From: Dictyostelium discoideum
Lineage: Eukaryota
NCBI GenBank assembly: GCA_000004695.1
Contig: CM000151.3
Coordinates: forward strand, 3,840,001-3,904,000
Reading direction: 5' to 3'
Length of the DNA stretch: 64,000 nucleotides
In this document: piece by piece, positions 1 to 64,000 of the stretch
How the letters are laid out: each line of letters starts with the position of its first letter
Position numbering within the stretch: position 1 is the stretch's first letter
Translations under genes and position numbers: made by a program
The notes under the pieces: model-generated
The model's database searches: none
Told to the model about the DNA's origin: nothing
The model's input: the letters and a program-made list of their open reading frames with translations, nothing else

Positions 1-1
1 T

Positions 2-916
2 GGTAGTCTAAAATATTCATTACGTAGTGTTAGAAAGTACGCCCCTTGGATAAAGAATATTTTTATTGTAACTGCAAATCAAATTCCATCATGGTTTAAT
101 ACTTCAAATCATCAAAATGTTTATTTTATATTTCATAATCAATTTTTTAAAAATATGTAAGTAATTAAATTTAATTTATATATATATATATATATTTTAT
201 CCATAATATATATTAAAATTATTTAATTTTGAATATATAAAAAAAGAGATGATTTGCCAACATTTAATTCAAATTCAATTGAATCAAATTTTTGGAATTT
301 ACCAGAAGAAGTTTCAAATTGTTTTTTATATTTAAATGATGATTTATTTTTTAGAGAACCAGTAAAAGTTAGTGATTTCTTTGATTCTGAATTTAATCAA
401 CATATATTTGAAAGTGATGAAATTATATCAAGTTATACAGATATTGAAAATAATGAAAGATTGGATGTTTGGGCTAAATCATTGGTTATGTCAAATAAAG
501 TATTGGATAGAATTTGGAAAACTCTTGGAAAACCTAGACAAAATGCTCAACATGGTGTTCAAGTGTTTAATAGAAAGATTTGGATCTTAATGAAAAGAGA
601 ATTGGAGAAAGAACTATCAATGACATCTTCAAATAAGTTTAGAACTGTAAATGATATTCAAATACCATTCACCTATAATCAGTTTGCAAAGAGATACTCT
701 CAACATATCATTAAAGAACCAAATAATGGCTACTATGGTTTAAATGATAAAAATTTAAACAAAACTTTTCAAGAAGTTTTACTCAATAAAAATAAATCAA
801 AAACAATTTGTTTAAATGATTTATTGGGTGAAAGTTTAGATAAAAATACAAGTCTTCAAATTTTTAACTTTTTTGAATCTTTATTTCCAATTAAATCACC
901 TTATGAAAATAATTAA
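2..916 (+). CDS. Stealth-family protein resembling the catalytic region of GlcNAc-1-phosphotransferase (GNPTAB-like); 5' end cut by the window; exons about 2..156 and 247..916
   Basis: Frame 2 of bases 2-156 translates to [52 protein letters not shown]. This closely matches the Stealth CR2 block of human GNPTAB ([46 protein letters not shown]). A GTAAGT donor lies at 157 and an AG acceptor at 245-246, giving a 90-nt A/T intron that keeps frame. Exon 2 continues [15 protein letters not shown]...[10 protein letters not shown] (human: LPTFSSPAIESH...FIYLNDDVMF). Stop at 914-916. Confidence 0.7.
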
Positions 917-1236
917 TTTACTAGTAAATATTGTACTAATTTAGTAAAAATAAATTCTTTTTTTTTTTATTTTCCAAATTTGGGAAAAATGGAAAATAAA
1001 TTAAAAATAAAAATGAAATTAAATAAAAAATATGCTCAATTCTTTTTTTAGTTTTTTTTTTTTTTTTTTCATTTTCAATTTTTTTTTTTTTTTTTTTTTT
1101 TCATTTTTTTTTTTTTTTTTTTTCATTTTTTTTTTTAATTATCACAACTTTTTGTAAATTTAACTCTTTTTTTTTTTTTTTTTTGAAAAAAAAAAATAAA
1201 TAAAAAATAATTATTATTATTTATTAATTTTTAAAA

Positions 1237-1376
1237 ATGGAGAATATATGGGGTAAACCCAATACTTCAAATAACAATAATAGTACCGCCAATACAGGTT
1301 CTATTTTTGGAGTGGGTACTACCAACCCTGTATTTGGAACTCCTACATTTGATAACTCAAATACAACAACACCATC

Positions 1377-1413
<37 letters not shown>

Positions 1414-1784
1414 GACAATCTTGGTAGTAATACAATTAGTTTTGGAAATAGTTCACCATTTTCAATAACTTCGACATTAAATCCAAATGCATCATCATTC
1501 ACTCCATCATTTAATAATGTTGGTAACAATTTAAACAATAATAATACCACCACTACTACTACTAATAATAATAATCAAAATATTAATAATAAAATTCAAG
1601 GAAATAATAAAACCAATATTTTATTTGTTAGTAATGTACCAGCATCAAATATTGCTAATGATATAGTATTAATCAATGAAATGAAAAGACATTTTGGGCA
1701 ATATGGTACAGTTTTATCGGTTGATAACATTAAAAAGAAACCGAATAATACTTTTAATTTATCTTTAACATATTCCAATAGTGT

Positions 1785-1853
<69 letters not shown>

Positions 1854-3427
1854 TTACAGAGAGGGTCAAAAAATACTAACAAGTTGTTTTTAATATTAAT
1901 TATTTATTTTTATAGAGTGAAGCATCAGAAGCATTAAAGAAAGGAAAGAAATATCAACATACAATACTTATAATTAAACCACATAAAACTTTTCCAACTT
2001 CAACTACATCATCATCAATGCCATCTTTTAGTACTACTTCACAAATATCAAATACTAATAATAGTAATAATAATAATAATAATAGTAATAATAATAACTT
2101 TAACAACAATAACAACAAAAATGATAGTAGTGATATTTCTTTAATTTTAAAGAAAGATGATGAGTTAATGTTAAGATCACATGAAAGAAATTTAAGATTT
2201 CAATTAATGAAAAATGCGCCACAACAACAACCACAACAACAACCACAAGTACAACCACAAAAACAAAAACAACAATCAACACTTTTAAAGAATGAAGAAG
2301 ATAATTTAGATGATGAAGATGAAATTGAAGAAGATGATATTAATGATGATGATGAAGAAGAGGATGAAGAAGATGAGGATGAAGATGATAATATTAATCA
2401 ATCACCACCACTTAAGGCTACACAATCAAATACAAATCCTACATTAGCCCAACAAGTACCAACAACAACAACAACAACAACAACAACATTAGCATTAAAA
2501 AATAATAATGGACATAAAATTGGATTATGTTTAGATTTTATACCATCAAAAGAGAAACAACATAGAACATCATCAGGTGATATTAATATATTAGAGAAAA
2601 CCCCAACCACTGGTGAGTTAATCCTATTGAAAAAGTATAAGAGAAATGTAGCAGATGATAATACAGAGATTCCACCCGATGAAATTAGACCAGTACATGT
2701 GTTATTAAAGGTAATGAATTATATCACTCATGAGATCTCTGATCAAGAATCACTTCAAAGACCTGGTGTAACATTTTCAGAGATTCAAAATTTCATTCGT
2801 GATAGAACTAGATCCATTAGACAAGATTTAACATCTCAACATTCAAAAGATGGTATTTCAATCGATATCCATGAGAGATGTACTCGTTTTCACATTGTTT
2901 CACATCATTATCTTTGTGAACTACCCGATAAGGATTTCAATGCATTTCAAAATCGTGAACAGTTGAATAATTGTTTAACCTCTTTAAAACAATTCTACAA
3001 TGATCATTTCAAACAATCCAATGGTCTAGTGACAACCAACGAACCAGAATTCCGATCCTATTACATTTTAAATAATTTAGAGAATAACTATGATTTGGTA
3101 TCCTATATGATCGATATACCTCGTTCAATCTTTCATCATCCATTCATTCAATATGCAATCGAAGTTTGGAAAGCTTATCGTTCCGACAACTATAGTAGAT
3201 TCTTTATGTTAACTCTATCGGGTACTTATTTACAAATGTGTATACTTCATCGTTATTTCACTCATGTTAGAAAGATTGCAATCAAAAGAATCGCTAGATC
3301 CTATAGAGCTCCGAAACAACCAACTACTCTTTTCCCAATTCAAGATTTTAATAATATCTTAATGTTTTCTGATTCAAATGAAACTAATCATTTCATTTCT
3401 ACAATCAATGGTATTACAATTGATTCA

Positions 3428-3458
<31 letters not shown>

Positions 3459-6400
3459 GTGGTGGTGGTGGAGGTGATCAAATTATTTTCAATCATTCTT
3501 TTAATTTTAATCAAATTAATGATATTTCAATCACTCCTTATCGTTCTTCCATTGTAATGTCACGTGCACCTAAAACTTTTCAACAAACTATTGATGTACC
3601 AGAACCTGTACCAATCGTTCAATATCGAAAATGTTTCATTGATTTTGATCAATCTTTTCAAAATCCTTTAATATATAATAAACAAAATCTAGATGCTGAA
3701 TCTGAACAATCTGAATATAACTATTCAATAGCTGCTTCTGGTCCAATGAGAAGTTTAGTAACTAAAAATGCAATTGCTACTTTTGGTTTAAGTAATAAAA
3801 TAACTCCAGTCCTACCTTCAACAATAACAACAGCAACGACAACAACATCACCACCACCAATAACAACATCAACCATACCAATTAAATTACCAACTATTTC
3901 ACCAACTTTTGTTAAACAAATACCTCAAACTTCACCAAAAATAAATAATACCAACAATATCAGTACGATTGGGTCTCCATCTATTTTTAATAAACAACAA
4001 CAACAACAACAAACACCACTACCAACAACAGCAGCAGCAACAACAAAAGAAATGACAATAAGTCAAAGTCCAACCATAACATCACCATCTACTCCTTCTA
4101 CCTCTTCATTATTTAATAATAAAACAGGTTTTGGAATTAACAACGTAGTTAATTCAAAATCGATATTTCAAACTCAATTAGCACCAACAACAACAATAAC
4201 AACAACAACAACATCAATACCAACCATACCAACTCCTTCTACATTAAAAACAACAACCATTGAAAACAAATCATCGATAACATGTGTTTTTCCAACCTCT
4301 TTTCCTGATAAGAGTATCTTTGGTGCAACTTCTAATAATAAACAAACACTTCCAACTTCTTCTTCTTCTTCAGTCTTTGCAACCACAACACCACCTTCAT
4401 CTATATTCTCCAATACTCCTTCTTCTTCTTCTCAACAAAAATCATTCAACACTAACATTATCTCACCATCTCAATCAACACCACCATTGGGTGGCAATGA
4501 TTCACTTAAAATCACTACACCTCCAAATAAAACCATTGAAACCACGCCCAATATAACACAATCATCAAATTTATTAAATAGTGGTAGCAGTAATTTATCC
4601 TCAAATTCATTATTTTCACCAACTATTTCTAATACAACACCAAAAACACCAACAATCTTTAATAATGAAAGTAATAATAACAATAACAAAAAAAACATCT
4701 TTGGTGATACAAAAATAGTCACACCAAAACATTCATCATTACCACAAGATTTATTTGGTTCACCAATTGTAAAAGAGATACCATCAACACCAATGAGCAT
4801 TTTACCAGGTAGTAAAAGTACATCTCTTATAGACTCTTCAACAATAACAACAACTGAAAGGGATAAAAAAAGAAGAAATAGAAATGATCAACAAGAAGAT
4901 AATGTCAACTTAAATACACCAATACCAATATCAACTGTTAAACCACAATTCACTGATTTCCCATCATCTCCAATGAATTTATCAACACCATATGTTAATA
5001 AACAATCTAATTTCAGTCTTAATCAACATCAACAGCAACAGAAACAACAACAACAACAAATTCCCTTCCCTTCAAATCTAATTGAGCTCGAAAAATCTAC
5101 ATCCAAAGTTCAATCACTACCACAACAACCACAAATACTACAAACAAAACCACCTCAATCATCAATGCCTATTGTTAAAAAACAAACAAAATCCTATTCA
5201 GAGAAATCGAATAAAACATTACTTTCCTATATGTTTAGATGTTGGAGATTTCAATTATTACGTTTTAAAAATCAACAAAAACAAATTCAAGAAATTGGTG
5301 ATGAAATTCCACTAGATTTAGATAATGAAAATACTTTAGACCCTATTATATTATCACAATCTTTAATAACACCTAAAAAACTATCACCATCAATTCAGCC
5401 TCAATCAATTTCAAAACAACAACAACTACAACCACAATTACAACAACAACAACAACAACAACAACCACTACTACTACAACAACAACCAATTAAAATTGAT
5501 TTATCACCAATAAATATTCCATTTTATATATACGATAATCTAGATAAAATTAATAGACAAAATCAAAAAGGCAAACCCCTATTTTGGAAACTTTTATATT
5601 GTTGTCCAGATCCTCAATTTAATAATAATAATATTAATGATAGTGAAAATAACATTAAACAAATTATTGAAATTATTTCAAATAAATTATCATACGAGAG
5701 AAATAAATTACAACAACAACAACAAAACTATATTACAACATTATGTCAAATTCAAAAATATCATATAGAATACAAAGATCAAAATTCACAAATGAAAAGT
5801 AAAACTGCTGATAGGTCAATAGGTATTTGCGTAAATAGAGTTTTCAATACCAATACTAATAATAGTAATAATAATAATAATAATATGGAATTACAACATA
5901 TTCAAATGACTAGAGGTCTCTCTTCGATATTATTTCAAATATCAACAAGTATTGGATTCGATTCTAATTGTAAATTACAATTGTCTAGAATTTTAAATTC
6001 AATTCAAATTGAAGATCCTATTCAACGTATACCAATATTATTTTTAATTATAAATGATAATGGGGATAATAATAATAATAATAATAATGATAAAATTGAA
6101 AGATCAATTGAAGAATATATTATCAATAATCAAAGAATTTGGGGTGAAATTATAAATCAAATTAAAGTAATCAAAGTAGATAGAATTGATTCAATAGTCT
6201 ATAATAGTTTTAATGGTGATTCTGATAATATATTGGTTAAATCTTTACAATGGTTAAGTAGTAATACCCCTCCAATTCCATTCACAGAGATAAGACCTTT
6301 ATCCTCGGTATTTGATTCAGTAATTGTCAATAAATTTTCAAGTAGTATCTTTAGCCATTATTCAAAACAATTCCAAAATCCAATAATATATAATCAGCAG

Positions 6401-7770
6401 CAGCAGCAGCAACAACAACAACAACTCCCAACACCACAAACTATTGTTAGTTATTTCAATTTTGTAATTAATCAATTGATTTCTTTTATAACAAATCCTG
6501 CTTTGAAATCTATTCAATGGCCAATACCAGAATTTAGTGGAAGTTTTAATACTTCTTATTGGAATAGTGATCAAGTGTTCAACTCTATAAAAATATCACT
6601 AAATTCAATTCTCTTAAATAATTTACCAAATGAATTAAAAGATTTAGTTGGTGCAATATCTAAAATTGCTGATGACACAACAAATAATTTAACATCATCA
6701 TCACAACAAAATCAAACACTCTATCAAGCAATTGAACCAATAATTAAACAATGCAATAATTGGATATCATCTCATCAAAAAGATAAAATCGAATCAATTA
6801 ATATTGATAACCAAGTTAGAGAAATTTTTAATGATCAATTTATTGAAAAATTTGGTAATTTTCATTTACATTTTTTCTTTTTTTTTTTTTTTTTTTTTTC
6901 TTCTCCTAAAATTTATTACTAACATTTAATTTATATATATATATAGAGAAATTCAATAAAATTAATAATGGATATTTTATAGTAATACCATGGCATTTAA
7001 TATTTGAAACAATATTTTCTTATCAAATTAGTAAGATTCCATTCATTCAGTCATTTTATAGCGATTCAATGATTAATGACCTTTTAGATTTTAATAGTTT
7101 TATTGGAAATTATAATAATAATAATAACTACAATATTAATAGCCAATATCAAAATCAAAAGATTATATCATTACCAATAAAGAGTCTTAATAATAGTATT
7201 TTAATTTCACCATCAAAGAAAAGACAGACCAATTTTAATAATAATTTATCCTCTCCTTCAAAGTATCATAGAGTTCATTTTGATGAAATGAAAATTAATG
7301 ATCTTGATACTATTACCACCACCTCCACCGCCACTACCTCATCCAACCCAATGAAAAGAAAACAAAATATTATAAATAATAATGTAGGCATCAACAATAA
7401 TCAAATGTCGGCATCATTATCATCAACTCGTAATAATAATAATATACTAAATAGCCAAATCCAATTAAGTAAAAGTTTAAATTCCAAAAATCAAAGTACC
7501 TCTAGAACTTTGGATCAATTATTGTTAAGTTTACAAAATGAAAAGAAAAAGACAAAAGCTATAAATAGATCTCTTATTTCCACTATAAATACCTACAACA
7601 ACAGAGATAATAATAGTAATTTTAATTATGATGATCAATTAATTAACTCAACTTCAAACTCTAAAGATATGATTTCAAGTACAATTACATTTAAAAACCA
7701 TAAATTGACTGGTAGTGTTTTGGATGTATCCGAAAAACTATTGTTTTTGATAAACAATAGTAATAATTAA
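1237..7770 (+). CDS. SAC3/GANP-family protein (FG-repeat N-terminus, RRM, SAC3/GANP domain); likely TREX-2/MCM3AP homolog; exons about 1237..1782, 1916..6854, 6983..7770
   Basis: Exon 1 encodes FG-like repeats (SIFGVGTTNPVFGTPTF) and the first half of an RRM (ILFVSNVPASNIANDIVLINEMKRHFGQYGTVLSV). A GTAATT donor at 1783 and an AG acceptor at 1914-1915 join in phase 0 to SEASEALKKGKKYQHTILIIKPHK, the RRM end, and this is in frame with the 1634-aa ORF 2018..6922. That ORF carries the SAC3/GANP signature ...DRTRSIRQDLTSQHSKDGISIDIHERCTRFHIV. Its apparent end ([19 protein letters not shown]) is a poly-T translation. A GTAATT donor at 6855 plus an AG acceptor at 6981-6982 (or 6945-6946) splices in frame into ORF 7069..7770, and the frame has no stop between 6949 and 7069. 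The last intron is inferred. Confidence 0.72.
1787..1854. repeat. (ATTT)n microsatellite, about 16 units, inside intron 1 of the SAC3/GANP gene
   Basis: Direct reading: tatttatttatttattt... spanning 1787-1854. Confidence 0.9.
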
Positions 7771-7964
7771 ATAAAGAATTTTATTATCAGCAATATAAAT
7801 CGTTTGTTGTTTTTTTGGATTTTTTGACTTGTTTTTTTTTTTTGGATTTTTTGGTTGTGGGTTGACATTGAATCTTTTCTTTTTAACCTTCTAAAACTGT
7901 ATTATCATTAATATTTGATTTTTAAAAAATTAATAAAGTTATTGATTCTAAAATTTGAATTTAA

Positions 7965-7979
7965 AAGATTTTTTTTTTT
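7965..7979. repeat. Putative target-site duplication, copy at the 3' (poly-A) end of the retrotransposon
   Basis: AAAAGATTTTTTTTT immediately precedes the element poly(A)/poly-T tail. An identical 15-mer sits at 13293-13307 at the 5' junction. The sequence is A/T-rich low-complexity, so a chance match cannot be fully excluded. Confidence 0.45.
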
Positions 7980-8102
7980 TTTTTTTTTTTTTGATATAAA
8001 TAAACTATTGTAGTATACAATTAGTATGTTATTTTTATTTATTTATTTTAGGTTTTTTAGTTTTTGTGAATTTAAAATAGTATGTTATTTTAGATTAGGT
8101 AA

Positions 8103-11100
8103 TTAATAATTAATTGGTGGTGTAATTGTTGGAATTGGTTCATTTGTGTTTATGCTCCATTCTTTTTTAAATTTTTTGATGGTTTCGGACCATTGGGTTT
8201 CTTTTTGAGTTTTTGTGAGGTTGTTTTTAATTGAGTATTGGTTAAAGTTTGATAAAGTTCTTGAATATTCCAATCTTATTAGCTTGTGCCATTTTGATTT
8301 TAATATATCATAATCTAGTGTTGTGTTGTTTATTTGGTTGTTCCAATTATCAATTGATTGAGTTATATTGATGTCAAATAATGATTTGCATAACCATATC
8401 CATATTTGGTGAATAACTAATGAGATTATGTTCCAATATGCATGTGTTCTGACTAGATCAAGATTTGTGTTTATATAATTCCAGTTGAACCTGTATTTTT
8501 TATATTGTGCGTTTTCTGCAAAATGAAAATTAATATTGATAGTTGGATCTGGTTTAAATGCTTTGTTGTTTGTTTGTGGTTTATAGATGAGTGTGTATAA
8601 TTTTGTTGTTTGGTTTTTTGTTAGTGACCAGTTTTTGTTTCCATTGCAATTTTTATATATAAAATATTTTAATTTGTCGTGGTTAATGAAGTTGATTGTG
8701 CGCTGACAATTGAAAAACAAATGCCCATAGGGATCATTATTCATTTCATTGTTGCAAATGGGGCAAACTTTGTTGTGTAGATGATTAATCGGAAGACATC
8801 TAGCATGGAATCTTTGCATTGTATCACGGCCTTTTGGATCTTTTAATTTTTGAATTTTGACAAAAAGTTGGTCGTATGTGTATTTCCATAATAGTTGTAT
8901 TGATTGTTGGTGCGAAGTAAGAAGTAGATCTGAATATTTCTTGCCAATATAGTCTTTTGATTTGCATTGGTGATTGTTTAGTATTGTCGAGTAGATTTCT
9001 TTGAGTGTTGGTGGTAGTGAAATATTATTTGTGTTTAATGTTTGAGAGGGTTGGTTTTTTGTTAATATTGGTTGTAGGATTTGAACTTTATCTTTTAGAT
9101 GTCCAATTTGAGTTGCATAGTTTTCCCATTCTTTTTTGATTTTTATAAGGTATGGAGAAGAGATTGATTTGTTGATGATTTGATCCATCCAACTTATCAT
9201 GTATATTGAATTGTTTGCAGATTTATGCATTTGTAAAAATCTGTTGTATATCCAAATCTTTTGAGCAACTTGTCGTAATTGTATATTCCACATACCCCAA
9301 CCACCTTCTTTTAATGGTTTTAATGATCTATCATAACACATCAAAGGTATTTTTGCACGTGAATGGATGGTTGATGTGTTGTTTTCAATGGAATTGGTAT
9401 TGAGAGTTGGTGATTCAGAATTTGCGGGAGAATTCATAAACCATGAGATTAATTTATTAATTTGAATTTCTTCATCTTTTGTAAATTCTTCAAGGTATGA
9501 TAAATATGTTATTGGTGATAGTGAGTAGGTGTTTATGATGGTTGTTTTTGTTTTTAATGTTGTGCCACTAGTTTTCCATAGCACTAATGATTTAATCAGT
9601 GTTTTCATTGTTTCTGGTAATTTCCTATGTAAACCATTATGATTAAAGAAATAGCCAAGAACTCTTTCTGATTGATCTTTTTTGGTTATTGGTATTCTTT
9701 TTGATTGTGGAATGTTGTTTATTATGTGTTTATCAGTGATTTTGTGGGGGTTGATTTCTATTATTGCACTTTTGTCAAAATTTAATGATGATGATGTTGA
9801 AGCGCAGAAATTATCGAAATGTTTGATTGATTGTTGTTGTTGTTCGTAGTTGATGTTGTATGTTGTAGAGTCGTCTGCAAATTGGGTAAATTTGATTTTA
9901 ATTTGTGGATTGGGTGAAATTGGTAATCCAATTATTGAATTGTCTGCATTTATTGTTCTTGCTAATATTTCAATTACAATTACAAATAAAGTGGCTGAGA
10001 TTGGGTCACCTTGTTTTACACCTCTTTTAATATCGAATTTTCTGGTCGTTTTACCATTAATTGAAATTTTTGCTTGTGAGTCAGATAATAGCTTGTGGAT
10101 TAAATTTATTAATTTTATTGGTATACCAATATGAATTAATGTTCTTTTAATGCTATCGTGAGAGATAGAATCAAATGCTTTAAAGAAGTCAAATAGTGTG
10201 ATGATACCAGGGAGGTTTTTAGATTTGAGGTAGTTGATTAATTCATTGATGTTGATGATGTTGTCTATGATGAATCTGTGGGGTACGAAACCAGTTTGGT
10301 TGTTGTTGATGATGAAAGGAAGTATTCTCAGAAGACGTGCATTGATTACTTTTGAGAGGATCTTGTAATCAGTGTTTAGAAGTGTAATGGGACGACGATT
10401 TGATATGAGTAAGGGGTTGCCTTTCTTGTATATTGTGTGTATAAGACCTTCTGTGAATTCTGTTGTGATGTGGTGAGGATTTTCTAGTATATCGTTGAAT
10501 AATGTAGTGAGAATTGGTTTAACTTGGTTTAAATGATTAATGTAGAATGCATTTGTAACGCCATCTGGACCGGGTGATTTGTTGGGGTTACAGGTTTTAA
10601 TTGCAGCTTCAACTTCATCTTGTATAAATGGTGAGTCTAAACCATTCCAATATTCATTTTTTATGATGGGCCATGTGTTTAGCATGAGCTGGTGAGTAAT
10701 TGGACAACATATTTGTAAGCTATATAGATTTGTGTAGAATTCAACAAACGCATTTTCAATTTGGTCGGGGTCGGATGTAATGATGTTACCATATTGGATT
10801 GATTCAATTTTTGCATCTTTTGATCTTTTGTTTAGTATTGCTGATAGATACTTGCTAGGTATTTCTCCATTTATATGTTTTTTTAATATGTTTGTGTGGT
10901 TTTGATGTAATTTGTTTTTGTTACATATAATATTGTATTCAGCGATGCATTGTTCTTCAAGATGTTTGAATTTTGCTGCTTTTTCTAATAGTATTTGTTT
11001 TGCACGTTGAGTTTGTTTGTCTTTGTTATATTGATAGTTTTTTAGAGTTTTAATAATTTTTGATTTTACTTTTGACCAGTTTGTAAATTGATTGATTGAT

Positions 11101-11459
11101 GTGTTATTGTGATTAGTTATTAAATGATTGATAATATTGATTGCTTCATGGTCATTTGCAGTACCAGGTGATAATATCCATCTTTTCTTATGTTTATTTA
11201 TTTGAAAAGGTGAAGAAATTGTTGTTGATATTGGATTATGATCTGATAATGAAGATGGAATTTGGTGGACTTGTGTATATATATTTTCAGGGTCTATTCT
11301 ATTGTATTGAGTATATATTCTATCTAATCTGTTGCCATGTGTATGAGTTGGAGTGTTTTTAAATTCACCTTGATCAATTAGATGGTGTTGGTATGTGTAG
11401 GATTGGATAATATCATCTAATAGTGAATTGTCGTTGTGGATACGATTTTTTCTTGCCAA
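8103..11459 (-). CDS. Retrotransposon ORF2 remainder: endonuclease C-terminus, reverse transcriptase, C-terminal zinc-knuckle domain (1118 aa ORF)
   Basis: The N-terminus carries the end of the APE domain (LIDQGEFKNTP = GDFN motif; RLDRIY; SDHNPI = SDH motif). The RT block reads ...ITLFDFFKAFDSISHDSI...GVKQGDPISATLF...FTQFADDSTTY. The CCHC-like knuckle is near the C-terminus. Confidence 0.8.
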   Translation of the reverse strand: MARKNRIHNDNSLLDDIIQSYTYQHHLIDQGEFKNTPTHTHGNRLDRIYTQYNRIDPENIYTQVHQIPSSLSDHNPISTTISSPFQINKHKKRWILSPGTANDHEAINIINHLITNHNNTSINQFTNWSKVKSKIIKTLKNYQYNKDKQTQRAKQILLEKAAKFKHLEEQCIAEYNIICNKNKLHQNHTNILKKHINGEIPSKYLSAILNKRSKDAKIESIQYGNIITSDPDQIENAFVEFYTNLYSLQICCPITHQLMLNTWPIIKNEYWNGLDSPFIQDEVEAAIKTCNPNKSPGPDGVTNAFYINHLNQVKPILTTLFNDILENPHHITTEFTEGLIHTIYKKGNPLLISNRRPITLLNTDYKILSKVINARLLRILPFIINNNQTGFVPHRFIIDNIININELINYLKSKNLPGIITLFDFFKAFDSISHDSIKRTLIHIGIPIKLINLIHKLLSDSQAKISINGKTTRKFDIKRGVKQGDPISATLFVIVIEILARTINADNSIIGLPISPNPQIKIKFTQFADDSTTYNINYEQQQQSIKHFDNFCASTSSSLNFDKSAIIEINPHKITDKHIINNIPQSKRIPITKKDQSERVLGYFFNHNGLHRKLPETMKTLIKSLVLWKTSGTTLKTKTTIINTYSLSPITYLSYLEEFTKDEEIQINKLISWFMNSPANSESPTLNTNSIENNTSTIHSRAKIPLMCYDRSLKPLKEGGWGMWNIQLRQVAQKIWIYNRFLQMHKSANNSIYMISWMDQIINKSISSPYLIKIKKEWENYATQIGHLKDKVQILQPILTKNQPSQTLNTNNISLPPTLKEIYSTILNNHQCKSKDYIGKKYSDLLLTSHQQSIQLLWKYTYDQLFVKIQKLKDPKGRDTMQRFHARCLPINHLHNKVCPICNNEMNNDPYGHLFFNCQRTINFINHDKLKYFIYKNCNGNKNWSLTKNQTTKLYTLIYKPQTNNKAFKPDPTININFHFAENAQYKKYRFNWNYINTNLDLVRTHAYWNIISLVIHQIWIWLCKSLFDINITQSIDNWNNQINNTTLDYDILKSKWHKLIRLEYSRTLSNFNQYSIKNNLTKTQKETQWSETIKKFKKEWSINTNEPIPTITPPINY
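8937..9022. repeat. Copy A of an 85-bp internal direct duplication within the retrotransposon (2 mismatches against copy B)
   Basis: tttcttgccaatatagtcttttgatttgcattggtgattgtttagtattgtcgagtagatttctttgagtgttggtggtagtgaa recurs at 11447..11533. Both copies translate to ...SLPPTLKEIYS... on the minus strand. Confidence 0.8.
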
Positions 11460-11533
11460 TATATTCTTTTGATTTGCATTGGTGATTGTTTAGTATTGCG
11501 AGTAGATTTCTTTGAGTGTTGGTGGTAGTGAAG
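11447..11533. repeat. Copy B of the 85-bp internal duplication; it sits between the two halves of the APE domain and breaks the ORF2 reading frame
   Basis: Same sequence as 8937..9022 with one substitution and a 1-nt deletion. ORF 11490..11930 stops inside it, and ORF 8103..11459 restarts just downstream. Confidence 0.8.
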
Positions 11534-11930
11534 TTGCATATGAATTCTTTTTGATGGTATTATTTGATGCTGGTGCGTAAATTCCAAGAATACCAATTGG
11601 TAATTGATTTGGAAATATAACGTCTGCTAAAATAGCTCTACCATCAATTGTTGATATGTGTTTGAGTTTGAGTGTGTTTGGGTTATGGTTAATGATGATT
11701 ACACCATTTCCTCGTTTGGTGACAGAGATGATGTGATCGGGAAAATCATGTTTAAGTTGTAATGGTGATGAATTGAGTTCAGTGAGTATTGAGATTGTTG
11801 GACGAGGTGGAAGTTTTGATATAAGTAGTTGTAGTGTGTCAACAGCTTTTTGGTAGGAATTGTGTTGATTGTTTGGGTTTTCAGTGAATCCTCTACAATT
11901 CCATGTTATAAAGTTGATTTTTGAGCTCAT
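11490..11930 (-). CDS. Retrotransposon ORF2, N-terminal part of the APE-like endonuclease domain, terminated early by an internal duplication
   Basis: Starts MSSKINFITWNCRGF (the LINE APE N-terminal motif) and runs to ...GILGIYAPAS (vYaP motif). It then reads into a duplicated 85-bp segment (...SLPPTLKEIYSQY*) and stops. Confidence 0.7.
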   Translation of the reverse strand: MSSKINFITWNCRGFTENPNNQHNSYQKAVDTLQLLISKLPPRPTISILTELNSSPLQLKHDFPDHIISVTKRGNGVIIINHNPNTLKLKHISTIDGRAILADVIFPNQLPIGILGIYAPASNNTIKKNSYATSLPPTLKEIYSQY

Positions 11931-13135
11931 ACCTTACTAGGTTTGGCAGCACCAGTATTGACTGGTTGTGTAGTCAGGGCATTGCTGCTTCTTCTTGTAT
12001 TTATTGGATTTGGAGTTGGTGCACTTGGTTTGTTTGGTTGAGATTGTAGAGGTTTTTGTGGTACAATTGTTGGATCGGTTGGATTGCTCATTGATAATGA
12101 GTTTTTCCCGTTATTATTATTTGAAGAATCACTTTTGTGTGAAATTTCATTATTGTTTTGGGATTGATTGTTAATATCAAGTGATTCATTTAGTATAGCT
12201 TTTGAACCACTATTTTGAAGTGAGTTTTTATTGCGATTGGAATTTGCAATTTCGTTGATTGGTGGGGTGTTAATGTTGTTTTTTGGTGGTTGATTGTTTT
12301 TGTTCATGTTTGGGTTTGTGATGGCATTTTTTATAGTTGTTGCCATATCTGCATTTTTTGCATGTTGAATTTTGTGTTTAGTGACACTACGTGTTGCAGC
12401 TTTGATATATCTTGTGATACCAGATGGTTGTTCGATCTTTTGATCAACAATGTTGTGTGTGTGATCAATTAGATGATATGTTATAATGTAGCTTTTAAAC
12501 GCAACAGCATATGAGTATGTGACAGTAAATGATTCAATTGATGTACAACTGGTGAATTTAGTGAGGTTGTTTGTAATTGCATCGTTTGCATGTTTGGGTG
12601 AGTACGTTTTAATGAATGTTTTAATGATTGCATAATCATTTGATGATATATCGAATCTATAGTTGAGTTTGTCGATATTTAGTGCAAGTTGGTTTTGAAG
12701 GTTGATTATTGAAGTTAATTTATCAACGTTGCAATTTACGAAGGCAGTTGCACCAATTATTTTGAATGCTGATGGCGACAGTATATCTTCGAAGAGTTTG
12801 TGAATGTTTTTGTGAATTTGTTGAATTCTTGTGTCATCTTTTGAGGTTAATTCTTCACGGATGTGTGGTTGATTAAAGTAACACTTAATGTTGATGGTGT
12901 TATTGTTTTTTTCTAAGAAAGAGAGTGGTCTTGTGATTGATGGAGGTGCAATGATATCTAATTGATTATCAAGTCCTTTGTTTAGTGAGAGTTGGTTTGT
13001 TGGGGTTTGTTTTTTAGGTGTGTCGATTTTTGCACTTTTGTTTTTTGTTGTTGAGGTTGTGGAGGTATTATTTGTATTGGTTGTGTTGTTATCTGTATGA
13101 TTTAACTGTAATTCAGTTGAGTGATCATCAGCCAT
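11927..13135 (-). CDS. Retrotransposon ORF1 protein (402 aa)
   Basis: Intact ORF directly upstream of and overlapping (ATGA) the endonuclease ORF. The N-terminus is S/T/N-rich. No recognisable enzymatic motif, as is typical of LINE ORF1. Confidence 0.65.
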   Translation of the reverse strand: MADDHSTELQLNHTDNNTTNTNNTSTTSTTKNKSAKIDTPKKQTPTNQLSLNKGLDNQLDIIAPPSITRPLSFLEKNNNTINIKCYFNQPHIREELTSKDDTRIQQIHKNIHKLFEDILSPSAFKIIGATAFVNCNVDKLTSIINLQNQLALNIDKLNYRFDISSNDYAIIKTFIKTYSPKHANDAITNNLTKFTSCTSIESFTVTYSYAVAFKSYIITYHLIDHTHNIVDQKIEQPSGITRYIKAATRSVTKHKIQHAKNADMATTIKNAITNPNMNKNNQPPKNNINTPPINEIANSNRNKNSLQNSGSKAILNESLDINNQSQNNNEISHKSDSSNNNNGKNSLSMSNPTDPTIVPQKPLQSQPNKPSAPTPNPINTRRSSNALTTQPVNTGAAKPSKV

Positions 13136-13292
13136 TGTTGAAAAGTATATAGGACGATAGCCCTTGCTTTAATGAGCAAAAATAGGGTAAAATTAAGAGG
13201 AATGAATGTGGCGGTGAAGATATAACAGTGATTTATTTATTATATGTATAAATTCTCGTTTATTTCTTTGTTTTTTCGGTTTTTTGTTTTTC

Positions 13293-13307
13293 AAAAGATT
13301 TTTTTTT
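13293..13307. repeat. Putative target-site duplication, copy at the 5' end of the retrotransposon
   Basis: Identical 15-mer AAAAGATTTTTTTTT (plus strand) matching 7965-7979. Confidence 0.45.
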
Positions 13308-13320
13308 AAATTCTATACAA

Positions 13321-13331
13321 AGAATCGAACC
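13321..13331 (-). promoter_or_regulatory. External B box (ex-B) about 30 bp downstream of tRNA-Gln
   Basis: Minus strand reads GGTTCGATTCT, a perfect B-box consensus GGTTCGANTCC outside the tRNA. Extra downstream B boxes are a known feature of many Dictyostelium tRNA genes. Confidence 0.6.
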
Positions 13332-13353
13332 TACGATCTAATATTTCCGATTT

Positions 13354-13358
13354 AAAAA
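13354..13358 (-). terminator. Pol III oligo-T terminator of tRNA-Gln
   Basis: TTTTT on the minus strand immediately 3' of the tRNA. Confidence 0.55.
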
Positions 13359-13359
13359 T

Positions 13360-13431
13360 GGTTCTACTGAGACTCGAACTCAGATTACAGGATTCAAAGT
13401 CCTGGGTGCTAACCAATTACACTATAAAACC
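13360..13431 (-). tRNA. tRNA-Gln (anticodon UUG)
   Basis: Minus-strand sequence GGTTTTATAGTGTAATTGGTTAGCACCCAGGACTTTGAATCCTGTAATCTGAGTTCGAGTCTCAGTAGAACC folds as a cloverleaf. The acceptor stem is 7 bp with two G-U pairs. The anticodon stem CAGGA/TCCTG holds loop CTTTGAA with anticodon TTG. The T arm is CTGAG-TTCGAGT-CTCAG with an internal B box. It is followed by discriminator A and a TTTTT run. Confidence 0.85.
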
Positions 13432-13863
13432 TTGATGTTTTTATAATTTTATATAGTAACTATTATGCTTAAAAAAAATTTTGATGTTTAAATTTATTAT
13501 TTTAAATCTGGATAAATGAAAGAAAGTTGATCAAGTTACACTTAAGCCTAAAAAAGAGGTAGGGCTACAATAAAAAATTCAAAAAAAATTGAATTAGAAT
13601 AGATAATAAACTCATTTCAATCTTAGGTATTTAGAATTTAAAGTTATTGGTTTATAAAAACATAATTAAAAAAATCATTTATTCACGATTACCTATGTTT
13701 TGTTTGGTTTTAGTGTTCTCATCATGATTATTGAACTTTATATATATATATATATTACATTTATTCATTAAATGTAACCAAAATATAAATACATATAAAA
13801 AGATTTTAATAAATTAATATTAATCTTTTTTTTTTTTTTTTTTTTTTTATCATATTATATTAT

Positions 13864-14722
13864 TTATTTATTTTCTAATTTTGAAAGGATTTGAATTTGT
13901 TCTAAATCTTCCAAATCTTTTAATAATTTTGCGGCATTGTAACGAAGTTTATGAAAATTATCGATTGAAACTTCAAATACTTTTGATTTACCATTGGTAT
14001 CGTTCATTTCCATTAAAATTACAGGATTGAGCACTCTAGATGTAAAACTACTGCTAATGATTACATCAACTCTCCATTTAAAACTTGATAACTGAGGGAA
14101 TAATATCTTATCATTATTTGATCTTTCTGCTAAATCTTTACTCCTATTTATTGTAAAAAATAAAAAATAAAAATAAATAAAAATAAATAAAAAGTATTAA
14201 TAAAATTGACTGTTATTAATACTCTCTAATTTTATTTATTTAAAACTTTCATGATGGGGGGTTCTCTTTATAAATAAAAATAATAAATAATAATAATAAA
14301 TAATAAACTTACTGAGTGTTATAAATATTTGTTAAATCAGTTATTAAGTTTTGTGGTAATTTAAGATCAGTTATATCAGCGACGAATATTTGATTTGAAA
14401 CTTTCTTCTTTAAGGCAACCTTTAAAATATAATAGAGACCAGTGAAAACGATTGATGATAGATTTGGATCTACTTTATTATCATTTGATGATACTGTTAA
14501 TTTATCATGAATAGATTCTGTTATTTGATTTAATTTATCCTCTTCTTCTTTTTTTACTAAATTAATCATTTTGGTTTTCATATATAGAACCAACAATGAT
14601 AATATATCCTTAATAAATGTTTGTTCAAACTTTTGACAAACTGGTATCATATTCTTTACCTCTGATGGTATATTATAACCTAAATATGAGACTCTTTCTG
14701 TCAATTTCTTTATTATAAACAA
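13864..14722 (-). CDS. COMM-domain (COMMD-like) protein; exons about 14313..14722 and 13864..14143
   Basis: Exon 1 is ORF 14309..14722. It ends ...NIYNTQ followed by a GTAAGT donor (phase 2). An acceptor at 14144-14145 opens a 280-nt exon encoding SKDLAERSNNDKILFPQLSSFKWRVDVIISSSFTSRVLNPVILMEMNDTNGKSKVFEVSIDNFHKLRYNAAKLLKDLEDLEQIQ. This has the W-x-V-D-V...SS pattern of a COMM domain. Total length is about 230 aa. Confidence 0.5.
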
Positions 14723-15207
14723 ATAAATAAAATTAATAAAAAAAAATAAAAAAAATAAAAAAAAAAATAAAAAAAAATAAAAATAAAAAAAAAGATTTTT
14801 TTTTTTTTTTTTTTTTTTTGGTCTTCTGATTGTTCCTCTGAAATTTTTTTATTTTTTATTTTTTTTTTATTGTTTAATTTTTAATATTTTCATTTTTTTA
14901 TTTTTATTTGTAGATATCTTTATTTTTAGAATTTTTTTTTTTTTTTTTAATCCTCCAATAGTTAATCTACAAAAAAAAAAAAAAAAAAAAAGAAAAAAAA
15001 AGAATTAAACTTATAATCTTATAAAAAAAAAAATAAAAAAAAAAAGAGATATCTCTATTTTTTTTAATCAAAAAAATTTAAATAAATTTAGAGATAATAT
15101 TTAATAAATAAGTAATCTTTTGGTATTTTATTAAAAAAAAAAAAAATTTTAATTATTTATTTTCAATCTTTTTTTTTTTTTTTTTATTATTTTTTTTATT
15201 TTTATTA

Positions 15208-16917
15208 TTATAACCAATTATATGACTTTTTATTTCCATATTTTAATATTATTCTTTTAATTCTTGATTTTAAAATATTAATAAAAATTTGATAAAAATA
15301 TTTCAAGATACGAATATTATTATTTAATACATTTTGTTTTATATGTTCAACTTTAATTTCGACAAATATTGGATGTAAACGCATAATTAATTTACATAAA
15401 TATAAATTTGGTTGAAGAAATGCCATTGCAAATATCGAAAATTTAGAAGTTAATAAACTATCAAAAATTAATTGATGGTGATTTCTTAATAAAAATTCTG
15501 CAATATCTTGTGGATTACTATTAAAACTACTACTATTATTACTATTATTACTATTATTACTATTATTACTATTATTATCAAATTCACTTTCATTTTCACT
15601 CTCATTTTCATTTTCATTTTCACTTTCATTATCACTATCAATAATTTTATATTCATCGCAACTAAAAATTGATTTTAATAAATCTTCATTAATTCTTTTT
15701 ACTTTACAAGTTGATAAAATGAATTTCACTAAATCTAATCTTACTCTTTCCAAAGCAAATTCTAATAATAATCTATTTTTTAATAATTTTAAAGAAACTA
15801 TTGATTTAAATAATTCTAAATCATTATTACCATTATTATTATTATCAGTGATATCCATTTTATGATTTAAACTAAAATCATCACCATCAGAAATATTTAA
15901 ATTGAGTAAGAAACCTAAATAATTAATCTTTTTAAGATTAAAACCATCTGAATGAATTTCTTTTAAAAGATTTATAATTGTTGAACTTTCTTTAACATTT
16001 ATTAGATATTGCATATCAAAATAAAATCTAGTTTTAATTTTACTATCTATATCTTGATCAAACATTGAATCCTTTTCTAATGAATCAATATAATTATTAA
16101 TTAATCTTCTTAATTTTAAAAATATCTCTTCAAAATTTAATTTTAATATTAATTTAAGTGTAATTATTTCTTCATTTTTTTGTAATTTTTGTGGTTGTTG
16201 TGATTCTGAATCTTCTGTTATTAAAATTGTATTGTTTTTATTTTTACTATTTGTAGTATTTGTAGTATTTGTAGTATTTGTAGTATTTGTATTTGTTGTA
16301 GTTGTTGTTGAATTTGAAATTTTAGTTGTAGTTGTTGAAGAAAAGAATTTATTATAATTTTCAAGATTACTATATTTAAAATTAAAATTTTTTACTCTTG
16401 ATAAGAAATAATTTGATAATTTCCAAGATTTATGATACAAATAATAAAACATTTTAAAAAAGTTTGGAATTGAATTATAAAAAGACATTGAGATATTATT
16501 TCTTTTAAAGAGTTGATTCAATTTTTCAATATTAATTAATTTAGTTGAACTTTGTAAACCAATGATATATAAATGTTTGAAAAGGTGATTAATTGAATTG
16601 AATGTACTATTTTTAAATTTAATTGATAACATTTGTTTTAATTTAATTAATTCATCAGATACTAAATAAACATCTTGAAATGAGATATCGTCTCTAATGA
16701 ATACTCTATTCTCTATTGGATCTATGATTTTATATAAACTATCATAATATTCTATACTAAATTGATTATCAATATCTCTTTTCAATTGTTGATCATTAAA
16801 TGAATCTTCTGTAATATTTGAAAATTGTAATAATATAACTTTTGAAACTTCAAAATTACATTCTAATATTGAAAATGCTAATAATCTAATTGATGATTCA
16901 TCATAATTTGTATCCAT
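15208..16917 (-). CDS. Hypothetical low-complexity protein (569 aa ORF; N/S/T- and ENESEN-repeat tracts)
   Basis: Long uninterrupted ORF in A/T-rich DNA with Dictyostelium-typical codon usage. No motif recognised. Confidence 0.4.
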   Translation of the reverse strand: MDTNYDESSIRLLAFSILECNFEVSKVILLQFSNITEDSFNDQQLKRDIDNQFSIEYYDSLYKIIDPIENRVFIRDDISFQDVYLVSDELIKLKQMLSIKFKNSTFNSINHLFKHLYIIGLQSSTKLINIEKLNQLFKRNNISMSFYNSIPNFFKMFYYLYHKSWKLSNYFLSRVKNFNFKYSNLENYNKFFSSTTTTKISNSTTTTTNTNTTNTTNTTNTTNSKNKNNTILITEDSESQQPQKLQKNEEIITLKLILKLNFEEIFLKLRRLINNYIDSLEKDSMFDQDIDSKIKTRFYFDMQYLINVKESSTIINLLKEIHSDGFNLKKINYLGFLLNLNISDGDDFSLNHKMDITDNNNNGNNDLELFKSIVSLKLLKNRLLLEFALERVRLDLVKFILSTCKVKRINEDLLKSIFSCDEYKIIDSDNESENENENESENESEFDNNSNNSNNSNNSNNSSSFNSNPQDIAEFLLRNHHQLIFDSLLTSKFSIFAMAFLQPNLYLCKLIMRLHPIFVEIKVEHIKQNVLNNNIRILKYFYQIFINILKSRIKRIILKYGNKKSYNWL

Positions 16918-17019
16918 ATTTTAATATAAATATAAATATAAATATATATATATATATGAAATAATAAAAGAAAAAAAAAAATTATTAAAAAAAAATTTAA
17001 AAATAAAAAAAATTTGGAG

Positions 17020-17059
<40 letters not shown>

Positions 17060-17137
17060 GAAAGAAAAACAAAAAAAATTATATTTTTATAAAAAAAAAA
17101 AAAAAAAATGAAAAAACGATGTTGAAGTTCGAATTTT

Positions 17138-19833
17138 TTATTTATTAAAAACTGTTCCTTTAAAACCAGTTTCATAATTTGATTCTTCAATAAAATCATC
17201 AAAATAATCTTCATTTTCAATAACTTTCAAAACTATAATTTGATTTGGAACTAATTTATACCAATTTAATTGAGCACAAGATTCCTTGAGTTCAATAACA
17301 GAATCTGGATCACCAGGTTTCCTATCTTGTGTGAGAATAAATAATCTTTGTTTAAAAGGTGGTACATCCATTATTGAAAAAATTGTTAATTTAAGTCCTT
17401 CTACTGTATAATCACTATTAATTGGTGAAATTTCATTTCTGAAAACTAAAAAAGATAAATAATTAATAAAACTTCATTTTTAAAATCTAAAAATAATAAT
17501 TAAAAAAATATTAAATAAACATACATCTTGAAGTTCTAAAAGTTGTTGGAAATGAATAATATTTTAAATCTTTTTCATTTTCTTTATCATTAATTCTATG
17601 AATGAATAAAGAAGCATTATTAAAATTTAATTTCTTTTTTAAATGAATTTCTTGTTGAATTAAAAAACATTGTTGACAAAAAGTAAATGGTTCTAATAAT
17701 CTATTATTTTCAAATGAAATATTGATATTATCTTTTGAGCCATACTTTGTAATCAATTTATCATAGATTTCTTTTGGAATCAATAGAAATGGTAAATTAA
17801 TTTCTGAAAGGCGACTAGTTTTATCAGTCAATGAAAAAGTTGATAATTGATTTAAAAATTGTTGATCTGATAAATCATATTGAAATTTAGAATGTTCACA
17901 AAGAAAACCACTATTATCAATAATACCAATAAAAATTTTCAAATCCTTAGTAGTGGTGGTAGTGTTTGAGATTGATTCGTCGATTGAATCACTTTGAAAT
18001 TCACTACCATCTTGATCTTGCTCTTGATCTTGACTTGGGTCAATAACAGTGGATCTCCAATTTATTAACCAATCTTTTGAAATTACATTATATTGACCTA
18101 CTGAAAGATTTGGTTTTTTCTTTTTATTGGTTAAAGATAAAAGTGCAAGTAAACCTTTCATATCTTTTTTCTCTTGTTTTGCCAATTCTAATTTCTCATT
18201 GAGTTTATAATCCAACTCTCTACAAATTAAACATTCTGAATAATCTTTAACTGCAAGAGTTTTAGACATTGGATATAAAGAATAAAGATATTCCCATGTT
18301 TCTCTTGTAATTGGTAATCTATCTTTTTCTTCAAGATTGAAACCATCATGAGGACAAATTAAATCATTTGTTGGAGTTATTGATAGACGTTTTTCAATAT
18401 TTGATATCTTCCATCTCTTGAACCACTCATATGATATATAATATTCCTTTAAATTTGATTTAGTGGTGGTTGTGGTTGTGGCTGCTGCTGTTGTTGTTGA
18501 AGAATTTTTTGATTTTGGTATTACTTTTTCAAGGGAAATACAATAATCTTTTAAATTTTTATTTGTTGCCAATTCTTCTGTTTGAAAGAAAATTGAATAG
18601 AGACATTCAGTACAAACACTTGAACTATCAAAAGCTGGTCCACCACCACCTACTGAATTATAAATCATTTCCCAAGCTATTGGTGAAATTCTTTTCATTG
18701 ATTCCAATTTATTTGGGTCTACACTACCATGAGAACATTGAATATTTGAATTATCAATTGGGAAATTTAAACCTTGAATCCAACCTTTTAACCAATTAAC
18801 ATCAATCCAATAATATTTATTTTTACTTTCAAATTCTAATAATGATTTTTCTTTAACTCTCTTTAATAATTCATCTTCATCATCATCATTATAATGATCA
18901 TCTTCGTCTTCGTCTTTGTATTCTTCTTCTTCTTCTTCATTTATATTTGCTTGTAATAATGGTTCAATCTCTTTAAAAAGTTCAATTCTTTTTGTCCATT
19001 CAAATTTAAGTTTTTCAAACTGAGAACCAAAAGAATCTTTTTGTTGACTAAATGAGTTCTCAATCTCTTCTAATCTATCTAATAATCTATTTGATAAATT
19101 ATTAAAAGATCTCAAAGGATTCGAGATATCCTCTGAATGAGTGATTCTATTCATTTTAGAATAAACTACCATATAAGCTGTTGATGATGATATAGTTCCA
19201 TTTTCAATCTCTTTCTTTTTTCTTTTCTCTTTATTATTGTTTTTACCTAAACTCTTAATATCTATCTCCTCTACAGTTTCATCATTAAATGTAAACCATC
19301 TACCAGTTATATCATCTTTAATTTGACAAATATAATGACCCCCACTAGTACCAACACCTTGATGCATTAAAATTCCAGTTAATTCATATTCAAAATCTCC
19401 TTCATTTTCAAATTGAATTGAATTTGAGTCTAAATTTGAAATTGTAATTGATTTTGAAATTTTATTAAAATTATTTTGATTATCATTTGTTTTTGTTACT
19501 GTTGTATTATTTGTATTTGTGTTTGATGTATTAGTAGATGTATTAGTTGAGGTTGTTGTTGTTGTAGTAGTAGTTGTTGTTTGTGGTATTGTTTTAAAAT
19601 TTACAATTTCACTAAAAAAACTCCTATACTTTTTTAAAAATTGATCGGATGAAAGTAATTGATCTAATTCTACACTTGTTAAAGTTTTACTATTTACAAT
19701 TTTTTGGACAACTCTATAAAAGTTTACTTGATTATATAATAATTGATTTTCTTCATCCTCCTCAAATAAAGAATCCTTTATACAATAAAATAAATCTTTA
19801 CAATCATTATCACTATTATTATTTTTATTATTA

Positions 19834-19913
<80 letters not shown>

Positions 19914-21389
19914 ATTATTCGATTTTAATTTATTTTTATTATTATTATCATTTTTGAATTGCATTTCAGATTCAGATTCAGTTTCTGAACCAGAGTCTCT
20001 ATCATCATCATCGTCGTCGTAATCGTCATTTTTATTATTATTATTATTATTATTGTTATTCATTTGTTGTTTAGTTTTTTGTTGAGTTTTATCTTTTGGG
20101 ACTAAATACTTTAATAAATTTAATTTTAAGGGAAATGTGAATGAATTATGAAGCTTTTTCTTTTTCAATTGTTGTCTATCGAAACTATATCTAAGTATTT
20201 GAAAACAAAGAAAAGGTGGTATTGTTGTGAGTTGTGTTGAACGTGAACAATCCGTTTTCTTATTGCAATTTTTACAAAAATATTGATCATCACCAGTTAA
20301 ATTTTCATTTGAGAGGAAACCTTTTAAAGATTCCTCTAATCCTTCAAATCCATTTAATTGCAATGGAATTTCATAAAATGAACTTGGTGATCTATATATT
20401 GTATTACAATCTGAACATTGTGTAGTATAATCATAATTTCCTTGAAATAACTTTTTTAAAATATTAACACTATTATTATTATTTTTATTATTATTATTAT
20501 TACTATTATTATCGAGAGAAATTTCTAATTTTGATTCGATTAAATCAAAAAATAAAATAAAAAATTCTTGGATATCTTGATGTAAAGAATTTGAAAGTTC
20601 TAATGAATTTACAAATTCACTTGGATCAAATACTTTAATTCTATTAAACCTCATATTCAAAAATAATAATCTTAACTGATCAATAATAAAATCCTCATTA
20701 TGAATATTATTACTATTATTGTTTTTGCTGTTGTTGTTGCTTTTGCTGTTACTGTTGTTGCTATTATCTTGATTGATATCAGATGGTAATTTAAATTCTA
20801 ATACCAACTTTCTAAATTCAGTATTCATATATAAAAGTTGTAATAATGAATTTACATAACAGGTTGCACCAAGATTCTTTAAACCTATGGGTTGTTCTGA
20901 TATATCTCTTTCTTTGAATTCTGAAAGTGATTCCTTATTATTATTTTCATGTGGTAATGATTGATTATTTATCAAATCTTTCATTAAGTTCTCTTTAACA
21001 TAAACATCTGGTTCGATTTTTAAACATTTTTGACCTAAATGGTGGAAACAATTTGGATTATCTGAACAATTTTTTAATAATTTCTCTTAAAAAAAAAAGT
21101 TTAAATGTTAGTAAATAAAAAAAAAAAAAAGGTAAAAAGTAAAAAGTAAAAAAAAAAAAGTAAATGAAAAATTAAATATTTTACTTTTATTACAAACCAA
21201 ATTGATATTTAATGTTTTATTTAATAAATTTGAAAAAAAATTAGATTCATTATTTGATTTGGTTATTTCCTTTAATAAATCTGTATCATTATTATTATTC
21301 GTGACTGAAGAAACTCCATTTACTTTTTTCTTTAATGAATTGATTAGTTCAATATTACTTTCAAAGTTTCTTTGTGTTCTTTTATTCAT
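17138..21389 (-). CDS. USP48-like ubiquitin carboxyl-terminal hydrolase (USP catalytic domain, three DUSP-like modules, C-terminal ubiquitin-like domain); exons about 21185..21389, 17525..21085, 17138..17445
   Basis: The main ORF 17511..20984 carries the Cys box GLKNLGATCYVNSLLQ and three W..W DUSP-like segments (WIDVNWLKGW, YISYEWFKRW, SKDWLINWRS). The frame stays open upstream of Met-20984 (...LKNCSDNPNCFHHLGQKCLKIEPDVYV, compare human USP48 NCKGNPNCLVGIGEH). An acceptor at 21086-21087 links this to ORF 21108..21389 (MNKRTQ...LVCNK) through a GTAAAA donor at 21183-21184 in phase 1. At the 3' end, a GTATGT donor after ...RTSR (17524-17519) and a cttttttag acceptor (17446-17447) join in frame to ORF 17138.. 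(NEISPINSDYTVEGLKLTIFSIMDVPPFKQRLFILTQDRKPGDPDSVIELKESCAQLNWYKLVP...), which is beta-grasp/Ubl-like. That intron is 79 nt. Confidence 0.72.
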
Positions 21390-21451
21390 AACTGTTTTTT
21401 TTATCCTTTTTTTTTTATTTTTTATTTTTTTTATTTTTTTTATTTTTTTTG

Positions 21452-21458
<7 letters not shown>

Positions 21459-21534
<76 letters not shown>
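21459..21534. repeat. (ATT)n microsatellite, about 25 units, in the 5' flank of the USP48-like gene
   Basis: Direct reading. Confidence 0.9.
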
Positions 21535-22025
21535 TTATATTATATAATAAATAAATAAATAAATAAATAAAAAAAGTGTAAAAAAAAATAAATAAAAAAA
21601 ATTAAAAAAAAATAAGAGAAGAGATATTATTTTGGAAAAAAAAAATTAAATAAAATAAAAATAAAAAAAAAAATAATTAAAAAAAATAAAAAAAATTAAA
21701 AAAAATTAAAAAAAAAAAAATTTCAATTTTTTTTTTTTTTTTTTTTTTTCCACCAGTCCACACAAACAATTATTATTATAATTTAATTTAAAATTTATAT
21801 AGAAATACTAAGGTTATTATATACATATTTTTAGATAAAAATAAAATTTTTTTAATAAAAAAAAATAAAATTAAAAATTAAAATAAAAAAAAAAAAAAAA
21901 AAAAAAAAAGAAAAAGAAAAAAAAAATTGGGATTATTATTTAAAAAAAACAACAACACAACCGACAAAAACAAAAACAAAAACAAAAACAACAGAAACAA
22001 AAACAACAATTGTTTATATATATAA

Positions 22026-24217
<2,192 letters not shown>

Positions 24218-24573
24218 AATAATTAACACAATTTTAAATCATTTCTAAAATTATATTTAGTTAATATCATCAAAATTATCATTTAGTCCTTATATTGGAA
24301 ATTTAATTAAATCACTTAGTTATCATAAAGATATCCAAGAGAATGAATTAATGACACCAAAAGAATCAGTTCAAAATACTAAAATTGTAAATGATCTTAG
24401 TTCAACTGTTAAAACTATTTTTAGACTTTAAAAAAAAAAAAAACAAATAATAATAAAAAAAAAAAATAATAAAAATAATAAATCAATAATAAATAGTATA
24501 ATAATAATATATTATATTATATTAAAAATAATAAACACAAAAATAGTTTTTATTTGATTTTTTTAAATTTATT

Positions 24574-25065
24574 TTATTTAGTTTTAATTGGTTTAGTTTT
24601 ATTAATAGTTTTAACTTTATTCATTACATTTGTATATTCGAAATTTAATAAATCTTCAATCTCTGAAGAATCACGAAGATAAAAGTATTTTCCAATTGGG
24701 TGATTGATAATGATTGGGAATAAGTATGGTCTAAAAATATATTCTATAACTCCATACCAAATGAAACCTAAACAAATACCAATAAAAGATCCACAAAATA
24801 CTTGTTTAGCTGTATGATAATATAAATGAACTCTAGAGTATGCAACACCAGCTGCTAAGAAAAATAAAAATGTAACACTAATAATTGGTAAAATCTTTGA
24901 CCCAAATCTAATTCTTTTCTTTAAATAAAATAATGTCATTAATACTGCAAAAAAAAACATAAATTGACTATGACTTGATGGCATTCCATAACTTTGTTTT
25001 CTTAATTCCTCTTTTTTTTAAATAAAAAAAAAAAAAAAAAAAAAAAAAAAAGATTAGTTTGAGAT

Positions 25066-25101
<36 letters not shown>

Positions 25102-25407
25102 CTATTTATATTTTTATAACTTACTCCACATTGTTGGTCTATGTTCTTTAATTGATTTTTTTAAAACATAATTTGTACATTCACTAAATAATAAACCAAG
25201 AAATATTGAAATGGTTCTAACATCTCTTCTAAATAAAATTAATGTAATTACACCAATTGCAATTGCAATTGGAATTAATGTAACATATGCATTAAATAAT
25301 CCAAATGGATCATCATGTTGATAATGAACTGTTGTTAATTCAACAAATGTTAATGCTGTGTAAACTTCTTGTTCCATCTTTTTATCTTTTGCTTGAAACA
25401 ATGCCAA
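24574..25407 (-). CDS. dolpp1: Dolichyldiphosphatase (DOLPP1/CWH8-like, PAP2 family); exons about 25125..25407 and 24574..25010
   Basis: Exon 1 reads ...ECTNYVLKKSIKEHRP (PAP2 motif 1 KxxxxxxRP). Exon 2 reads GMPSSHSQFMFFF (PSGH motif) and SRVHLYYHTAKQV (SRxxxxxH motif). It aligns closely with human DOLPP1 (GMPSSHSQFMWFF; SYSRVYLLYHTWSQV). A GTAAGT donor follows ...TMW and the acceptor is aaaaaaaag (25011-25012), giving a 114-nt intron. Confidence 0.8.
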
Positions 25408-25833
25408 TATATCAATGAAAAAAAAAAAAAAAAAAATTTTTAATCAAAAAAAAAAAAAAAAAAAAAAGAAAATTTTTAGTCAAAAAAAAAAAAAAGTAAT
25501 CGTTTTTTCCATTTTGTTTATAATTTTTTTTTTTTTTAAAAAAATGATTTAATTTTATTTATTTTTAATATGGATTTAGTATAGATAAATAGAGCACTCA
25601 AAAATACTTAAAAAATATATTGATTAGGGAATAAAATTGTTTTTTTTTTTTTAAAAAAACAAAATGGAAATAAATTTAAAAACAAGATTTTATTAGATTA
25701 GAAATTAATAATAATTGGTTTTTTCTTTTGTTTACTTTTTTATTTTAATTTTAATTTTATTTTCTATTTTTTTTATTTTATTTTTTTAAATATGTTGTTT
25801 AAATTTAATTATTTTATTATTTAAACAATTTTC

Positions 25834-25876
<43 letters not shown>

Positions 25877-25901
25877 TTTTTTTTTTTTTAAAAAAAAAGT
25901 A

Positions 25902-26270
25902 ATGGAGAGTAGAATTATTGAAATAGACCCAAATTGTGTTAATGAATTTGAAAAACTCAAAAAAAAATATAAAATAGAATCAATTTTTTTAAAATTAAAT
26001 GATAATTTTAATTTATTATATGTTGAAAAAACTTTATCTAAAATATCTCAAGATGATTTTTTAGAATCAATACCAGTTGATCAACCAAGATTAATCATTT
26101 ATAAAAAATACTCAAATAATAAAATAATATTCATTAGATGGATTCCCGAAATTGTTCAAGATACAATCGAATATTCTTATAGTAACGCTTCAACAGCAAT
26201 ACTTGAACTTTTAATTGGTATAAATGAATATATGGAAGTAAAAGATTTAATTCAACTTTCAAATTTATAA
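25902..26270 (+). CDS. ADF-H (actin-depolymerising-factor homology) domain protein, cofilin/GMF/coactosin-like, 122 aa
   Basis: MESRIIEIDPNCVNEFEKLKKKYKIESIFLKLND...DDFLESIPVDQPRLIIYKKYSNNKIIFIRWIPEIVQ...EVKDLIQL follows the ADF-H consensus (C/V..F..LK..K.ryiifki...; dF...LP...pRY.vyd; klvFi.W.Pd; .L..i). Confidence 0.55.
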   Translation: MESRIIEIDPNCVNEFEKLKKKYKIESIFLKLNDNFNLLYVEKTLSKISQDDFLESIPVDQPRLIIYKKYSNNKIIFIRWIPEIVQDTIEYSYSNASTAILELLIGINEYMEVKDLIQLSNL

Positions 26271-26511
26271 AAAAGAAAAAAAAAATTAATTATTAAAAAA
26301 TAAATATTTTAATAGAAAATATTTTTTTTCAAGTTTGGAAAATCAATCAAATAAATTAAATCCTTTGAATTCCAAAATAAAAATGAAAATTAAAAATAAA
26401 AAAAAAATTTTCTTTTTTTTTTTTTTTTTTCAATTTTTTTTTTTTTTTTTTTTTCACAAATCATTGTCGAATTTTCATTTTTAATTGTTGTGATAAATTT
26501 ATATTTAAATA

Positions 26512-28750
26512 ATGTCAAACAATTTATTTGGTACAGGTTCATCAACTTCATCATCATTATTTGGTTCAACACCTTCAGCAGGTGGATTATTTGGTGGTGG
26601 TAGTTCAACAACACCAGCAACAGGCGGTGGTGGTTTATTTGGAGGTGCCTCAACAACACCAGCAACAGGCGGCGGTTTATTTGGAGGTGCCTCAACAACA
26701 CCAGCAACAGGTGGTGGTTTATTTGGAGGTGCCTCAACAACACCAGCAACAGGTGGTGGTGGTTTATTTGGAGGTAGTAGCACTACAGCACCAGCAACAG
26801 GTGGTGGTGGTTTATTTGGTGGTTCTACAACAACTGCACCAGCAACTACTGGAGGATTATTTGGAGGTAGTAGCACTACAGCACCATCAACAACAACTGG
26901 TGGATTATTCGGAGGTTCTTCAACAACTACACCATCAATAACAACAACAGGAGGATTATTTGGAGGTGCTTCAACAACTGCACCATCAACAACAACAGGT
27001 GGATTATTTGGAGCAACTACACCAGCAACTACAGCAACAACAACAACAGGTGGATTATTTGGCGGATCTACAACCACACCATCATTAACAAGTGGTGGAG
27101 GTTTATTTGGAGCAACTACACCAGCAGCTACAACAACAACAACATCCTCAGCTATACCATCATTAACTAGCGGCGGAGGTTTATTTGGTGGATCTACAAC
27201 TACACCATCATTAACTAGTGGTGGATTATTTGGAGCAACTACACCAGCAGCTACAACAACTACATCTACAACTACACCATCATTAACTAGTGGTGGATTA
27301 TTTGGAGCAACCACACCATCAACTACAGGAGGATTATTTGGAGCATCAACAACAACAACAACAACACCATCAACTACATCTACAACAACTCCATCAACAA
27401 CTACAGGCGGATTATTCGGTGCAACTACACCAGCAACAACTACAACTTCAGGAGGATTATTTGGAGCATCAACAACAACACCATCAACCACAGGAGGATT
27501 ATTTGGAGTGTCAACAACAACACCATCAACTACATCAGCAACCACACCAACAACAACAACTACAGGAGGATTATTTGGCGCAGCAACAACATCAGCAACT
27601 ACACCATCAACAACAACAACAACAACAACAACAACACCAACTACTGGATTATTTGGTTCATCAACAACACCATCAACAACAACATCAGGTGGATTGTTTG
27701 GTTCATCAACTACTCCATCAACAACAACAACAACAACAACAGCAACAACACCAACAACAGGCGGATTATTTGGTTCATCAACTACTCCATCAACAACAAC
27801 AACATCAGGTGGATTATTTGGTTCATCAGCTACACCATCAACAACATCATCAGGTGGATTATTTGGAGCAACAACTACTTCAGCAACAACCACAACTACT
27901 ACACCAACCACTACCTCTGGTGGATTATTTGGAACATCATCAACTACCACCACCACTACAACACCAGCAGCAGTAGCAGCAACTTCATCAAATCCACTCA
28001 CAACATCAATGTTGGGTGGATCATCAACAACACCAAATCCAGTTTCAGCTTCTTTAAATAATAGTGATCCAATTGGAATTAATGAAAGTAAATTATTAGA
28101 ACAACTCTTAAATGAATGGGTATCAGAAATTGAAAATCAAACTAAAAATTTTTATGATCAAGCAAAAACTATTTTTGTTTGGGATCAACGTATAATGGAT
28201 AATTCTCAAAAAGTAAATTTATAATTATTAATTTACTATTATTATTCATTTATTATCATTTTATATATTAATCTTAATTTTTTTTTTTTTTTTTTTTTTT
28301 GATTATATTATATATATATAGTTAGGTAAATTAATGGATGTAGTAGTTAAATTAAATTCTCAACAAAATGCATTAAATCAATGTATTGATGTAGTTAGAG
28401 ATCAACAAGCATTATTAGAGAGATCATTGAATGCTTTAGATTCAAAGATTAAATCATCACCAAAGGATAATGAAACAACAGCAGATTTAGAGAGAGAAAG
28501 AATCTATTCTTTGGCAACTAAAATAGATGATGATATCATTAAAGTAGAGAATAAATTATTGGGTGTAGTAAATAAAATTAATCAAAATCAAGTTAAAGAT
28601 GATAATCCAAAGGATTTAAATCAAAAAGTTTCTAAAATCTTAAATGATCACTTAAATACTTTACAATGGATTGATAAAAGTACAAATATTCTTCAAGAAT
28701 CTTTAAAAGTAATAGAAAGTACTTCTTTACCTGAAACTTCAAGAAGATAA
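26512..28750 (+). CDS. nup62: Nucleoporin Nup62/Nsp1 homolog (long GLFG/FG repeat domain plus Nsp1_C coiled coil); exons 26512..28212 and 28322..28750
   Basis: About 500 aa of ...TTPATGGGLFGG... repeats are followed by SKLLEQLLNEWVSEIENQTKNFYDQAKTIFVWDQRIMDNSQK (human Nup62: SLINKWSLELEDQERHFLQQATQVNAWDRTLIENGEK). A GTAAAT donor sits at 28213 and the acceptor at 28320-28321 (phase 0, 109-nt intron). The next exon encodes the coiled coil (ORF 28334..28750). Confidence 0.8.
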
Positions 28751-29022
28751 ATACAAATGTTAAAAAAAAAAAAAATAATAAAAAAAAATAATAAAAAAAA
28801 AAAAAAAATAAAAAAAATAAAAAAAAAATAAAAATCTTTTAAAACTATAAAACAAATTATATACAATGATTAATCATTTACACTAAATCAAAATTCAAAT
28901 TAAAAACAGAAATCATAATATTATTTTCATTGAAATTTAAAATTTAAATCATTTTCCATACTTTTTTTTTATATTTTTTTATTTTTTTATTTTTTTTTAT
29001 TTTTTTTATCCAACAAATATCT

Positions 29023-29053
<31 letters not shown>

Positions 29054-29122
29054 TTTATTTTCATTTTTTTTTTTTTTTAAACACCCCTTCCTCACAAAAA
29101 AAAAATAATTATATAAATAATA

Positions 29123-30494
29123 ATGGAAAGAATACAAATAATATCAAATCATTTAGTAGCAGGTGAAATTAAACAACAAAAAAAAGCACAACCAAGTGCA
29201 ACAGATTTCTTTGATTTCGATGGACTTTTAACAGAAAAGGAATTAGCAATTAGAAAAAAAGCTGAAAAATTTGCAAAAGAAGAAATTAATTCATTAAATG
29301 TGAGAGATTATTAAAATAATTAATAAAAAAAAAAAAAACTAATTTAAAGTTTAATAATAATAATAATATTATTAATAGATTAATGAATATTATGAAAGAG
29401 CAGAATTTCCATTACCAATTATTGAAAGATTAAAAGGATTAAATTGGGTGGGTGCAAATATAAAAGGATATGGTAGTCCAGAGTTAACATCAATGGAATT
29501 AGGTTTGATTGCAATGGAAATTTCAAAATCAAGTGCAGATATTGCAACTTTTTATACTATACTTTTGAATATTACAATGTTGGCAATTTATTATTCAGGA
29601 TCAGAACAACAAAAACAATATTATTTACCAAAGATGACATCATTGGAAAAGATTGGTGCATTTGCATTAACAGAACCTGAGGCAGGATCAGATGCAGCAG
29701 GTTTAAAATGTACAGCTAAGCAATTACCAAATGGTGCTGGTTGGATATTGAATGGTGAGAAACGTTGGATTGGTAATGCACCAATGGCTGATATAATAGT
29801 GATTTGGGCTAGAAATATTGATACAAATAAAATTCATGGTTTTATACTTGAGCCTTCAAAAGTAGCAAGTGGTGGCGATCAATTAAGAATTGAAACTCTT
29901 CAAAAGAAATTTGCATTTAGAAGTGTTCAAAATGGTCATATCTTTATGAAAGATTGTTTCATAGCAGAGGATCAAAGATTAACCAATGCATTGGATTTCA
30001 ATAGTGGTCCTGGTAAATGTTTATTCCTAACTAGAATAGTGGTTGGTTGGATTGCATTGGGAGTCGCTAGTAATGCCTATGAAAAATGTTTACAATATGT
30101 TAAGCAAAGAAATCAATTTGGTCAACCATTAGCTCAATTCCAATTGGTTCAAGAGAGATTGGTTAAAATGTGTTCAAATATTCAAGCAATCTCTTTGATG
30201 TGTCATCGTGTTTCACAACTTTTCGATCAAGGTAAATTATCAAGTGGTCAAGTTGGACTTTTAAAAGCTTTCTCAACCTCAAAAGCCCGTGAAGTAGTTT
30301 CAATGGCTCGTGAATTATTCGGTGGTAATGGTATACTTTTAGATGATATAGGTAGAAATTTCCTTGATATGGAAGGTATCTATACCTTTGAAGGTACTTA
30401 TGATGTAAATACTTTAATTGCTGCAAGAGAAATTACTGGATTATCTGCTATATCTTCAATAAATCATTCAAAATCACAACAACAACAAAAATAA
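29123..30494 (+). CDS. gcdh: Glutaryl-CoA dehydrogenase (acyl-CoA dehydrogenase family); exons 29123..29299 and 29379..30494
   Basis: The sequence aligns over its whole length with human GCDH: NIKGYGSPELTSMELGLIAMEI; AFALTEPEAGSDAAGLKCTAKQ; ILNGEKRWIGNAPMADIIVIWAR; NQFGQPLAQFQLVQE; EGIYTFEGTYDVNTLIAAREITG. A GTGAGA donor at 29300 and an acceptor at 29377-29378 (79-nt intron) join in phase 0. Confidence 0.85.
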
Positions 30495-30554
30495 AAATAA
30501 AAATGAAAATTATTTATTTAAAAATATTTACAAAAAAAAATTAATTTATTTATT

Positions 30555-30830
30555 TTAATTTTTTAATACCATATTATGGTTGTTATTATCATTATTATTA
30601 TTATTATTATTGTCATCAGTACTATTATTTGATTTATTTGAAGAATTTTGCATTTCTTGGATTTCTTTTTTGAGTAAATGAGTTAATACAAGATAATTGG
30701 CTCCAATAGATTCATAGTCTTCTTCCATTTTTTCTACATAAAGTGAGAGTGAATTAATAGCTGCAAGTGAGTTATCAATAGCTTCGAGTTCATCTTTTCT
30801 ATTTTTAATTATTCTTTCACTTTTGTTCAT
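30555..30830 (-). CDS. Hypothetical small coiled-coil protein (91 aa) with poly-N tail
   Basis: ORF only. Heptad-like sequence SERIIKNRKDELEAIDNSLAAINSLSLYVEKMEEDYESIGANYLVLTHLLKKEIQEM. No family assignment. Confidence 0.35.
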   Translation of the reverse strand: MNKSERIIKNRKDELEAIDNSLAAINSLSLYVEKMEEDYESIGANYLVLTHLLKKEIQEMQNSSNKSNNSTDDNNNNNNNDNNNHNMVLKN

Positions 30831-31055
30831 TTTAAATTTTAATTGGATTTTTTATTATTTATTATTTCATTTGAATTTTTAAACTTCTTGAAATTTTGTG
30901 TAAAAACAATGAAAAGCTGTGAAAAATATAAATAGTTTTTTTTTTTTTATTTGGCAAAATCTAATTTTTTTTTTTTTTTTTTTTTTTTTGAATTATTTTT
31001 TTTTAATTTTTTTGGTTTTTTTTTTTTTTTTTAATTTTGTTTTAAACCTTTAAAG

Positions 31056-32872
31056 ATGACAGATGATGTTGTAATGAAAACTGAAAAAGATGAAGAGATA
31101 AAAACAAATGAAACAAATATAGATAAAAGTGATAATAAATATGAAAAAGAGAATAAAGTAAGTGAGTTATATTTGGATTCATTGGAAACTTTATTATTAA
31201 TTCACATAATAATTAAATATGAAGAAGATAAAAATACGTTTAATTGGTCTTCAATAAAAGAATCATTATTAAAAGAAATTGAAAAATTAAAAGATTTAAA
31301 TATAACAAATAATATTTCAATGAAAAGTGAAGAGGTAAGAAAAAAAAAAAAATAAGAAAAAAAAAAAAAATTAAAAACAAACAAATAAATAATTATAATT
31401 CTTTATTAATATATTTAAATAATATATTCTTTTAGGAAATTAAAATATTTTATGATAAAATTCAAGAAAATTTTGGAAAAGATAATATAATAAATTTAGA
31501 AATTTTATTAAGAAATAAAAGAATAGAAAAAATTAAAAACCAAATTGATCAATATAATAAACAATTAAAAGAAAAAGAAGAGATTATTGATACTATAAAA
31601 CAAAATTATTTAAATGAATTAGAATTAGAAAAACAATTAGAACAAGAGAGAGAAAAAGAAAAGGAGAAAGAAAAAGAGATTGAAAAAGAGAAAGAAAAAG
31701 AAAAAGATGAAGAAAAAGAAAAAGAGAAAGAAAAAGAGAAAGGAAAAGGTAAAGATAAAGCAAAAGATAAAGAAAAAACAAATACTACTACCACTACTAC
31801 TACTACTATTACTACTCCAACAACAGAAAAAGAAAAAAACACATCATCATCATCATCAAAACTAAAAAGAAATCAAAAACAAACACCAACAACAACAACC
31901 CCAGCTACATTAATATCTACAAATACAAACGATGATGATGAACAAAAAAGAAGAGAAGAAGAACACCAAAGAGCAAGTTCAAAGAAAATACTTTATACAT
32001 CAATGTTAAAGGTTTGGAAAGGTTTGAATTCAAATCGTTTTGCTTATATTTTTAGATATCCAATTACAAAAGATGAAGCACCAGATTATGATTCAGTAAT
32101 TAAACATAGAATGGATTTAACAACTTTGAAAAAGAAATTAGATGATCAAGTTTATAACACTTGTAGTGAATTTAGCAAAGATGTAATTTTAATTTTTAAG
32201 AATGCAATGATCTACAATCAAGAGGATTCCGATATTTATAATATGGCTGCATCAATGAAGAAAATCGCTGAAAAAGAAATGGAACCTTGCTTTGCAACTG
32301 AAGAATTATTACAAAGTGGCGCTGCAAATTCATTGGGTACAAGATCAAATAGAAGTGGTTCAAATACTCCTTTATCTACAAGTACTTCTGGTAATATAGT
32401 ATCTTCTTCTGGTAATGGTGGTGGTGGTGGCGGCGGTGGTAGTGGGTCCACTATGCCCTCGCCATCAATCAGAGGTAGAAATAAACCAACTGTAAATACA
32501 ACCATATCGGCAAATTCTTCAACATCTTCCACCACCACTACCAACACCACTACCTCCCCAGCTACTACCACTACCACTGCTACAACTCCTAGATCAAAAA
32601 AGAATACTTCATCAACATCTTCTATAGCGAGTGAATCTGATCAATCAAATCCAAATACACCATCATTACAAGAGGAAACAATTGATACTTCAGATCATGA
32701 TTCTTCAACCTCAAAATCAAAAGGTAGAGCTACAAGAAGTAGTACTAGAAAATCAACTACTGCTGAATCTACACCAGAATTAAAAGAAGATATAATTCCA
32801 ATTAAAAAAGTTTCAAAGAGACAAAGAAATTCAAAAACTGATGAAACAATAACTCATCAAGATGATCTTTAA
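31056..32872 (+). CDS. Bromodomain-containing protein (N-terminal acidic/coiled-coil region, single C-terminal bromodomain); exons 31056..31334 and 31436..32872
   Basis: A GTAAGA donor follows ...NNISMKSEE at 31335 and the acceptor is ttcttttag at 31434-31435. The downstream frame is open and charged (EKEKEK repeats) and contains no start codon, so the ORF track lists it only from Met-32003. The bromodomain reads FAYIFRYPITKDEAPDYDSVIKHRMDLTTLKKKLDDQVYNTCSEFSKDVILIFKNAMIYNQEDSDIYNMA. Confidence 0.7.
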
Positions 32873-32947
32873 AAATAATAAAAATAATTTTTTGTAAATA
32901 GTTTAAATATATATTTTTTTTTATTTTATTTTTGTTTATTTATTTCT

Positions 32948-35900
32948 CTAATTATCAATATTTGTAATACTATTTTTTGTTAATTTTATAAATATTTGTT
33001 CTATTGAAGTTTGACTAACAGAATAATCATCTAAAATGAATTTTAATGATTGTTCAATATTTGAAAAGATTGAAGATAATTTAATTGGATTATTTGGTGG
33101 ATTTGGTAATTCAAAACTTGCTGATAAAGCATGTTGATTGTCAATTAAACTTGCAGATGGGAATGATTGTAAGAATAACTCAACACCATTTTCAAGATAT
33201 TCTTTTTTAAATTTAACTTCAATTGAATAACCACTTCCAAATTTATCTTTAATATGTTGATTCGATCCTAATGCTTGTAATTTACCATCTTTCATAATTG
33301 TTAATTTATCACATACCGCTTGACATTCAGCTATTGAATGAGTTGTTAATATTATTGCTTTATTTTTTTTTAATTCCATTAAAACATTCCACATGAATCT
33401 TTTAACACATGCATCAACACCACATGATATTTCATCAAGTAATAGAATTGATGGTGAGCCAATGCAAGCTATTGATAATGATACTTTTCTTTTATTACCA
33501 CCAGAATAACCGGATGTGTTTGAATTTGAAATTGATTCTAAATCCATCATTTGAATGAATGCATTTACAGTATCTTTAATTTTAGACTCATCAACACCTT
33601 TAATTCTACAATATAATTCTAATTGTTCTCTTGCACTTAATAATCCAATTAATGCATCAAATTGGAAACAATAACCAATTGAAGTTAATGCATCATTTCT
33701 ATTTTTAATCAAATCATAACCATTTAATTTAATTTTACCACCAGTTGGACTAATTTCACCAGAGATCATTCCTAAGGTGGTTGATTTACCACAACCATTT
33801 AATCCAAGTAATCCAAATGTTTGACCAGTTGGTATTGCTAATGTACTATTATAAACTGCAATTTTTGATTTATAATTACCAACTGAATTAAATTTTTTAT
33901 ATAAATTATTAAAAATGATTGGATAAACATTACCACTACCACCATTAGTATTATTATCTAATAATTGTTTTACAATGATTCTTTCATTTGAAACATCAGA
34001 ATCTTCATTTGAATCTGGAATTGGTGAATTTGAAAATAATTTTGAAATTGTAAATTTACCTTTTATTTCACTTGAATAATCAATTAAAAGTATCCAAGTA
34101 ATCCAAACTATACAATGTAAAAATAAAATAGCATTTGGTAATAATCCAAAATGAAAACTCCAATAATCTATAAATGATTGATCAACTCTTGATACACCTG
34201 GGAATTTTGTAACAATTGCAAGTATTTTTGAAAAACAAAAGAATGGTGAAATTGCATAGAAACAATATTCAATTATATCAGTAAGGAATTGAAATGAAAT
34301 ACTATTCTCTTTAATTGCCCAAACTCTTAAAATAAATGAAATAACTGTAAATATTAAACCAACACCAAAATGAATTGCAAAGATTGCACCAACAGCTTTA
34401 CCATGTGATGAAAATTTAAATGACATTAAATATGATAATGGAATAATTGAAAATGTGAATAAAACAACACCACTAATATATAAATCGAAATGAGTTCTAA
34501 ATTTATCATCTACTGCAATGATTACAATTGTTAAAAATATAACTAGTATAAATGTTTGTAAATAATCCCAAATTAAATTTGATAACCAATAAATTGATTT
34601 TCTTAAACCTGAAATATATAATAATCTTTTAACTCTAGTTGAACGTTCATGTGATATGTTTCCTGCATGTGATGCTGCAATCAATGAAAATGAAGCCAAT
34701 GTTAAAATAATAAAGAAAACAATTGCAACGAAATTAACATCCAATGAAGCCACTTCTAATGGACTTTGAATATGTTCAAATGGTAATGAAGTTGTTTGGA
34801 TCCTTTTACCAGTTACTGATCTTAAAATTTCTGAATCAACAAAATTGATATAAATTGGTAAAGCATGTAAATAATCTTTATTGAAAAATACATTATAATG
34901 AAGGAATTTAACATTTTTAAAATAACGAAAATCGAAATATAATGCACCTGGAACACCGAAATAGTGATGAATTAAATAATCATGTAATTCATCATATGGT
35001 ACCAATGTAGTTCTATCTGAATGTCCAATTGAATTGTCAAATAATGATGTCATTGTTTCATTAACTTTATCAATTGAAACTGGTGTAACTGATTTACCAT
35101 AAACATTAAAATCAAGTATCAAAGGTTGAGTAACTGTATTATAAATATCAATAGTTCTCATATTTTTATATAATATTAAACCACCAGCTAATATTAAAAT
35201 TGGAATTAAAATTGAAAGAACAAATGATTTTATATCTTTTCTAGATGTTTTGACCCTTTTTATTAATAATCCTTTTAATTGTTGATAACTTTTAATACCT
35301 GAAGAATTTGTTTTTAATGCAGTATTTAAAACTGATTGATTAAAATTTGGATTTGTTTCAGAATTTGAAATTATCTTTAAAAATACTTCTTCCAATGTTG
35401 TAATTGAAATACCATAGTTTTCAATTGATAATTGTTTTTTTCTATCATCTAATTCTTTAAATAAATTTGAAAAATTTCCAATTGATTCATTTGGTAATCT
35501 AAAACATAATTCAGTACCGGCATCAGATAATAATGAACCTTTTGGTATATGATTAAATATAATATCACTAATGGTTTTTGTTAAATTTGAATTATTAATT
35601 GAATTATGTTCTTTTGAAATTGTTAATAAATAACCTACACCGAATCTATTCTTTAAGAATAAACTTGATCCATTGCATTTTAATTCACCATTTGCGATAA
35701 TTGAAATTGTATTTGATAGAATATCACATTCTTCTAAATAATGACTAACTAGAATAATGGTTTTATTTTCTCTATATTTTAAAATGAAATCCCAAATTAA
35801 TCTTCTATTTGATGCATCTAAACCTGATGTTGGTTCATCGATTAATATTATATCACTATTTGGTCCGATGAATGCAATTGCTAAACAAAGTTTACGTTTT

Positions 35901-37884
35901 TGACCACCTGATAGAGTTCCAGCTGGTGCATTTAATTTTTCACCTAATCCAACTTCTAATGCTATTTTTGTAGCTTCAACTTTTCTTTGATTTGAATTTG
36001 TAAAACCTTTTAATGCTGCATAAAATTCTAAATGTTCCATTACAGTTAACTGTTCCCAAATTATATCAGATTGTGGACAAACTCCTAAATGTTTTCTAAT
36101 TTCATCTATATTATTCCTAATATCAAATCCATTAATTAAAGCATCACCAGATGTTGGCTCAATCATACCAGTTAACATACTAAGTGTTGTTGATTTTCCA
36201 CTACCATTTGGACCTAGAAATGAATGAATTCGATTTTTATACATATCAATTGATAAATCATTAACTGCAATTCTATTACCATCACCAGTTTTAAATTCTT
36301 TTCTTAAATTTCTAATTGAAATTGTTGGTCTTTCTAATTGATGTTCAATTTTTTCAAAATTCTTTTCATTATATGAACTATTTCTATTACATGAAGTTGC
36401 CTCCACGTCAAACACTCCATTATTATTAATATTTGATTTTTTATTTTTTCTCCAATAATTCTTTGTTAAAAAGAAATACCATTTCTTTGGAATACCATAT
36501 TCACCAGTTATAACATTATCTAAATACCATAAAATGAGAATATATAAAAAGATATCAAAAACTAACATTCCAATAATTTCATATTCATTTACCATATTAA
36601 CATTTATATCAACTTCTTTGAAAACTATTAAATCTTTATAACACCAAACATAATTTGCAACTGAAATTGCAATTGGTGAAAATAAACATGATAATAATTT
36701 TAAAGTTGGTGATATATTAAAACGACCAATTATAATTCCAATACCAGATAATAATAATACTATTAAAAATGCCATTAATCCAGCATATTTTGATTTTGTA
36801 AAAAATTTACATAGAATAAATGCAATTAATAATAATGTTATCGAGTATGGTATTAATATTAATATTAAAGTTATCCATTTTACATGATGAACTAATTGTG
36901 ATGCTGATAGTATAATTGAAACTAATAAAGTTGATGATAATAATGTAATCAATGATATAATAGAATTTGAAATATAATATGCAAAACTATTCAAACCCAT
37001 GGTTTTCATACCTTCTAATATTTTAGTTTCTTTTTCAATTACAATATTTGTTATCAATGTAAACAATGTTGCAAATAATGATGCAGTAATAAACACACCA
37101 CCCGTATTTAAAAGTATTAATTTCCTTCCGTCGGTCCATTTCTCCCAAAATGAAATATACGGATTTGGAAATCTTTGGCCAGTTGCGAATATTGGTATTG
37201 CAATTTGATTGGTTAATAAAATCGCTTGATCAACTCCAGTTTGAATTTGTGTGAAATAATGTCTTAAATAAATTTGTGAATCTTCTCTATCTTGAAATTG
37301 CTGTGTATTGTCATGTGTAAAATCCGAATCAACTCGTATACTATATTTAATTGTATTTCCATTGAAACTATCATCTGGAAACCATACACCACCCATTACA
37401 CCTCTATAATTAAATGGATCATGGAAATATTCATCCATTGATTCAATATCTTTAAATTCGACAAAACATCTATTAATATAATCATTACTAAATTCTGGAT
37501 GTTGAATTGAAACTTGTAATTTTAAATTATCAAGTATATTTCTTTGATCACTATTTAATCCACCATTTGATCCAATTAATAATTGTTTTGTATGTGCAAT
37601 ATCAAAAGCAAATCCACTTGCTGGTCTTTCTTTAAAATCTCTTGTAATAATCATTGATAAATCTATATTTTTTTGGAATAATTTTTTATTATTATTTTGG
37701 AAAAAAAATAAAAAAAACTTTTTTTGGAAAAAAAAAAAAAAAAAAACTTACATAATATACCAAATAAAATACCAATTGATATCAATGGTAATAAAATTTC
37801 TAATAATAGTTTTATTTTTGATTTTCCTTTTAATGTCCAATTTTTTTTTAAAAGTGGAATTAATTGATTTTTGATTGATTCCAT
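32948..37884 (-). CDS. ABC transporter, ABCA subfamily, full-size (TMD-NBD-TMD-NBD); exons about 37752..37884 and 32948..37662
   Basis: Exon 1 reads [44 protein letters not shown] (the ABCA N-terminal WKN motif). A GTAAGT donor in phase 1 and an acceptor aaaaatatag (37663-37664) start exon 2 at [10 protein letters not shown].... It has two NBDs (GPNGSGKST...[33 protein letters not shown] and [10 protein letters not shown]...[32 protein letters not shown]) and the ABCA-type large extracellular loop. Confidence 0.85.
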
Positions 37885-38476
37885 TTTTATTTTTATTTTA
37901 TTTTATATTTTTATTAATTTTTTATTTTTATTTAAATAGATATTTTTTTTTTTTTTTATTACTAAGATTTATAAATGAGGCCAAGAAAATAAACAAGAAC
38001 AAAAAAAAAAAAAAACAAAAAAAATAAAAAAAAAACAATTTGAAAAATATTTAAAAATTAATGGTGTGGTAATTGAATTCAATAAATAATAGTTTATTTA
38101 AAAAAAAAAAAAATAAAAAATAAAAATATAAAAAAAGAATTTTTTTTTTGTCGCTGATTTTTATTTTTTTTTTTTTTTTTTTATTAGTCTTTTTTTAATT
38201 AAAATCAATTTCCAATTTGGGATTTTTATTTTTAAAAATATTTGAAAAAGGAGTTATTGGAAAAACTGATCAAAAAAAAAAAAAATAAAATAAAATAAAA
38301 TAAAATAAAAAAATAAAATAAAAATAAAAAAAAATTTTTAAATTTTCAAATATTTAAATTTAGTAATAAAACAATTTTAAAAATAATATTATAGTTTATT
38401 TTCAATCCCAATTTTTTATTTTTATTTTTTTTCCTAATTATTTAATTTTACAATTTTAGCACTTCACCCTTAACAC

Positions 38477-38530
<54 letters not shown>

Positions 38531-38721
38531 AAAAATATAAAAATTAAAAATAAAAAAACACAAAAAAAAAAAATAAAAAAATAAAAAAAATTATAAAATT
38601 TGTTAATTTAAATTAAATATTTTGTGTGAGACAAGAGAAAAATAACTTCAAATAAAAAAACAATATATCTTTATATAAAATATTTTTTTTAAAAATAAAA
38701 AAATTAAACTATCAATAAAAA

Positions 38722-39158
38722 ATGTTAATTAAAGAATAGTATGTACCCCTCTCTTATTTATAATTTTATTTTTAAAAATAAAAATTATATGTTATTAATA
38801 TTAATATTAATATTAAAATTTTATTTTATTTTATTTTTTTTTAAAAAAAAATAAATTTTAGTAGGATGGTTTTACCTTTAACGGTTGAAGAATATCAAAT
38901 AGCACAATTATATATGGTAGCAAAAAAAAGTAAAGAATCAACAAAAGGTGGTGAAGGTATTGAAATTATAAAGAATGAACCTTTTGATAATGAAAAAGGT
39001 AAAGGTCAATATACTGAAAAAATTATTTATTTAGCAAACTCATTACCAAGATTTGCAGCTGCAATTTTACCATCAAGTGCTTTAAAAATTGAAGAAAAAG
39101 CTTGGAATGCTTATCCATATTGTAAAACTGGTATGTTTAAATAATTATAATAAAATAA

Positions 39159-39192
<34 letters not shown>

Positions 39193-39928
39193 CGCTAACT
39201 TTTTTTTTTTTTAATTTTTTTAATAAATAATTTTTATTAGAATACAGCGTTTGTATCTTTTTTTTAAAAAAAAAATAATAAAAGGTAGGTTAAAAATAAT
39301 ATATTAATTTTTAAAAAAATAAAAAATAAAAAAAATAAATAAAAAAAACGATTTAATTATAGTGCCCATTCTTTGGAGAGAAATTAGTATTATCAATTGA
39401 ATCAATGCATTTACCAGGTAGAGGTGAAGTTGAAAATGCTTTGAAATGTGATGCAGAAACATTAAAACAAAGACATGTTGACTTTATTGACATTGCAAAT
39501 GATCAACCAAAGGAATACATTAAAGAGGAAGATCCAAAAATATTTAAATCAGTAAAAACAGAAAGAGGTCCATTAGATGATCCAAAATGGAGAGTACATT
39601 ATCTTTTAAGTTTTATTTTTTTTTAGAAATTAAATTGTATTAACCTAATAATTACCAAAAAAAAAAAAAAAAAAAAAAACAGGACAAAGTTGAACCAGTA
39701 ATGACATGCTATAAATTAGTTCATGCAGAATTTAAATATTGGGGTTTCCAAACTAAAGTTGAAAATGTTATCCAAGATACAGGTGTAAGAGATGTACTAT
39801 TAAAAGCACACAGAGCTTTATTTTGTTGGATTGATGAATGGTTTGGTTTAACAATTGAAGATATTAGAAAAATTGAAGAAGAAACTAAAGCAGAATTAGC
39901 AAAGGTAATTTTTATTTTATTATTATTT

Positions 39929-39960
<32 letters not shown>

Positions 39961-40037
39961 GTTTTATTTCTAATTAATTTATTTATTTATTTATTTATAT
40001 ACAGAAATTAGAAGAAAATAAAGCTGCAAATAAATAA
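38722..40037 (+). CDS. Phosphatidylinositol transfer protein (class I PITP alpha/beta-like); five exons about 38722..38738, 38862..39130, 39379..39593, 39683..39904, 40005..40037
   Basis: It is near-collinear with human PITPNA. ORF 38866.. reads MVLPLTVEEYQIAQLY...GGEGIEIIKNEPF...KGQYTEKIIYL...KAWNAYPYCKT. Human starts MVLLKEYRVILPVSVDEYQ, so the first 7 aa are missing here. A 17-nt micro-exon ATGTTAATTAAAGAATA (MLIKEY) with a GTATGT donor sits 123 nt upstream. Spliced to acceptor ttttag (38860-38861), it yields MLIKEYRMVLPLTVEEYQ. The remaining exons are joined by GTATGT, GTACAT and GTAATT donors and give ...EDPKIFKSVKTERGPLDDPKWR | DKVEPVMTCYKLVHAEFKYWGFQTKVENVI...LFCWIDEWFGLTIEDIRKIEEETKAELAK | KLEENKAANK. 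Confidence 0.78.
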
Positions 40038-40120
40038 ACAAAACATTATTGAAAAAAAAAAAAGATAAAATTTAAAAGCAAATGAAGAAATTCTATCTGT
40101 TTTTATTTTATTTTTCCCAA

Positions 40121-40244
40121 AACAAATCAAAATAAATCAAATCAAATCAAATCAAATCAAATCAAATCAAAACCAATCAAAACAAAACAAAACAAAACAA
40201 AATAAATCAAATCAAAACAAAACAAAACAAAACAAAACAAAATT
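40121..40244. repeat. Compound microsatellite (AAATCA)n / (AAAACA)n in the 3' intergenic region
   Basis: Direct reading. Confidence 0.9.
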
Positions 40245-40323
40245 AATAAAGGTGTTATATGTAATTAAATTAAGTTAGATTCAATCTGCTACTTTATTTA
40301 TTTTTTTTTTTCCCCTTTCATCA

Positions 40324-41047
40324 TTACCATTTCTCAGAAATGATTTTAACGGAATTTAAATAAGAAAGTAATGGGAAATTTTGTTGTAAATAAGAATTTC
40401 CTTCTGAATATATTAAAGATTGATCAGGTTCTTCACCATAACCACCATAAAAGTTTAAAGTATTATTGAATCCTGAAATCACTTTACCAAATGGACTGAA
40501 ACCTGCAGAATCAAGGAAAGAATTATCTGCATAATTTATAAATAATTGAGTAGTTCTACAACATGCTTGATTATTTTCTTCTTCTGCTGCAAATGTAATT
40601 GTACCTGCTGTATTTGAAATAACTACTGGATCATTTGGTATTGTAATATTCCATTTATCATTTAATGATGAATCTGGTGAAATCTTTATTTTATTTATTT
40701 ATAGTTTATACACATTTTTAGCTTTTACTCCTCTTTTTCATTATTTATTATTTTTTATTTTTTTATTTATAATTTATTAATTATATTATTATACATACAC
40801 CAAATTGAGCAACAAATAATGGAGTTTGAATAACTCTAAAGAATGCATTATCAGTATAGAAACCATCTTGAACTAATGCATAAAATCTATCACTACCATA
40901 TGGTGAATAGGATCTATTTACAAAAATCTCAACATCACCTTTACTTGTTGAAAATACAACATTATATGTTTGTGGTGATTGTTGACTTATTACTATTCCA
41001 ATAAATGATAAAATAATAAATAATGATGTAATATTAAATTTATTCAT
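40324..41047 (-). CDS. Secreted cyclophilin-like protein (signal peptide plus divergent peptidyl-prolyl isomerase fold); exons about 40799..41047 and 40324..40683
   Basis: Exon 1 reads MNKFNITSLFIILSFIGIVISQQ (hydrophobic signal) ...NAFFRVIQTPLFVAQFG (cyclophilin F-H-R-V-I...Q-G-G motif). A GTATGT donor is in phase 0 and the acceptor is aaaataaag. Exon 2 reads ...NTAGTITFAAEEENNQACCRTTQLFINYADNSFLDSAGFSPFGKVISGFNNTLNF (compare GtLSMANaG.nTNgSQFFIt...LDgkhvVFGkV.eG). The catalytic residues look degenerate. Confidence 0.6.
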
Positions 41048-41368
41048 TTTGTTTTTTTTTTTTTTTTTTTTGTTTTTTTGGTTGGAAAAATGAAAATTAA
41101 AAATTAAAAATTAAAAAAAAGGAAAATAGCAGAAATAAAAAAATAATTAAAAAAAAAAAAAAAAAATTGGAATAGAATTTCTGTGGATTGTTATGAAAAT
41201 AAAAATAAAAATAAAAAAAGATTTGTGTTGGTGTGGTAAAATTAAAAATTGAAACATCAGGATATCTTTTTTTTTTTTTATTATTTTTAAAATAATTTTA
41301 TTTAATTTGTTTTAATTTGTTTTTTTTAATTTTTTTTTTTAATTTATTTTTAATTTATTTTTAATTTA

Positions 41369-46140
<4,772 letters not shown>

Positions 46141-46218
46141 CTTTTATGAATGTGTAATATAATTAAATGATCTTTCAATTGTTGAAATTTTTCATTTTTT
46201 GAAAATTTTCAAAATCAA

Positions 46219-46261
<43 letters not shown>

Positions 46262-46670
46262 TTTTATTTTTACTTTATTTTTGTCACGATTATTTTGGAA
46301 ACTTTATAAAAATCTCAAAAAAAAAAAAATAAAAATAACTTAAATCAATCATTTATATTTCAAAAAAAAATATATGAAAGTAAAAAATAAAAAAAAAAGA
46401 AAATATTAAATAAATAAATGGAATGGTTTAAAATGATAAAAGATTGTTTTCAAAAAAAAAAAAAATAAAAAAAAAAAAAAAAACAATTTTGTAATCTCAA
46501 ATAATCATTAATATTATATTTATTTATTTATTTTTTTTTTTTTTTGTTTTTAATAATTTGTTTTTTTTTTATTTGTTTAATTTCTTTCTTTTTTAAGAAT
46601 AAATTTTTATCTTTTTTTTTTTTTTTTATTTGTTTAATTTCTTTCTCTTTTTTTTAAGAACAAATTTTAA

Positions 46671-46709
<39 letters not shown>

Positions 46710-46748
46710 TAAAACAATGTCTGGAAAATAGATTTTGGTTTAATTAAA

Positions 46749-46784
<36 letters not shown>

Positions 46785-46871
46785 TGTTCTGGGCAAACAC
46801 AAAACCAAAAAGTTTATGATTTTTTCTATTTTTTTATTTTTTTTTTCCACTGTGTTTTAGCCTGGTCATAC

Positions 46872-46902
<31 letters not shown>

Positions 46903-47022
46903 AAAATTTAATTTTTATTTTTATTTTTTTTTTTTTTTTCTAATTTTTTTATTTATATTTATATATATATTTTATCTTTTTATTTATTCTTTATCGAATA
47001 TCATAATTAAAAGAATAAAACA

Positions 47023-48186
<1,164 letters not shown>

Positions 48187-48366
48187 ATTTATTTAAAAAA
48201 AATAATAAAATAAAATAATAAAATAAAAATAAAAATAAATAAATTATAAATAAAAATATCGCATGTAATAAACTCATACAAAAGAAAAAGAAAAAAAAAA
48301 AAAAAAGAGAATTTCTGTTCTATTTACAAATTTTTTTTTTTTTATTTTACTTTTTGATTGATAATT

Positions 48367-48791
48367 TCATATATTATTTTCAAAAATACCATTTGGTTGT
48401 TGTTGTTGTTGTTGTTGATTTTGGTGGTTTTGTTGTTGTTGATGATGATTTGTATTTTCACAGTTAAATTCGTTAAAATCAGAAATAATACCTAATAATC
48501 TACCAGTTTGTAATTGTTTTTGTTCAGCTACACCTAATGCTAAAGCCCAATCTTCAAGTTTTTGTGTATGTTGTTTTAATTCTTCTTTTGAATATTTTGA
48601 TAGTTCGTTGAATTTAATTTTAAAACTATCATCCACTAATGGATCTAAAAACTCCACTAATTGCTTTACTCTATCATCCTAATAATATTAAAATTATTTA
48701 TTATTAATATTAATATTATGAATTTCTTTTTAAAACGATTATTTATTTATTTATTTATTTATTTTTTAATATATACATGTGTGTCTGACAT
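48367..48791 (-). CDS. Hypothetical small protein (about 108 aa) with a 5-codon first exon; exons about 48777..48791 and 48367..48678
   Basis: ORF 48367..48657 has no ATG and its frame stays open upstream to an acceptor tattattag (48679-48680). A 15-nt exon ATGTCAGACACACAT (MSDTH) with a GTATAT donor lies 98 nt upstream in matching phase 0. Product reads MSDTHDDRVKQLVEFLDPLVDDSFKIKFNELSKYSKEELKQHTQKLEDWALALGVAEQKQLQTGRLLGII... No family recognised. Confidence 0.33.
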
Positions 48792-49249
48792 TTCATTTAT
48801 GATTAATGTCAAAACAAAAAAAAAAAAAAAAAAAATCCAAAAAAAACAAAAAAAAAAAAAAAAAAATTAAAAAATAACAATTAACAAATAATAAATTATA
48901 ATTTTAAATTTATTTTTAGTTGTTTTATAACATGTTACTTTGAATAAAAAAATTATAATAAATAACTTATTAATTTTTTTATTTTTTTATTTGTTTTTTG
49001 TCATTTGTTATTTGTTATTTGTTATTTCTATTTTAATTTGAAAATTACAAATAACAAATAAAAAATAAAAAATAAAAAATAAAAAATAATCTTAAAGTTA
49101 ATTACTATTATTAAATTGATAAGAAAAAAAAATAAAAAATAAAAAATAAAATTTTTTATTTTAAAATTATTATTTATTAATTTTTTATTTTATTTATTTA
49201 CTTTTAAAATTAAAAATTTTAATTAATTAAATTAAAAAATTAAATTATT

Positions 49250-49965
49250 TTAAAATTGACCAGTTTTAATTTTTGGAGACATTGGTTTTTCATTCAACCA
49301 ATCACTTCTTTTTTCAAATTTGGTAGTTTTTCCATCACTATCTTTTTTGATCATAATTTCTTCTTTTTTGATTAATTTTGGAGAGTTGAGACCAGTTGTT
49401 TGAGTCATTTGAGTAGTGGTTTGAGTGAATTCAGAAGCCATTTTAGCACCCTTTGAAATGGATAGGATTGGTGCTGGCATTGGTTTAACATTGAGTACAC
49501 AACTATCGGATTTTTGTAAGATAATTTCAGGAGTACCTTTGAATTCAGAGATTCTAACGATTGGTTCACTTCTAAAGAGTTTAATTAATGGTTCTTGTTG
49601 AGAGACATTAATATTTGGTGGAGTTGCAGCTGCGAATGAAACCATTGGTTTTGAGGATTGAATTTGAACTTCTGGTTTTTGTTGATTAATGATAACTGAT
49701 GCTTTTGGTTGGTTTACACTAACCATTGGTTCTCTTTGAATAAATTCAACTCTTGGTGCCATTTGATTCACATCAATGATTGGTGCATGTTGATCCAAAA
49801 AGATTCTTGGTGCTGGTTGTTGAATTTCAACTTGTGCTGCTGGTACTGTAACTTCAGCTCTTAATGATTTTTCAACAACATCCAAATCTGTTGCATTCTC
49901 TTTAATGATAATTTCTGGTGGAACTTCATAGACATTAATATTGTCCTTACCTTATTTTTTAAAAA

Positions 49966-49997
<32 letters not shown>

Positions 49998-50260
49998 AAA
50001 AATATTTTAGTTTAAAATTATTTTTAAATAAAAAATATTTAAATATTAAATTATAATAATTATTTACCTTCATCAACTTTAATTTGAGTTTGTTGTTTTT
50101 CAACTAATACTCTTTGTCTTGGTTGTTCTAATTTAATGACACCATCATCATAATTGTTAACCCAAGTTTGTTGTTTAACAATTTTAGTTGTGGTTTTTTC
50201 ATTATCAGAGAAACGTGGAGTACCTTTTTGGCAAGTGGTTTTAATTTGATTTAAATCCAT
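49250..50260 (-). CDS. Periodic P-x-[IV]-x-[IV] repeat protein A (about 275 aa); exons about 50068..50260 and 49250..49950
   Basis: ORF 50060..50260 ends ...KVDEG with a GTAAAT donor in phase 1. The acceptor aaaaaataag (49951-49952) opens the frame of ORF 49250..49885. The product is built of roughly 11-residue units such as QPAPRIFLDQ / HAPIIDVNQ / MAPRVEFIQ / REPMVSVNQ / QKPEVQIQS / QEPLIKLFR / SEPIVRISE. It is a paralog of the divergently transcribed gene at 51057. Confidence 0.55.
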
Positions 50261-50264
50261 TGTT

Positions 50265-50295
<31 letters not shown>

Positions 50296-51025
50296 AGAAA
50301 TTTATTGTAAATAATTGTTTATTTTTATTATTTATTAGATTGTTATTTGAGTGAATGAATTAAAATTTTTTTTTTTTTTTGTTTAAAAAGAAAATCAAAA
50401 ACATAGTAAAATTTAACTTTGAAAAAAAATGTGTTTTTTTTTTTTTAGATCTCTAATAACCACCATATTAATTATAGATTGATATTTTATTTTGGATTTT
50501 TTTTTTTTTTTAATTAAAATTAAAATTTAATTTCCTATTTTAGATATTAGAAAAAATTAAAAAAAATAAAAAAATAAAAATAAAATTAAATTTTTTTTTT
50601 TTTTTTTTTTTTTACTAAAATAGATTTTTACTTTTATTTTATTTTTTTTATTTTTTTATTTTTTTTTACTAAAATATTTTTAATTGGGACAATAGATATT
50701 TTATTATGTTTTTTTTTTTTTCTTTTATTTTTGTTTTTTTATTATTAATAAAAAAAAAAAAAAAATAAATAAAAATAAAAAAAAATTTAAAAATAAATAA
50801 ATTAAATTAAAATGATAATATCGATCTTTTATCAAAACATTTAAGAGATTTAAGTAAAAAAAAAAAAAAAAAAAAAAAGGTTTGTTTTTATAGTTTATAA
50901 AAAAATTTTTTTTTTTTATTTTTCCAAGTTTCATTTTAATAAATATTTTCTAAATAAATATATAAATATAAATATATAAATTTTTTAAATAAAAAAAATA
51001 TAATTCATAGTAATTTTTAATCTAT

Positions 51026-51056
<31 letters not shown>

Positions 51057-51057
<1 letters not shown>

Positions 51058-52813
51058 TGGTTGAAAAAGTTTATTCAAGTTCACCAAAGCAACAAGCTGA
51101 TGAAAGAGTTTATTCAACAACAGGAAATGCTGGAACCTATAGGGATAGCTACGATATTTCAGTTAAACAACAACCAGCTCATTTAACATTTGATCAAACA
51201 CCAATGTATTTAGAATTGAATGAAATCGCTAAACATATTTCAGTGGAGAGAGCTCAACCAACCGTTAACATTGGTCGTGCCGCCGATTTAATTCAAGTTA
51301 AACAAGAACCAGTTCAAGTCCAAGTTCAACAAAATGCAACCGATGTAAATGTTACCACTGAACAACAAGTTATCGAAGTTCAACAAGTTGCTCCAGAAGT
51401 TGAAATTGAACAATATATGCCAAAATTCTATCTTAAAATGCCACCATTCCGTGTTCATTTGGAAATGGACGGTGCTCCTGAAATCATTATGGAACCATAT
51501 CAACCTTCCATTAAAGTTAAACAATCTGATCCAATCGTTCGTGTAACTAAACCTGATCCAAGAGTTTTAGTTACTGAAAATCCACCAAAAATTGATATCA
51601 TTCAAAATGCTTCTTCTGTTGATGTTATTCCTTCAACTAAAGCTTCTGTAAGTTTTAATTATTTTAAAAAATCTTATATATATATATTAATAATTATACT
51701 AACTTTTTTTTTTTTTTTTTTTTTTTTTAAAATTAATAGATCCAAGTTAAAGAAGATAAACCAAAGATTACTATTCAAGAATATAATCCAACAATGACAT
51801 TTAGAGAAGGTGAAACTAAATTTGATTATAAATCATTCCAACCAGAAGTTCAATGGGAGAATCCAACACCAAAGGTTACAGTTTCACAAGGTGAACCAAC
51901 AATTAGAGTTTCACAAGATACACCATCAATCGGACTTAAGAATAGAGAACCATCAGTTACTATCAATACTAAAGCACCAAAGATCGATGTTCATCATCAT
52001 CCATTATCAGTATCTGTCGTTGAGCCAGCTACAACTGTTCATTTCGGTAATCCAAATAGCTATGCTGCCGCTGCCGCTCATCAACCACATGAACATAATT
52101 GGGAAGAAATTAAAGCAATTAAAGTTGACCAACCATTAGAGAAAATCGGTCATTTCTATTCCCCATCTGAAAAGACCCTAACTTCATTCAATTTATGGAA
52201 AAACATATTAACCTCAACTGAAAAAGTTATTGCAAACAAAGGTGTTGGTAGAAATTTCTTTACCCTTATCGACACTCATGAAAATAAAATCTGTGAATGT
52301 TTCAAAGAGGATTTAGGTCTCCACAGATTCAATCTCAACATTCGTTCTTCAACTGGTGACCTTTTATTCAAAGGTGAATCTCAAGGTCGTACACTTAAAC
52401 TCTTTGATACTCAAGGTACTTTATTCTGTACCGTTGAATGTAGTAAAGATCAAGTAGAATGTTTCAATGATAAAGGTCAATTATGTTTCAATTTATTACC
52501 AAATTCTATGAAATGGTTCTTTGATATTAGAAACAAAGGTTAGTAGTATTATATTAAATTTTAATTTATAATAATAATGTTTTATATATAATTCTCTCTC
52601 TAATACATTATTCTTTTTTTTTTTCTTTTTCTTTTTTTTTAATTGTAATAAAAACTAATACTACCAATTTAGCTCAATCAACAATTGGAGCACTTAACAA
52701 GAATGGAAGTAAAACTGGAGGATATATGATGGATTTCCCAAGAGATTTAATTCCAAATGATAAGATGTTATTAATTTCATCTATGTTCTTAATTGATGAT
52801 TGTTTCGAATAGA
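51057..52813 (+). CDS. Periodic P-x-[IV]-x-[IV] repeat protein B with a C-terminal tubby-like/LURP-one-related-type beta-barrel region; exons about 51057..51647, 51740..52538, ~52674..52813
   Basis: A GTAAGT donor follows ...IPSTKAS at 51648 and the acceptor is aattaatag (51738-51739, phase 0). The frame runs into ORF 51794..52543. A GTTAGT donor after ...IRNKG and the acceptor accaatttag add AQSTIGALNKNGSKTGGYMMDFPRDLIPNDKMLLISSMFLIDDCFE. The repeat units match gene A: EPVQVQVQQ / APEVEIEQ / QPSIKVKQ / DPIVRVTK / DPRVLVTE / PPKIDIIQ / PTPKVTVSQ / EPTIRVSQ / EPSVTINTK / APKIDVHHH. The C-terminal about 200 aa (GHFYSP...FNLWKNIL...FTLIDTHENKICECFKEDLGLHRFNLNIRSSTGDLLFKGESQG...) resembles the LOR/DUF567 fold. 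That assignment is tentative. Confidence 0.55.
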
Positions 52814-52977
52814 CAATATTCTGAATGCTCAATTCTCAACAATTAAATTAATTTTTAACAATTTTAAAAGTTAAAATAAAAATAAATATAAATTTCATAT
52901 AATATTAAAGTTTGTTTTTTATTTATTTATTTATTTATTTTCTTATTTTTTTTTTTTTTCTTATTTTTTTTTTTTTT

Positions 52978-54924
52978 TTATATATTTTCAGTTATGTTTT
53001 GTTGAATTTGTTGATCAATTGGTTCCTGTTGAACAAGATCTTGATCTTTTGGAGGTTGGTCTAAGTTTGATTCTTGCTCTATTGCTAGTTCTTGTGATTG
53101 TTGTTCAATTGCCATTGAATCTTGTTGTTGAGTTGGTTGTTGTGGTTGTTCAATTGACATTAATTCTTGTTCTTGTTGTTGTTGTTGTTGTTCTTGTTGT
53201 TGTTGTTGTTGTTGTTGTTCTTGTTGTTGTGGTTGTTGTTGTGGTTGTGGTTGTGATTGTGATGGAACAATAGAATGAGTTTGTGGTAAAGAAGGAATAG
53301 TGGATAATTGTTGTTGAGTTGGTTTAATTAATTTTTTAACAATTTCTTGATAATATACCCTACCTTGTTTTGAAGTATAATTTGTAGAAACTTTTTGAAC
53401 AACATTTTGAACATAAGACTTTGAAAGGAATAAACCTAAATTATGAATGATAGTCTCAACATCTTCTTCTCTAAGGTAGTTTACTCTATTCAAATCAAAG
53501 AAATGGAAAGACTCTAAAACCTTTGCTGATTCATCGACTTGTGTGCCAATGGTGGTTGATGTTGAAGAAGAAGCATTACTAGTTACAGAAGATCTTTGAT
53601 TCTCTGCTGAATTTCTGTTACTATCATCTTTATTAGATAGATTTGGAGAATTAATTGATGATGATGATGTATTACTAGTATTAGTATTATTACTACTATT
53701 ATCATTATTGTTATAATTATTACTCTCAATATTATATTCATTATTATTATCATTTTGATTATTATTTTCATTTTGATTATTATTATTATTATCATTATTA
53801 TTTATTTCATTATTATTATTATTATTATTATTAATATTATTAGTATTATTATTTAATCCCTCATTTAACTCACCTTCAATTTGAACTGGCTCATTGTTAG
53901 TGTTAGTTAGTGTATTGTCCCCTATAATCTCACCATTTTCAGTATTATCAGTGGAAGATTCTCCATCCAATTTAACCTTTTTATCAGTAACTCCACAAAC
54001 ATCTTGTTGTGGTGATTTCTCTGTACTCTTTCTATTTCCATCCAAAGAAGAACTATCAGTTGGTTGATTAGTACCATTGTTGTTATTATTATTATTATTA
54101 TTATTATTAGTATTAGTATTATTTGAAGTATTGATTTCACTATTTTCACCCCTAAAAGCATGATTATCATCTCTCTTTCTCTTTAAGGTTGTATCAGTAA
54201 TTTCATCAGATTCTTGGCTTGTTGGTCTATAATTTACAATTGAAGTTAAAATATTTGTACCCATATCTCTACAAAGCATTAAATAGAATAACTCTGAAAA
54301 TAAAGATGCTTCAAATGTACCCTCATGTGTATCGGATTCATCATAATCTAATAAACCATCAAGAGATAACATCATTGCCTTATATCTATTACCTTCTGAT
54401 GATGGTGTTATGACATTATAAAACTTTGAAGCCTTTGGTAAATGTAATGATCCATGAGTTGTTGTTGCTGTTGCTGCTGTTGTTGTTGGTACTGCTGCTG
54501 CTGGTTTAGTTGTATTTGAAGTTGTTGATGATTTTGGTGGTTGATTTTGTTCAGTATTACTAGAAGTTTCATCATTATCAAAATCTTTTGAAACATGATC
54601 TTTTGGAGCTTGATCTTCCTCCTCTTCTTCTTCAGTAGTTTTAGTAGTAGCGGTAGTAACTCCAACAGGAGCTGATGGTGTTGTTTCAGAAACTGTTGGA
54701 ACTTTTAATAAGGAATCAACATCCATTGGTTGAATATCAGTGATATCTGGTACATATATAACGGTAATCTCTTGGTAATATGATTGTTCTTCAGTTGGTG
54801 GTCTATAATAATGAACTTCCATAAATTTATACCATTTTTTGCATCCACTTAAATCAATTTGAGTATATTCTTTAGTTGTACGACTATATTTTTATTAATA
54901 AAATTAAATAATATTAGTAAATTT

Positions 54925-54976
<52 letters not shown>

Positions 54977-56936
54977 CAAATAAGCACACATACATTGCAG
55001 TATTAATTAAAGTTTGAGGATCATTAACATCTTCACCATCTAAATCTGGTAACCAAGTACCACCAATACAAGAGATATCTTTATCTTCTTTAGAAACTAA
55101 AAATTTAATTTTCTTTGTAATTGAAGGATCTTCAATATTTGAGTAGAAAGAATATAACATTACTTTTGAATTATATTTGATATGAGTTGTTGATTTATTA
55201 AGTTGTTGTTGTTGTTGTTGCTGTTGCTGTTGTTTACTGAAGGAAGTTTTATGGATATCAACTTTTTCAAAACCAAAATCCTTAATATCAATTAAGAATG
55301 GTATATTTTGATTTACCTCGATACGTTGTTGTGGCTCTTCACCACCAGTTGAATCGATCCAACTTGAAACTAAACGAGTGAAATCTGGTGAAATTTGTAA
55401 ACGACTGAATATATTTTTCAATGATGAATAGTCATAGTTCTCTTGAGTGAATTGATGTGATGGTATCTTTGTTGAATATTTCTTATCACCAGACGAGGTT
55501 GATGATGAAGATGATGATTCTGTTGATTTTCTACTTTCCTTTTCATAATCTTTTTTAGATGATGATGTTGATGAAGATGATGTTGATGAAGTTGATGAGG
55601 ATGAATATGAACCTTTATCACGATATTTATTAGTGAAATCACCTCCACTTCTATTACCACCACCACCGCCACCACCGCTATAATCTCTACTACCACCACC
55701 ACTATAGCCATCTTTACTTTTATAAGATTTCGATCTATTTATACTATTATTATTGTTATTATTGCTATTCATATTATTACTACCTTTACCCCATGATGAT
55801 CCACTACCTCTAGGGAAATCTTTGATATTAATTCCCATAACAGTGTTGCCACTATTATTTTGATTATTATTTTGATTATTATTTTGGTTATTGTAGTTTT
55901 GGTTTGAACTATTTCTATTATCATTTCCCATATTATTGTTATTCATTGTAGTAGTATTATTATTCATATTATTCATATTATTCATATTATTCATTCCCAT
56001 GTTATTCATACCACTGCCCATATTCATATTGTTATTCATGTTATTATTATTATTATTCATATTATTGTTACTCATACCACCCATATTATTCATATTATTA
56101 TTATTCATGTTACTATTCATGTTACTATTCATGTTACTATTCATGCTACTATTCATGTTATTATTCATATTATTATTATTCATATTATTATTCATATTAT
56201 TATTATTCATATTATTTCCCATTGGTCTATTACCACCTCCACTTACAACTCCACCTGAAGATTGTTGATTTGGTGATGTCCTATTAACCAATGTATTATT
56301 ATTATTATTATTGCTATTGTTATTGATATTATTATTATTGTTGTTGTTATTTTGTTGGTTCATTCTTGGGTCATATTGGTTATAATTATAGTTTTGATAT
56401 TTATTGAAATTTTGATTACCACCACCACTGCTACCACCACCCATATTATTCATATTGTTATTATTATTCATATTATTATTCATGTTATTATTGATATTAT
56501 TATTATTCATATTATTATTATTATTCATATTATTATTCATATTCATAGTGTTATTGAAATTTTGGTTTCCCATATTTCCACCACCACCACCACCCATATT
56601 ATTATTCATATTATTCATATTATTCATATTGTTCATATTGTTCATATTGTTCATATTATTATTATTATTATTCATACCCATATTACCACCCATATTATTA
56701 TTATTCATACCCATATTGCCCATGCCACCCCCCATATTATTCATATTATTACTATTATTATTATTATTATTATTATAGCCTTGGTTGCTATTATAACCTT
56801 GGTTACCACCACCACCACCACCAAATCTTTGTTGGTTCATGTTGTTGTTATTATTATTATTATTATTATAAGGATTATATCCTCCTTGTGGTTGTTGAGG
56901 TTGTTGATATTGGTTTGTTTGTTGATTCCAATCCAT
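52978..56936 (-). CDS. DBC1/CCAR-family protein (DBC1 inactive-Nudix-like domain plus EF-hand-like C-terminal region) with a very long N/M/G-rich low-complexity N-terminus; exons about 54994..56936 and 52978..54883
   Basis: ORF 54849..56936 ends ...[23 protein letters not shown] then a GTATGT donor (phase 2). The acceptor is aaaaatatag (54884-54885). The joined sequence is ...[51 protein letters not shown], which matches the DBC1-domain core (human KIAA1967/CCAR2: GGPWSPSLDG...TAIR...TGIDLSGCTKWWRFAEFQYL...VVVYLPD). Downstream comes [33 protein letters not shown], which is EF-hand-like. The N-terminal 500 aa consist of (MNN)n, poly-N and G-runs. Confidence 0.62.
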
Positions 56937-58029
56937 GACAAAATGAAAATAATTTGAATTTTTTTGAACCTGCTAAAATTTTTTTTTTTTTTTTTTTTTT
57001 TAAAAAAATTTTAATTTAATTAAAAAAAAAATTAATAAAAATATGCACCAATTTAAGGTATGTTTGATGATCAAATGTTTTTTTTTTTTTTATTACTTTT
57101 TTTTTTTTTGATAAAAATTAAAATAAATAAAATAAAAATCTCTAAATTTTTATTTATTATAAATGGCTATTATAATTGTCTTTTTTTTTTTTTTTAGAAA
57201 AAAAAAAAAAAAAAGTTAACCAATGAAAAATAAAAAAAAAAAATCTGTGTGTGAAGGTGTTTTTTATTTATTTTTTTTTTTTTTTTTTTTACGATATCAA
57301 TTGTATCTCTTTACCAATAAATTTAAATTTGTAATATAGAAGATACAAATTTAAATAATAGAGTGAGATATTATTTACGATGAATATAAAATAATTATAT
57401 AATAAATCAAGATAACTTAAAATAGAAATAATTTTAAAAATTATTCTTGGAAAATAAAAAGATAGAATAATAATAATAATAAAAAAAACAAAATCCCTCC
57501 TTAATTAATTTAATTAAAAATAAAATGTGATGTGTTTAAATAGTTTTTAAAATTAAAAAAAAATAAAAATAAAAAAAAGATTATCTATAAAGTCAAATTA
57601 TGTATGTATCGATAGAAAAAAAAATATAAAAAAAAGAAAAAAAATAAAAAAAAAATAAAAAAAAATAAAAAATTTTAAAAAAAAAAAAAAAAAATAAAAA
57701 AAAATTCAAAAAGAAGTTCGTTAAATTTTTATAGTGACGTTTGGTTTGTTGTAGAATTTTAAAATAAAACAAATTGTTCAAATAAATTTAGTAAATATCC
57801 TATTTTTTTTATAAATTTTTTTTTTTTTTTTTTTTTTTTTTCAACATATTTATTTTTTATTCTTTTATTATTTGTTACATAATTATTAAAATAAAAAAAA
57901 AAAAATAAAAAAAAATTAATAAAAATAACCATAAGCCAATTAAAAAGTTTTTTTATATTATTGGGATGGAAAATTTATTTACTCCAAACAATTACCACTC
58001 AATTAAAATAAATCTTTGTCTTTTTGACA

Positions 58030-58063
<34 letters not shown>

Positions 58064-58332
58064 TAATTATATGTTTTTAAAGTTTACTATTGAACAATTA
58101 AAATAAAAAAAACCTCTTTATCATGATAACAAAACTTTCTTTTTTTGGCTTAATGGATCGCAGCGAAATTTAGAAAAAAAAAAAAAAAAAAAATTTATTT
58201 TTTATTTATTTTTTTTATTTATTTTTTTTTGTTTTTTTTTTTTTTTAAATTTAAAAAAATTAATTTAATTTTTTTCATTTTTTTTTTTATTTTTCATATT
58301 TATATATAATATTACACCCCATAACTAATAAA

Positions 58333-59683
58333 ATGTCATTCAATTCAAGAATTGAAACTATTTCTCGTCACTTAAGCACTGGACCAATTTTAGAATCAAA
58401 TCCAACTTCTGGATCAGGTAAATATAATTATAAATTTTTTTTTTTTTTATTATTTAAATTATTAATATAATTTATTATTATTTTTTATTATTTTCAAAAA
58501 AAAAAAAAAAAAAAAAACTATAGTTAAATCAGGAGATGATATTGTAATTGTTGCACCATTTCGTACAGCAATTTGTAAAGCTAAAAGAGGAGCATTCAAA
58601 GAGACAGCACCAGATGATTTATTAGCACCAGTTATTAAACATATTATCAAAGTTACCAAATTAGATCCAAAATTAATTGGAGATGTTGTTATGGGAGCAG
58701 TATTACCAAGATCATCACAAGGTGCAACCGAAGTTAGAGTTGCCACATTATTAGCAGGTTTACCAAAGGAAGTACCATGTTATACAGTCAACAGACAATG
58801 TTCATCAGGTTTACAAGCAATTGCCAATTGTGCAGCAGCAGTCAAAGCAGGTTTCTATGACATTGGTTTAGCAGGCGGTGTAGAATCAATGAGTTTAAAT
58901 CCAATGGCATGGGATGGTGGTTTCAACGAGGTTGCCCAAGAGGATCCAATCATTAGTGGTTGTTACAACACTATGGGTCAAACCTCTGAAAATGTCGCAG
59001 AGCGTTTTGGTGTCACCAGAAAAGACCAAGATGAATTCTCTGTAAATTCACACAAGAAGGCAGGTGCCGCCCAAAAAGCAGGTAAATTTGACGATGAAAT
59101 CGTTCCAGTCACCGTAAAGACCGAGGATGGCAAAACCATCGTCGTCGATAAAGACGAAGGTATCCGTGAGAAAACCACCGTTGCAGATTTGGCCAAATTA
59201 AAACCAGCTTTCAAAGAGGGTGGTACAACCACCGCTGGTAACTCTAGTCAAATGAGTGATGGTGCCGCCGCTTGTTTAGTTATGAAAAGAAGTACCGCCG
59301 AAAGATTGGGTCTCAAGGTTGAATTGGTTTTCGTAGCTTTTGCTGCTGTCGGTGTCGAACCATCCATTATGGGTATTGGTCCAGCCGTTGCAATTCCAGC
59401 CGCCTTAAAACAAGCTGGTCTCACCACTAAAGATATCGACGTTTTTGAAATCAATGAAGCTTTTGCTTCTCAAGCATTTTACAGTTGTAAGGTTTTGGGT
59501 TTGGATATGAACAAAGTTAATCCAAATGGCTCTGGTATCGCTTTAGGTCATCCATTAGGTGCTACTGGTGCCCGTCAAATGGCTACCATTTCAAGAGAAT
59601 TACATCGTCGTAAAGGTAAATATGGTGTAATCTCTATGTGTATTGGTACTGGCTTAGGTGCTGCAGCTGTTGTTCGTACAGAT

Positions 59684-59689
<6 letters not shown>
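58333..59689 (+). CDS. 3-ketoacyl-CoA thiolase (ACAA1-like, peroxisomal; PTS2 signal); exons 58333..58417 and 58524..59689
   Basis: Exon 1 reads MSFNSRIETISRHLSTGPILESNPTSGS and contains the PTS2 consensus R-[LVI]-x5-[HQ]-[LA] (RIETISRHL). A GTAAAT donor is in phase 1 and the acceptor is aaaaactatag. Exon 2 reads VKSGDDIVIVAPFRTAICKAKRGAF...VPCYTVNRQCSSGLQAIANCAAAVKAGFYDIGLAGGVESMS...NEAFASQAF...GHPLGATGARQM...CIGTGLGAAAV (thiolase active-site Cys, His and C-terminal Cys motifs). Confidence 0.85.
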
Positions 59690-59716
<27 letters not shown>

Positions 59717-60147
59717 AAAAATAAATAGTTAATTATAAAATTAGTGTAATATAAATATTAGTTTTTTTTAAAAAAATAAAAAATAAACAAAATTACTTGT
59801 TTATCTTTATTTATTTGTATTTTTTTATTATTTGTTTTTTTTAATTAAAACTTAAAATTAGTCACAAAGGATATTAGAGCTTGTACTCACCAGAGAATTT
59901 GCACAGTGGATTACATCAGATTTAAGATTACACAAAATAGCAGTGTTGGGTATGGGGAATTTAAATGTAAATAATAAATAAAAAAAAAAAAAAAAAAAAA
60001 TTAATATAAATAATTATTATTTTTGAAGGATTTTAAATAAAATATAAACAAAAATAAAGGAAAATCCTGGGATTGATATTTTTAATGAATTTTTATTTTA
60101 TTTTATTTTTAATTTTATTTTTAGTTTTTAGTTTTTATTTTGATTAT

Positions 60148-60986
60148 TTATGGATCTTCTTTATTATAACAAACATGATTCCATAAAGAAGAATGAGATT
60201 TTTCACCAACGGTACCATCTAAATTTTGGAATTCATAAACGAAATAAACTGAAAATTTATAAAGCATTTCATCACCAAAATGTCTTGTATTAAATTCTCT
60301 ACAAATGTATTTACCATGTTCAAGTCTAAGAGCATCACTATTACCTTGATTGTAACCATTTTCATAATATTTAAACCATCTATGATTTCCATAAGATTTA
60401 TAGAATGGATCAGGTTTTTCAAAGTTTACAACGGTATTAATTTCAAATTTGAACATACCTTCATCCTTGAATAATTCAACCTTTGTACCATCATCCAATT
60501 CACCATGGATTACATGCCACCAATGGGTTTTTGGAGGTGCAGGACTAAACATGTTCCAACCTTGGTCCAATCTGAAAATGTAAGCGAATTGATTCCAAGA
60601 ATAGTCATAACCAAGATTAATTTTAAATACATTCAAATTGTATGCTAATAAAAAGTAACAAATGAATAACATCCAAATGTTATTTACTATTCCATAGATA
60701 CGTGATGTTGGTGATGCTGGATATCTTCTCTTTTGATATGGTGTTCTCTTTCCACCAGACATAATTTGTTTCTGTTGTGAACGACTATGAATAACTTGAC
60801 AAATATTTGAGAAAACATTACAAACTCCATTTGGTATATAACTACATGCCATTGATAATGGTAATAATAATATAGATTTACTTAAAATAAAATTCAATGC
60901 ATAAATATTTCTCTTTCTAATACCATTTGCATCAATTGTAACTAACCAATCATCACCAACTAAATCTTTTTTACCAAATAAATTCA

Positions 60987-61022
<36 letters not shown>

Positions 61023-62255
61023 GATTATTATGATGTAACATATTAATATTATGATTTTGATTACCACTGTTCTTTTGATGTAAATTACCACCTCTACGAC
61101 GACCATGGGATCTATCAAAATCATCATTTTCATCATCACCATCATCATTGTCTGAATGATCATTTGATGATGATGATGATCCACTTAATGAATAAGCAAC
61201 AGTATTATTAGTTGCAATACCATTTGTAGTGATGGTTGTTGAATTTGTTGCTGTTGTTGTTGGAGTTATTGGTGAAACATTAATTGAATCTTCTTGATTA
61301 ATCATTTGTTCTAATGGTGAGAAAATTGCATGACCGGGTATAATGAAAAATGTTTTCAATGCTAATGCTATTCTTTGACTAAATGGGCTAGTTGTATTAT
61401 AATAAACTCTTGTAGCACGTTGACCTTTTAATATCTTTTTATCAGTCCATTTAAAGAATATTTCCCATGCTAGTGTTGGTATATTAATTAATTGAGCACC
61501 AGCTGTAACGAAAAAGAATAAACCCAAACGTAAACACATTACAAATCCAGCATGCATTGCAATAAATCCAAATGCTCCAAATAATCTACACCAATCTGAA
61601 TAAAATGGTGAAATTAAAAAGAAAATTCCAATTAATTCCCATTTTGCAACTGCAATTGTTAATAATCTTTTTTTTTTTAAAAATAAAATAAAAATAATTA
61701 ATATATTTTTCAATTATAAAATTAATAAACTATTTATATAAATATAAAAAAAAAAAAAAAAAAAAAGAATTTACCTTAATGGAGTACGGAAATGTAATAG
61801 GAATTTTGCGAAATCAGTTGCGAAATAGTCAAGTGTAATTGCATAGAAAGTTGCTTCACCATTTTTCCATTCAACACCAGTTTTATGAAAATAGGAAGTA
61901 CAATACATTAAACCCATTTGTAAAAGTATAGCAAAAGTACCAAATGAAAGGAAACGATAACTATCAGGATCTTTCATTGATTGATGATTATTCTTTTCTT
62001 CTGAATTAATTATATTAATTTCAATACCAGTTTCATCACTACCACCGCCATTTGAATGTAATAATGATTGACTTTCTTGTTGTTGTTGAATTTGTAATGG
62101 TGATAATGGTGGTTGTTGAATTTGTAATTGTTGAATTTGATCATTTTGTAATTGTTGTTGGTGTTGTTGATCATTTTGTTGTGGTAATGGTAATGATGGA
62201 TCAGGATCTGATAAATTAATAGCAGCAATATTATTATTATTACCACCAATAGCAA

Positions 62256-62289
<34 letters not shown>

Positions 62290-62832
62290 TGATAAACTTG
62301 GACGTCTTGAAGGTGGATCATTAAAGAAAGTAGCGGTATCAAATGCAAAGTAATTAGCAGTTGGTATGAAAATATTTAAAAATAACATCATACGAAAGAA
62401 AACATCACCGCCATGACCAACTATACCAACGTAAGCTTGTAATGAAATGGTCATGAACCAAGTTAGAATTGAGAATAGTTTTGTACGGTATCCAACCATC
62501 ATACATAATGCAAATACTATATGTAAAGCGAATAGGAATGCTTGAAACACCACCGATGTATTGATTAAATGAATTGGTGCAAAATAGTTACTACTGAATC
62601 GGCTAACAATTAAATGACGTGGCATCATACCATATTCTGAATACATCACTCTAAGATCGGTTGAACGTTCAATAACATCTCCAATCACACATAATGCCAT
62701 AGTAACACGAAATAATGCTAATGATCTATAATCCATACCAAACATCAACATTAATTTATGTTGTATCTTTTTCAATGTATTTTTTGAAATTGAGTTCTTT
62801 AAAGATGTTGGTGCTTTCTTCATTTTACCCAT
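60148..62832 (-). CDS. HTTM-domain protein (vitamin K-dependent gamma-carboxylase-like multipass membrane protein); exons about 61775..62832 and 60148..61666
   Basis: The N-terminus reads GMDYRSLALFRVTMALCVIGDVIER (HTTM signature D-x-R-S-L-A-x-F-R). Multiple hydrophobic helices occur in both ORFs. A GTAAAT donor follows ...RTPLR (phase 2) and the acceptor is ttttttttaaaaaag (61667-61668). Exon 2 continues RLLTIAVAKWELIGIFFLISPFYSDWCRLFGAFGFIAMHAGF... A poly-N/Q linker sits mid-protein. Confidence 0.62.
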
Positions 62833-64000
62833 TTTTATTGTATATATAGATATATATATAGATATATATCTATCTATCTATCTATCTATATACAATATGT
62901 ATATATGTTATATTAATTTATCTTTTGATTAAATATTATTATCTTATTGTTATTATTATTATTATTATTATTATTTATTTCTATTGTTATTATTAATATT
63001 ACTAATTTAATTCATATAAATATTATATGAATATTATTGCTTCTATTAATTTGTATTTTTTTTTTTTTTTTTTAAGGAAAATAAAATAATTTAAATTAGT
63101 AATTATTAATATTACAATATAAATAGAATTTGTTTTGTTTTTTTTTAATATTTTTTTATTTTTTTTTATTTTTAATTTTTTTTTTTTTTTAAAATACAAA
63201 AAAAAAAAAATTAAAATAAATAAATAAATAAATAAATAAATAAATTAAATGTGTGTATGTTGGTATGATTTTTTTTATTTTTTTGATCATTTTTTTTTTT
63301 TTTTTCTCTTCTATAGTACATTTATATACGTTAAGATAAATAAAAAAAAAAAATTTGTATGTGTTTTTAATTTAAATTCCACTGTTGTTATTGGAAAACA
63401 CACATTAACACAGGTGTAAATTGCCTTTGAGTTTAAAAAAATGAAAAATTTTGTAATATTTAAGAATTTTTTACACACACACGTACACTGTACCCCCTCC
63501 CCCACTATATAATACATATACATCACAATTATATTTATTTATTTTTTTTTTTTTTAATTTATATTTTTTATTTTTTTTTTTAAACAAGTATAACAAAAAA
63601 AAAAAAATATAAAAAAAAAGAGTATTGTGCAATGATACTACAAGTTATTGTATTTTTTTAAATCATTGTTGTTTTTTTTTTATTTTTATTTTCAATTTTT
63701 TTTTTTTTTTTATTTTTTTTTTTATAACATTTGATTTATTTTATATATTATTTTTGAGAGTTTATTTATTTATTTTATTAATGAAAAAAGTGAAGATTTT
63801 ATGTATATCTATTTTTATATTCTTTTACCTTTTTTTATTGGTGGTATTTGATAAAAAAAAAAAAAATATATTAAAATATGAATTAAAAATAAAAAGTCGT
63901 TTTTTTTTTTTTTTTAATAAAACTAAATTAATTAAAGTTTTATTAAAAAAAAAATCAAAATCAAACTTTTTTTTTTAATTTTTTTTTTTTTTTTTTTTTT

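Follow-up and report, generated by a model that had tools for sequence, protein, structure and literature searches.

We are highly confident that the feature under study is a TRE3 retrotransposon, most likely TRE3-B, present as a full-length copy that is accompanied by a target-site duplication and is now non-autonomous. It lies in a stretch of Dictyostelium discoideum DNA of 64,000 nucleotides (hereafter the window), downstream of a tRNA-Gln(UUG) gene and an external B box, and four of five sister copies also lie downstream of a tRNA gene. This is the position-specific integration at a Pol III landmark, of TRE3 rather than TRE5 type, that an earlier note on this DNA had proposed, and we set out below the evidence for this assignment.

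Architecture of the element

The element is a non-LTR retrotransposon on the minus strand (7978-13292), consisting of a 5,299-bp body and an A16 tail (Table 1). Its organisation is that of TRE3 elements: an ORF1 is followed by an ORF2 encoding APE, RT and zinc-finger regions, the UTRs are short, and the element ends in poly(A) and is flanked by a target-site duplication. The two reading frames meet in an ATGA overlap, where ORF2 starts in the -1 frame with respect to ORF1. The ORF1 product found no match in Pfam and shares 99% identity with the ORF1 portion of P0002; ORF2 gave a clear match to RVT_1 (E 1.5e-30) and a weak one to Exo_endo_phos (E 7e-4; 19.8 bits, under the cutoff of 24.5 bits). 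The order ORF1, APE-RT-zinc-knuckle ORF2 and poly(A), and a 5' UTR below 160 nt, are thus as the earlier note described them, but its term "complete" has to be given up, as ORF2 contains an in-frame TAA.

Table 1. Coordinates of the retrotransposon, its duplication and the neighbouring tRNA landmarks in the window
Feature	Position	Strand	Remarks
TRE3-type (most likely TRE3-B) body without tail	7994..13292	-	5,299 bp; termini from junction comparison with other copies
5' UTR	13136..13292	-	157 nt; 5-nt deletion relative to other copies
ORF1	11927..13135	-	read 13135 to 11927; 402 aa, intact
ORF2 (APE-RT-CCHC)	8103..11930	-	1,275 codons; ATG 11930, stop 8103-8105
SDH in ORF2	11229-11246	-	
RVT_1 in ORF2	about 9735-10427	-	Pfam
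FADD in ORF2	9870-9881	-	
Zinc knuckle CX2CX10HX4C in ORF2	8706-8765	-	
Private patch in ORF2	11444..11532	-	near-copy of 8924-9021 replacing an equal-length endonuclease stretch (net -1 nt)
Patch source segment, 3' part of ORF2	8924..9021	-	encodes SLPPTLKEIYSTILNNHQCKSKDYIGKKYS; repeat families D1/D4/D10
3' UTR	7994..8102	-	109 nt, terminal ...TTTATTTATATC
Poly(A) tail	7978..7993	-	A16 when all 15 bp are counted to the duplication
Distal duplication copy	7963..7977	.	sequence
Proximal duplication copy AAAAGATTTTTTTTT	13293..13307	.	minus-strand reading A9TCTTTT; directly adjoins 13292, the 5'-terminal G of the element
External B box GGTTCGATTCT	13321..13331	-	starts 27 nt past the tRNA-Gln end
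T5 run right after tRNA-Gln, presumed Pol III terminator	13354..13358	-	sequence
tRNA-Gln(UUG) gene, Pol III landmark	13359..13431	-	ARAGORN; Rfam RF00005 tRNA, 67.4 bits
Internal B box AGTTCGAGTCT of tRNA-Gln(UUG)	13370-13380	-	from sequence

Position relative to the tRNA-Gln gene

Both the element and the tRNA gene are read from the minus strand, in agreement with the shared orientation reported before, and the element sits past the T5 run which would presumably act as Pol III terminator of the tRNA gene. The external B box is the single match to GGTTCGANTCY in the window, where none would be expected. The downstream placement and the B box had been correctly recognised, and only the distances need adjustment: from the end of the tRNA gene we measure 51 bp to the duplication and 66 bp to the 5' end of the element (previously about 55-65 bp), and from the end of the external B box 13 bp and 28 bp, respectively (previously about 15 bp). 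Downstream external B boxes are known from D. discoideum tRNA genes, and TRE3 elements are found 40-150 bp downstream of such genes, in the same orientation, targeting either the internal or the external B box (PMC5911963); genome surveys give TRE3-to-tRNA distances of 14-228 bp. A distance of 66 bp and a common strand place the element well within this description. Across the whole 64-kb window, an Rfam scan revealed no second tRNA or other ncRNA, and tblastn with TRE proteins no second TRE copy.

Sister copies and the target-site duplication

The element belongs to a family of closely similar copies. With "pol [D. discoideum]" of GenBank (AAD43057) its ORF2 shares 99.8% identity (1112/1114), and outside a private patch considered below it is about 100% identical over the query to DDB_G0291958 of strain AX4, with three substitutions. 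Five other D. discoideum copies (L001-L004, GCA_054883475.1) share 98.9% nucleotide identity with it over about 5.3 kb, and about 25 substitutions separate it from L001 outside the patch. A tRNA gene was identified upstream and in the same orientation in four of the five, the shared orientation being seen in L001, L002 and L004. Three of these copies, measured directly, start 29-45 bp past the tRNA gene; the remaining one is a second insertion in tandem. Relative to the internal B-box core, the other copies sit 40-54 bp downstream, and one of them lies upstream of its own external B box. No match was returned by exact-protein look-ups with the window ORF1, AX4 P0001 and P0146 and two flanking ORFs, and we found no literature mention of AF134169-71, AAD43057, Q9Y1H5 or DDB_G0291958.

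The sister copies begin with GAAAAAACGAAAAAAAAACCG... and end with ...TTTATTTATATC(A)n, and the 5'-terminal G of the window element is the same 5' end that they set. Each of its 15-mers adjoins exactly these termini and is followed outwards by unique sequence (7790-7962 and 13308-13840). The proximal copy had been placed correctly in the earlier note; the distal one lies 2 nt lower than the 7965-7979 given there. Scorable duplications of 10-12 bp, all of unrelated, non-simple sequence (GATTCTAGATAG, TAAATCGGGT, CGAAGCTCGG and TTTTTACGAA), flank four of the five sister copies, which, together with the exact abutment, supports the claim that the 15-mers are a target-site duplication.

A comparison with an unoccupied site was made through D. 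citrinum, as a homology search with the two flanking single-copy genes gave matches only in that or more distant species. The syntenic locus (L009) holds the same tRNA-Gln (13207-13281), fully conserved in the alignment, although the 5' boundary set by ARAGORN is about 2 nt longer. There is no TRE3-B at this locus, the intergenic gap measures 933 bp compared with 6,037 bp in the window, and the motif A(n)TCTYYY occurs once when a separate insert is allowed for. The site is not truly empty, being taken up by another insert, a poly(A) element of 206 nt. This insert has A- and B-box-like motifs and occupies the orthologous nucleotide position independently, and in a second copy it is joined to the first 13 nt of TRE3-A. 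The insert received no Rfam or ARAGORN call, showed no significant fold and does not occur in the window; conceivably, it is a SINE-like element, not described before, that makes use of the TRE3 machinery.

It could be argued that the insertion did not produce the 15-mers and that both are A/T simple sequence that was there beforehand. Their identity alone is weak evidence because the 15-mer is of low complexity and turns up once more, without relation to the element, at 14790-14804 (three found in the window against 0.14 expected). Only TCTTTT is unambiguous, because the A-run (nine of the 15 bases) is indistinguishable from the poly(A) tail, with which it forms a continuous T-run at 7969-7993. 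Nonetheless, both copies meet, to the nucleotide, termini that five other copies define independently, and this, along with the non-simple duplications of the sister copies and the single motif in D. citrinum, leaves simple sequence an improbable explanation. Still less credible is a LINE of TRE5 type, or some LINE outside the TREs, that came to lie near a tRNA gene by chance. General LINE architecture, taken alone, would suit such an element, but TRE5 elements are oriented against their tRNA genes and sit upstream of them, at about 50 bp, whereas this element lies downstream in the same orientation, as do four sister copies relative to their tRNA genes, and the only TRE in the window is found beside the only tRNA gene. 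TRE5-A further has A, B and C modules in its UTRs; the scan for such modules that had been suggested, a repeat search of the element, revealed no repeat common to both UTRs and hence no repeated B-module linking them. We therefore retain the reading of a TRE3 element with a target-site duplication.

Subfamily assignment

Assignment to TRE3-B, which we consider most likely, draws on body length, on the exclusion of a family of TRE3-A length and on a product name in dictyBase. TRE3-B is a 3'-type tRNA-gene-targeted retroelement of D. discoideum, reported by Szafranski et al. in 1999, Gloeckner et al. in 2001 and Spaller et al. in 2016. The window element resembles it in its two ORFs, APE-RT-zinc-finger ORF2, short UTRs, poly(A) and co-oriented placement on the 3' side of a tRNA gene. 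It differs in a 5' UTR shorter by 5 nt and in its patch. Body lengths in the window family are 5,299 bp for the window copy and 5,305-5,306 bp for L001 and L003, compared with consensus lengths of 5,279 bp for TRE3-B and 5,229 bp for TRE3-A (PMC5006619 Table 1). The family is thus 20-27 bp longer than the TRE3-B consensus, and the window copy within 0.5% of it, in a comparison of length only. The distance of the element from its tRNA gene also falls in the range of 34-188 bp listed for TRE3-B (PMC5006619 Table 1).

The alternative that the element is instead TRE3-A (Tdd-3), the most abundant subfamily, deserves consideration given that TRE3-A shares its architecture, target preference and orientation and, with 67 copies, is the commonest TRE3 (PMC5006619 Table 1), that the window family is abundant too (clusters 1 and 2 together contain no fewer than 15 AX4 gene models), and that the two subfamilies were compared by length. 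However, a second family of TRE3-type position and orientation (P0011/P0149; 79 cluster members) has a body of 5,230 bp, within 1 bp of the TRE3-A consensus length, and is only 40% identical to the window element in ORF2, with other termini (5' AAAAAACCGTACCGCG..., 3' ...CCAATATTT(A)n). The window family is about 50-75 bp longer than this TRE3-A-length family, as TRE3-B is longer than TRE3-A. In addition, dictyBase names DDB_G0291686 "TRE3-B ORF2" (PMC12405889), and the adjacent ID, DDB_G0291688 (P0146), belongs to a truncated copy of the window family. On balance TRE3-A seems unlikely, and TRE3-B is the name we use.

A disrupted endonuclease

In its relatives the endonuclease part of ORF2 is intact; in the window copy it is disrupted, so that this copy no longer has its full coding capacity. 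A patch of about 85-97 nt removes the AGDFN motif and creates the in-frame TAA at 11490-11492. At the same place the intact relatives P0001 and P0131 have QTLLHNHSTNPIPNQSQHVSIIAGDFNC, and the patch was not seen in the endonuclease region of the five other copies. Its borders include an 8-nt microhomology, TTCACTAC. With ORF1 intact and ORF2 broken, the copy is full-length but non-autonomous, unable to make its own enzyme. As the patch is of equal length, bordered by microhomology and taken from sequence 2.5 kb downstream, one possible origin is that the TRE3 reverse transcriptase switched template twice in the course of integration, in which case the element would be a "dead-on-arrival" copy. 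Taken jointly, the two proposals that the patch is a record of template switching and that the D. citrinum insert is a SINE-like TRE3 passenger are put forward only tentatively, and we would sooner expect the pair to fail than to hold.

Discussion

The data are consistent with a history in which the element arrived by target-primed reverse transcription, its choice of site being guided, as the TRE literature would suggest, by the Pol III factors TFIIIC and TFIIIB on the B boxes. The element's endonuclease would have nicked the bottom strand at ...AAAAGATTTTTTTTT^AAATT, exposing a T9 3' end which could pair with the poly(A) tail of the RNA and prime cDNA synthesis, and a staggered cut of the second strand would then account for the 15-bp duplication, A9TCTTTT. 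A divergence of about 0.5% from the other copies points to a young insertion. At some stage, a piece of the 3' part of ORF2 appears to have overwritten the active-site region of the endonuclease, giving rise to the stop codon.

Comparable features are found in better-known systems. TRE5-A (DRE) is likewise an L1-clade, two-ORF, tRNA-gene-targeted element that uses target-primed reverse transcription. Mammalian L1 shares the APE-type endonuclease, poly(A) priming, target duplications of variable length and 5' truncation, and the putative nick T9^AAA resembles its TTTT^AA site, but L1 lacks targeting to Pol III landmarks and its ORF1 is unrelated.

A TRE3 element beside a tRNA-Gln gene is ordinary and already known biology. 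TRE3 elements and their preference for sites past tRNA genes and external B boxes have been described since 1999 and catalogued genome-wide, and the present finding is of little consequence beyond correct annotation. The locus does offer a clean textbook case: its termini are exact, the duplication measures 15 bp and the presumed nick site is rich in T. It could also mark a strain polymorphism. Potentially new material is limited to two small curiosities: the endonuclease patch, which bears on template switching, and the 206-nt D. citrinum element, whose independent insertion at the same site bears on the narrowness of the TRE3 integration window.

Organisation of the locus

The features of the tRNA gene, the retrotransposon and its flanking repeats are collected in the table below. 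GGTTCGANTCY is matched just once in the window, at the external B box, against 0 matches expected. Within ORF2 there is a clear match to Pfam RVT_1 (E 1.5e-30), while that to Exo_endo_phos is weak (E 7e-4; 19.8 bits, under the curated cutoff of 24.5 bits); the motifs WN, E and SDH (endonuclease), FADD and a CX2CX10HX4C knuckle could also be read. The window flanks (1-7800 and 13800-24000) hold single-copy genes, including one for a 1,157-aa USP48-like ubiquitin hydrolase (17511-20984).

Features of the tRNA-Gln(UUG) locus and the adjacent TRE3-type element (window positions)
Feature	Position or extent	Strand	Remarks
tRNA-Gln(UUG)	13359-13431	minus	ARAGORN and Rfam; sole tRNA gene in the 64-kb window by both
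T5 run	directly 3' of tRNA-Gln(UUG)	minus	sequence reading
External B box, GGTTCGATTCT	13331-13321	minus	27 nt past tRNA end
Proximal 15-mer, A9TCTTTT	13307-13293	minus	13 nt beyond external B box
Element 5'-terminal G	13292	minus	abuts proximal 15-mer
Element body	5,299 bp, from 13292	minus	termini as in sister copies
5' UTR	157 nt	minus	sequence
ORF1	13135-11927	minus	402 aa
ORF2	11930 to 8103	minus	start within ATGA overlap
3' UTR	109 nt, ends ...TTTATTTATATC	minus	A-run next
A-run	T-run 7969-7993 on plus strand	minus	sequence
Distal 15-mer	7963-7977		follows the element's A-run

Family assignment and sister copies

As a protein query, ORF2 matched D. discoideum proteins at 99-100% identity, including DDB_G0291958 (AX4), and the GenBank 'pol' entry AAD43057 is identical at 1112 of 1114 positions. 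The earlier note had read the element as TRE3-type, which is supported by its position downstream of the tRNA gene and in the same orientation, whereas TRE5 elements are found upstream of tRNA genes, oriented against them and with repeated UTR modules; the element shows none of these TRE5 features. The assignment can be narrowed, with good though not complete confidence, to TRE3-B on three indirect lines, namely the lengths of two families and a dictyBase name. Published consensus lengths are 5,229 bp for TRE3-A, 5,279 bp for TRE3-B and 4,734 bp for TRE3-C (PMC5006619). For the window's family, the body is 5,299 bp long in this copy and 5,305-5,306 bp long at L001 and L003, two loci with further copies; a second family, also TRE3-type (40% ORF2 identity, 79 cluster members), has a body of 5,230 bp. 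The dictyBase product name for DDB_G0291686 is 'TRE3-B ORF2' (PMC12405889 Table 2), and the ID-adjacent DDB_G0291688 (P0146) belongs to the window's family, as an ORF1-ORF2 model truncated within the RT domain.

Five further copies, at four loci of another D. discoideum assembly (L001-L004), share 98.9% identity over ~5.3 kb. At L001, L002 and L004 a same-orientation tRNA gene lies upstream and the adjacent element starts 29-45 bp past it, as measured from the duplication end; at L003, no upstream tRNA gene was recognised. L004 holds a tandem pair, in which a second TRE3-B copy follows the first head-to-tail, 38 bp apart (L004 4730-15033). A tandem TRE3 array also lies behind one tRNA gene at L002 (4765-15033), with a 5'-truncated TRE3-B between tRNA-Thr and its external B box and a TRE3-A-like element directly after that box. 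The canonical TRE3-B 5' end is separated from the upstream duplication copy by 8 extra nt at L001 (ACTGATTC; 4827-4838) and by one extra T at L003, which may be untemplated or 5'-heterogeneous additions.

Disruption of ORF2

The element had been described in the earlier note as complete, a view that does not hold for ORF2, where single-frame translation meets a TAA at 11490-11492. Intact relatives read ...NSYATSLQTLLHNHSTNPIPNQSQHVSIIAGDFNCIHNDNS... at this site and the window copy ...NSYATSLPPTLKEIYSQY*TITNANQKNILARKNRIHNDNS..., since an endonuclease segment of equal length has been replaced by a patch of ~85-97 nt (11444-11532; net change -1 nt). The patch is a near-copy of 8924-9021, in the 3' part of ORF2 2.5 kb downstream and one 1-nt indel apart, with an 8-nt microhomology, TTCACTAC, at its left edge. 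The window copy is therefore without the AGDFN catalytic motif and unable to encode the ORF2 protein.

The patch is absent from the endonuclease region of all five other copies, and so private to the window copy among the six compared. Any one of three events could account for it: a template switch during reverse transcription, a later conversion event or an artefact of the assembly. Outside the patch, the window copy differs from that at L001 by ~25 substitutions (0.5%) and is therefore young.

Target-site duplication and the D. citrinum locus

Both flanking 15-mers reported in the earlier note are present, the distal copy lying at 7963-7977 rather than at 7965-7979, 2 nt off. Taken alone, the 15-mer is weak evidence for a duplication because it is A/T simple sequence, its A9 part runs into the poly(A) tail, and AAAAGATTTTTTTTT occurs three times in the window (0.14 expected from shuffles). 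The third exact occurrence, at 14790-14804, is unrelated to the element and shows that such 15-mers arise repeatedly by chance in this A/T-rich genome.

The duplication is better supported by the exact abutment of the repeats to termini set independently by other copies, by the non-simple duplications of the sister copies and by the outgroup locus. Four of the five sister copies have scorable 10-12 bp duplications of unrelated sequence, located directly at the 5' end they share (GAAAAAACGAAAAAAAAACCG...) and beyond the poly(A) tail; the fifth copy extends past the end of its locus. The window 15-mers abut exactly the termini that these copies share. No conspecific empty allele was recovered, because protein-database searches with the flanking genes gave no D. 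discoideum orthologues, their matches coming only from D. citrinum or from dictyostelids more distant still; the transposable element proteins, unlike these single-copy genes, gave many D. discoideum matches.

Synteny with the window holds on both sides of the D. citrinum locus (L009), at 80-95% nucleotide identity; every aligned position of tRNA-Gln is conserved, and the external B box is degenerate. The intergenic gap at L009 spans 933 bp, compared with 6,037 bp in the window, and the locus is therefore without TRE3-B. The site aligned with A9TCTTTT reads AAAATCTCCCT, followed by an A21-tailed insert of 206 nt and a repeat of TCTCCCT, such that it is not truly empty; discounting the duplication that belongs to the insert leaves a single copy of the motif.

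This 206-nt element (L009 13353-13579, syntenic to window ~13293) occupies the position orthologous to the window duplication, is flanked by (AAAA)TCTCCCT and carries A-box-like TGGTGGAGTGG and B-box-like GGTTCGAGTCT motifs; Rfam and ARAGORN gave no call for it. A second copy, 99% identical (L008 2830-3035), lies downstream of a tRNA-Lys gene, with the first 13 nt of a TRE3-A 5' end before it and a full TRE3-A directly after, the composite being flanked by AACAAATGAT. The element may travel with TRE3 as a SINE-like passenger.

Integration and site choice

As judged from the orientation, cDNA synthesis would have started at the plus-strand 3' end ...AAAAGATTTTTTTTT-3', exposed by a nick T9^AAATT and able to anneal to the poly(A) tail. 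The putative nick is similar to the TTTT^AA preferred by L1-type endonucleases.

The start of the window duplication is 72 nt from the internal B-box core and 23 nt from the external core, both of which precede it. For three sister copies the corresponding distance from the internal core is 40, 42 and 54 nt, and one of these insertions precedes its external B box; a single locus therefore cannot tell which B box is the landmark. In the literature, Pol III factors bound to the B box are taken to guide integration, which has been experimentally tested for TRE5-A only. Site choice here may have been guided by Pol III factors on the B boxes. The locus represents well-known biology of a model organism.

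Follow-up and report, generated by a model that had tools for sequence, protein, structure and literature searches.

As assembled, a copy of the non-LTR retrotransposon TRE3-A in Dictyostelium discoideum carries, inside its endonuclease (APE) domain, an 81-nt patch that matches the C-terminal region of its own ORF2 and replaces the canonical endonuclease sequence base for base. From the sequences compared here, we consider it probable (roughly 70%) that this structure, a full-length element plus a patch, is an assembly chimera lying over a 2511-bp deletion allele. All positions below refer to the window, i.e., the whole 64,000-nt stretch of contig CM000151.3 that was analysed (GenBank assembly GCA_000004695.1, positions 3,840,001 to 3,904,000).

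The TRE3-A element and its surroundings

TRE3-A, formerly named Tdd-3, is a tRNA-gene-targeted non-LTR retrotransposon of D. discoideum; the element family is well described, and defective and internally deleted copies are ordinary. The window element is 98.6–98.9% identical at the DNA level, end to end, to seven full-length copies of the assembly GCA_054883475.1. Its ORF2 shares 1249 of 1275 residues with the GenBank pol protein AAD43057.1, which we take to be the TRE3-A sequence published by Szafranski et al. in 1999 (its database entry is labelled simply “pol”). The element and its target gene comprise the following features:

13359–13431, minus strand: tRNA-Gln gene (anticodon TTG; ARAGORN), the target gene, lying upstream of the element and oriented as it is
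13322–13331, minus strand: GGTTCGATTC, resembling a B box and located downstream of the tRNA; possible external B box, read from the sequence
13293–13307, minus strand: putative target-site duplication, upstream copy A(n)TCTTTT, read from the sequence
7969–13292, minus strand: TRE3-A-type non-LTR retrotransposon, 5' end near 13292/13285, with 5307 nt aligning end to end with full-length copies
11927–13135, minus strand: ORF1, 402 aa, from the ORF list
11490–11930, minus strand: N-terminal ORF of ORF2, 146 aa, containing the first APE half and continuing into the patch as far as the TAA
8103–11489, minus strand: rest of ORF2, with the C-terminal part of APE, the RT domain and the C-terminal region with a CCHC-like motif
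7969–7992, minus strand: A24 tail (a T run on the plus strand)
about 7963–7969, minus strand: putative target-site duplication, downstream copy, merging with the A tail

The 5' end of the element (about 13292–13285) lies 66–73 bp downstream of the tRNA-Gln gene, and the two share one orientation; TRE3-A is known to integrate 40–150 bp downstream of tRNA genes that are transcribed in the same direction as the element (PMC5911963). The same work describes external B boxes for tRNA genes of D. discoideum (PMC5911963). ORF1 overlaps the start of ORF2 by 4 nt (ORF2 ATG at 11930), and (13135 − 11930) mod 3 = 2 places ORF2 in the −1 frame, a relation stated for TRE3-A (PMC5911963). Pfam detected RVT_1 in the ORF2 remainder (E = 1.5e-30), and a CCHC-like motif (CPIC...NC) follows at aa 1056 onward (about 8765–8700); in an intact relative, P0096, Exo_endo_phos spans aa 8–231 and RVT_1 aa 502–732. 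The window element thus shares with TRE3-A the position and orientation relative to the tRNA gene, two ORFs with ORF2 in the −1 frame, the A tail, the target-site duplication, and the ORF2 domain order of APE, RT and cysteine motif (PMC5911963, PMC5006619). It differs in having 27 APE codons overwritten and an in-frame stop in ORF2, and the copy at the orthologous locus of the other assembly differs from TRE3-A in being without 2511 bp.

The patch in the endonuclease domain

A BLAST comparison of the element with the window recovered positions 8924–9021 and 11436–11532 as a 98-nt match with 92.9% identity (E = 6.6e-35), which is the sole internal repeat of the element outside low complexity. 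The repeat search of the window resolved this pair into two blocks, 8924–8986/11436–11498 at 90% identity and 8988–9021/11499–11532 at 100%. Its core (8937–9021 and 11447–11532) contains exactly two differences: one base is absent between 11498 and 11499, i.e., a 1-nt deletion in the copy within the APE region, and there is a single substitution, 11464 versus 8952. The initial annotation, which had described a repeat with two differences at 8937–9022 and 11447–11533, was essentially correct as to these coordinates, and it rightly traced the piece now found inside the APE domain to the C-terminal region of ORF2 (aa 971 onward). The parts of the repeat are as follows:

8932–9013, minus strand: source segment in the ORF2 C-terminal region, encoding ...PPTLKEIYSTILNNHQCKSKDYIGKK..., aa 973 onward
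9014–9021, minus strand: source-side microhomology TTCACTAC, 2511 nt (837 codons) from the APE-side TTCACTAC
11444–11524, minus strand: patch, 81 nt in register replacing 81 nt of canonical APE sequence (aa 136–162, including GDFN)
11525–11532, minus strand: upstream-junction microhomology TTCACTAC, at the same junction as the deletion junction of the orthologous locus

The octamer TTCACTAC occurs in the element at two places only, the APE junction and the source. The piece had been described as an inserted duplication sitting exactly between two APE halves, a description that does not survive alignment to an intact copy: without gaps, 81 nt are swapped for 81 nt, and ORF2 measures 1275 codons both in the window (conceptually) and in intact copies (1275 aa; P0001 and P0096). 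The repeated piece takes the place of canonical sequence. Of its 81 nt, 76 match the C-terminal source apart from the 1-nt deletion and the substitution given above, and the final 5 nt (11448–11444, AAATC) match neither template cleanly, forming a mosaic of both. The deviations from the template pile up toward the 3' end of the patch (patch positions 27, 61, 77 and 79), in the order of the 1-nt deletion, T-to-A changes and the mosaic junction. At the downstream junction, where ...GGCAAGAAAAAATC meets GTATCCACAACGAC... (window about 11455–11435), 5 nt are ambiguous and the homology is only partial (ATC.AC), whereas the upstream junction has the full 8-nt microhomology. Of the earlier suggestion of a template-switch or microhomology duplication, the microhomology is supported at the upstream junction, but the piece is a replacement and not an insertion.

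As had been reported, the N-terminal ORF (11930–11490) runs into the copy and stops, ending in ...SLPPTLKEIYSQY before its stop codon, and the next listed ORF starts 30 nt on, at 11459. ORF2 is indeed interrupted, but not by the break of frame that had been proposed: both parts lie in the same frame (11930 − 11459 = 471 = 3 × 157), and the interruption is an in-frame TAA at 11490–11492, which is there because of the 1-nt deletion in the patch.

The replacement covers the catalytic core of the endonuclease domain. Window residues 136–163 read PPTLKEIYSQY, a stop and then TITNANQKNILARKNR in place of the canonical APE residues, and the 27 replaced codons include G159, D160 and N162 of the GDFN motif, which are invariant in an alignment of 10 APE sequences. 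In a PDB search with a profile of 10 APE domains, this motif aligned to the GDFN of human L1 endonuclease (2v0s and 1vyb; E = 3e-44); a PDB search with a single APE-domain sequence gave no match, so the profile was needed. The Pfam profile Exo_endo_phos (PF03372) matched the window N-terminal ORF over profile positions 1–115 only, at 19.8 bits and thus below the cut-off of 24.5, as compared with positions 1–225 and 48.5 bits in the intact P0096. The window APE domain therefore lacks its GDFN active-site motif and does not reach the gathering score as a complete domain.

These results bear directly on the view that the patch is a simple 85-bp frameshifting insertion, the removal of which would restore a contiguous endonuclease. 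The duplicate and the interrupted ORF are both real, but intact copies carry 81 nt of other sequence at this place with no change in total length, the two ORFs share one frame, and excising the copy would delete aa 136–162 together with the invariant GDFN. Because this motif was lost in a base-for-base replacement, removing the repeated piece restores nothing, and the alignment to intact copies refutes such an insertion.

Other family copies and the orthologous locus

Among family proteins, the APE N-half goes on canonically in 24 of 26 occurrences, that is, in all 24 others extending past the junction, and the downstream junction of the patch was found in none of the 26. The canonical segment is likewise present in all 8 other DNA copies covering the region. 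The patch is thus peculiar to the window copy, as the comparison with other copies proposed in the initial annotation could reveal. That the segment might instead be a normal family feature, with ORF2 normally expressed as two ORFs, is refuted by these counts and the existence of intact 1275-aa ORF2s.

Over aa 164–968, the window ORF2 is identical to AAD43057.1; over aa 601–968, such identity was found in none of 19 genomic copies. The middle part of the window element has 0 private differences, where only about 1.7 would be expected from SNP density against 11 other copies. Its subfamily alleles (“older subfamily”) agree with those of the 5' and 3' parts, and the haplotype-sharing table pointed to no clear donor copy for this middle part. 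Exact ORF look-ups with the 146-aa APE N-terminal ORF, the window ORF1, and the 438-aa fusion ORF and ORF1 of the orthologous locus returned no match, which is uninformative for a multi-copy repeat.

The orthologous locus in GCA_054883475.1 (L002) has flanks of about 15.7 kb that are near-identical to the window. L002 positions 1–9688 match window 21147–11449, and L002 positions 9604–18522 match window 9021–94; the 85-nt overlap of these two matches is a single copy of the repeat. The alignment of the two loci delimits one further feature:

9022–11532, minus strand: 2511 bp present in the window and absent from L002

At the same TTCACTAC, the L002 element passes straight from the APE N-half to the C-terminal region, which makes a clean, in-frame 2511-bp deletion. 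The resulting fusion ORF is intact at 438 aa; it has no RT domain, and its APE domain is incomplete. As in LINE-type internal deletions attributed to template jumping or microhomology-mediated end joining, the deletion is clean, lies between identical 8-nt sequences, and leaves both element ends, the tail and the target-site duplication in place; it happens to be in frame and so yields the fusion ORF. The patch had also been offered as a molecular tag for a lineage. We found no support for this, since the only related structure found is L002, at the same locus, with a plain 2511-bp deletion, and this in turn suggests that it was assembly that produced the patch.

The single variable site of the repeat (window 11464 versus 8952) has three alleles: C in canonical copies and in the window source, T in L002, and A in the patch. 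Three further private variants of L002 fall within 80 nt downstream (8915, 8914 and 8873) and are absent from the window. Judged by the three-allele site and these variants, L002 did not arise by simple recombination between the two repeats of the window. Two apparently private variants in the L002 ORF1 recur in another AX4 copy (P0106), and some SNP-level cross-contamination between copies could thus lie in L002 and not in the window.

We also considered whether the window could be right and L002 wrong, through a collapse across the pair of 85-bp repeats. Repeats can mislead assemblers, and some L002 variants do occur in other copies. The assembly is, however, long-read based (PMC12745789), and an element of 5.3 kb should fit within its reads; the deletion is clean, keeps the frame and lies at a microhomology; the junction region has its own private variants and no mixture of the two window repeats; and a collapse would leave the in-register replacement in the window unexplained. 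We therefore rate a collapse in L002 as improbable. The AX2-214 assembly described in that work combines Nanopore and Illumina data and has an N50 of 5.3 Mb and an L50 of 3 (PMC12745789), a description that the contig sizes of GCA_054883475.1 fit.

Outside the element, the flanking sequence shows almost no substitutions between the window and L002, apart from two clusters. At 15281–15285, the window has three derived G-to-T changes relative to L002, so that it encodes FI instead of the GS of both L002 and D. citrinum; the outgroup here is the D. citrinum ortholog of a 569-aa flanking ORF, the only match listed in the homology search. At 14568–14704, nine derived changes relative to L002 fall within 137 nt, including an ATG-to-TTG change at the start of a COMM-domain gene.

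Origin of the patch and its significance

The course of events that we favour would begin with a single microhomology-mediated jump from one TTCACTAC octamer to the other, the element having no more than these two, with the loss of 2511 bp (837 codons) and fusion of the endonuclease N-terminal half, in frame, to the ORF2 C-terminal region. Candidates for such a jump are a template switch of the RT during target-primed reverse transcription, microhomology-mediated end joining, and replication slippage after integration. The strain sequenced for the window would also carry this deletion allele. Reads from the deleted copy would extend over the junction and some 80 nt beyond it into the C-terminal region, passing from the APE N-half into ...GGCAAGAAATATTCAGATCTACTTC...; the consensus may then have kept the tail of such reads column for column and continued with the sequence of full-length copies or a family consensus. 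The in-frame stop would be a by-product of the 1-nt deletion.

A consensus built column by column implies equal lengths of the replaced and replacing segments, an equality that a biological double jump does not predict. A chimera over a deletion allele also accounts for the accumulation of changes toward the end of the patch and for the 2.5 kb that the orthologous locus lacks in an independent assembly built from long reads. The in-register replacement, the error-like gradient, the three-allele site and the nearby substitution clusters all point the same way, toward a chimera. Repeat-induced consensus chimeras in shotgun assemblies offer a parallel: the window patch is likewise in register, with error-like deviations that rise toward its end, its structure is likewise absent from an independent long-read assembly, and stretches that look to be of low quality lie nearby. 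A precedent for the use of consensus sequence comes from the Dictyostelium genome group, who spanned transposon gaps in centromeric regions with a transposon consensus (PMC2665215), although this concerned centromeres and not the locus of the window.

Several observations were weighed alongside these. Counted for a chimera were the uniqueness of the patch among copies and the identity of window aa 164–968 to AAD43057.1, in which the window differs from genomic copies over aa 601–968. Counted against it were the base at patch position 61, where an L002-like read predicts T and the A actually present calls for an extra error, the cross-contamination that could lie in L002, and the concordant subfamily alleles of the middle part, which are also expected of a genuine single copy.

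Alternatively, the patch may be real, having arisen by a double template switch of the RT or by polymerase-theta-style repair of a break in the APE region, with a templated fill-in from 2.5 kb away, and with the two 85-bp repeats later recombining in the lineage of the other strain to delete 2511 bp. In the first of these cases, an RT that had arrived in the APE region would have switched back to C-terminal sequence, on the RNA being copied or on another one, added about 81 nt from there, and switched again at TTCACTAC to return. The 8-nt upstream microhomology and the partial downstream homology are consistent with this, the middle part shares its older-subfamily alleles with the 5' and 3' parts as one genuine copy would, and 85-bp direct repeats could plausibly give rise to a deletion. 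As in polymerase-theta-type templated insertions and double-template-switch patches, the window patch is short, matches a site 2.5 kb away in cis and has microhomology at its upstream junction. Such events are not, however, expected to yield an equal-length replacement: two jumps would have to restore the exact length (81 = 81) by coincidence, in a copy that has a stop and hence no selective reason to keep its length. An extra deletion event would be needed in the other lineage, and its product should show A or C at the variable site, where T is seen together with three private changes nearby; a deletion allele with such discordant SNPs argues against this origin. The error-like gradient and the nearby substitution clusters would also be left unexplained. 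A real patch is thus unlikely. The full scenario of a genuine 81-nt swap by two microhomology-guided switches, the 85-bp direct repeats of which would then have led, over mere decades of culture, to the loss of 2.5 kb in a sister laboratory line, we consider doubtful. We rejected gene conversion or gap repair with a full-length copy as donor, since either would restore the canonical sequence or need an exact coincidence of length.

If the chimera is true, the locus really has a 2.8-kb deleted copy, which the window misrepresents as an element of 5.3 kb bearing a unique patch. The window copy would then mislead transposon phylogeny, the mapping of small-RNA and RNA-seq reads, and counts of intact versus defective ORF2s. 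Base errors would also be clustered in the short stretches next to it, including the error that costs the COMM-domain gene its start codon. The value of the finding lies chiefly in reference curation, and its biological weight is small. A single jump between the two TTCACTAC octamers would be a tidy microhomology-mediated internal deletion in a LINE-like element, a kind of event that is not new. If the patch should prove genuine and the deletion its consequence, the two versions of the locus would document how a LINE-like element decayed in two dated steps.

The TRE3-A element and the segment within its ORF2

The interrupted ORF2 belongs to a 5.3 kb element on the minus strand, downstream of a tRNA-Gln gene, in a window with a G+C content of 24%.

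13431-13359, minus strand: tRNA-Gln; the element begins 66–73 bp downstream, on the minus strand
11930-11490, minus strand: N-terminal ORF of ORF2, terminating in SLPPTLKEIYSQY and a stop
7969-7992, minus strand: A24 tail of the element

The target-site duplication is A(n)TCTTTT. ORF1 encodes 402 aa and is overlapped by 4 nt by ORF2 in the -1 frame. The D. discoideum AX4 protein DDB_G0291958 shares 98% identity with the conceptual ORF2, which also matches 1249 residues of the 1275-aa GenBank 'pol' entry AAD43057.1, which we take to be TRE3-A. Pfam identifies Exo_endo_phos and RVT_1 in the ORF2 of an intact relative. Its position and orientation, the arrangement of its ORFs and the order of its domains match published descriptions of TRE3 elements (PMC5911963; PMC5006619), and the element is filed as TRE3-A, within an already well-described family. 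The B-box-like decamer GGTTCGATTC (13322-13331, minus strand), ~30 bp past the tRNA-Gln and immediately upstream of where the element inserted, fits the putative 'external B box', the said target of TRE3 elements (PMC5911963).

A repeat search paired 8924-8986 with 11436-11498 and 8988-9021 with 11499-11532, and a BLAST search with the element as query and the whole window as subject returned a 98-nt match (92.9% identity, E 6.6e-35), the sole non-low-complexity internal repeat of the element. The 85-bp core reported in the initial annotation does show two differences: a base absent between 11498 and 11499, and a substitution (11464 vs 8952). That annotation also had the segment inserted into the endonuclease; instead, an 81-nt patch substitutes for 81 nt between the octamer TTCACTAC (11532-11525) and GTATCCAC (11443 onward), and ungapped DNA alignment with the full-length copy L001 is perfect on either side. 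Intact relatives read NSYATSL, QTLLHNHSTNPIPNQSQHVSIIAGDFNC, IHNDNS at this junction; the window's protein is just as long overall and reads NSYATSL, PPTLKEIYSQY, a stop and TITNANQKNILARKNR, IHNDNS. ORF2 is indeed interrupted, the next listed ORF starting at 11459, but its frame is not broken as had been proposed: the starts of the two pieces lie 471 nt apart and share a frame, so the interruption is an in-frame TAA without a frameshift. The TAA arises from a 1-nt deletion within the patch; as 81 nt make up 27 whole codons, everything downstream stays in frame.

Removing the segment had been expected to restore the endonuclease. However, the codons missing under the patch include G159, D160 and N162, which do not vary across ten aligned APE domains, and a profile of these domains matched human L1 endonuclease structures (E 3e-44) with GDFN over GDFN. 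Since the GDFN residues are replaced, deleting the copy would not restore the enzyme.

Other copies of the family

Two D. discoideum annotations supplied 38 family proteins, in which the APE N-terminal half occurs 26 times. The canonical segment follows in 24 of these and the patch's downstream junction in none; one, P0010, has the N-terminal half fused directly to the C-terminal region. All eight other DNA copies spanning the region carry the canonical segment. The segment is thus peculiar to the window's copy, and a family feature is ruled out.

Six full-length copies in assembly GCA_054883475.1 (L006-L011) are nearly identical among themselves and share diagnostic alleles that the window's copy lacks (window-equivalent positions 13082, 13040, 12448, 12098, 11052, 10910, 9894 and 9381, for example); they form a recently amplified subfamily. 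TRE3-A copies often stand head to tail with a gap of only ~35–70 bp, as if one copy may attract the next insertion:

L001 2851-8157 and 8229-11033: head-to-tail TRE3-A pair
L003 1-2492 and 2526-7622: head-to-tail TRE3-A pair
L009 451-5757 and 5806-6233: head-to-tail TRE3-A pair

An identical 1596-aa gene-model product (P0098) comes from four loci. In P0002, P0010, P0098 and other ACTFIT_ models, ORF1 and ORF2 are joined via a predicted intron (EISHK/RFTENPNN), not the -1 frame overlap, and the gene model P0090 (DDB_G0268608) spans two adjacent copies. Such models are artefacts of annotation and matter for counts of 'intact' ORF2s.

The orthologous locus

P0010 is encoded on L002, a locus of GCA_054883475.1 with the same insertion and flanks but one copy of the 85 nt.

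L002 1-9688: window 21147-11449, 99.7% match
L002 9604-18522: window 9021-94, 99.8% match

Aligning the locus to the window revealed no trace of 9022-11532 in L002. This 2511-bp deletion (837 codons) is flanked by the element's only two TTCACTAC octamers and joins what remains in frame, as a fusion ORF of 438 aa. The assembly appears to be the AX2-214 Nanopore and Illumina assembly (N50 5.3 Mb, L50 3; PMC12745789). Apart from homopolymer lengths, the 15.7 kb flanks show very few differences, and the window and L002 therefore come from very closely related strains. Mutually similar low-complexity repeats in the window (about 21400-21550, 43760-43960, 47720-47845 and 19800-19960) are 85–96% identical to L002 1176-1357 and probably represent simple-sequence tracts within coding regions, as is usual for Dictyostelium genes.

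One jump between the two octamers would suffice for the loss of 2511 nt. Target-primed reverse transcription copies the RNA from its 3' end; once the C-terminal octamer had been made, the growing cDNA could pair anew with the upstream octamer in the APE region. The same product would result from microhomology-mediated end joining, or from slippage in replication once the element had integrated, and all three routes appear equally compatible with the sequence. Internal deletions at microhomology are ordinary in LINE-like elements, and the L002 copy resembles them in this.

Consensus chimera or genuine patch

We put at roughly 70% the probability that the locus really carries the deletion allele and that the full-length-plus-patch form in the window is a consensus chimera; the patch is most probably absent from the actual genome. 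If each column of a multiple alignment retained the bases of a read tail, an in-register replacement would result automatically. For two biological jumps the exact 81-for-81 register would be a coincidence, and a copy with a stop is under no selection for length. This counts against a genuine double-switch patch with later repeat-mediated deletion, which we regard as unlikely; that an in-register templated patch later seeded the deletion in a sister laboratory lineage seems slightly less probable still.

Relative to its template, the patch has a deletion at position 27 and A in place of T at positions 61, 77 and 79, and its final 5 nt are a mosaic of both templates; deviations accumulating toward the end look like a degrading read tail. 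At the variable site (11464 vs 8952), the base is C in canonical copies and in the window's source, T in L002 and A in the patch, and three further private variants of L002 within 80 nt downstream are absent from the window. L002 cannot derive from simple recombination between the two window repeats, contrary to a genuine patch followed by deletion. A patch from an L002-like molecule would be expected to depart from the canonical base at this site; against the chimera, patch position 61 is A, unlike the T of L002.

Two substitution clusters suggest locally poor consensus quality around the element. At 15281-15285, near the C-terminus of a 569-aa ORF (15208-16917, minus strand), three G-to-T differences from L002 within 5 nt put FI in place of GS; GS is kept in L002 and in P0085, the ortholog from D. 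citrinum, indicating a derived or erroneous window state. At 14568-14704, nine substitutions in 137 nt, within otherwise near-identical flanks, include one that alters the codon at which a COMM-domain gene begins (L002 gene 6432-7272; ATG in L002, TTG in the window), resembling a low-quality consensus stretch. Weaker hints are that ORF2 aa 164-968 is identical to AAD43057.1, an identity found over aa 601-968 in 0 of 19 genomic copies, and that the genome group has described using transposon consensus to bridge gaps at transposons in centromeric regions (PMC2665215).

Substitutions at 8701 and 8724 (G and G in minus-strand sense), one changing H1077 to R beside the cysteine motif, are private to the window, being absent from L002 and all ten other copies covering both positions. 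They sit where the window resumes agreement with L002, as if at another read tail's end.

The middle part of the window's copy carries the same older-subfamily alleles as both ends, and its 2.4 kb hold 0 private differences against ~1.7 expected from SNP density, a low expected count. Also against the chimera, two 'private' ORF1 variants of L002 recur in another AX4 copy, and L002 may thus contain SNP-level errors. L002 being in error shares with the refuted readings the small remaining probability.

The patch and the two nearby substitution clusters merit notifying the assembly curators. The scientific interest of the patch is low, and would be moderate if a genuine patch were true.

Follow-up and report, generated by a model that had tools for sequence, protein, structure and literature searches.

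A head-to-head pair of spore-specific dictyostelid genes encoding nine-residue repeat proteins, one of which ends in a tubby-like barrel

The stretch of DNA analysed here (the window; 64,000 nucleotides) comes from chromosome 2 of Dictyostelium discoideum AX4, and contains the divergent genes A and B (Table 1). Spliced models reproduce the annotated proteins exactly, A being DDB_G0274335 (XP_643921.1; Q86IY2) and B being 100% identical to DDB_G0274337 (XP_643922.1; Q86IY3). The models confirm a head-to-head layout with starts 796 bp apart, as described in a first-pass annotation of the window, and they correct two details of it: the stop codon of gene B ends at 52812 rather than at 52813, and the string FFDIRNKG attributed to B arises from reading past the donor site of exon 2, and splicing gives FFDIRNKAQST instead. 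No signal peptide or transmembrane segment was found in the sequence of either protein, and both are therefore read as probably cytosolic. Ten large ORFs were considered around the pair, nine upstream of A and one just downstream of B, and the spoC BAR-domain gene is not among them.

Table 1. Features of the A/B locus (positions within the window)
Feature	Position	Strand	Remarks
Gene A (DDB_G0274335), 297 aa	49250..50260	minus	spliced model = XP_643921.1
Gene A, exon 1	50260-50068	minus	
Gene A, intron	50067-49951	minus	
Gene A, exon 2	49950-49250	minus	includes stop
A nonapeptide-repeat region, residues ~39-232	49448..50146	minus	~20 units in a 9-residue register; crosses intron
Intergenic region, 796 bp	50261..51056		9% GC, between divergent ATGs; presumed bidirectional spore-specific promoter
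Gene B (DDB_G0274337), 509 aa	51057..52812	plus	spliced model = XP_643922.1
Gene B, exons	51057-51647, 51740-52538, 52673-52812	plus	last includes stop
B nonapeptide-repeat region, residues 31-300	51147..52048	plus	~30 units in a 9-residue register; crosses intron 1
B tubby-like C-terminal domain, residues ~341-509	52169..52812	plus	crosses intron 2

Both proteins carry arrays of a 9-residue unit, x-P-x-[IVL]-x-[IVL]-x-Q-x, whose periodicity is far beyond chance. Autocorrelation peaks at 9 with harmonics at 18, 27 and 36, and when compared with 2000 shuffles the signal reaches z = 10.9 in B and 5.3 in A for aliphatic residues, and 6.2 and 5.0, respectively, for proline. Every example unit quoted in the first-pass annotation is present in the two sequences, but the period of ~11 residues given there is mistaken; lag 11 is a weak side-peak (z 4.2) that appears for the aliphatics in B only. 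At the DNA level, a single tandem signal, of 27 bp in 2 copies, is present within B, at 51876-51930.

The paralogy of A and B was at first thought to be directly visible. The conclusion stands, but it cannot be read from raw scores, because in BLASTP the score of A with bacterial repeat proteins (75 bits) exceeds its score with B (48 bits). Raw BLAST was consequently dropped as proof in favor of permutation tests. The Smith-Waterman score of A against B is 179, compared with 117 +/- 15 when the units of B are permuted (a value of 179 was reached by 1 of 500 permutations) and 88 +/- 12 for shuffles that preserve phase (0 of 500). Permuting the order of units in B thus removes most of the similarity, and hhalign aligns the two proteins collinearly with a probability of 95.7% (E 8.5e-9). 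Since the similarity is collinear and holds unit by unit, A and B are true paralogues.

The head-to-head layout is kept in four species (D. discoideum, D. purpureum, Tieghemostelium lacteum and Cavenderia fasciculata), and because the pair is present in this form in dictyostelid groups 1, 3 and 4, it is ancient and predates the dictyostelid radiation; among the best 150 of 361 profile matches, it is confined to dictyostelids. A local inverted duplication, as first suggested, is a plausible origin, but it would be older than the radiation and has left no trace in the DNA: no inverted repeat links A and B, the only matches being A/T low-complexity sequence, which rules out a recent event. Within both proteins, the repeat region is the part most strongly conserved. 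The repeats of B are 81% identical to those of D. purpureum and 50% identical to those of Synstelium (barrel, 76% and 42%), with no unit insertions or deletions over 270 residues in either comparison; in the A family, the repeats have 65-70% identity and the tail 42-47%. Across the radiation, the number of units has been fixed and the sequences of individual units have been conserved.

The C-terminal domain of B is a tubby-like beta-barrel of 12 strands that encloses a central helix. It is made up of one helix, 12 beta-strands and the C-terminal helix; as in the Tubby C-terminal-like superfamily (the Tub / LOR / Scramblase clan), the 12-stranded barrel is closed and the C-terminal helix is hydrophobic and passes through its centre. 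The tubby/LURP-one-like look noticed earlier is upheld in structure, the best structural match of the domain being a LOR structure, but not by family profiles, since neither Tub (PF01167) nor LOR / DUF567 (PF04525) is among the Pfam matches returned at E up to 10. Identity to LURP-one-related / DUF567 (At5g01750; PDB 1zxu, 2q4m) and Tubby domains (PDB 1i7e, 2fim) is only 10-13%, and the domain of B differs further from LOR and Tubby proteins in sitting behind a nonapeptide array of ~300 residues. Among the best 150 of 361 profile matches, the combination of nonapeptide array and tubby-like domain is found in dictyostelids only.

The closest family by sequence is Scramblase (PF03803), which is matched by all four B orthologues (best E 5.5e-6). 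The match covers the last ~60 profile positions (~154-218 of 221), which is the C-terminal quarter only, and its scores of 18.6 bits for D. discoideum B and 22.7 bits for Synstelium lie below the gathering threshold of 25.4. Phospholipid scramblases (PF03803) and B share the strand-plus-helix ending ...FP.DL...KMLL.S..FLID..FE. Scramblases are characterized by a cysteine-rich palmitoylation cluster and an EF-hand-like calcium-binding loop. By direct reading, B has neither the cysteine-cluster palmitoylation motif nor the proline-rich N-terminus of PLSCR, and in an unaligned comparison the segment preceding its FPRDL (KTGGYMMD) does not have the acidic D-x-D start of Scramblase.

Expression of A and B is spore-specific; the two genes come on jointly, and very strongly, only in maturing spores at 20-24 h of development. 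In published data, their spore TPM values are 6190 and 2793, respectively, with vegetative values of 0.1 or less and prespore values of ~0, and the ratios of hr24 to hr20 are 253-fold and 95-fold (PMC6198379, supplementary file 5). At the protein level, B heads the list of proteins with a peak at the fruiting-body stage alone (log2FC 12.8), and A is detected at that stage only (PMC12821622). Moreover, RFP under the cloned DDB_G0274335 promoter is expressed only after 22-24 h (PMC8538044). The proposal of co-regulation from the shared intergenic region is borne out by the correlation of the two expression profiles (r = 0.997), by their common spore specificity and by the head-to-head layout in the four species, and 50261-51056 is presumed to be a bidirectional spore-specific promoter. 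The intergenic regions of D. discoideum, D. purpureum and T. lacteum have no 7-10-mer with at least three G/C in common that might represent a conserved promoter motif. A canonical CArG box is present in the T. lacteum region only, and D. discoideum has only the CArG-like CCTATTTTAG.

Beyond the dictyostelids, the repeat has counterparts in Pfam DUF6470 and in the repeat regions carried by hundreds of bacterial PRC-barrel proteins, and the resemblance is largely one of motif. Against DUF6470 (PF20074), A and B score 18 and 26 bits, below the gathering score of 28.9, and the Synstelium B orthologue scores 36.4 bits over five stretches, above it. Precomputed PF20074.5 matches exist in the protein database for P0001-P0003, with the D. 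purpureum gene marked 'faint'. The bacterial consensus in DUF6470 and in alphaproteobacterial-type PRC-barrel and OmpA-domain repeat proteins, E-P-E-V-T-V-E-Q-A, represents the same 9-residue unit as the dictyostelid x-P-x-[IV]-x-[VIL]-x-Q-x. Sampled bacterial repeat proteins begin with signal-peptide-like N-termini and so look like envelope proteins, unlike A and B, which are spore-specific and, as read from their sequences, probably cytosolic. DUF6470 proteins themselves are bacterial, ~170-210 aa long and of YviE type, and a preprint links them to flagellar loci (10.64898/2026.06.11.731707); A and B, in contrast, are eukaryotic, intron-containing and spore-specific. In Sphingomonas, one PRC-barrel gene is listed as EcfG-regulated (general stress response).

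These similarities raise the question of whether the repeat module was acquired from bacteria. In such a scenario, which is compatible with any functional reading, a module of DUF6470/PRC-barrel type would have been transferred horizontally in ancient times and then duplicated, one copy being fused to a tubby-like domain. Bacterial repeat proteins score 75 bits with A and 99 bits with B, compared with 48-55 bits for A with B; DUF6470 is matched by 74 of 106 bacterial matches (PRC-barrel by 91 of 106) as well as by the Synstelium B orthologue; and among the best 150 of 361 profile matches, no eukaryotic homologue beyond low-complexity look-alikes appears outside the dictyostelids. However, shuffling the bacterial repeats with their phase preserved already yields 203 of 249 score units, meaning that the similarity is mostly one of motif composition, and unrelated metazoan 9-residue repeats match the same profile. 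Convergence could also account for the resemblance, and A and B have introns and a native AT-rich composition. On balance, we regard a bacterial transfer as improbable.

What the arrays do in the spore may be considered under several scenarios. We tentatively favor the possibility, which we place a little short of an even chance, that the repeats of A and B form a beta scaffold of fixed length in maturing spores, tethered to membrane through the tubby-like domain of B. Each 9-residue unit would be a short beta-strand of amphipathic character, its P2, V4, V6 and Q8 lying on the same face, and the arrays, by folding or by co-assembly, would give an elongated beta-structure whose length is fixed. 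Candidate geometries are an antiparallel ribbon and a two-sheet solenoid or roll in which every turn takes up 18 residues; linker positions 9 and 1 are atypical of tight beta-turns, so that both geometries are guesses. Present in large amounts, the resulting structure would act as a structural scaffold while the spore dehydrates. By analogy with Tubby and PI(4,5)P2, the tubby-like domain of B might attach it to a membrane lipid surface, and A, having no such domain, would join through its repeats. That A and B assemble with each other is something we infer purely from their co-expression and paralogy.

Structure prediction and structural databases bear on the beta scaffold as follows. AlphaFold2 assigned the repeats of B a pLDDT of 25-34 and no secondary structure, with only 3 sequences in the alignment, and a Foldseek search with the full-length AlphaFold2 model of B returned nothing significant. 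In this low-confidence model, the beta-solenoid suggested in the first-pass annotation is not seen. PDB sequence searches with B, with an A profile and with a bacterial homologue left the repeat unmatched in any solved structure, as did the search with the C-terminal profile; the bacterial homologue matched PDB solely through its PRC-barrel.

The prediction of no secondary structure from that 3-sequence alignment is what would be expected if the repeats were instead disordered, hydrophilic protectant or spacer polymers, comparable to LEA proteins and hydrophilins or to the PEVK spring of titin, and produced in quantity during spore dehydration. Such polymers might shield membranes and proteins or help to vitrify the cytoplasm, and the periodicity would reflect a weak beta or PPII propensity only. 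The massive expression that begins at terminal spore maturation would suit this role, as would a composition with much Q, E, K and P and a negative GRAVY (-0.26 to -0.51); in bacteria, the repeat resembles a linker, with a signal peptide on one side and a PRC-barrel or OmpA domain on the other. Nevertheless, by mean hydropathy the repeats lie beyond the Uversky (charge-hydropathy) boundary, among ordered proteins, and those of A are as hydrophobic as the barrel of B. V and I alternate strictly, which hints that one face is buried, and it is atypical of disordered spacers that the repeats should be the best conserved region, with a fixed unit number and each unit's own sequence kept across dictyostelids. 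We therefore consider a protectant role rather doubtful. LEA proteins and hydrophilins are recognized by 11-mer amphipathic-helix repeats, or by Gly above 6% together with very high hydrophilicity. Membership of A and B in either group is rejected, given their period of 9, their V/I/P-rich repeats, a glycine content outside the top eight residues and their position on the ordered side of the boundary, although they might resemble such proteins in function.

The strong conservation of individual units would also be compatible with specific binding. Short linear motifs that bind partner proteins include the PxIxIT motif of calcineurin and the PxVxL motif of HP1, and units such as PKITIQ, PSVTIN and PEVQIQ, read directly from the sequence, fit the same P-x-hydrophobic-x-hydrophobic pattern. 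The arrays might accordingly be multivalent docking platforms whose P-x-[IV]-x-[IVL] units bind partners by beta-strand addition, concentrating or sequestering a partner in spores. Yet the x-P-x-V-x-V-x-Q-x unit occurs also in hundreds of bacterial envelope proteins without such partners, and 20-30 contiguous motifs without spacers would be sterically odd, making a docking function very unlikely in our view.

A broader form of the beta-scaffold proposal can be imagined, in which the x-P-x-V-x-V-x-Q-x array is an unrecognised beta-structural fold of defined length, common to bacterial envelope proteins (DUF6470 and PRC-barrel/OmpA-attached repeats) and dictyostelid spore proteins through ancient transfer or deep homology. 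A and B would then build a scaffold specific to dormancy, which might be a skeleton beneath the membrane or an assembly that solidifies the cytoplasm; a lipid-binding, tubby-like barrel in B would anchor it, and spore robustness would depend on it. We consider this conjecture distinctly improbable as a whole.

The pair deserves attention for several reasons. In a whole-life-cycle proteome, no protein is more strongly enriched in the fruiting body than B, and the promoter of A is already in use as a fruiting-body reporter, while both proteins are annotated as 'unknown'. The loss of both genes could bring to light a factor in the dormancy or architecture of spores. The motif is shared by hundreds of bacterial DUF6470 and PRC-barrel proteins, and a single solved structure would therefore annotate a large uncharacterised class of repeats. 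Finally, the conserved intergenic region of 0.5-0.9 kb, as a presumed bidirectional and strictly late-spore promoter, would offer a compact model for gene control in terminal differentiation.

Among known repeat systems, the RTX nonapeptide beta-roll shares the 9-residue period of A and B. RTX units contribute one short beta-strand each, and provide a geometric precedent for a two-sheet roll with 18 residues per turn. Unlike RTX proteins, however, A and B do not have the GGxGxDxUx consensus or the calcium-binding Gly/Asp turns, their unit having instead a proline, two aliphatics and a glutamine; membership in the RTX family is ruled out by the motif, and there is no PDB sequence match either. 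An articulin- or alveolin-like scaffold had also been suggested for the pair. The repeats of articulins are VPV units of 12 residues and those of alveolins are of EKIVEVP type, whereas A and B have a period of 9 and a P-x-V-x-V-x-Q motif, returned no Pfam match to either family and belong to a different lineage, and the assignment is rejected. Articulins and alveolins are nonetheless Val/Pro-rich, periodic proteins that have been proposed as membrane skeletons, and in this respect they offer a conceptual analogy to the possible sub-membrane scaffold of A and B.

We consider it established that DDB_G0274335 (A; XP_643921.1, Q86IY2) and DDB_G0274337 (B; XP_643922.1, Q86IY3) are an ancient, co-regulated and spore-specific paralogue pair, that their proteins carry a strongly constrained 9-residue repeat resembling DUF6470 (Pfam PF20074, YviE-type bacterial proteins), and that B bears a tubby-like barrel. 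The locus lies on the 8.48-Mb contig of chromosome 2, and spliced models assembled from the window DNA match the annotated proteins of Dictyostelium discoideum AX4 exactly. As first proposed, the genes are head to head: their divergent start codons are 796 bp apart, across a spacer of 9% GC in a window that is AT-rich throughout (GC ~17-36%) and contains poly-N/Q ORFs. Both proteins lack signal peptides and transmembrane stretches. Upstream of A are vatD and a small LIN52-like gene, and the gene downstream of B, which encodes long poly-N and poly-Q tracts, is convergent with B, the stop codons being only ~165 bp apart. Elsewhere in the window, a nucleoporin ORF is overlapped by a long antisense ORF that looks like a composition artefact.

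Features of the A/B locus, its neighbourhood and its counterparts in other dictyostelids (window positions unless residues or a locus, L001 to L004, are named)
Feature	Location	Strand	Remarks
Gene A	exons 50260-50068, 49950-49250	-	297 aa; spliced model
Gene B	exons 51057-51647, 51740-52538, 52673-52812	+	509 aa; spliced model
A repeat region	residues ~39-232	-	~20 units
A tail	residues 233-297; 49250-49447	-	rich in lysine and threonine
B repeat region	residues 31-300	+	30 units
Spacer direct repeat	50592-50741		~54-72 bp; TRF score 142-167
vatD (DDB_G0274331)	47300-48186	+	V-ATPase subunit D
LIN52-like gene	48367-48657	-	
Gene directly downstream of B	52978-54822	-	DBC1/LAIKA-domain protein, 614 aa
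FG-repeat nucleoporin ORF	26512-28224	+	Nsp1-like C-terminus; Pfam Nucleoporin_FG E 7e-48
ORF antisense to nucleoporin	26505-28001		
D. purpureum A	L001 5149-4181	-	
D. purpureum B	L001 6001-7686	+	
Tieghemostelium lacteum B	L002 5525-3942	-	
Tieghemostelium lacteum A	L002 6070-6792	+	
Cavenderia fasciculata A	L004 6126-5309	-	
Cavenderia fasciculata B	L004 7076-8565	+	
Cavenderia fasciculata DFA_03158 (protein P0009)	L004 7001-10722		annotated 1103 aa

The first-pass annotation gave the repeat a period of ~11 residues, which is wrong; autocorrelation tested against shuffled sequences puts the period strictly at 9 residues, both in B (aliphatic residues z = 10.9, 8.6 and 8.2 at lags 9, 18 and 27; proline z = 6.2) and in A (aliphatic z = 5.3, proline z = 5.0). 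Once the sequence is written in nines the register is obvious, with x-P-x-[IVL]-x-[IVL]-x-Q-x as consensus. In their DNA the units have drifted apart, the sole remaining trace being one 2-copy 27-bp signal. Outside the repeats, the only conserved element of A is a short motif in its tail, KFEKR.(D/E)WL.E, kept in all A orthologues.

The paralogy of A and B, also claimed earlier, stands. The proteins are 26% identical over 205 residues, collinear from their N-termini (BLASTP), and profile-profile comparison aligns them in identical register (95.7% probability, E 8.5e-9), A showing a gap roughly one unit long that faces B segment ~120-139. Raw scores mislead here, A reaching 75 bits with a bacterial repeat protein and only 48 bits with B, and B was therefore permuted. 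The Smith-Waterman score of A against the real B repeats (179) exceeded those obtained after shuffling either the order of the units (117 +/- 15; 179 reached in 1/500) or the residues within repeat phase (88 +/- 12; 0/500), while A against the bacterial protein P0017 scored 249, compared with 203 +/- 13 after a phase-preserving shuffle. Judged by these shuffles, A and B share ancestry unit by unit, and the similarity of A to bacterial repeats is mostly motif composition. The head-to-head pair is found in three further species, of which D. purpureum keeps the gene order of the window (aquarius, vatD, LIN52-like, A, B), and Synstelium polycarpum has a B orthologue; the duplication is therefore older than the radiation of dictyostelid groups. 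No DNA-level inverted repeat linking A and B survives. C. fasciculata DFA_03158 as annotated seems to be two gene models fused: the B orthologue stops at ~8565, and the remainder resembles the FNIP-repeat genes downstream.

Full-length B gave a poor AlphaFold2 model; the isolated C-terminal domain, with a 4-orthologue alignment, reached pLDDT 75.6 and pTM 0.72, with 12 strands and two helices predicted, one of the helices being C-terminal. Foldseek matched this model to 1zxu (E 4.2e-6, TM 0.67) and TULP1 (probability 1.00). The only family signal by sequence was Scramblase, sub-threshold in 4/4 orthologues and confined to the final strand-and-helix segment. The predicted fold, the Foldseek matches and the Scramblase signal support a tubby-like fold at the superfamily level; to that extent the tubby/LURP-one-like C-terminus suggested earlier is retained, without Pfam-defined LOR or Tub membership, and the domain likewise falls outside Pfam Scramblase.

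Expression values were taken from supplementary file 5 of Kin et al. 2018 (PMC6198379), a k-means table whose time-course columns give expression levels from Parikh et al. 2010 and whose cell-type columns give average TPM. Over 0-16 h, and likewise in prespore and prestalk cells, A and B are expressed at near-zero levels; they rise from 7 (A) and 11 (B) at 20 h to 1772 and 1022 at 24 h. For A and B, respectively, TPM is 6190 and 2793 in spores, 110 and 48 in stalk, 7 and 3 in cup, and 0.1 and 0.06 in vegetative cells (PMC6198379). Profiles computed from these values correlate at r = 0.997, in agreement with the suggested co-regulation from the shared spacer. In the life-cycle proteome, B ranks first (log2FC 12.8; intensity ~2e9) of the proteins peaking only in fruiting bodies, and A protein is detected in no stage but the fruiting body (PMC12821622). 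RFP expression from the cloned DDB_G0274335 promoter begins only after 22-24 h, and this promoter serves as a 'fruiting body' reporter (PMC8538044). No cis-motif common to the species was found in the spacer, which contains a direct repeat bearing two copies of TTTACTAAAATA; this is a possible cis-element, without conservation in the other species examined. Two BAR-domain proteins, spoC (DDB_G0274317) and strM (DDB_G0288323), have the same strictly late, spore-specific profile, and strM comes second in the fruiting-body proteome, right after B; there are hints here of a set of membrane-associated spore proteins. A scan of large ORFs in the window did not find spoC.

The main rival explanation for the repeats, which we consider unlikely, is that they are a disordered LEA-like protectant or spacer: AlphaFold2 gives the region pLDDT 25-34 (from an alignment of only 3 sequences), and a PDB search found no relative. 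Evolutionary conservation speaks against this unstructured picture. The B repeats are 81% identical to those of D. purpureum and 50% to those of Synstelium, with no indels over 270 residues, the corresponding values of the folded barrel being 76% and 42%; the A repeats are 65-70% identical and the A tail 42-47%. Individual units retain their own sequences between species, and in charge-hydropathy terms the composition of the repeats places them on the ordered side. If each unit were a beta-strand, P2, V4, V6 and Q8 would lie on one face, a pattern that would fit, geometrically, a two-sheet roll with 18 residues per turn as well as an antiparallel ribbon. As our best mechanistic reading, we tentatively suggest that the repeats build a fixed-length beta scaffold during spore maturation, which the tubby-like domain of B would anchor to membrane lipid and which A would enter through its own repeats. 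Less probable still is a multivalent docking array, which we rate as very improbable.

The B-family profile, run with HMMER against the full set of 1.84 billion representative proteins, gave 361 matches at E <= 1e-3. Among the best 150 of these, three are full-length, all dictyostelid, and the others cover the repeat region only. Among 106 of these repeat-only proteins, the domain counts are 91 for PRC-barrel, 74 for DUF6470 (best E 4.9e-20), 6 for EF-hands and 4 for OmpA, and those inspected have signal-peptide-like N-termini. Several metazoan low-complexity 9-mers such as DPGPTVTLR and EPEIQVINN match the profile too, and the motif can therefore arise by convergence, as far as such sequence matches indicate. 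The metazoan matches P0010, P0011, P0051 and P0056 are unrelated proteins with long 9-residue repeats (DPGPTVTLR, TPAVNATEG, EPGAQVEKE, EPEIQVINN). Proline followed two residues on by valine, with a 9-residue period, seems to be a recurrent, probably convergent repeat design. Against the DUF6470 profile (gathering score 28.9 bits), D. discoideum A (18 bits) and B (26 bits) both fall below the threshold and the Synstelium orthologue of B (36.4 bits) lies above it; DUF6470 has been tied to flagellar loci (preprint 10.64898/2026.06.11.731707). A bacterial origin of the repeat module, which we regard as quite unlikely, is a separate question, compatible with the scaffold, protectant or docking reading alike.

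Finally, we note that A and B themselves were already in the public record, as were their expression values and the tubby label in UniRef. Our literature searches did not turn up the correct definition of the repeat or the connection with bacterial repeats of the DUF6470 and PRC-barrel class, nor did they turn up a tested paralogy of A and B, the depth to which the divergent pair is conserved, or the constraint on the repeats.
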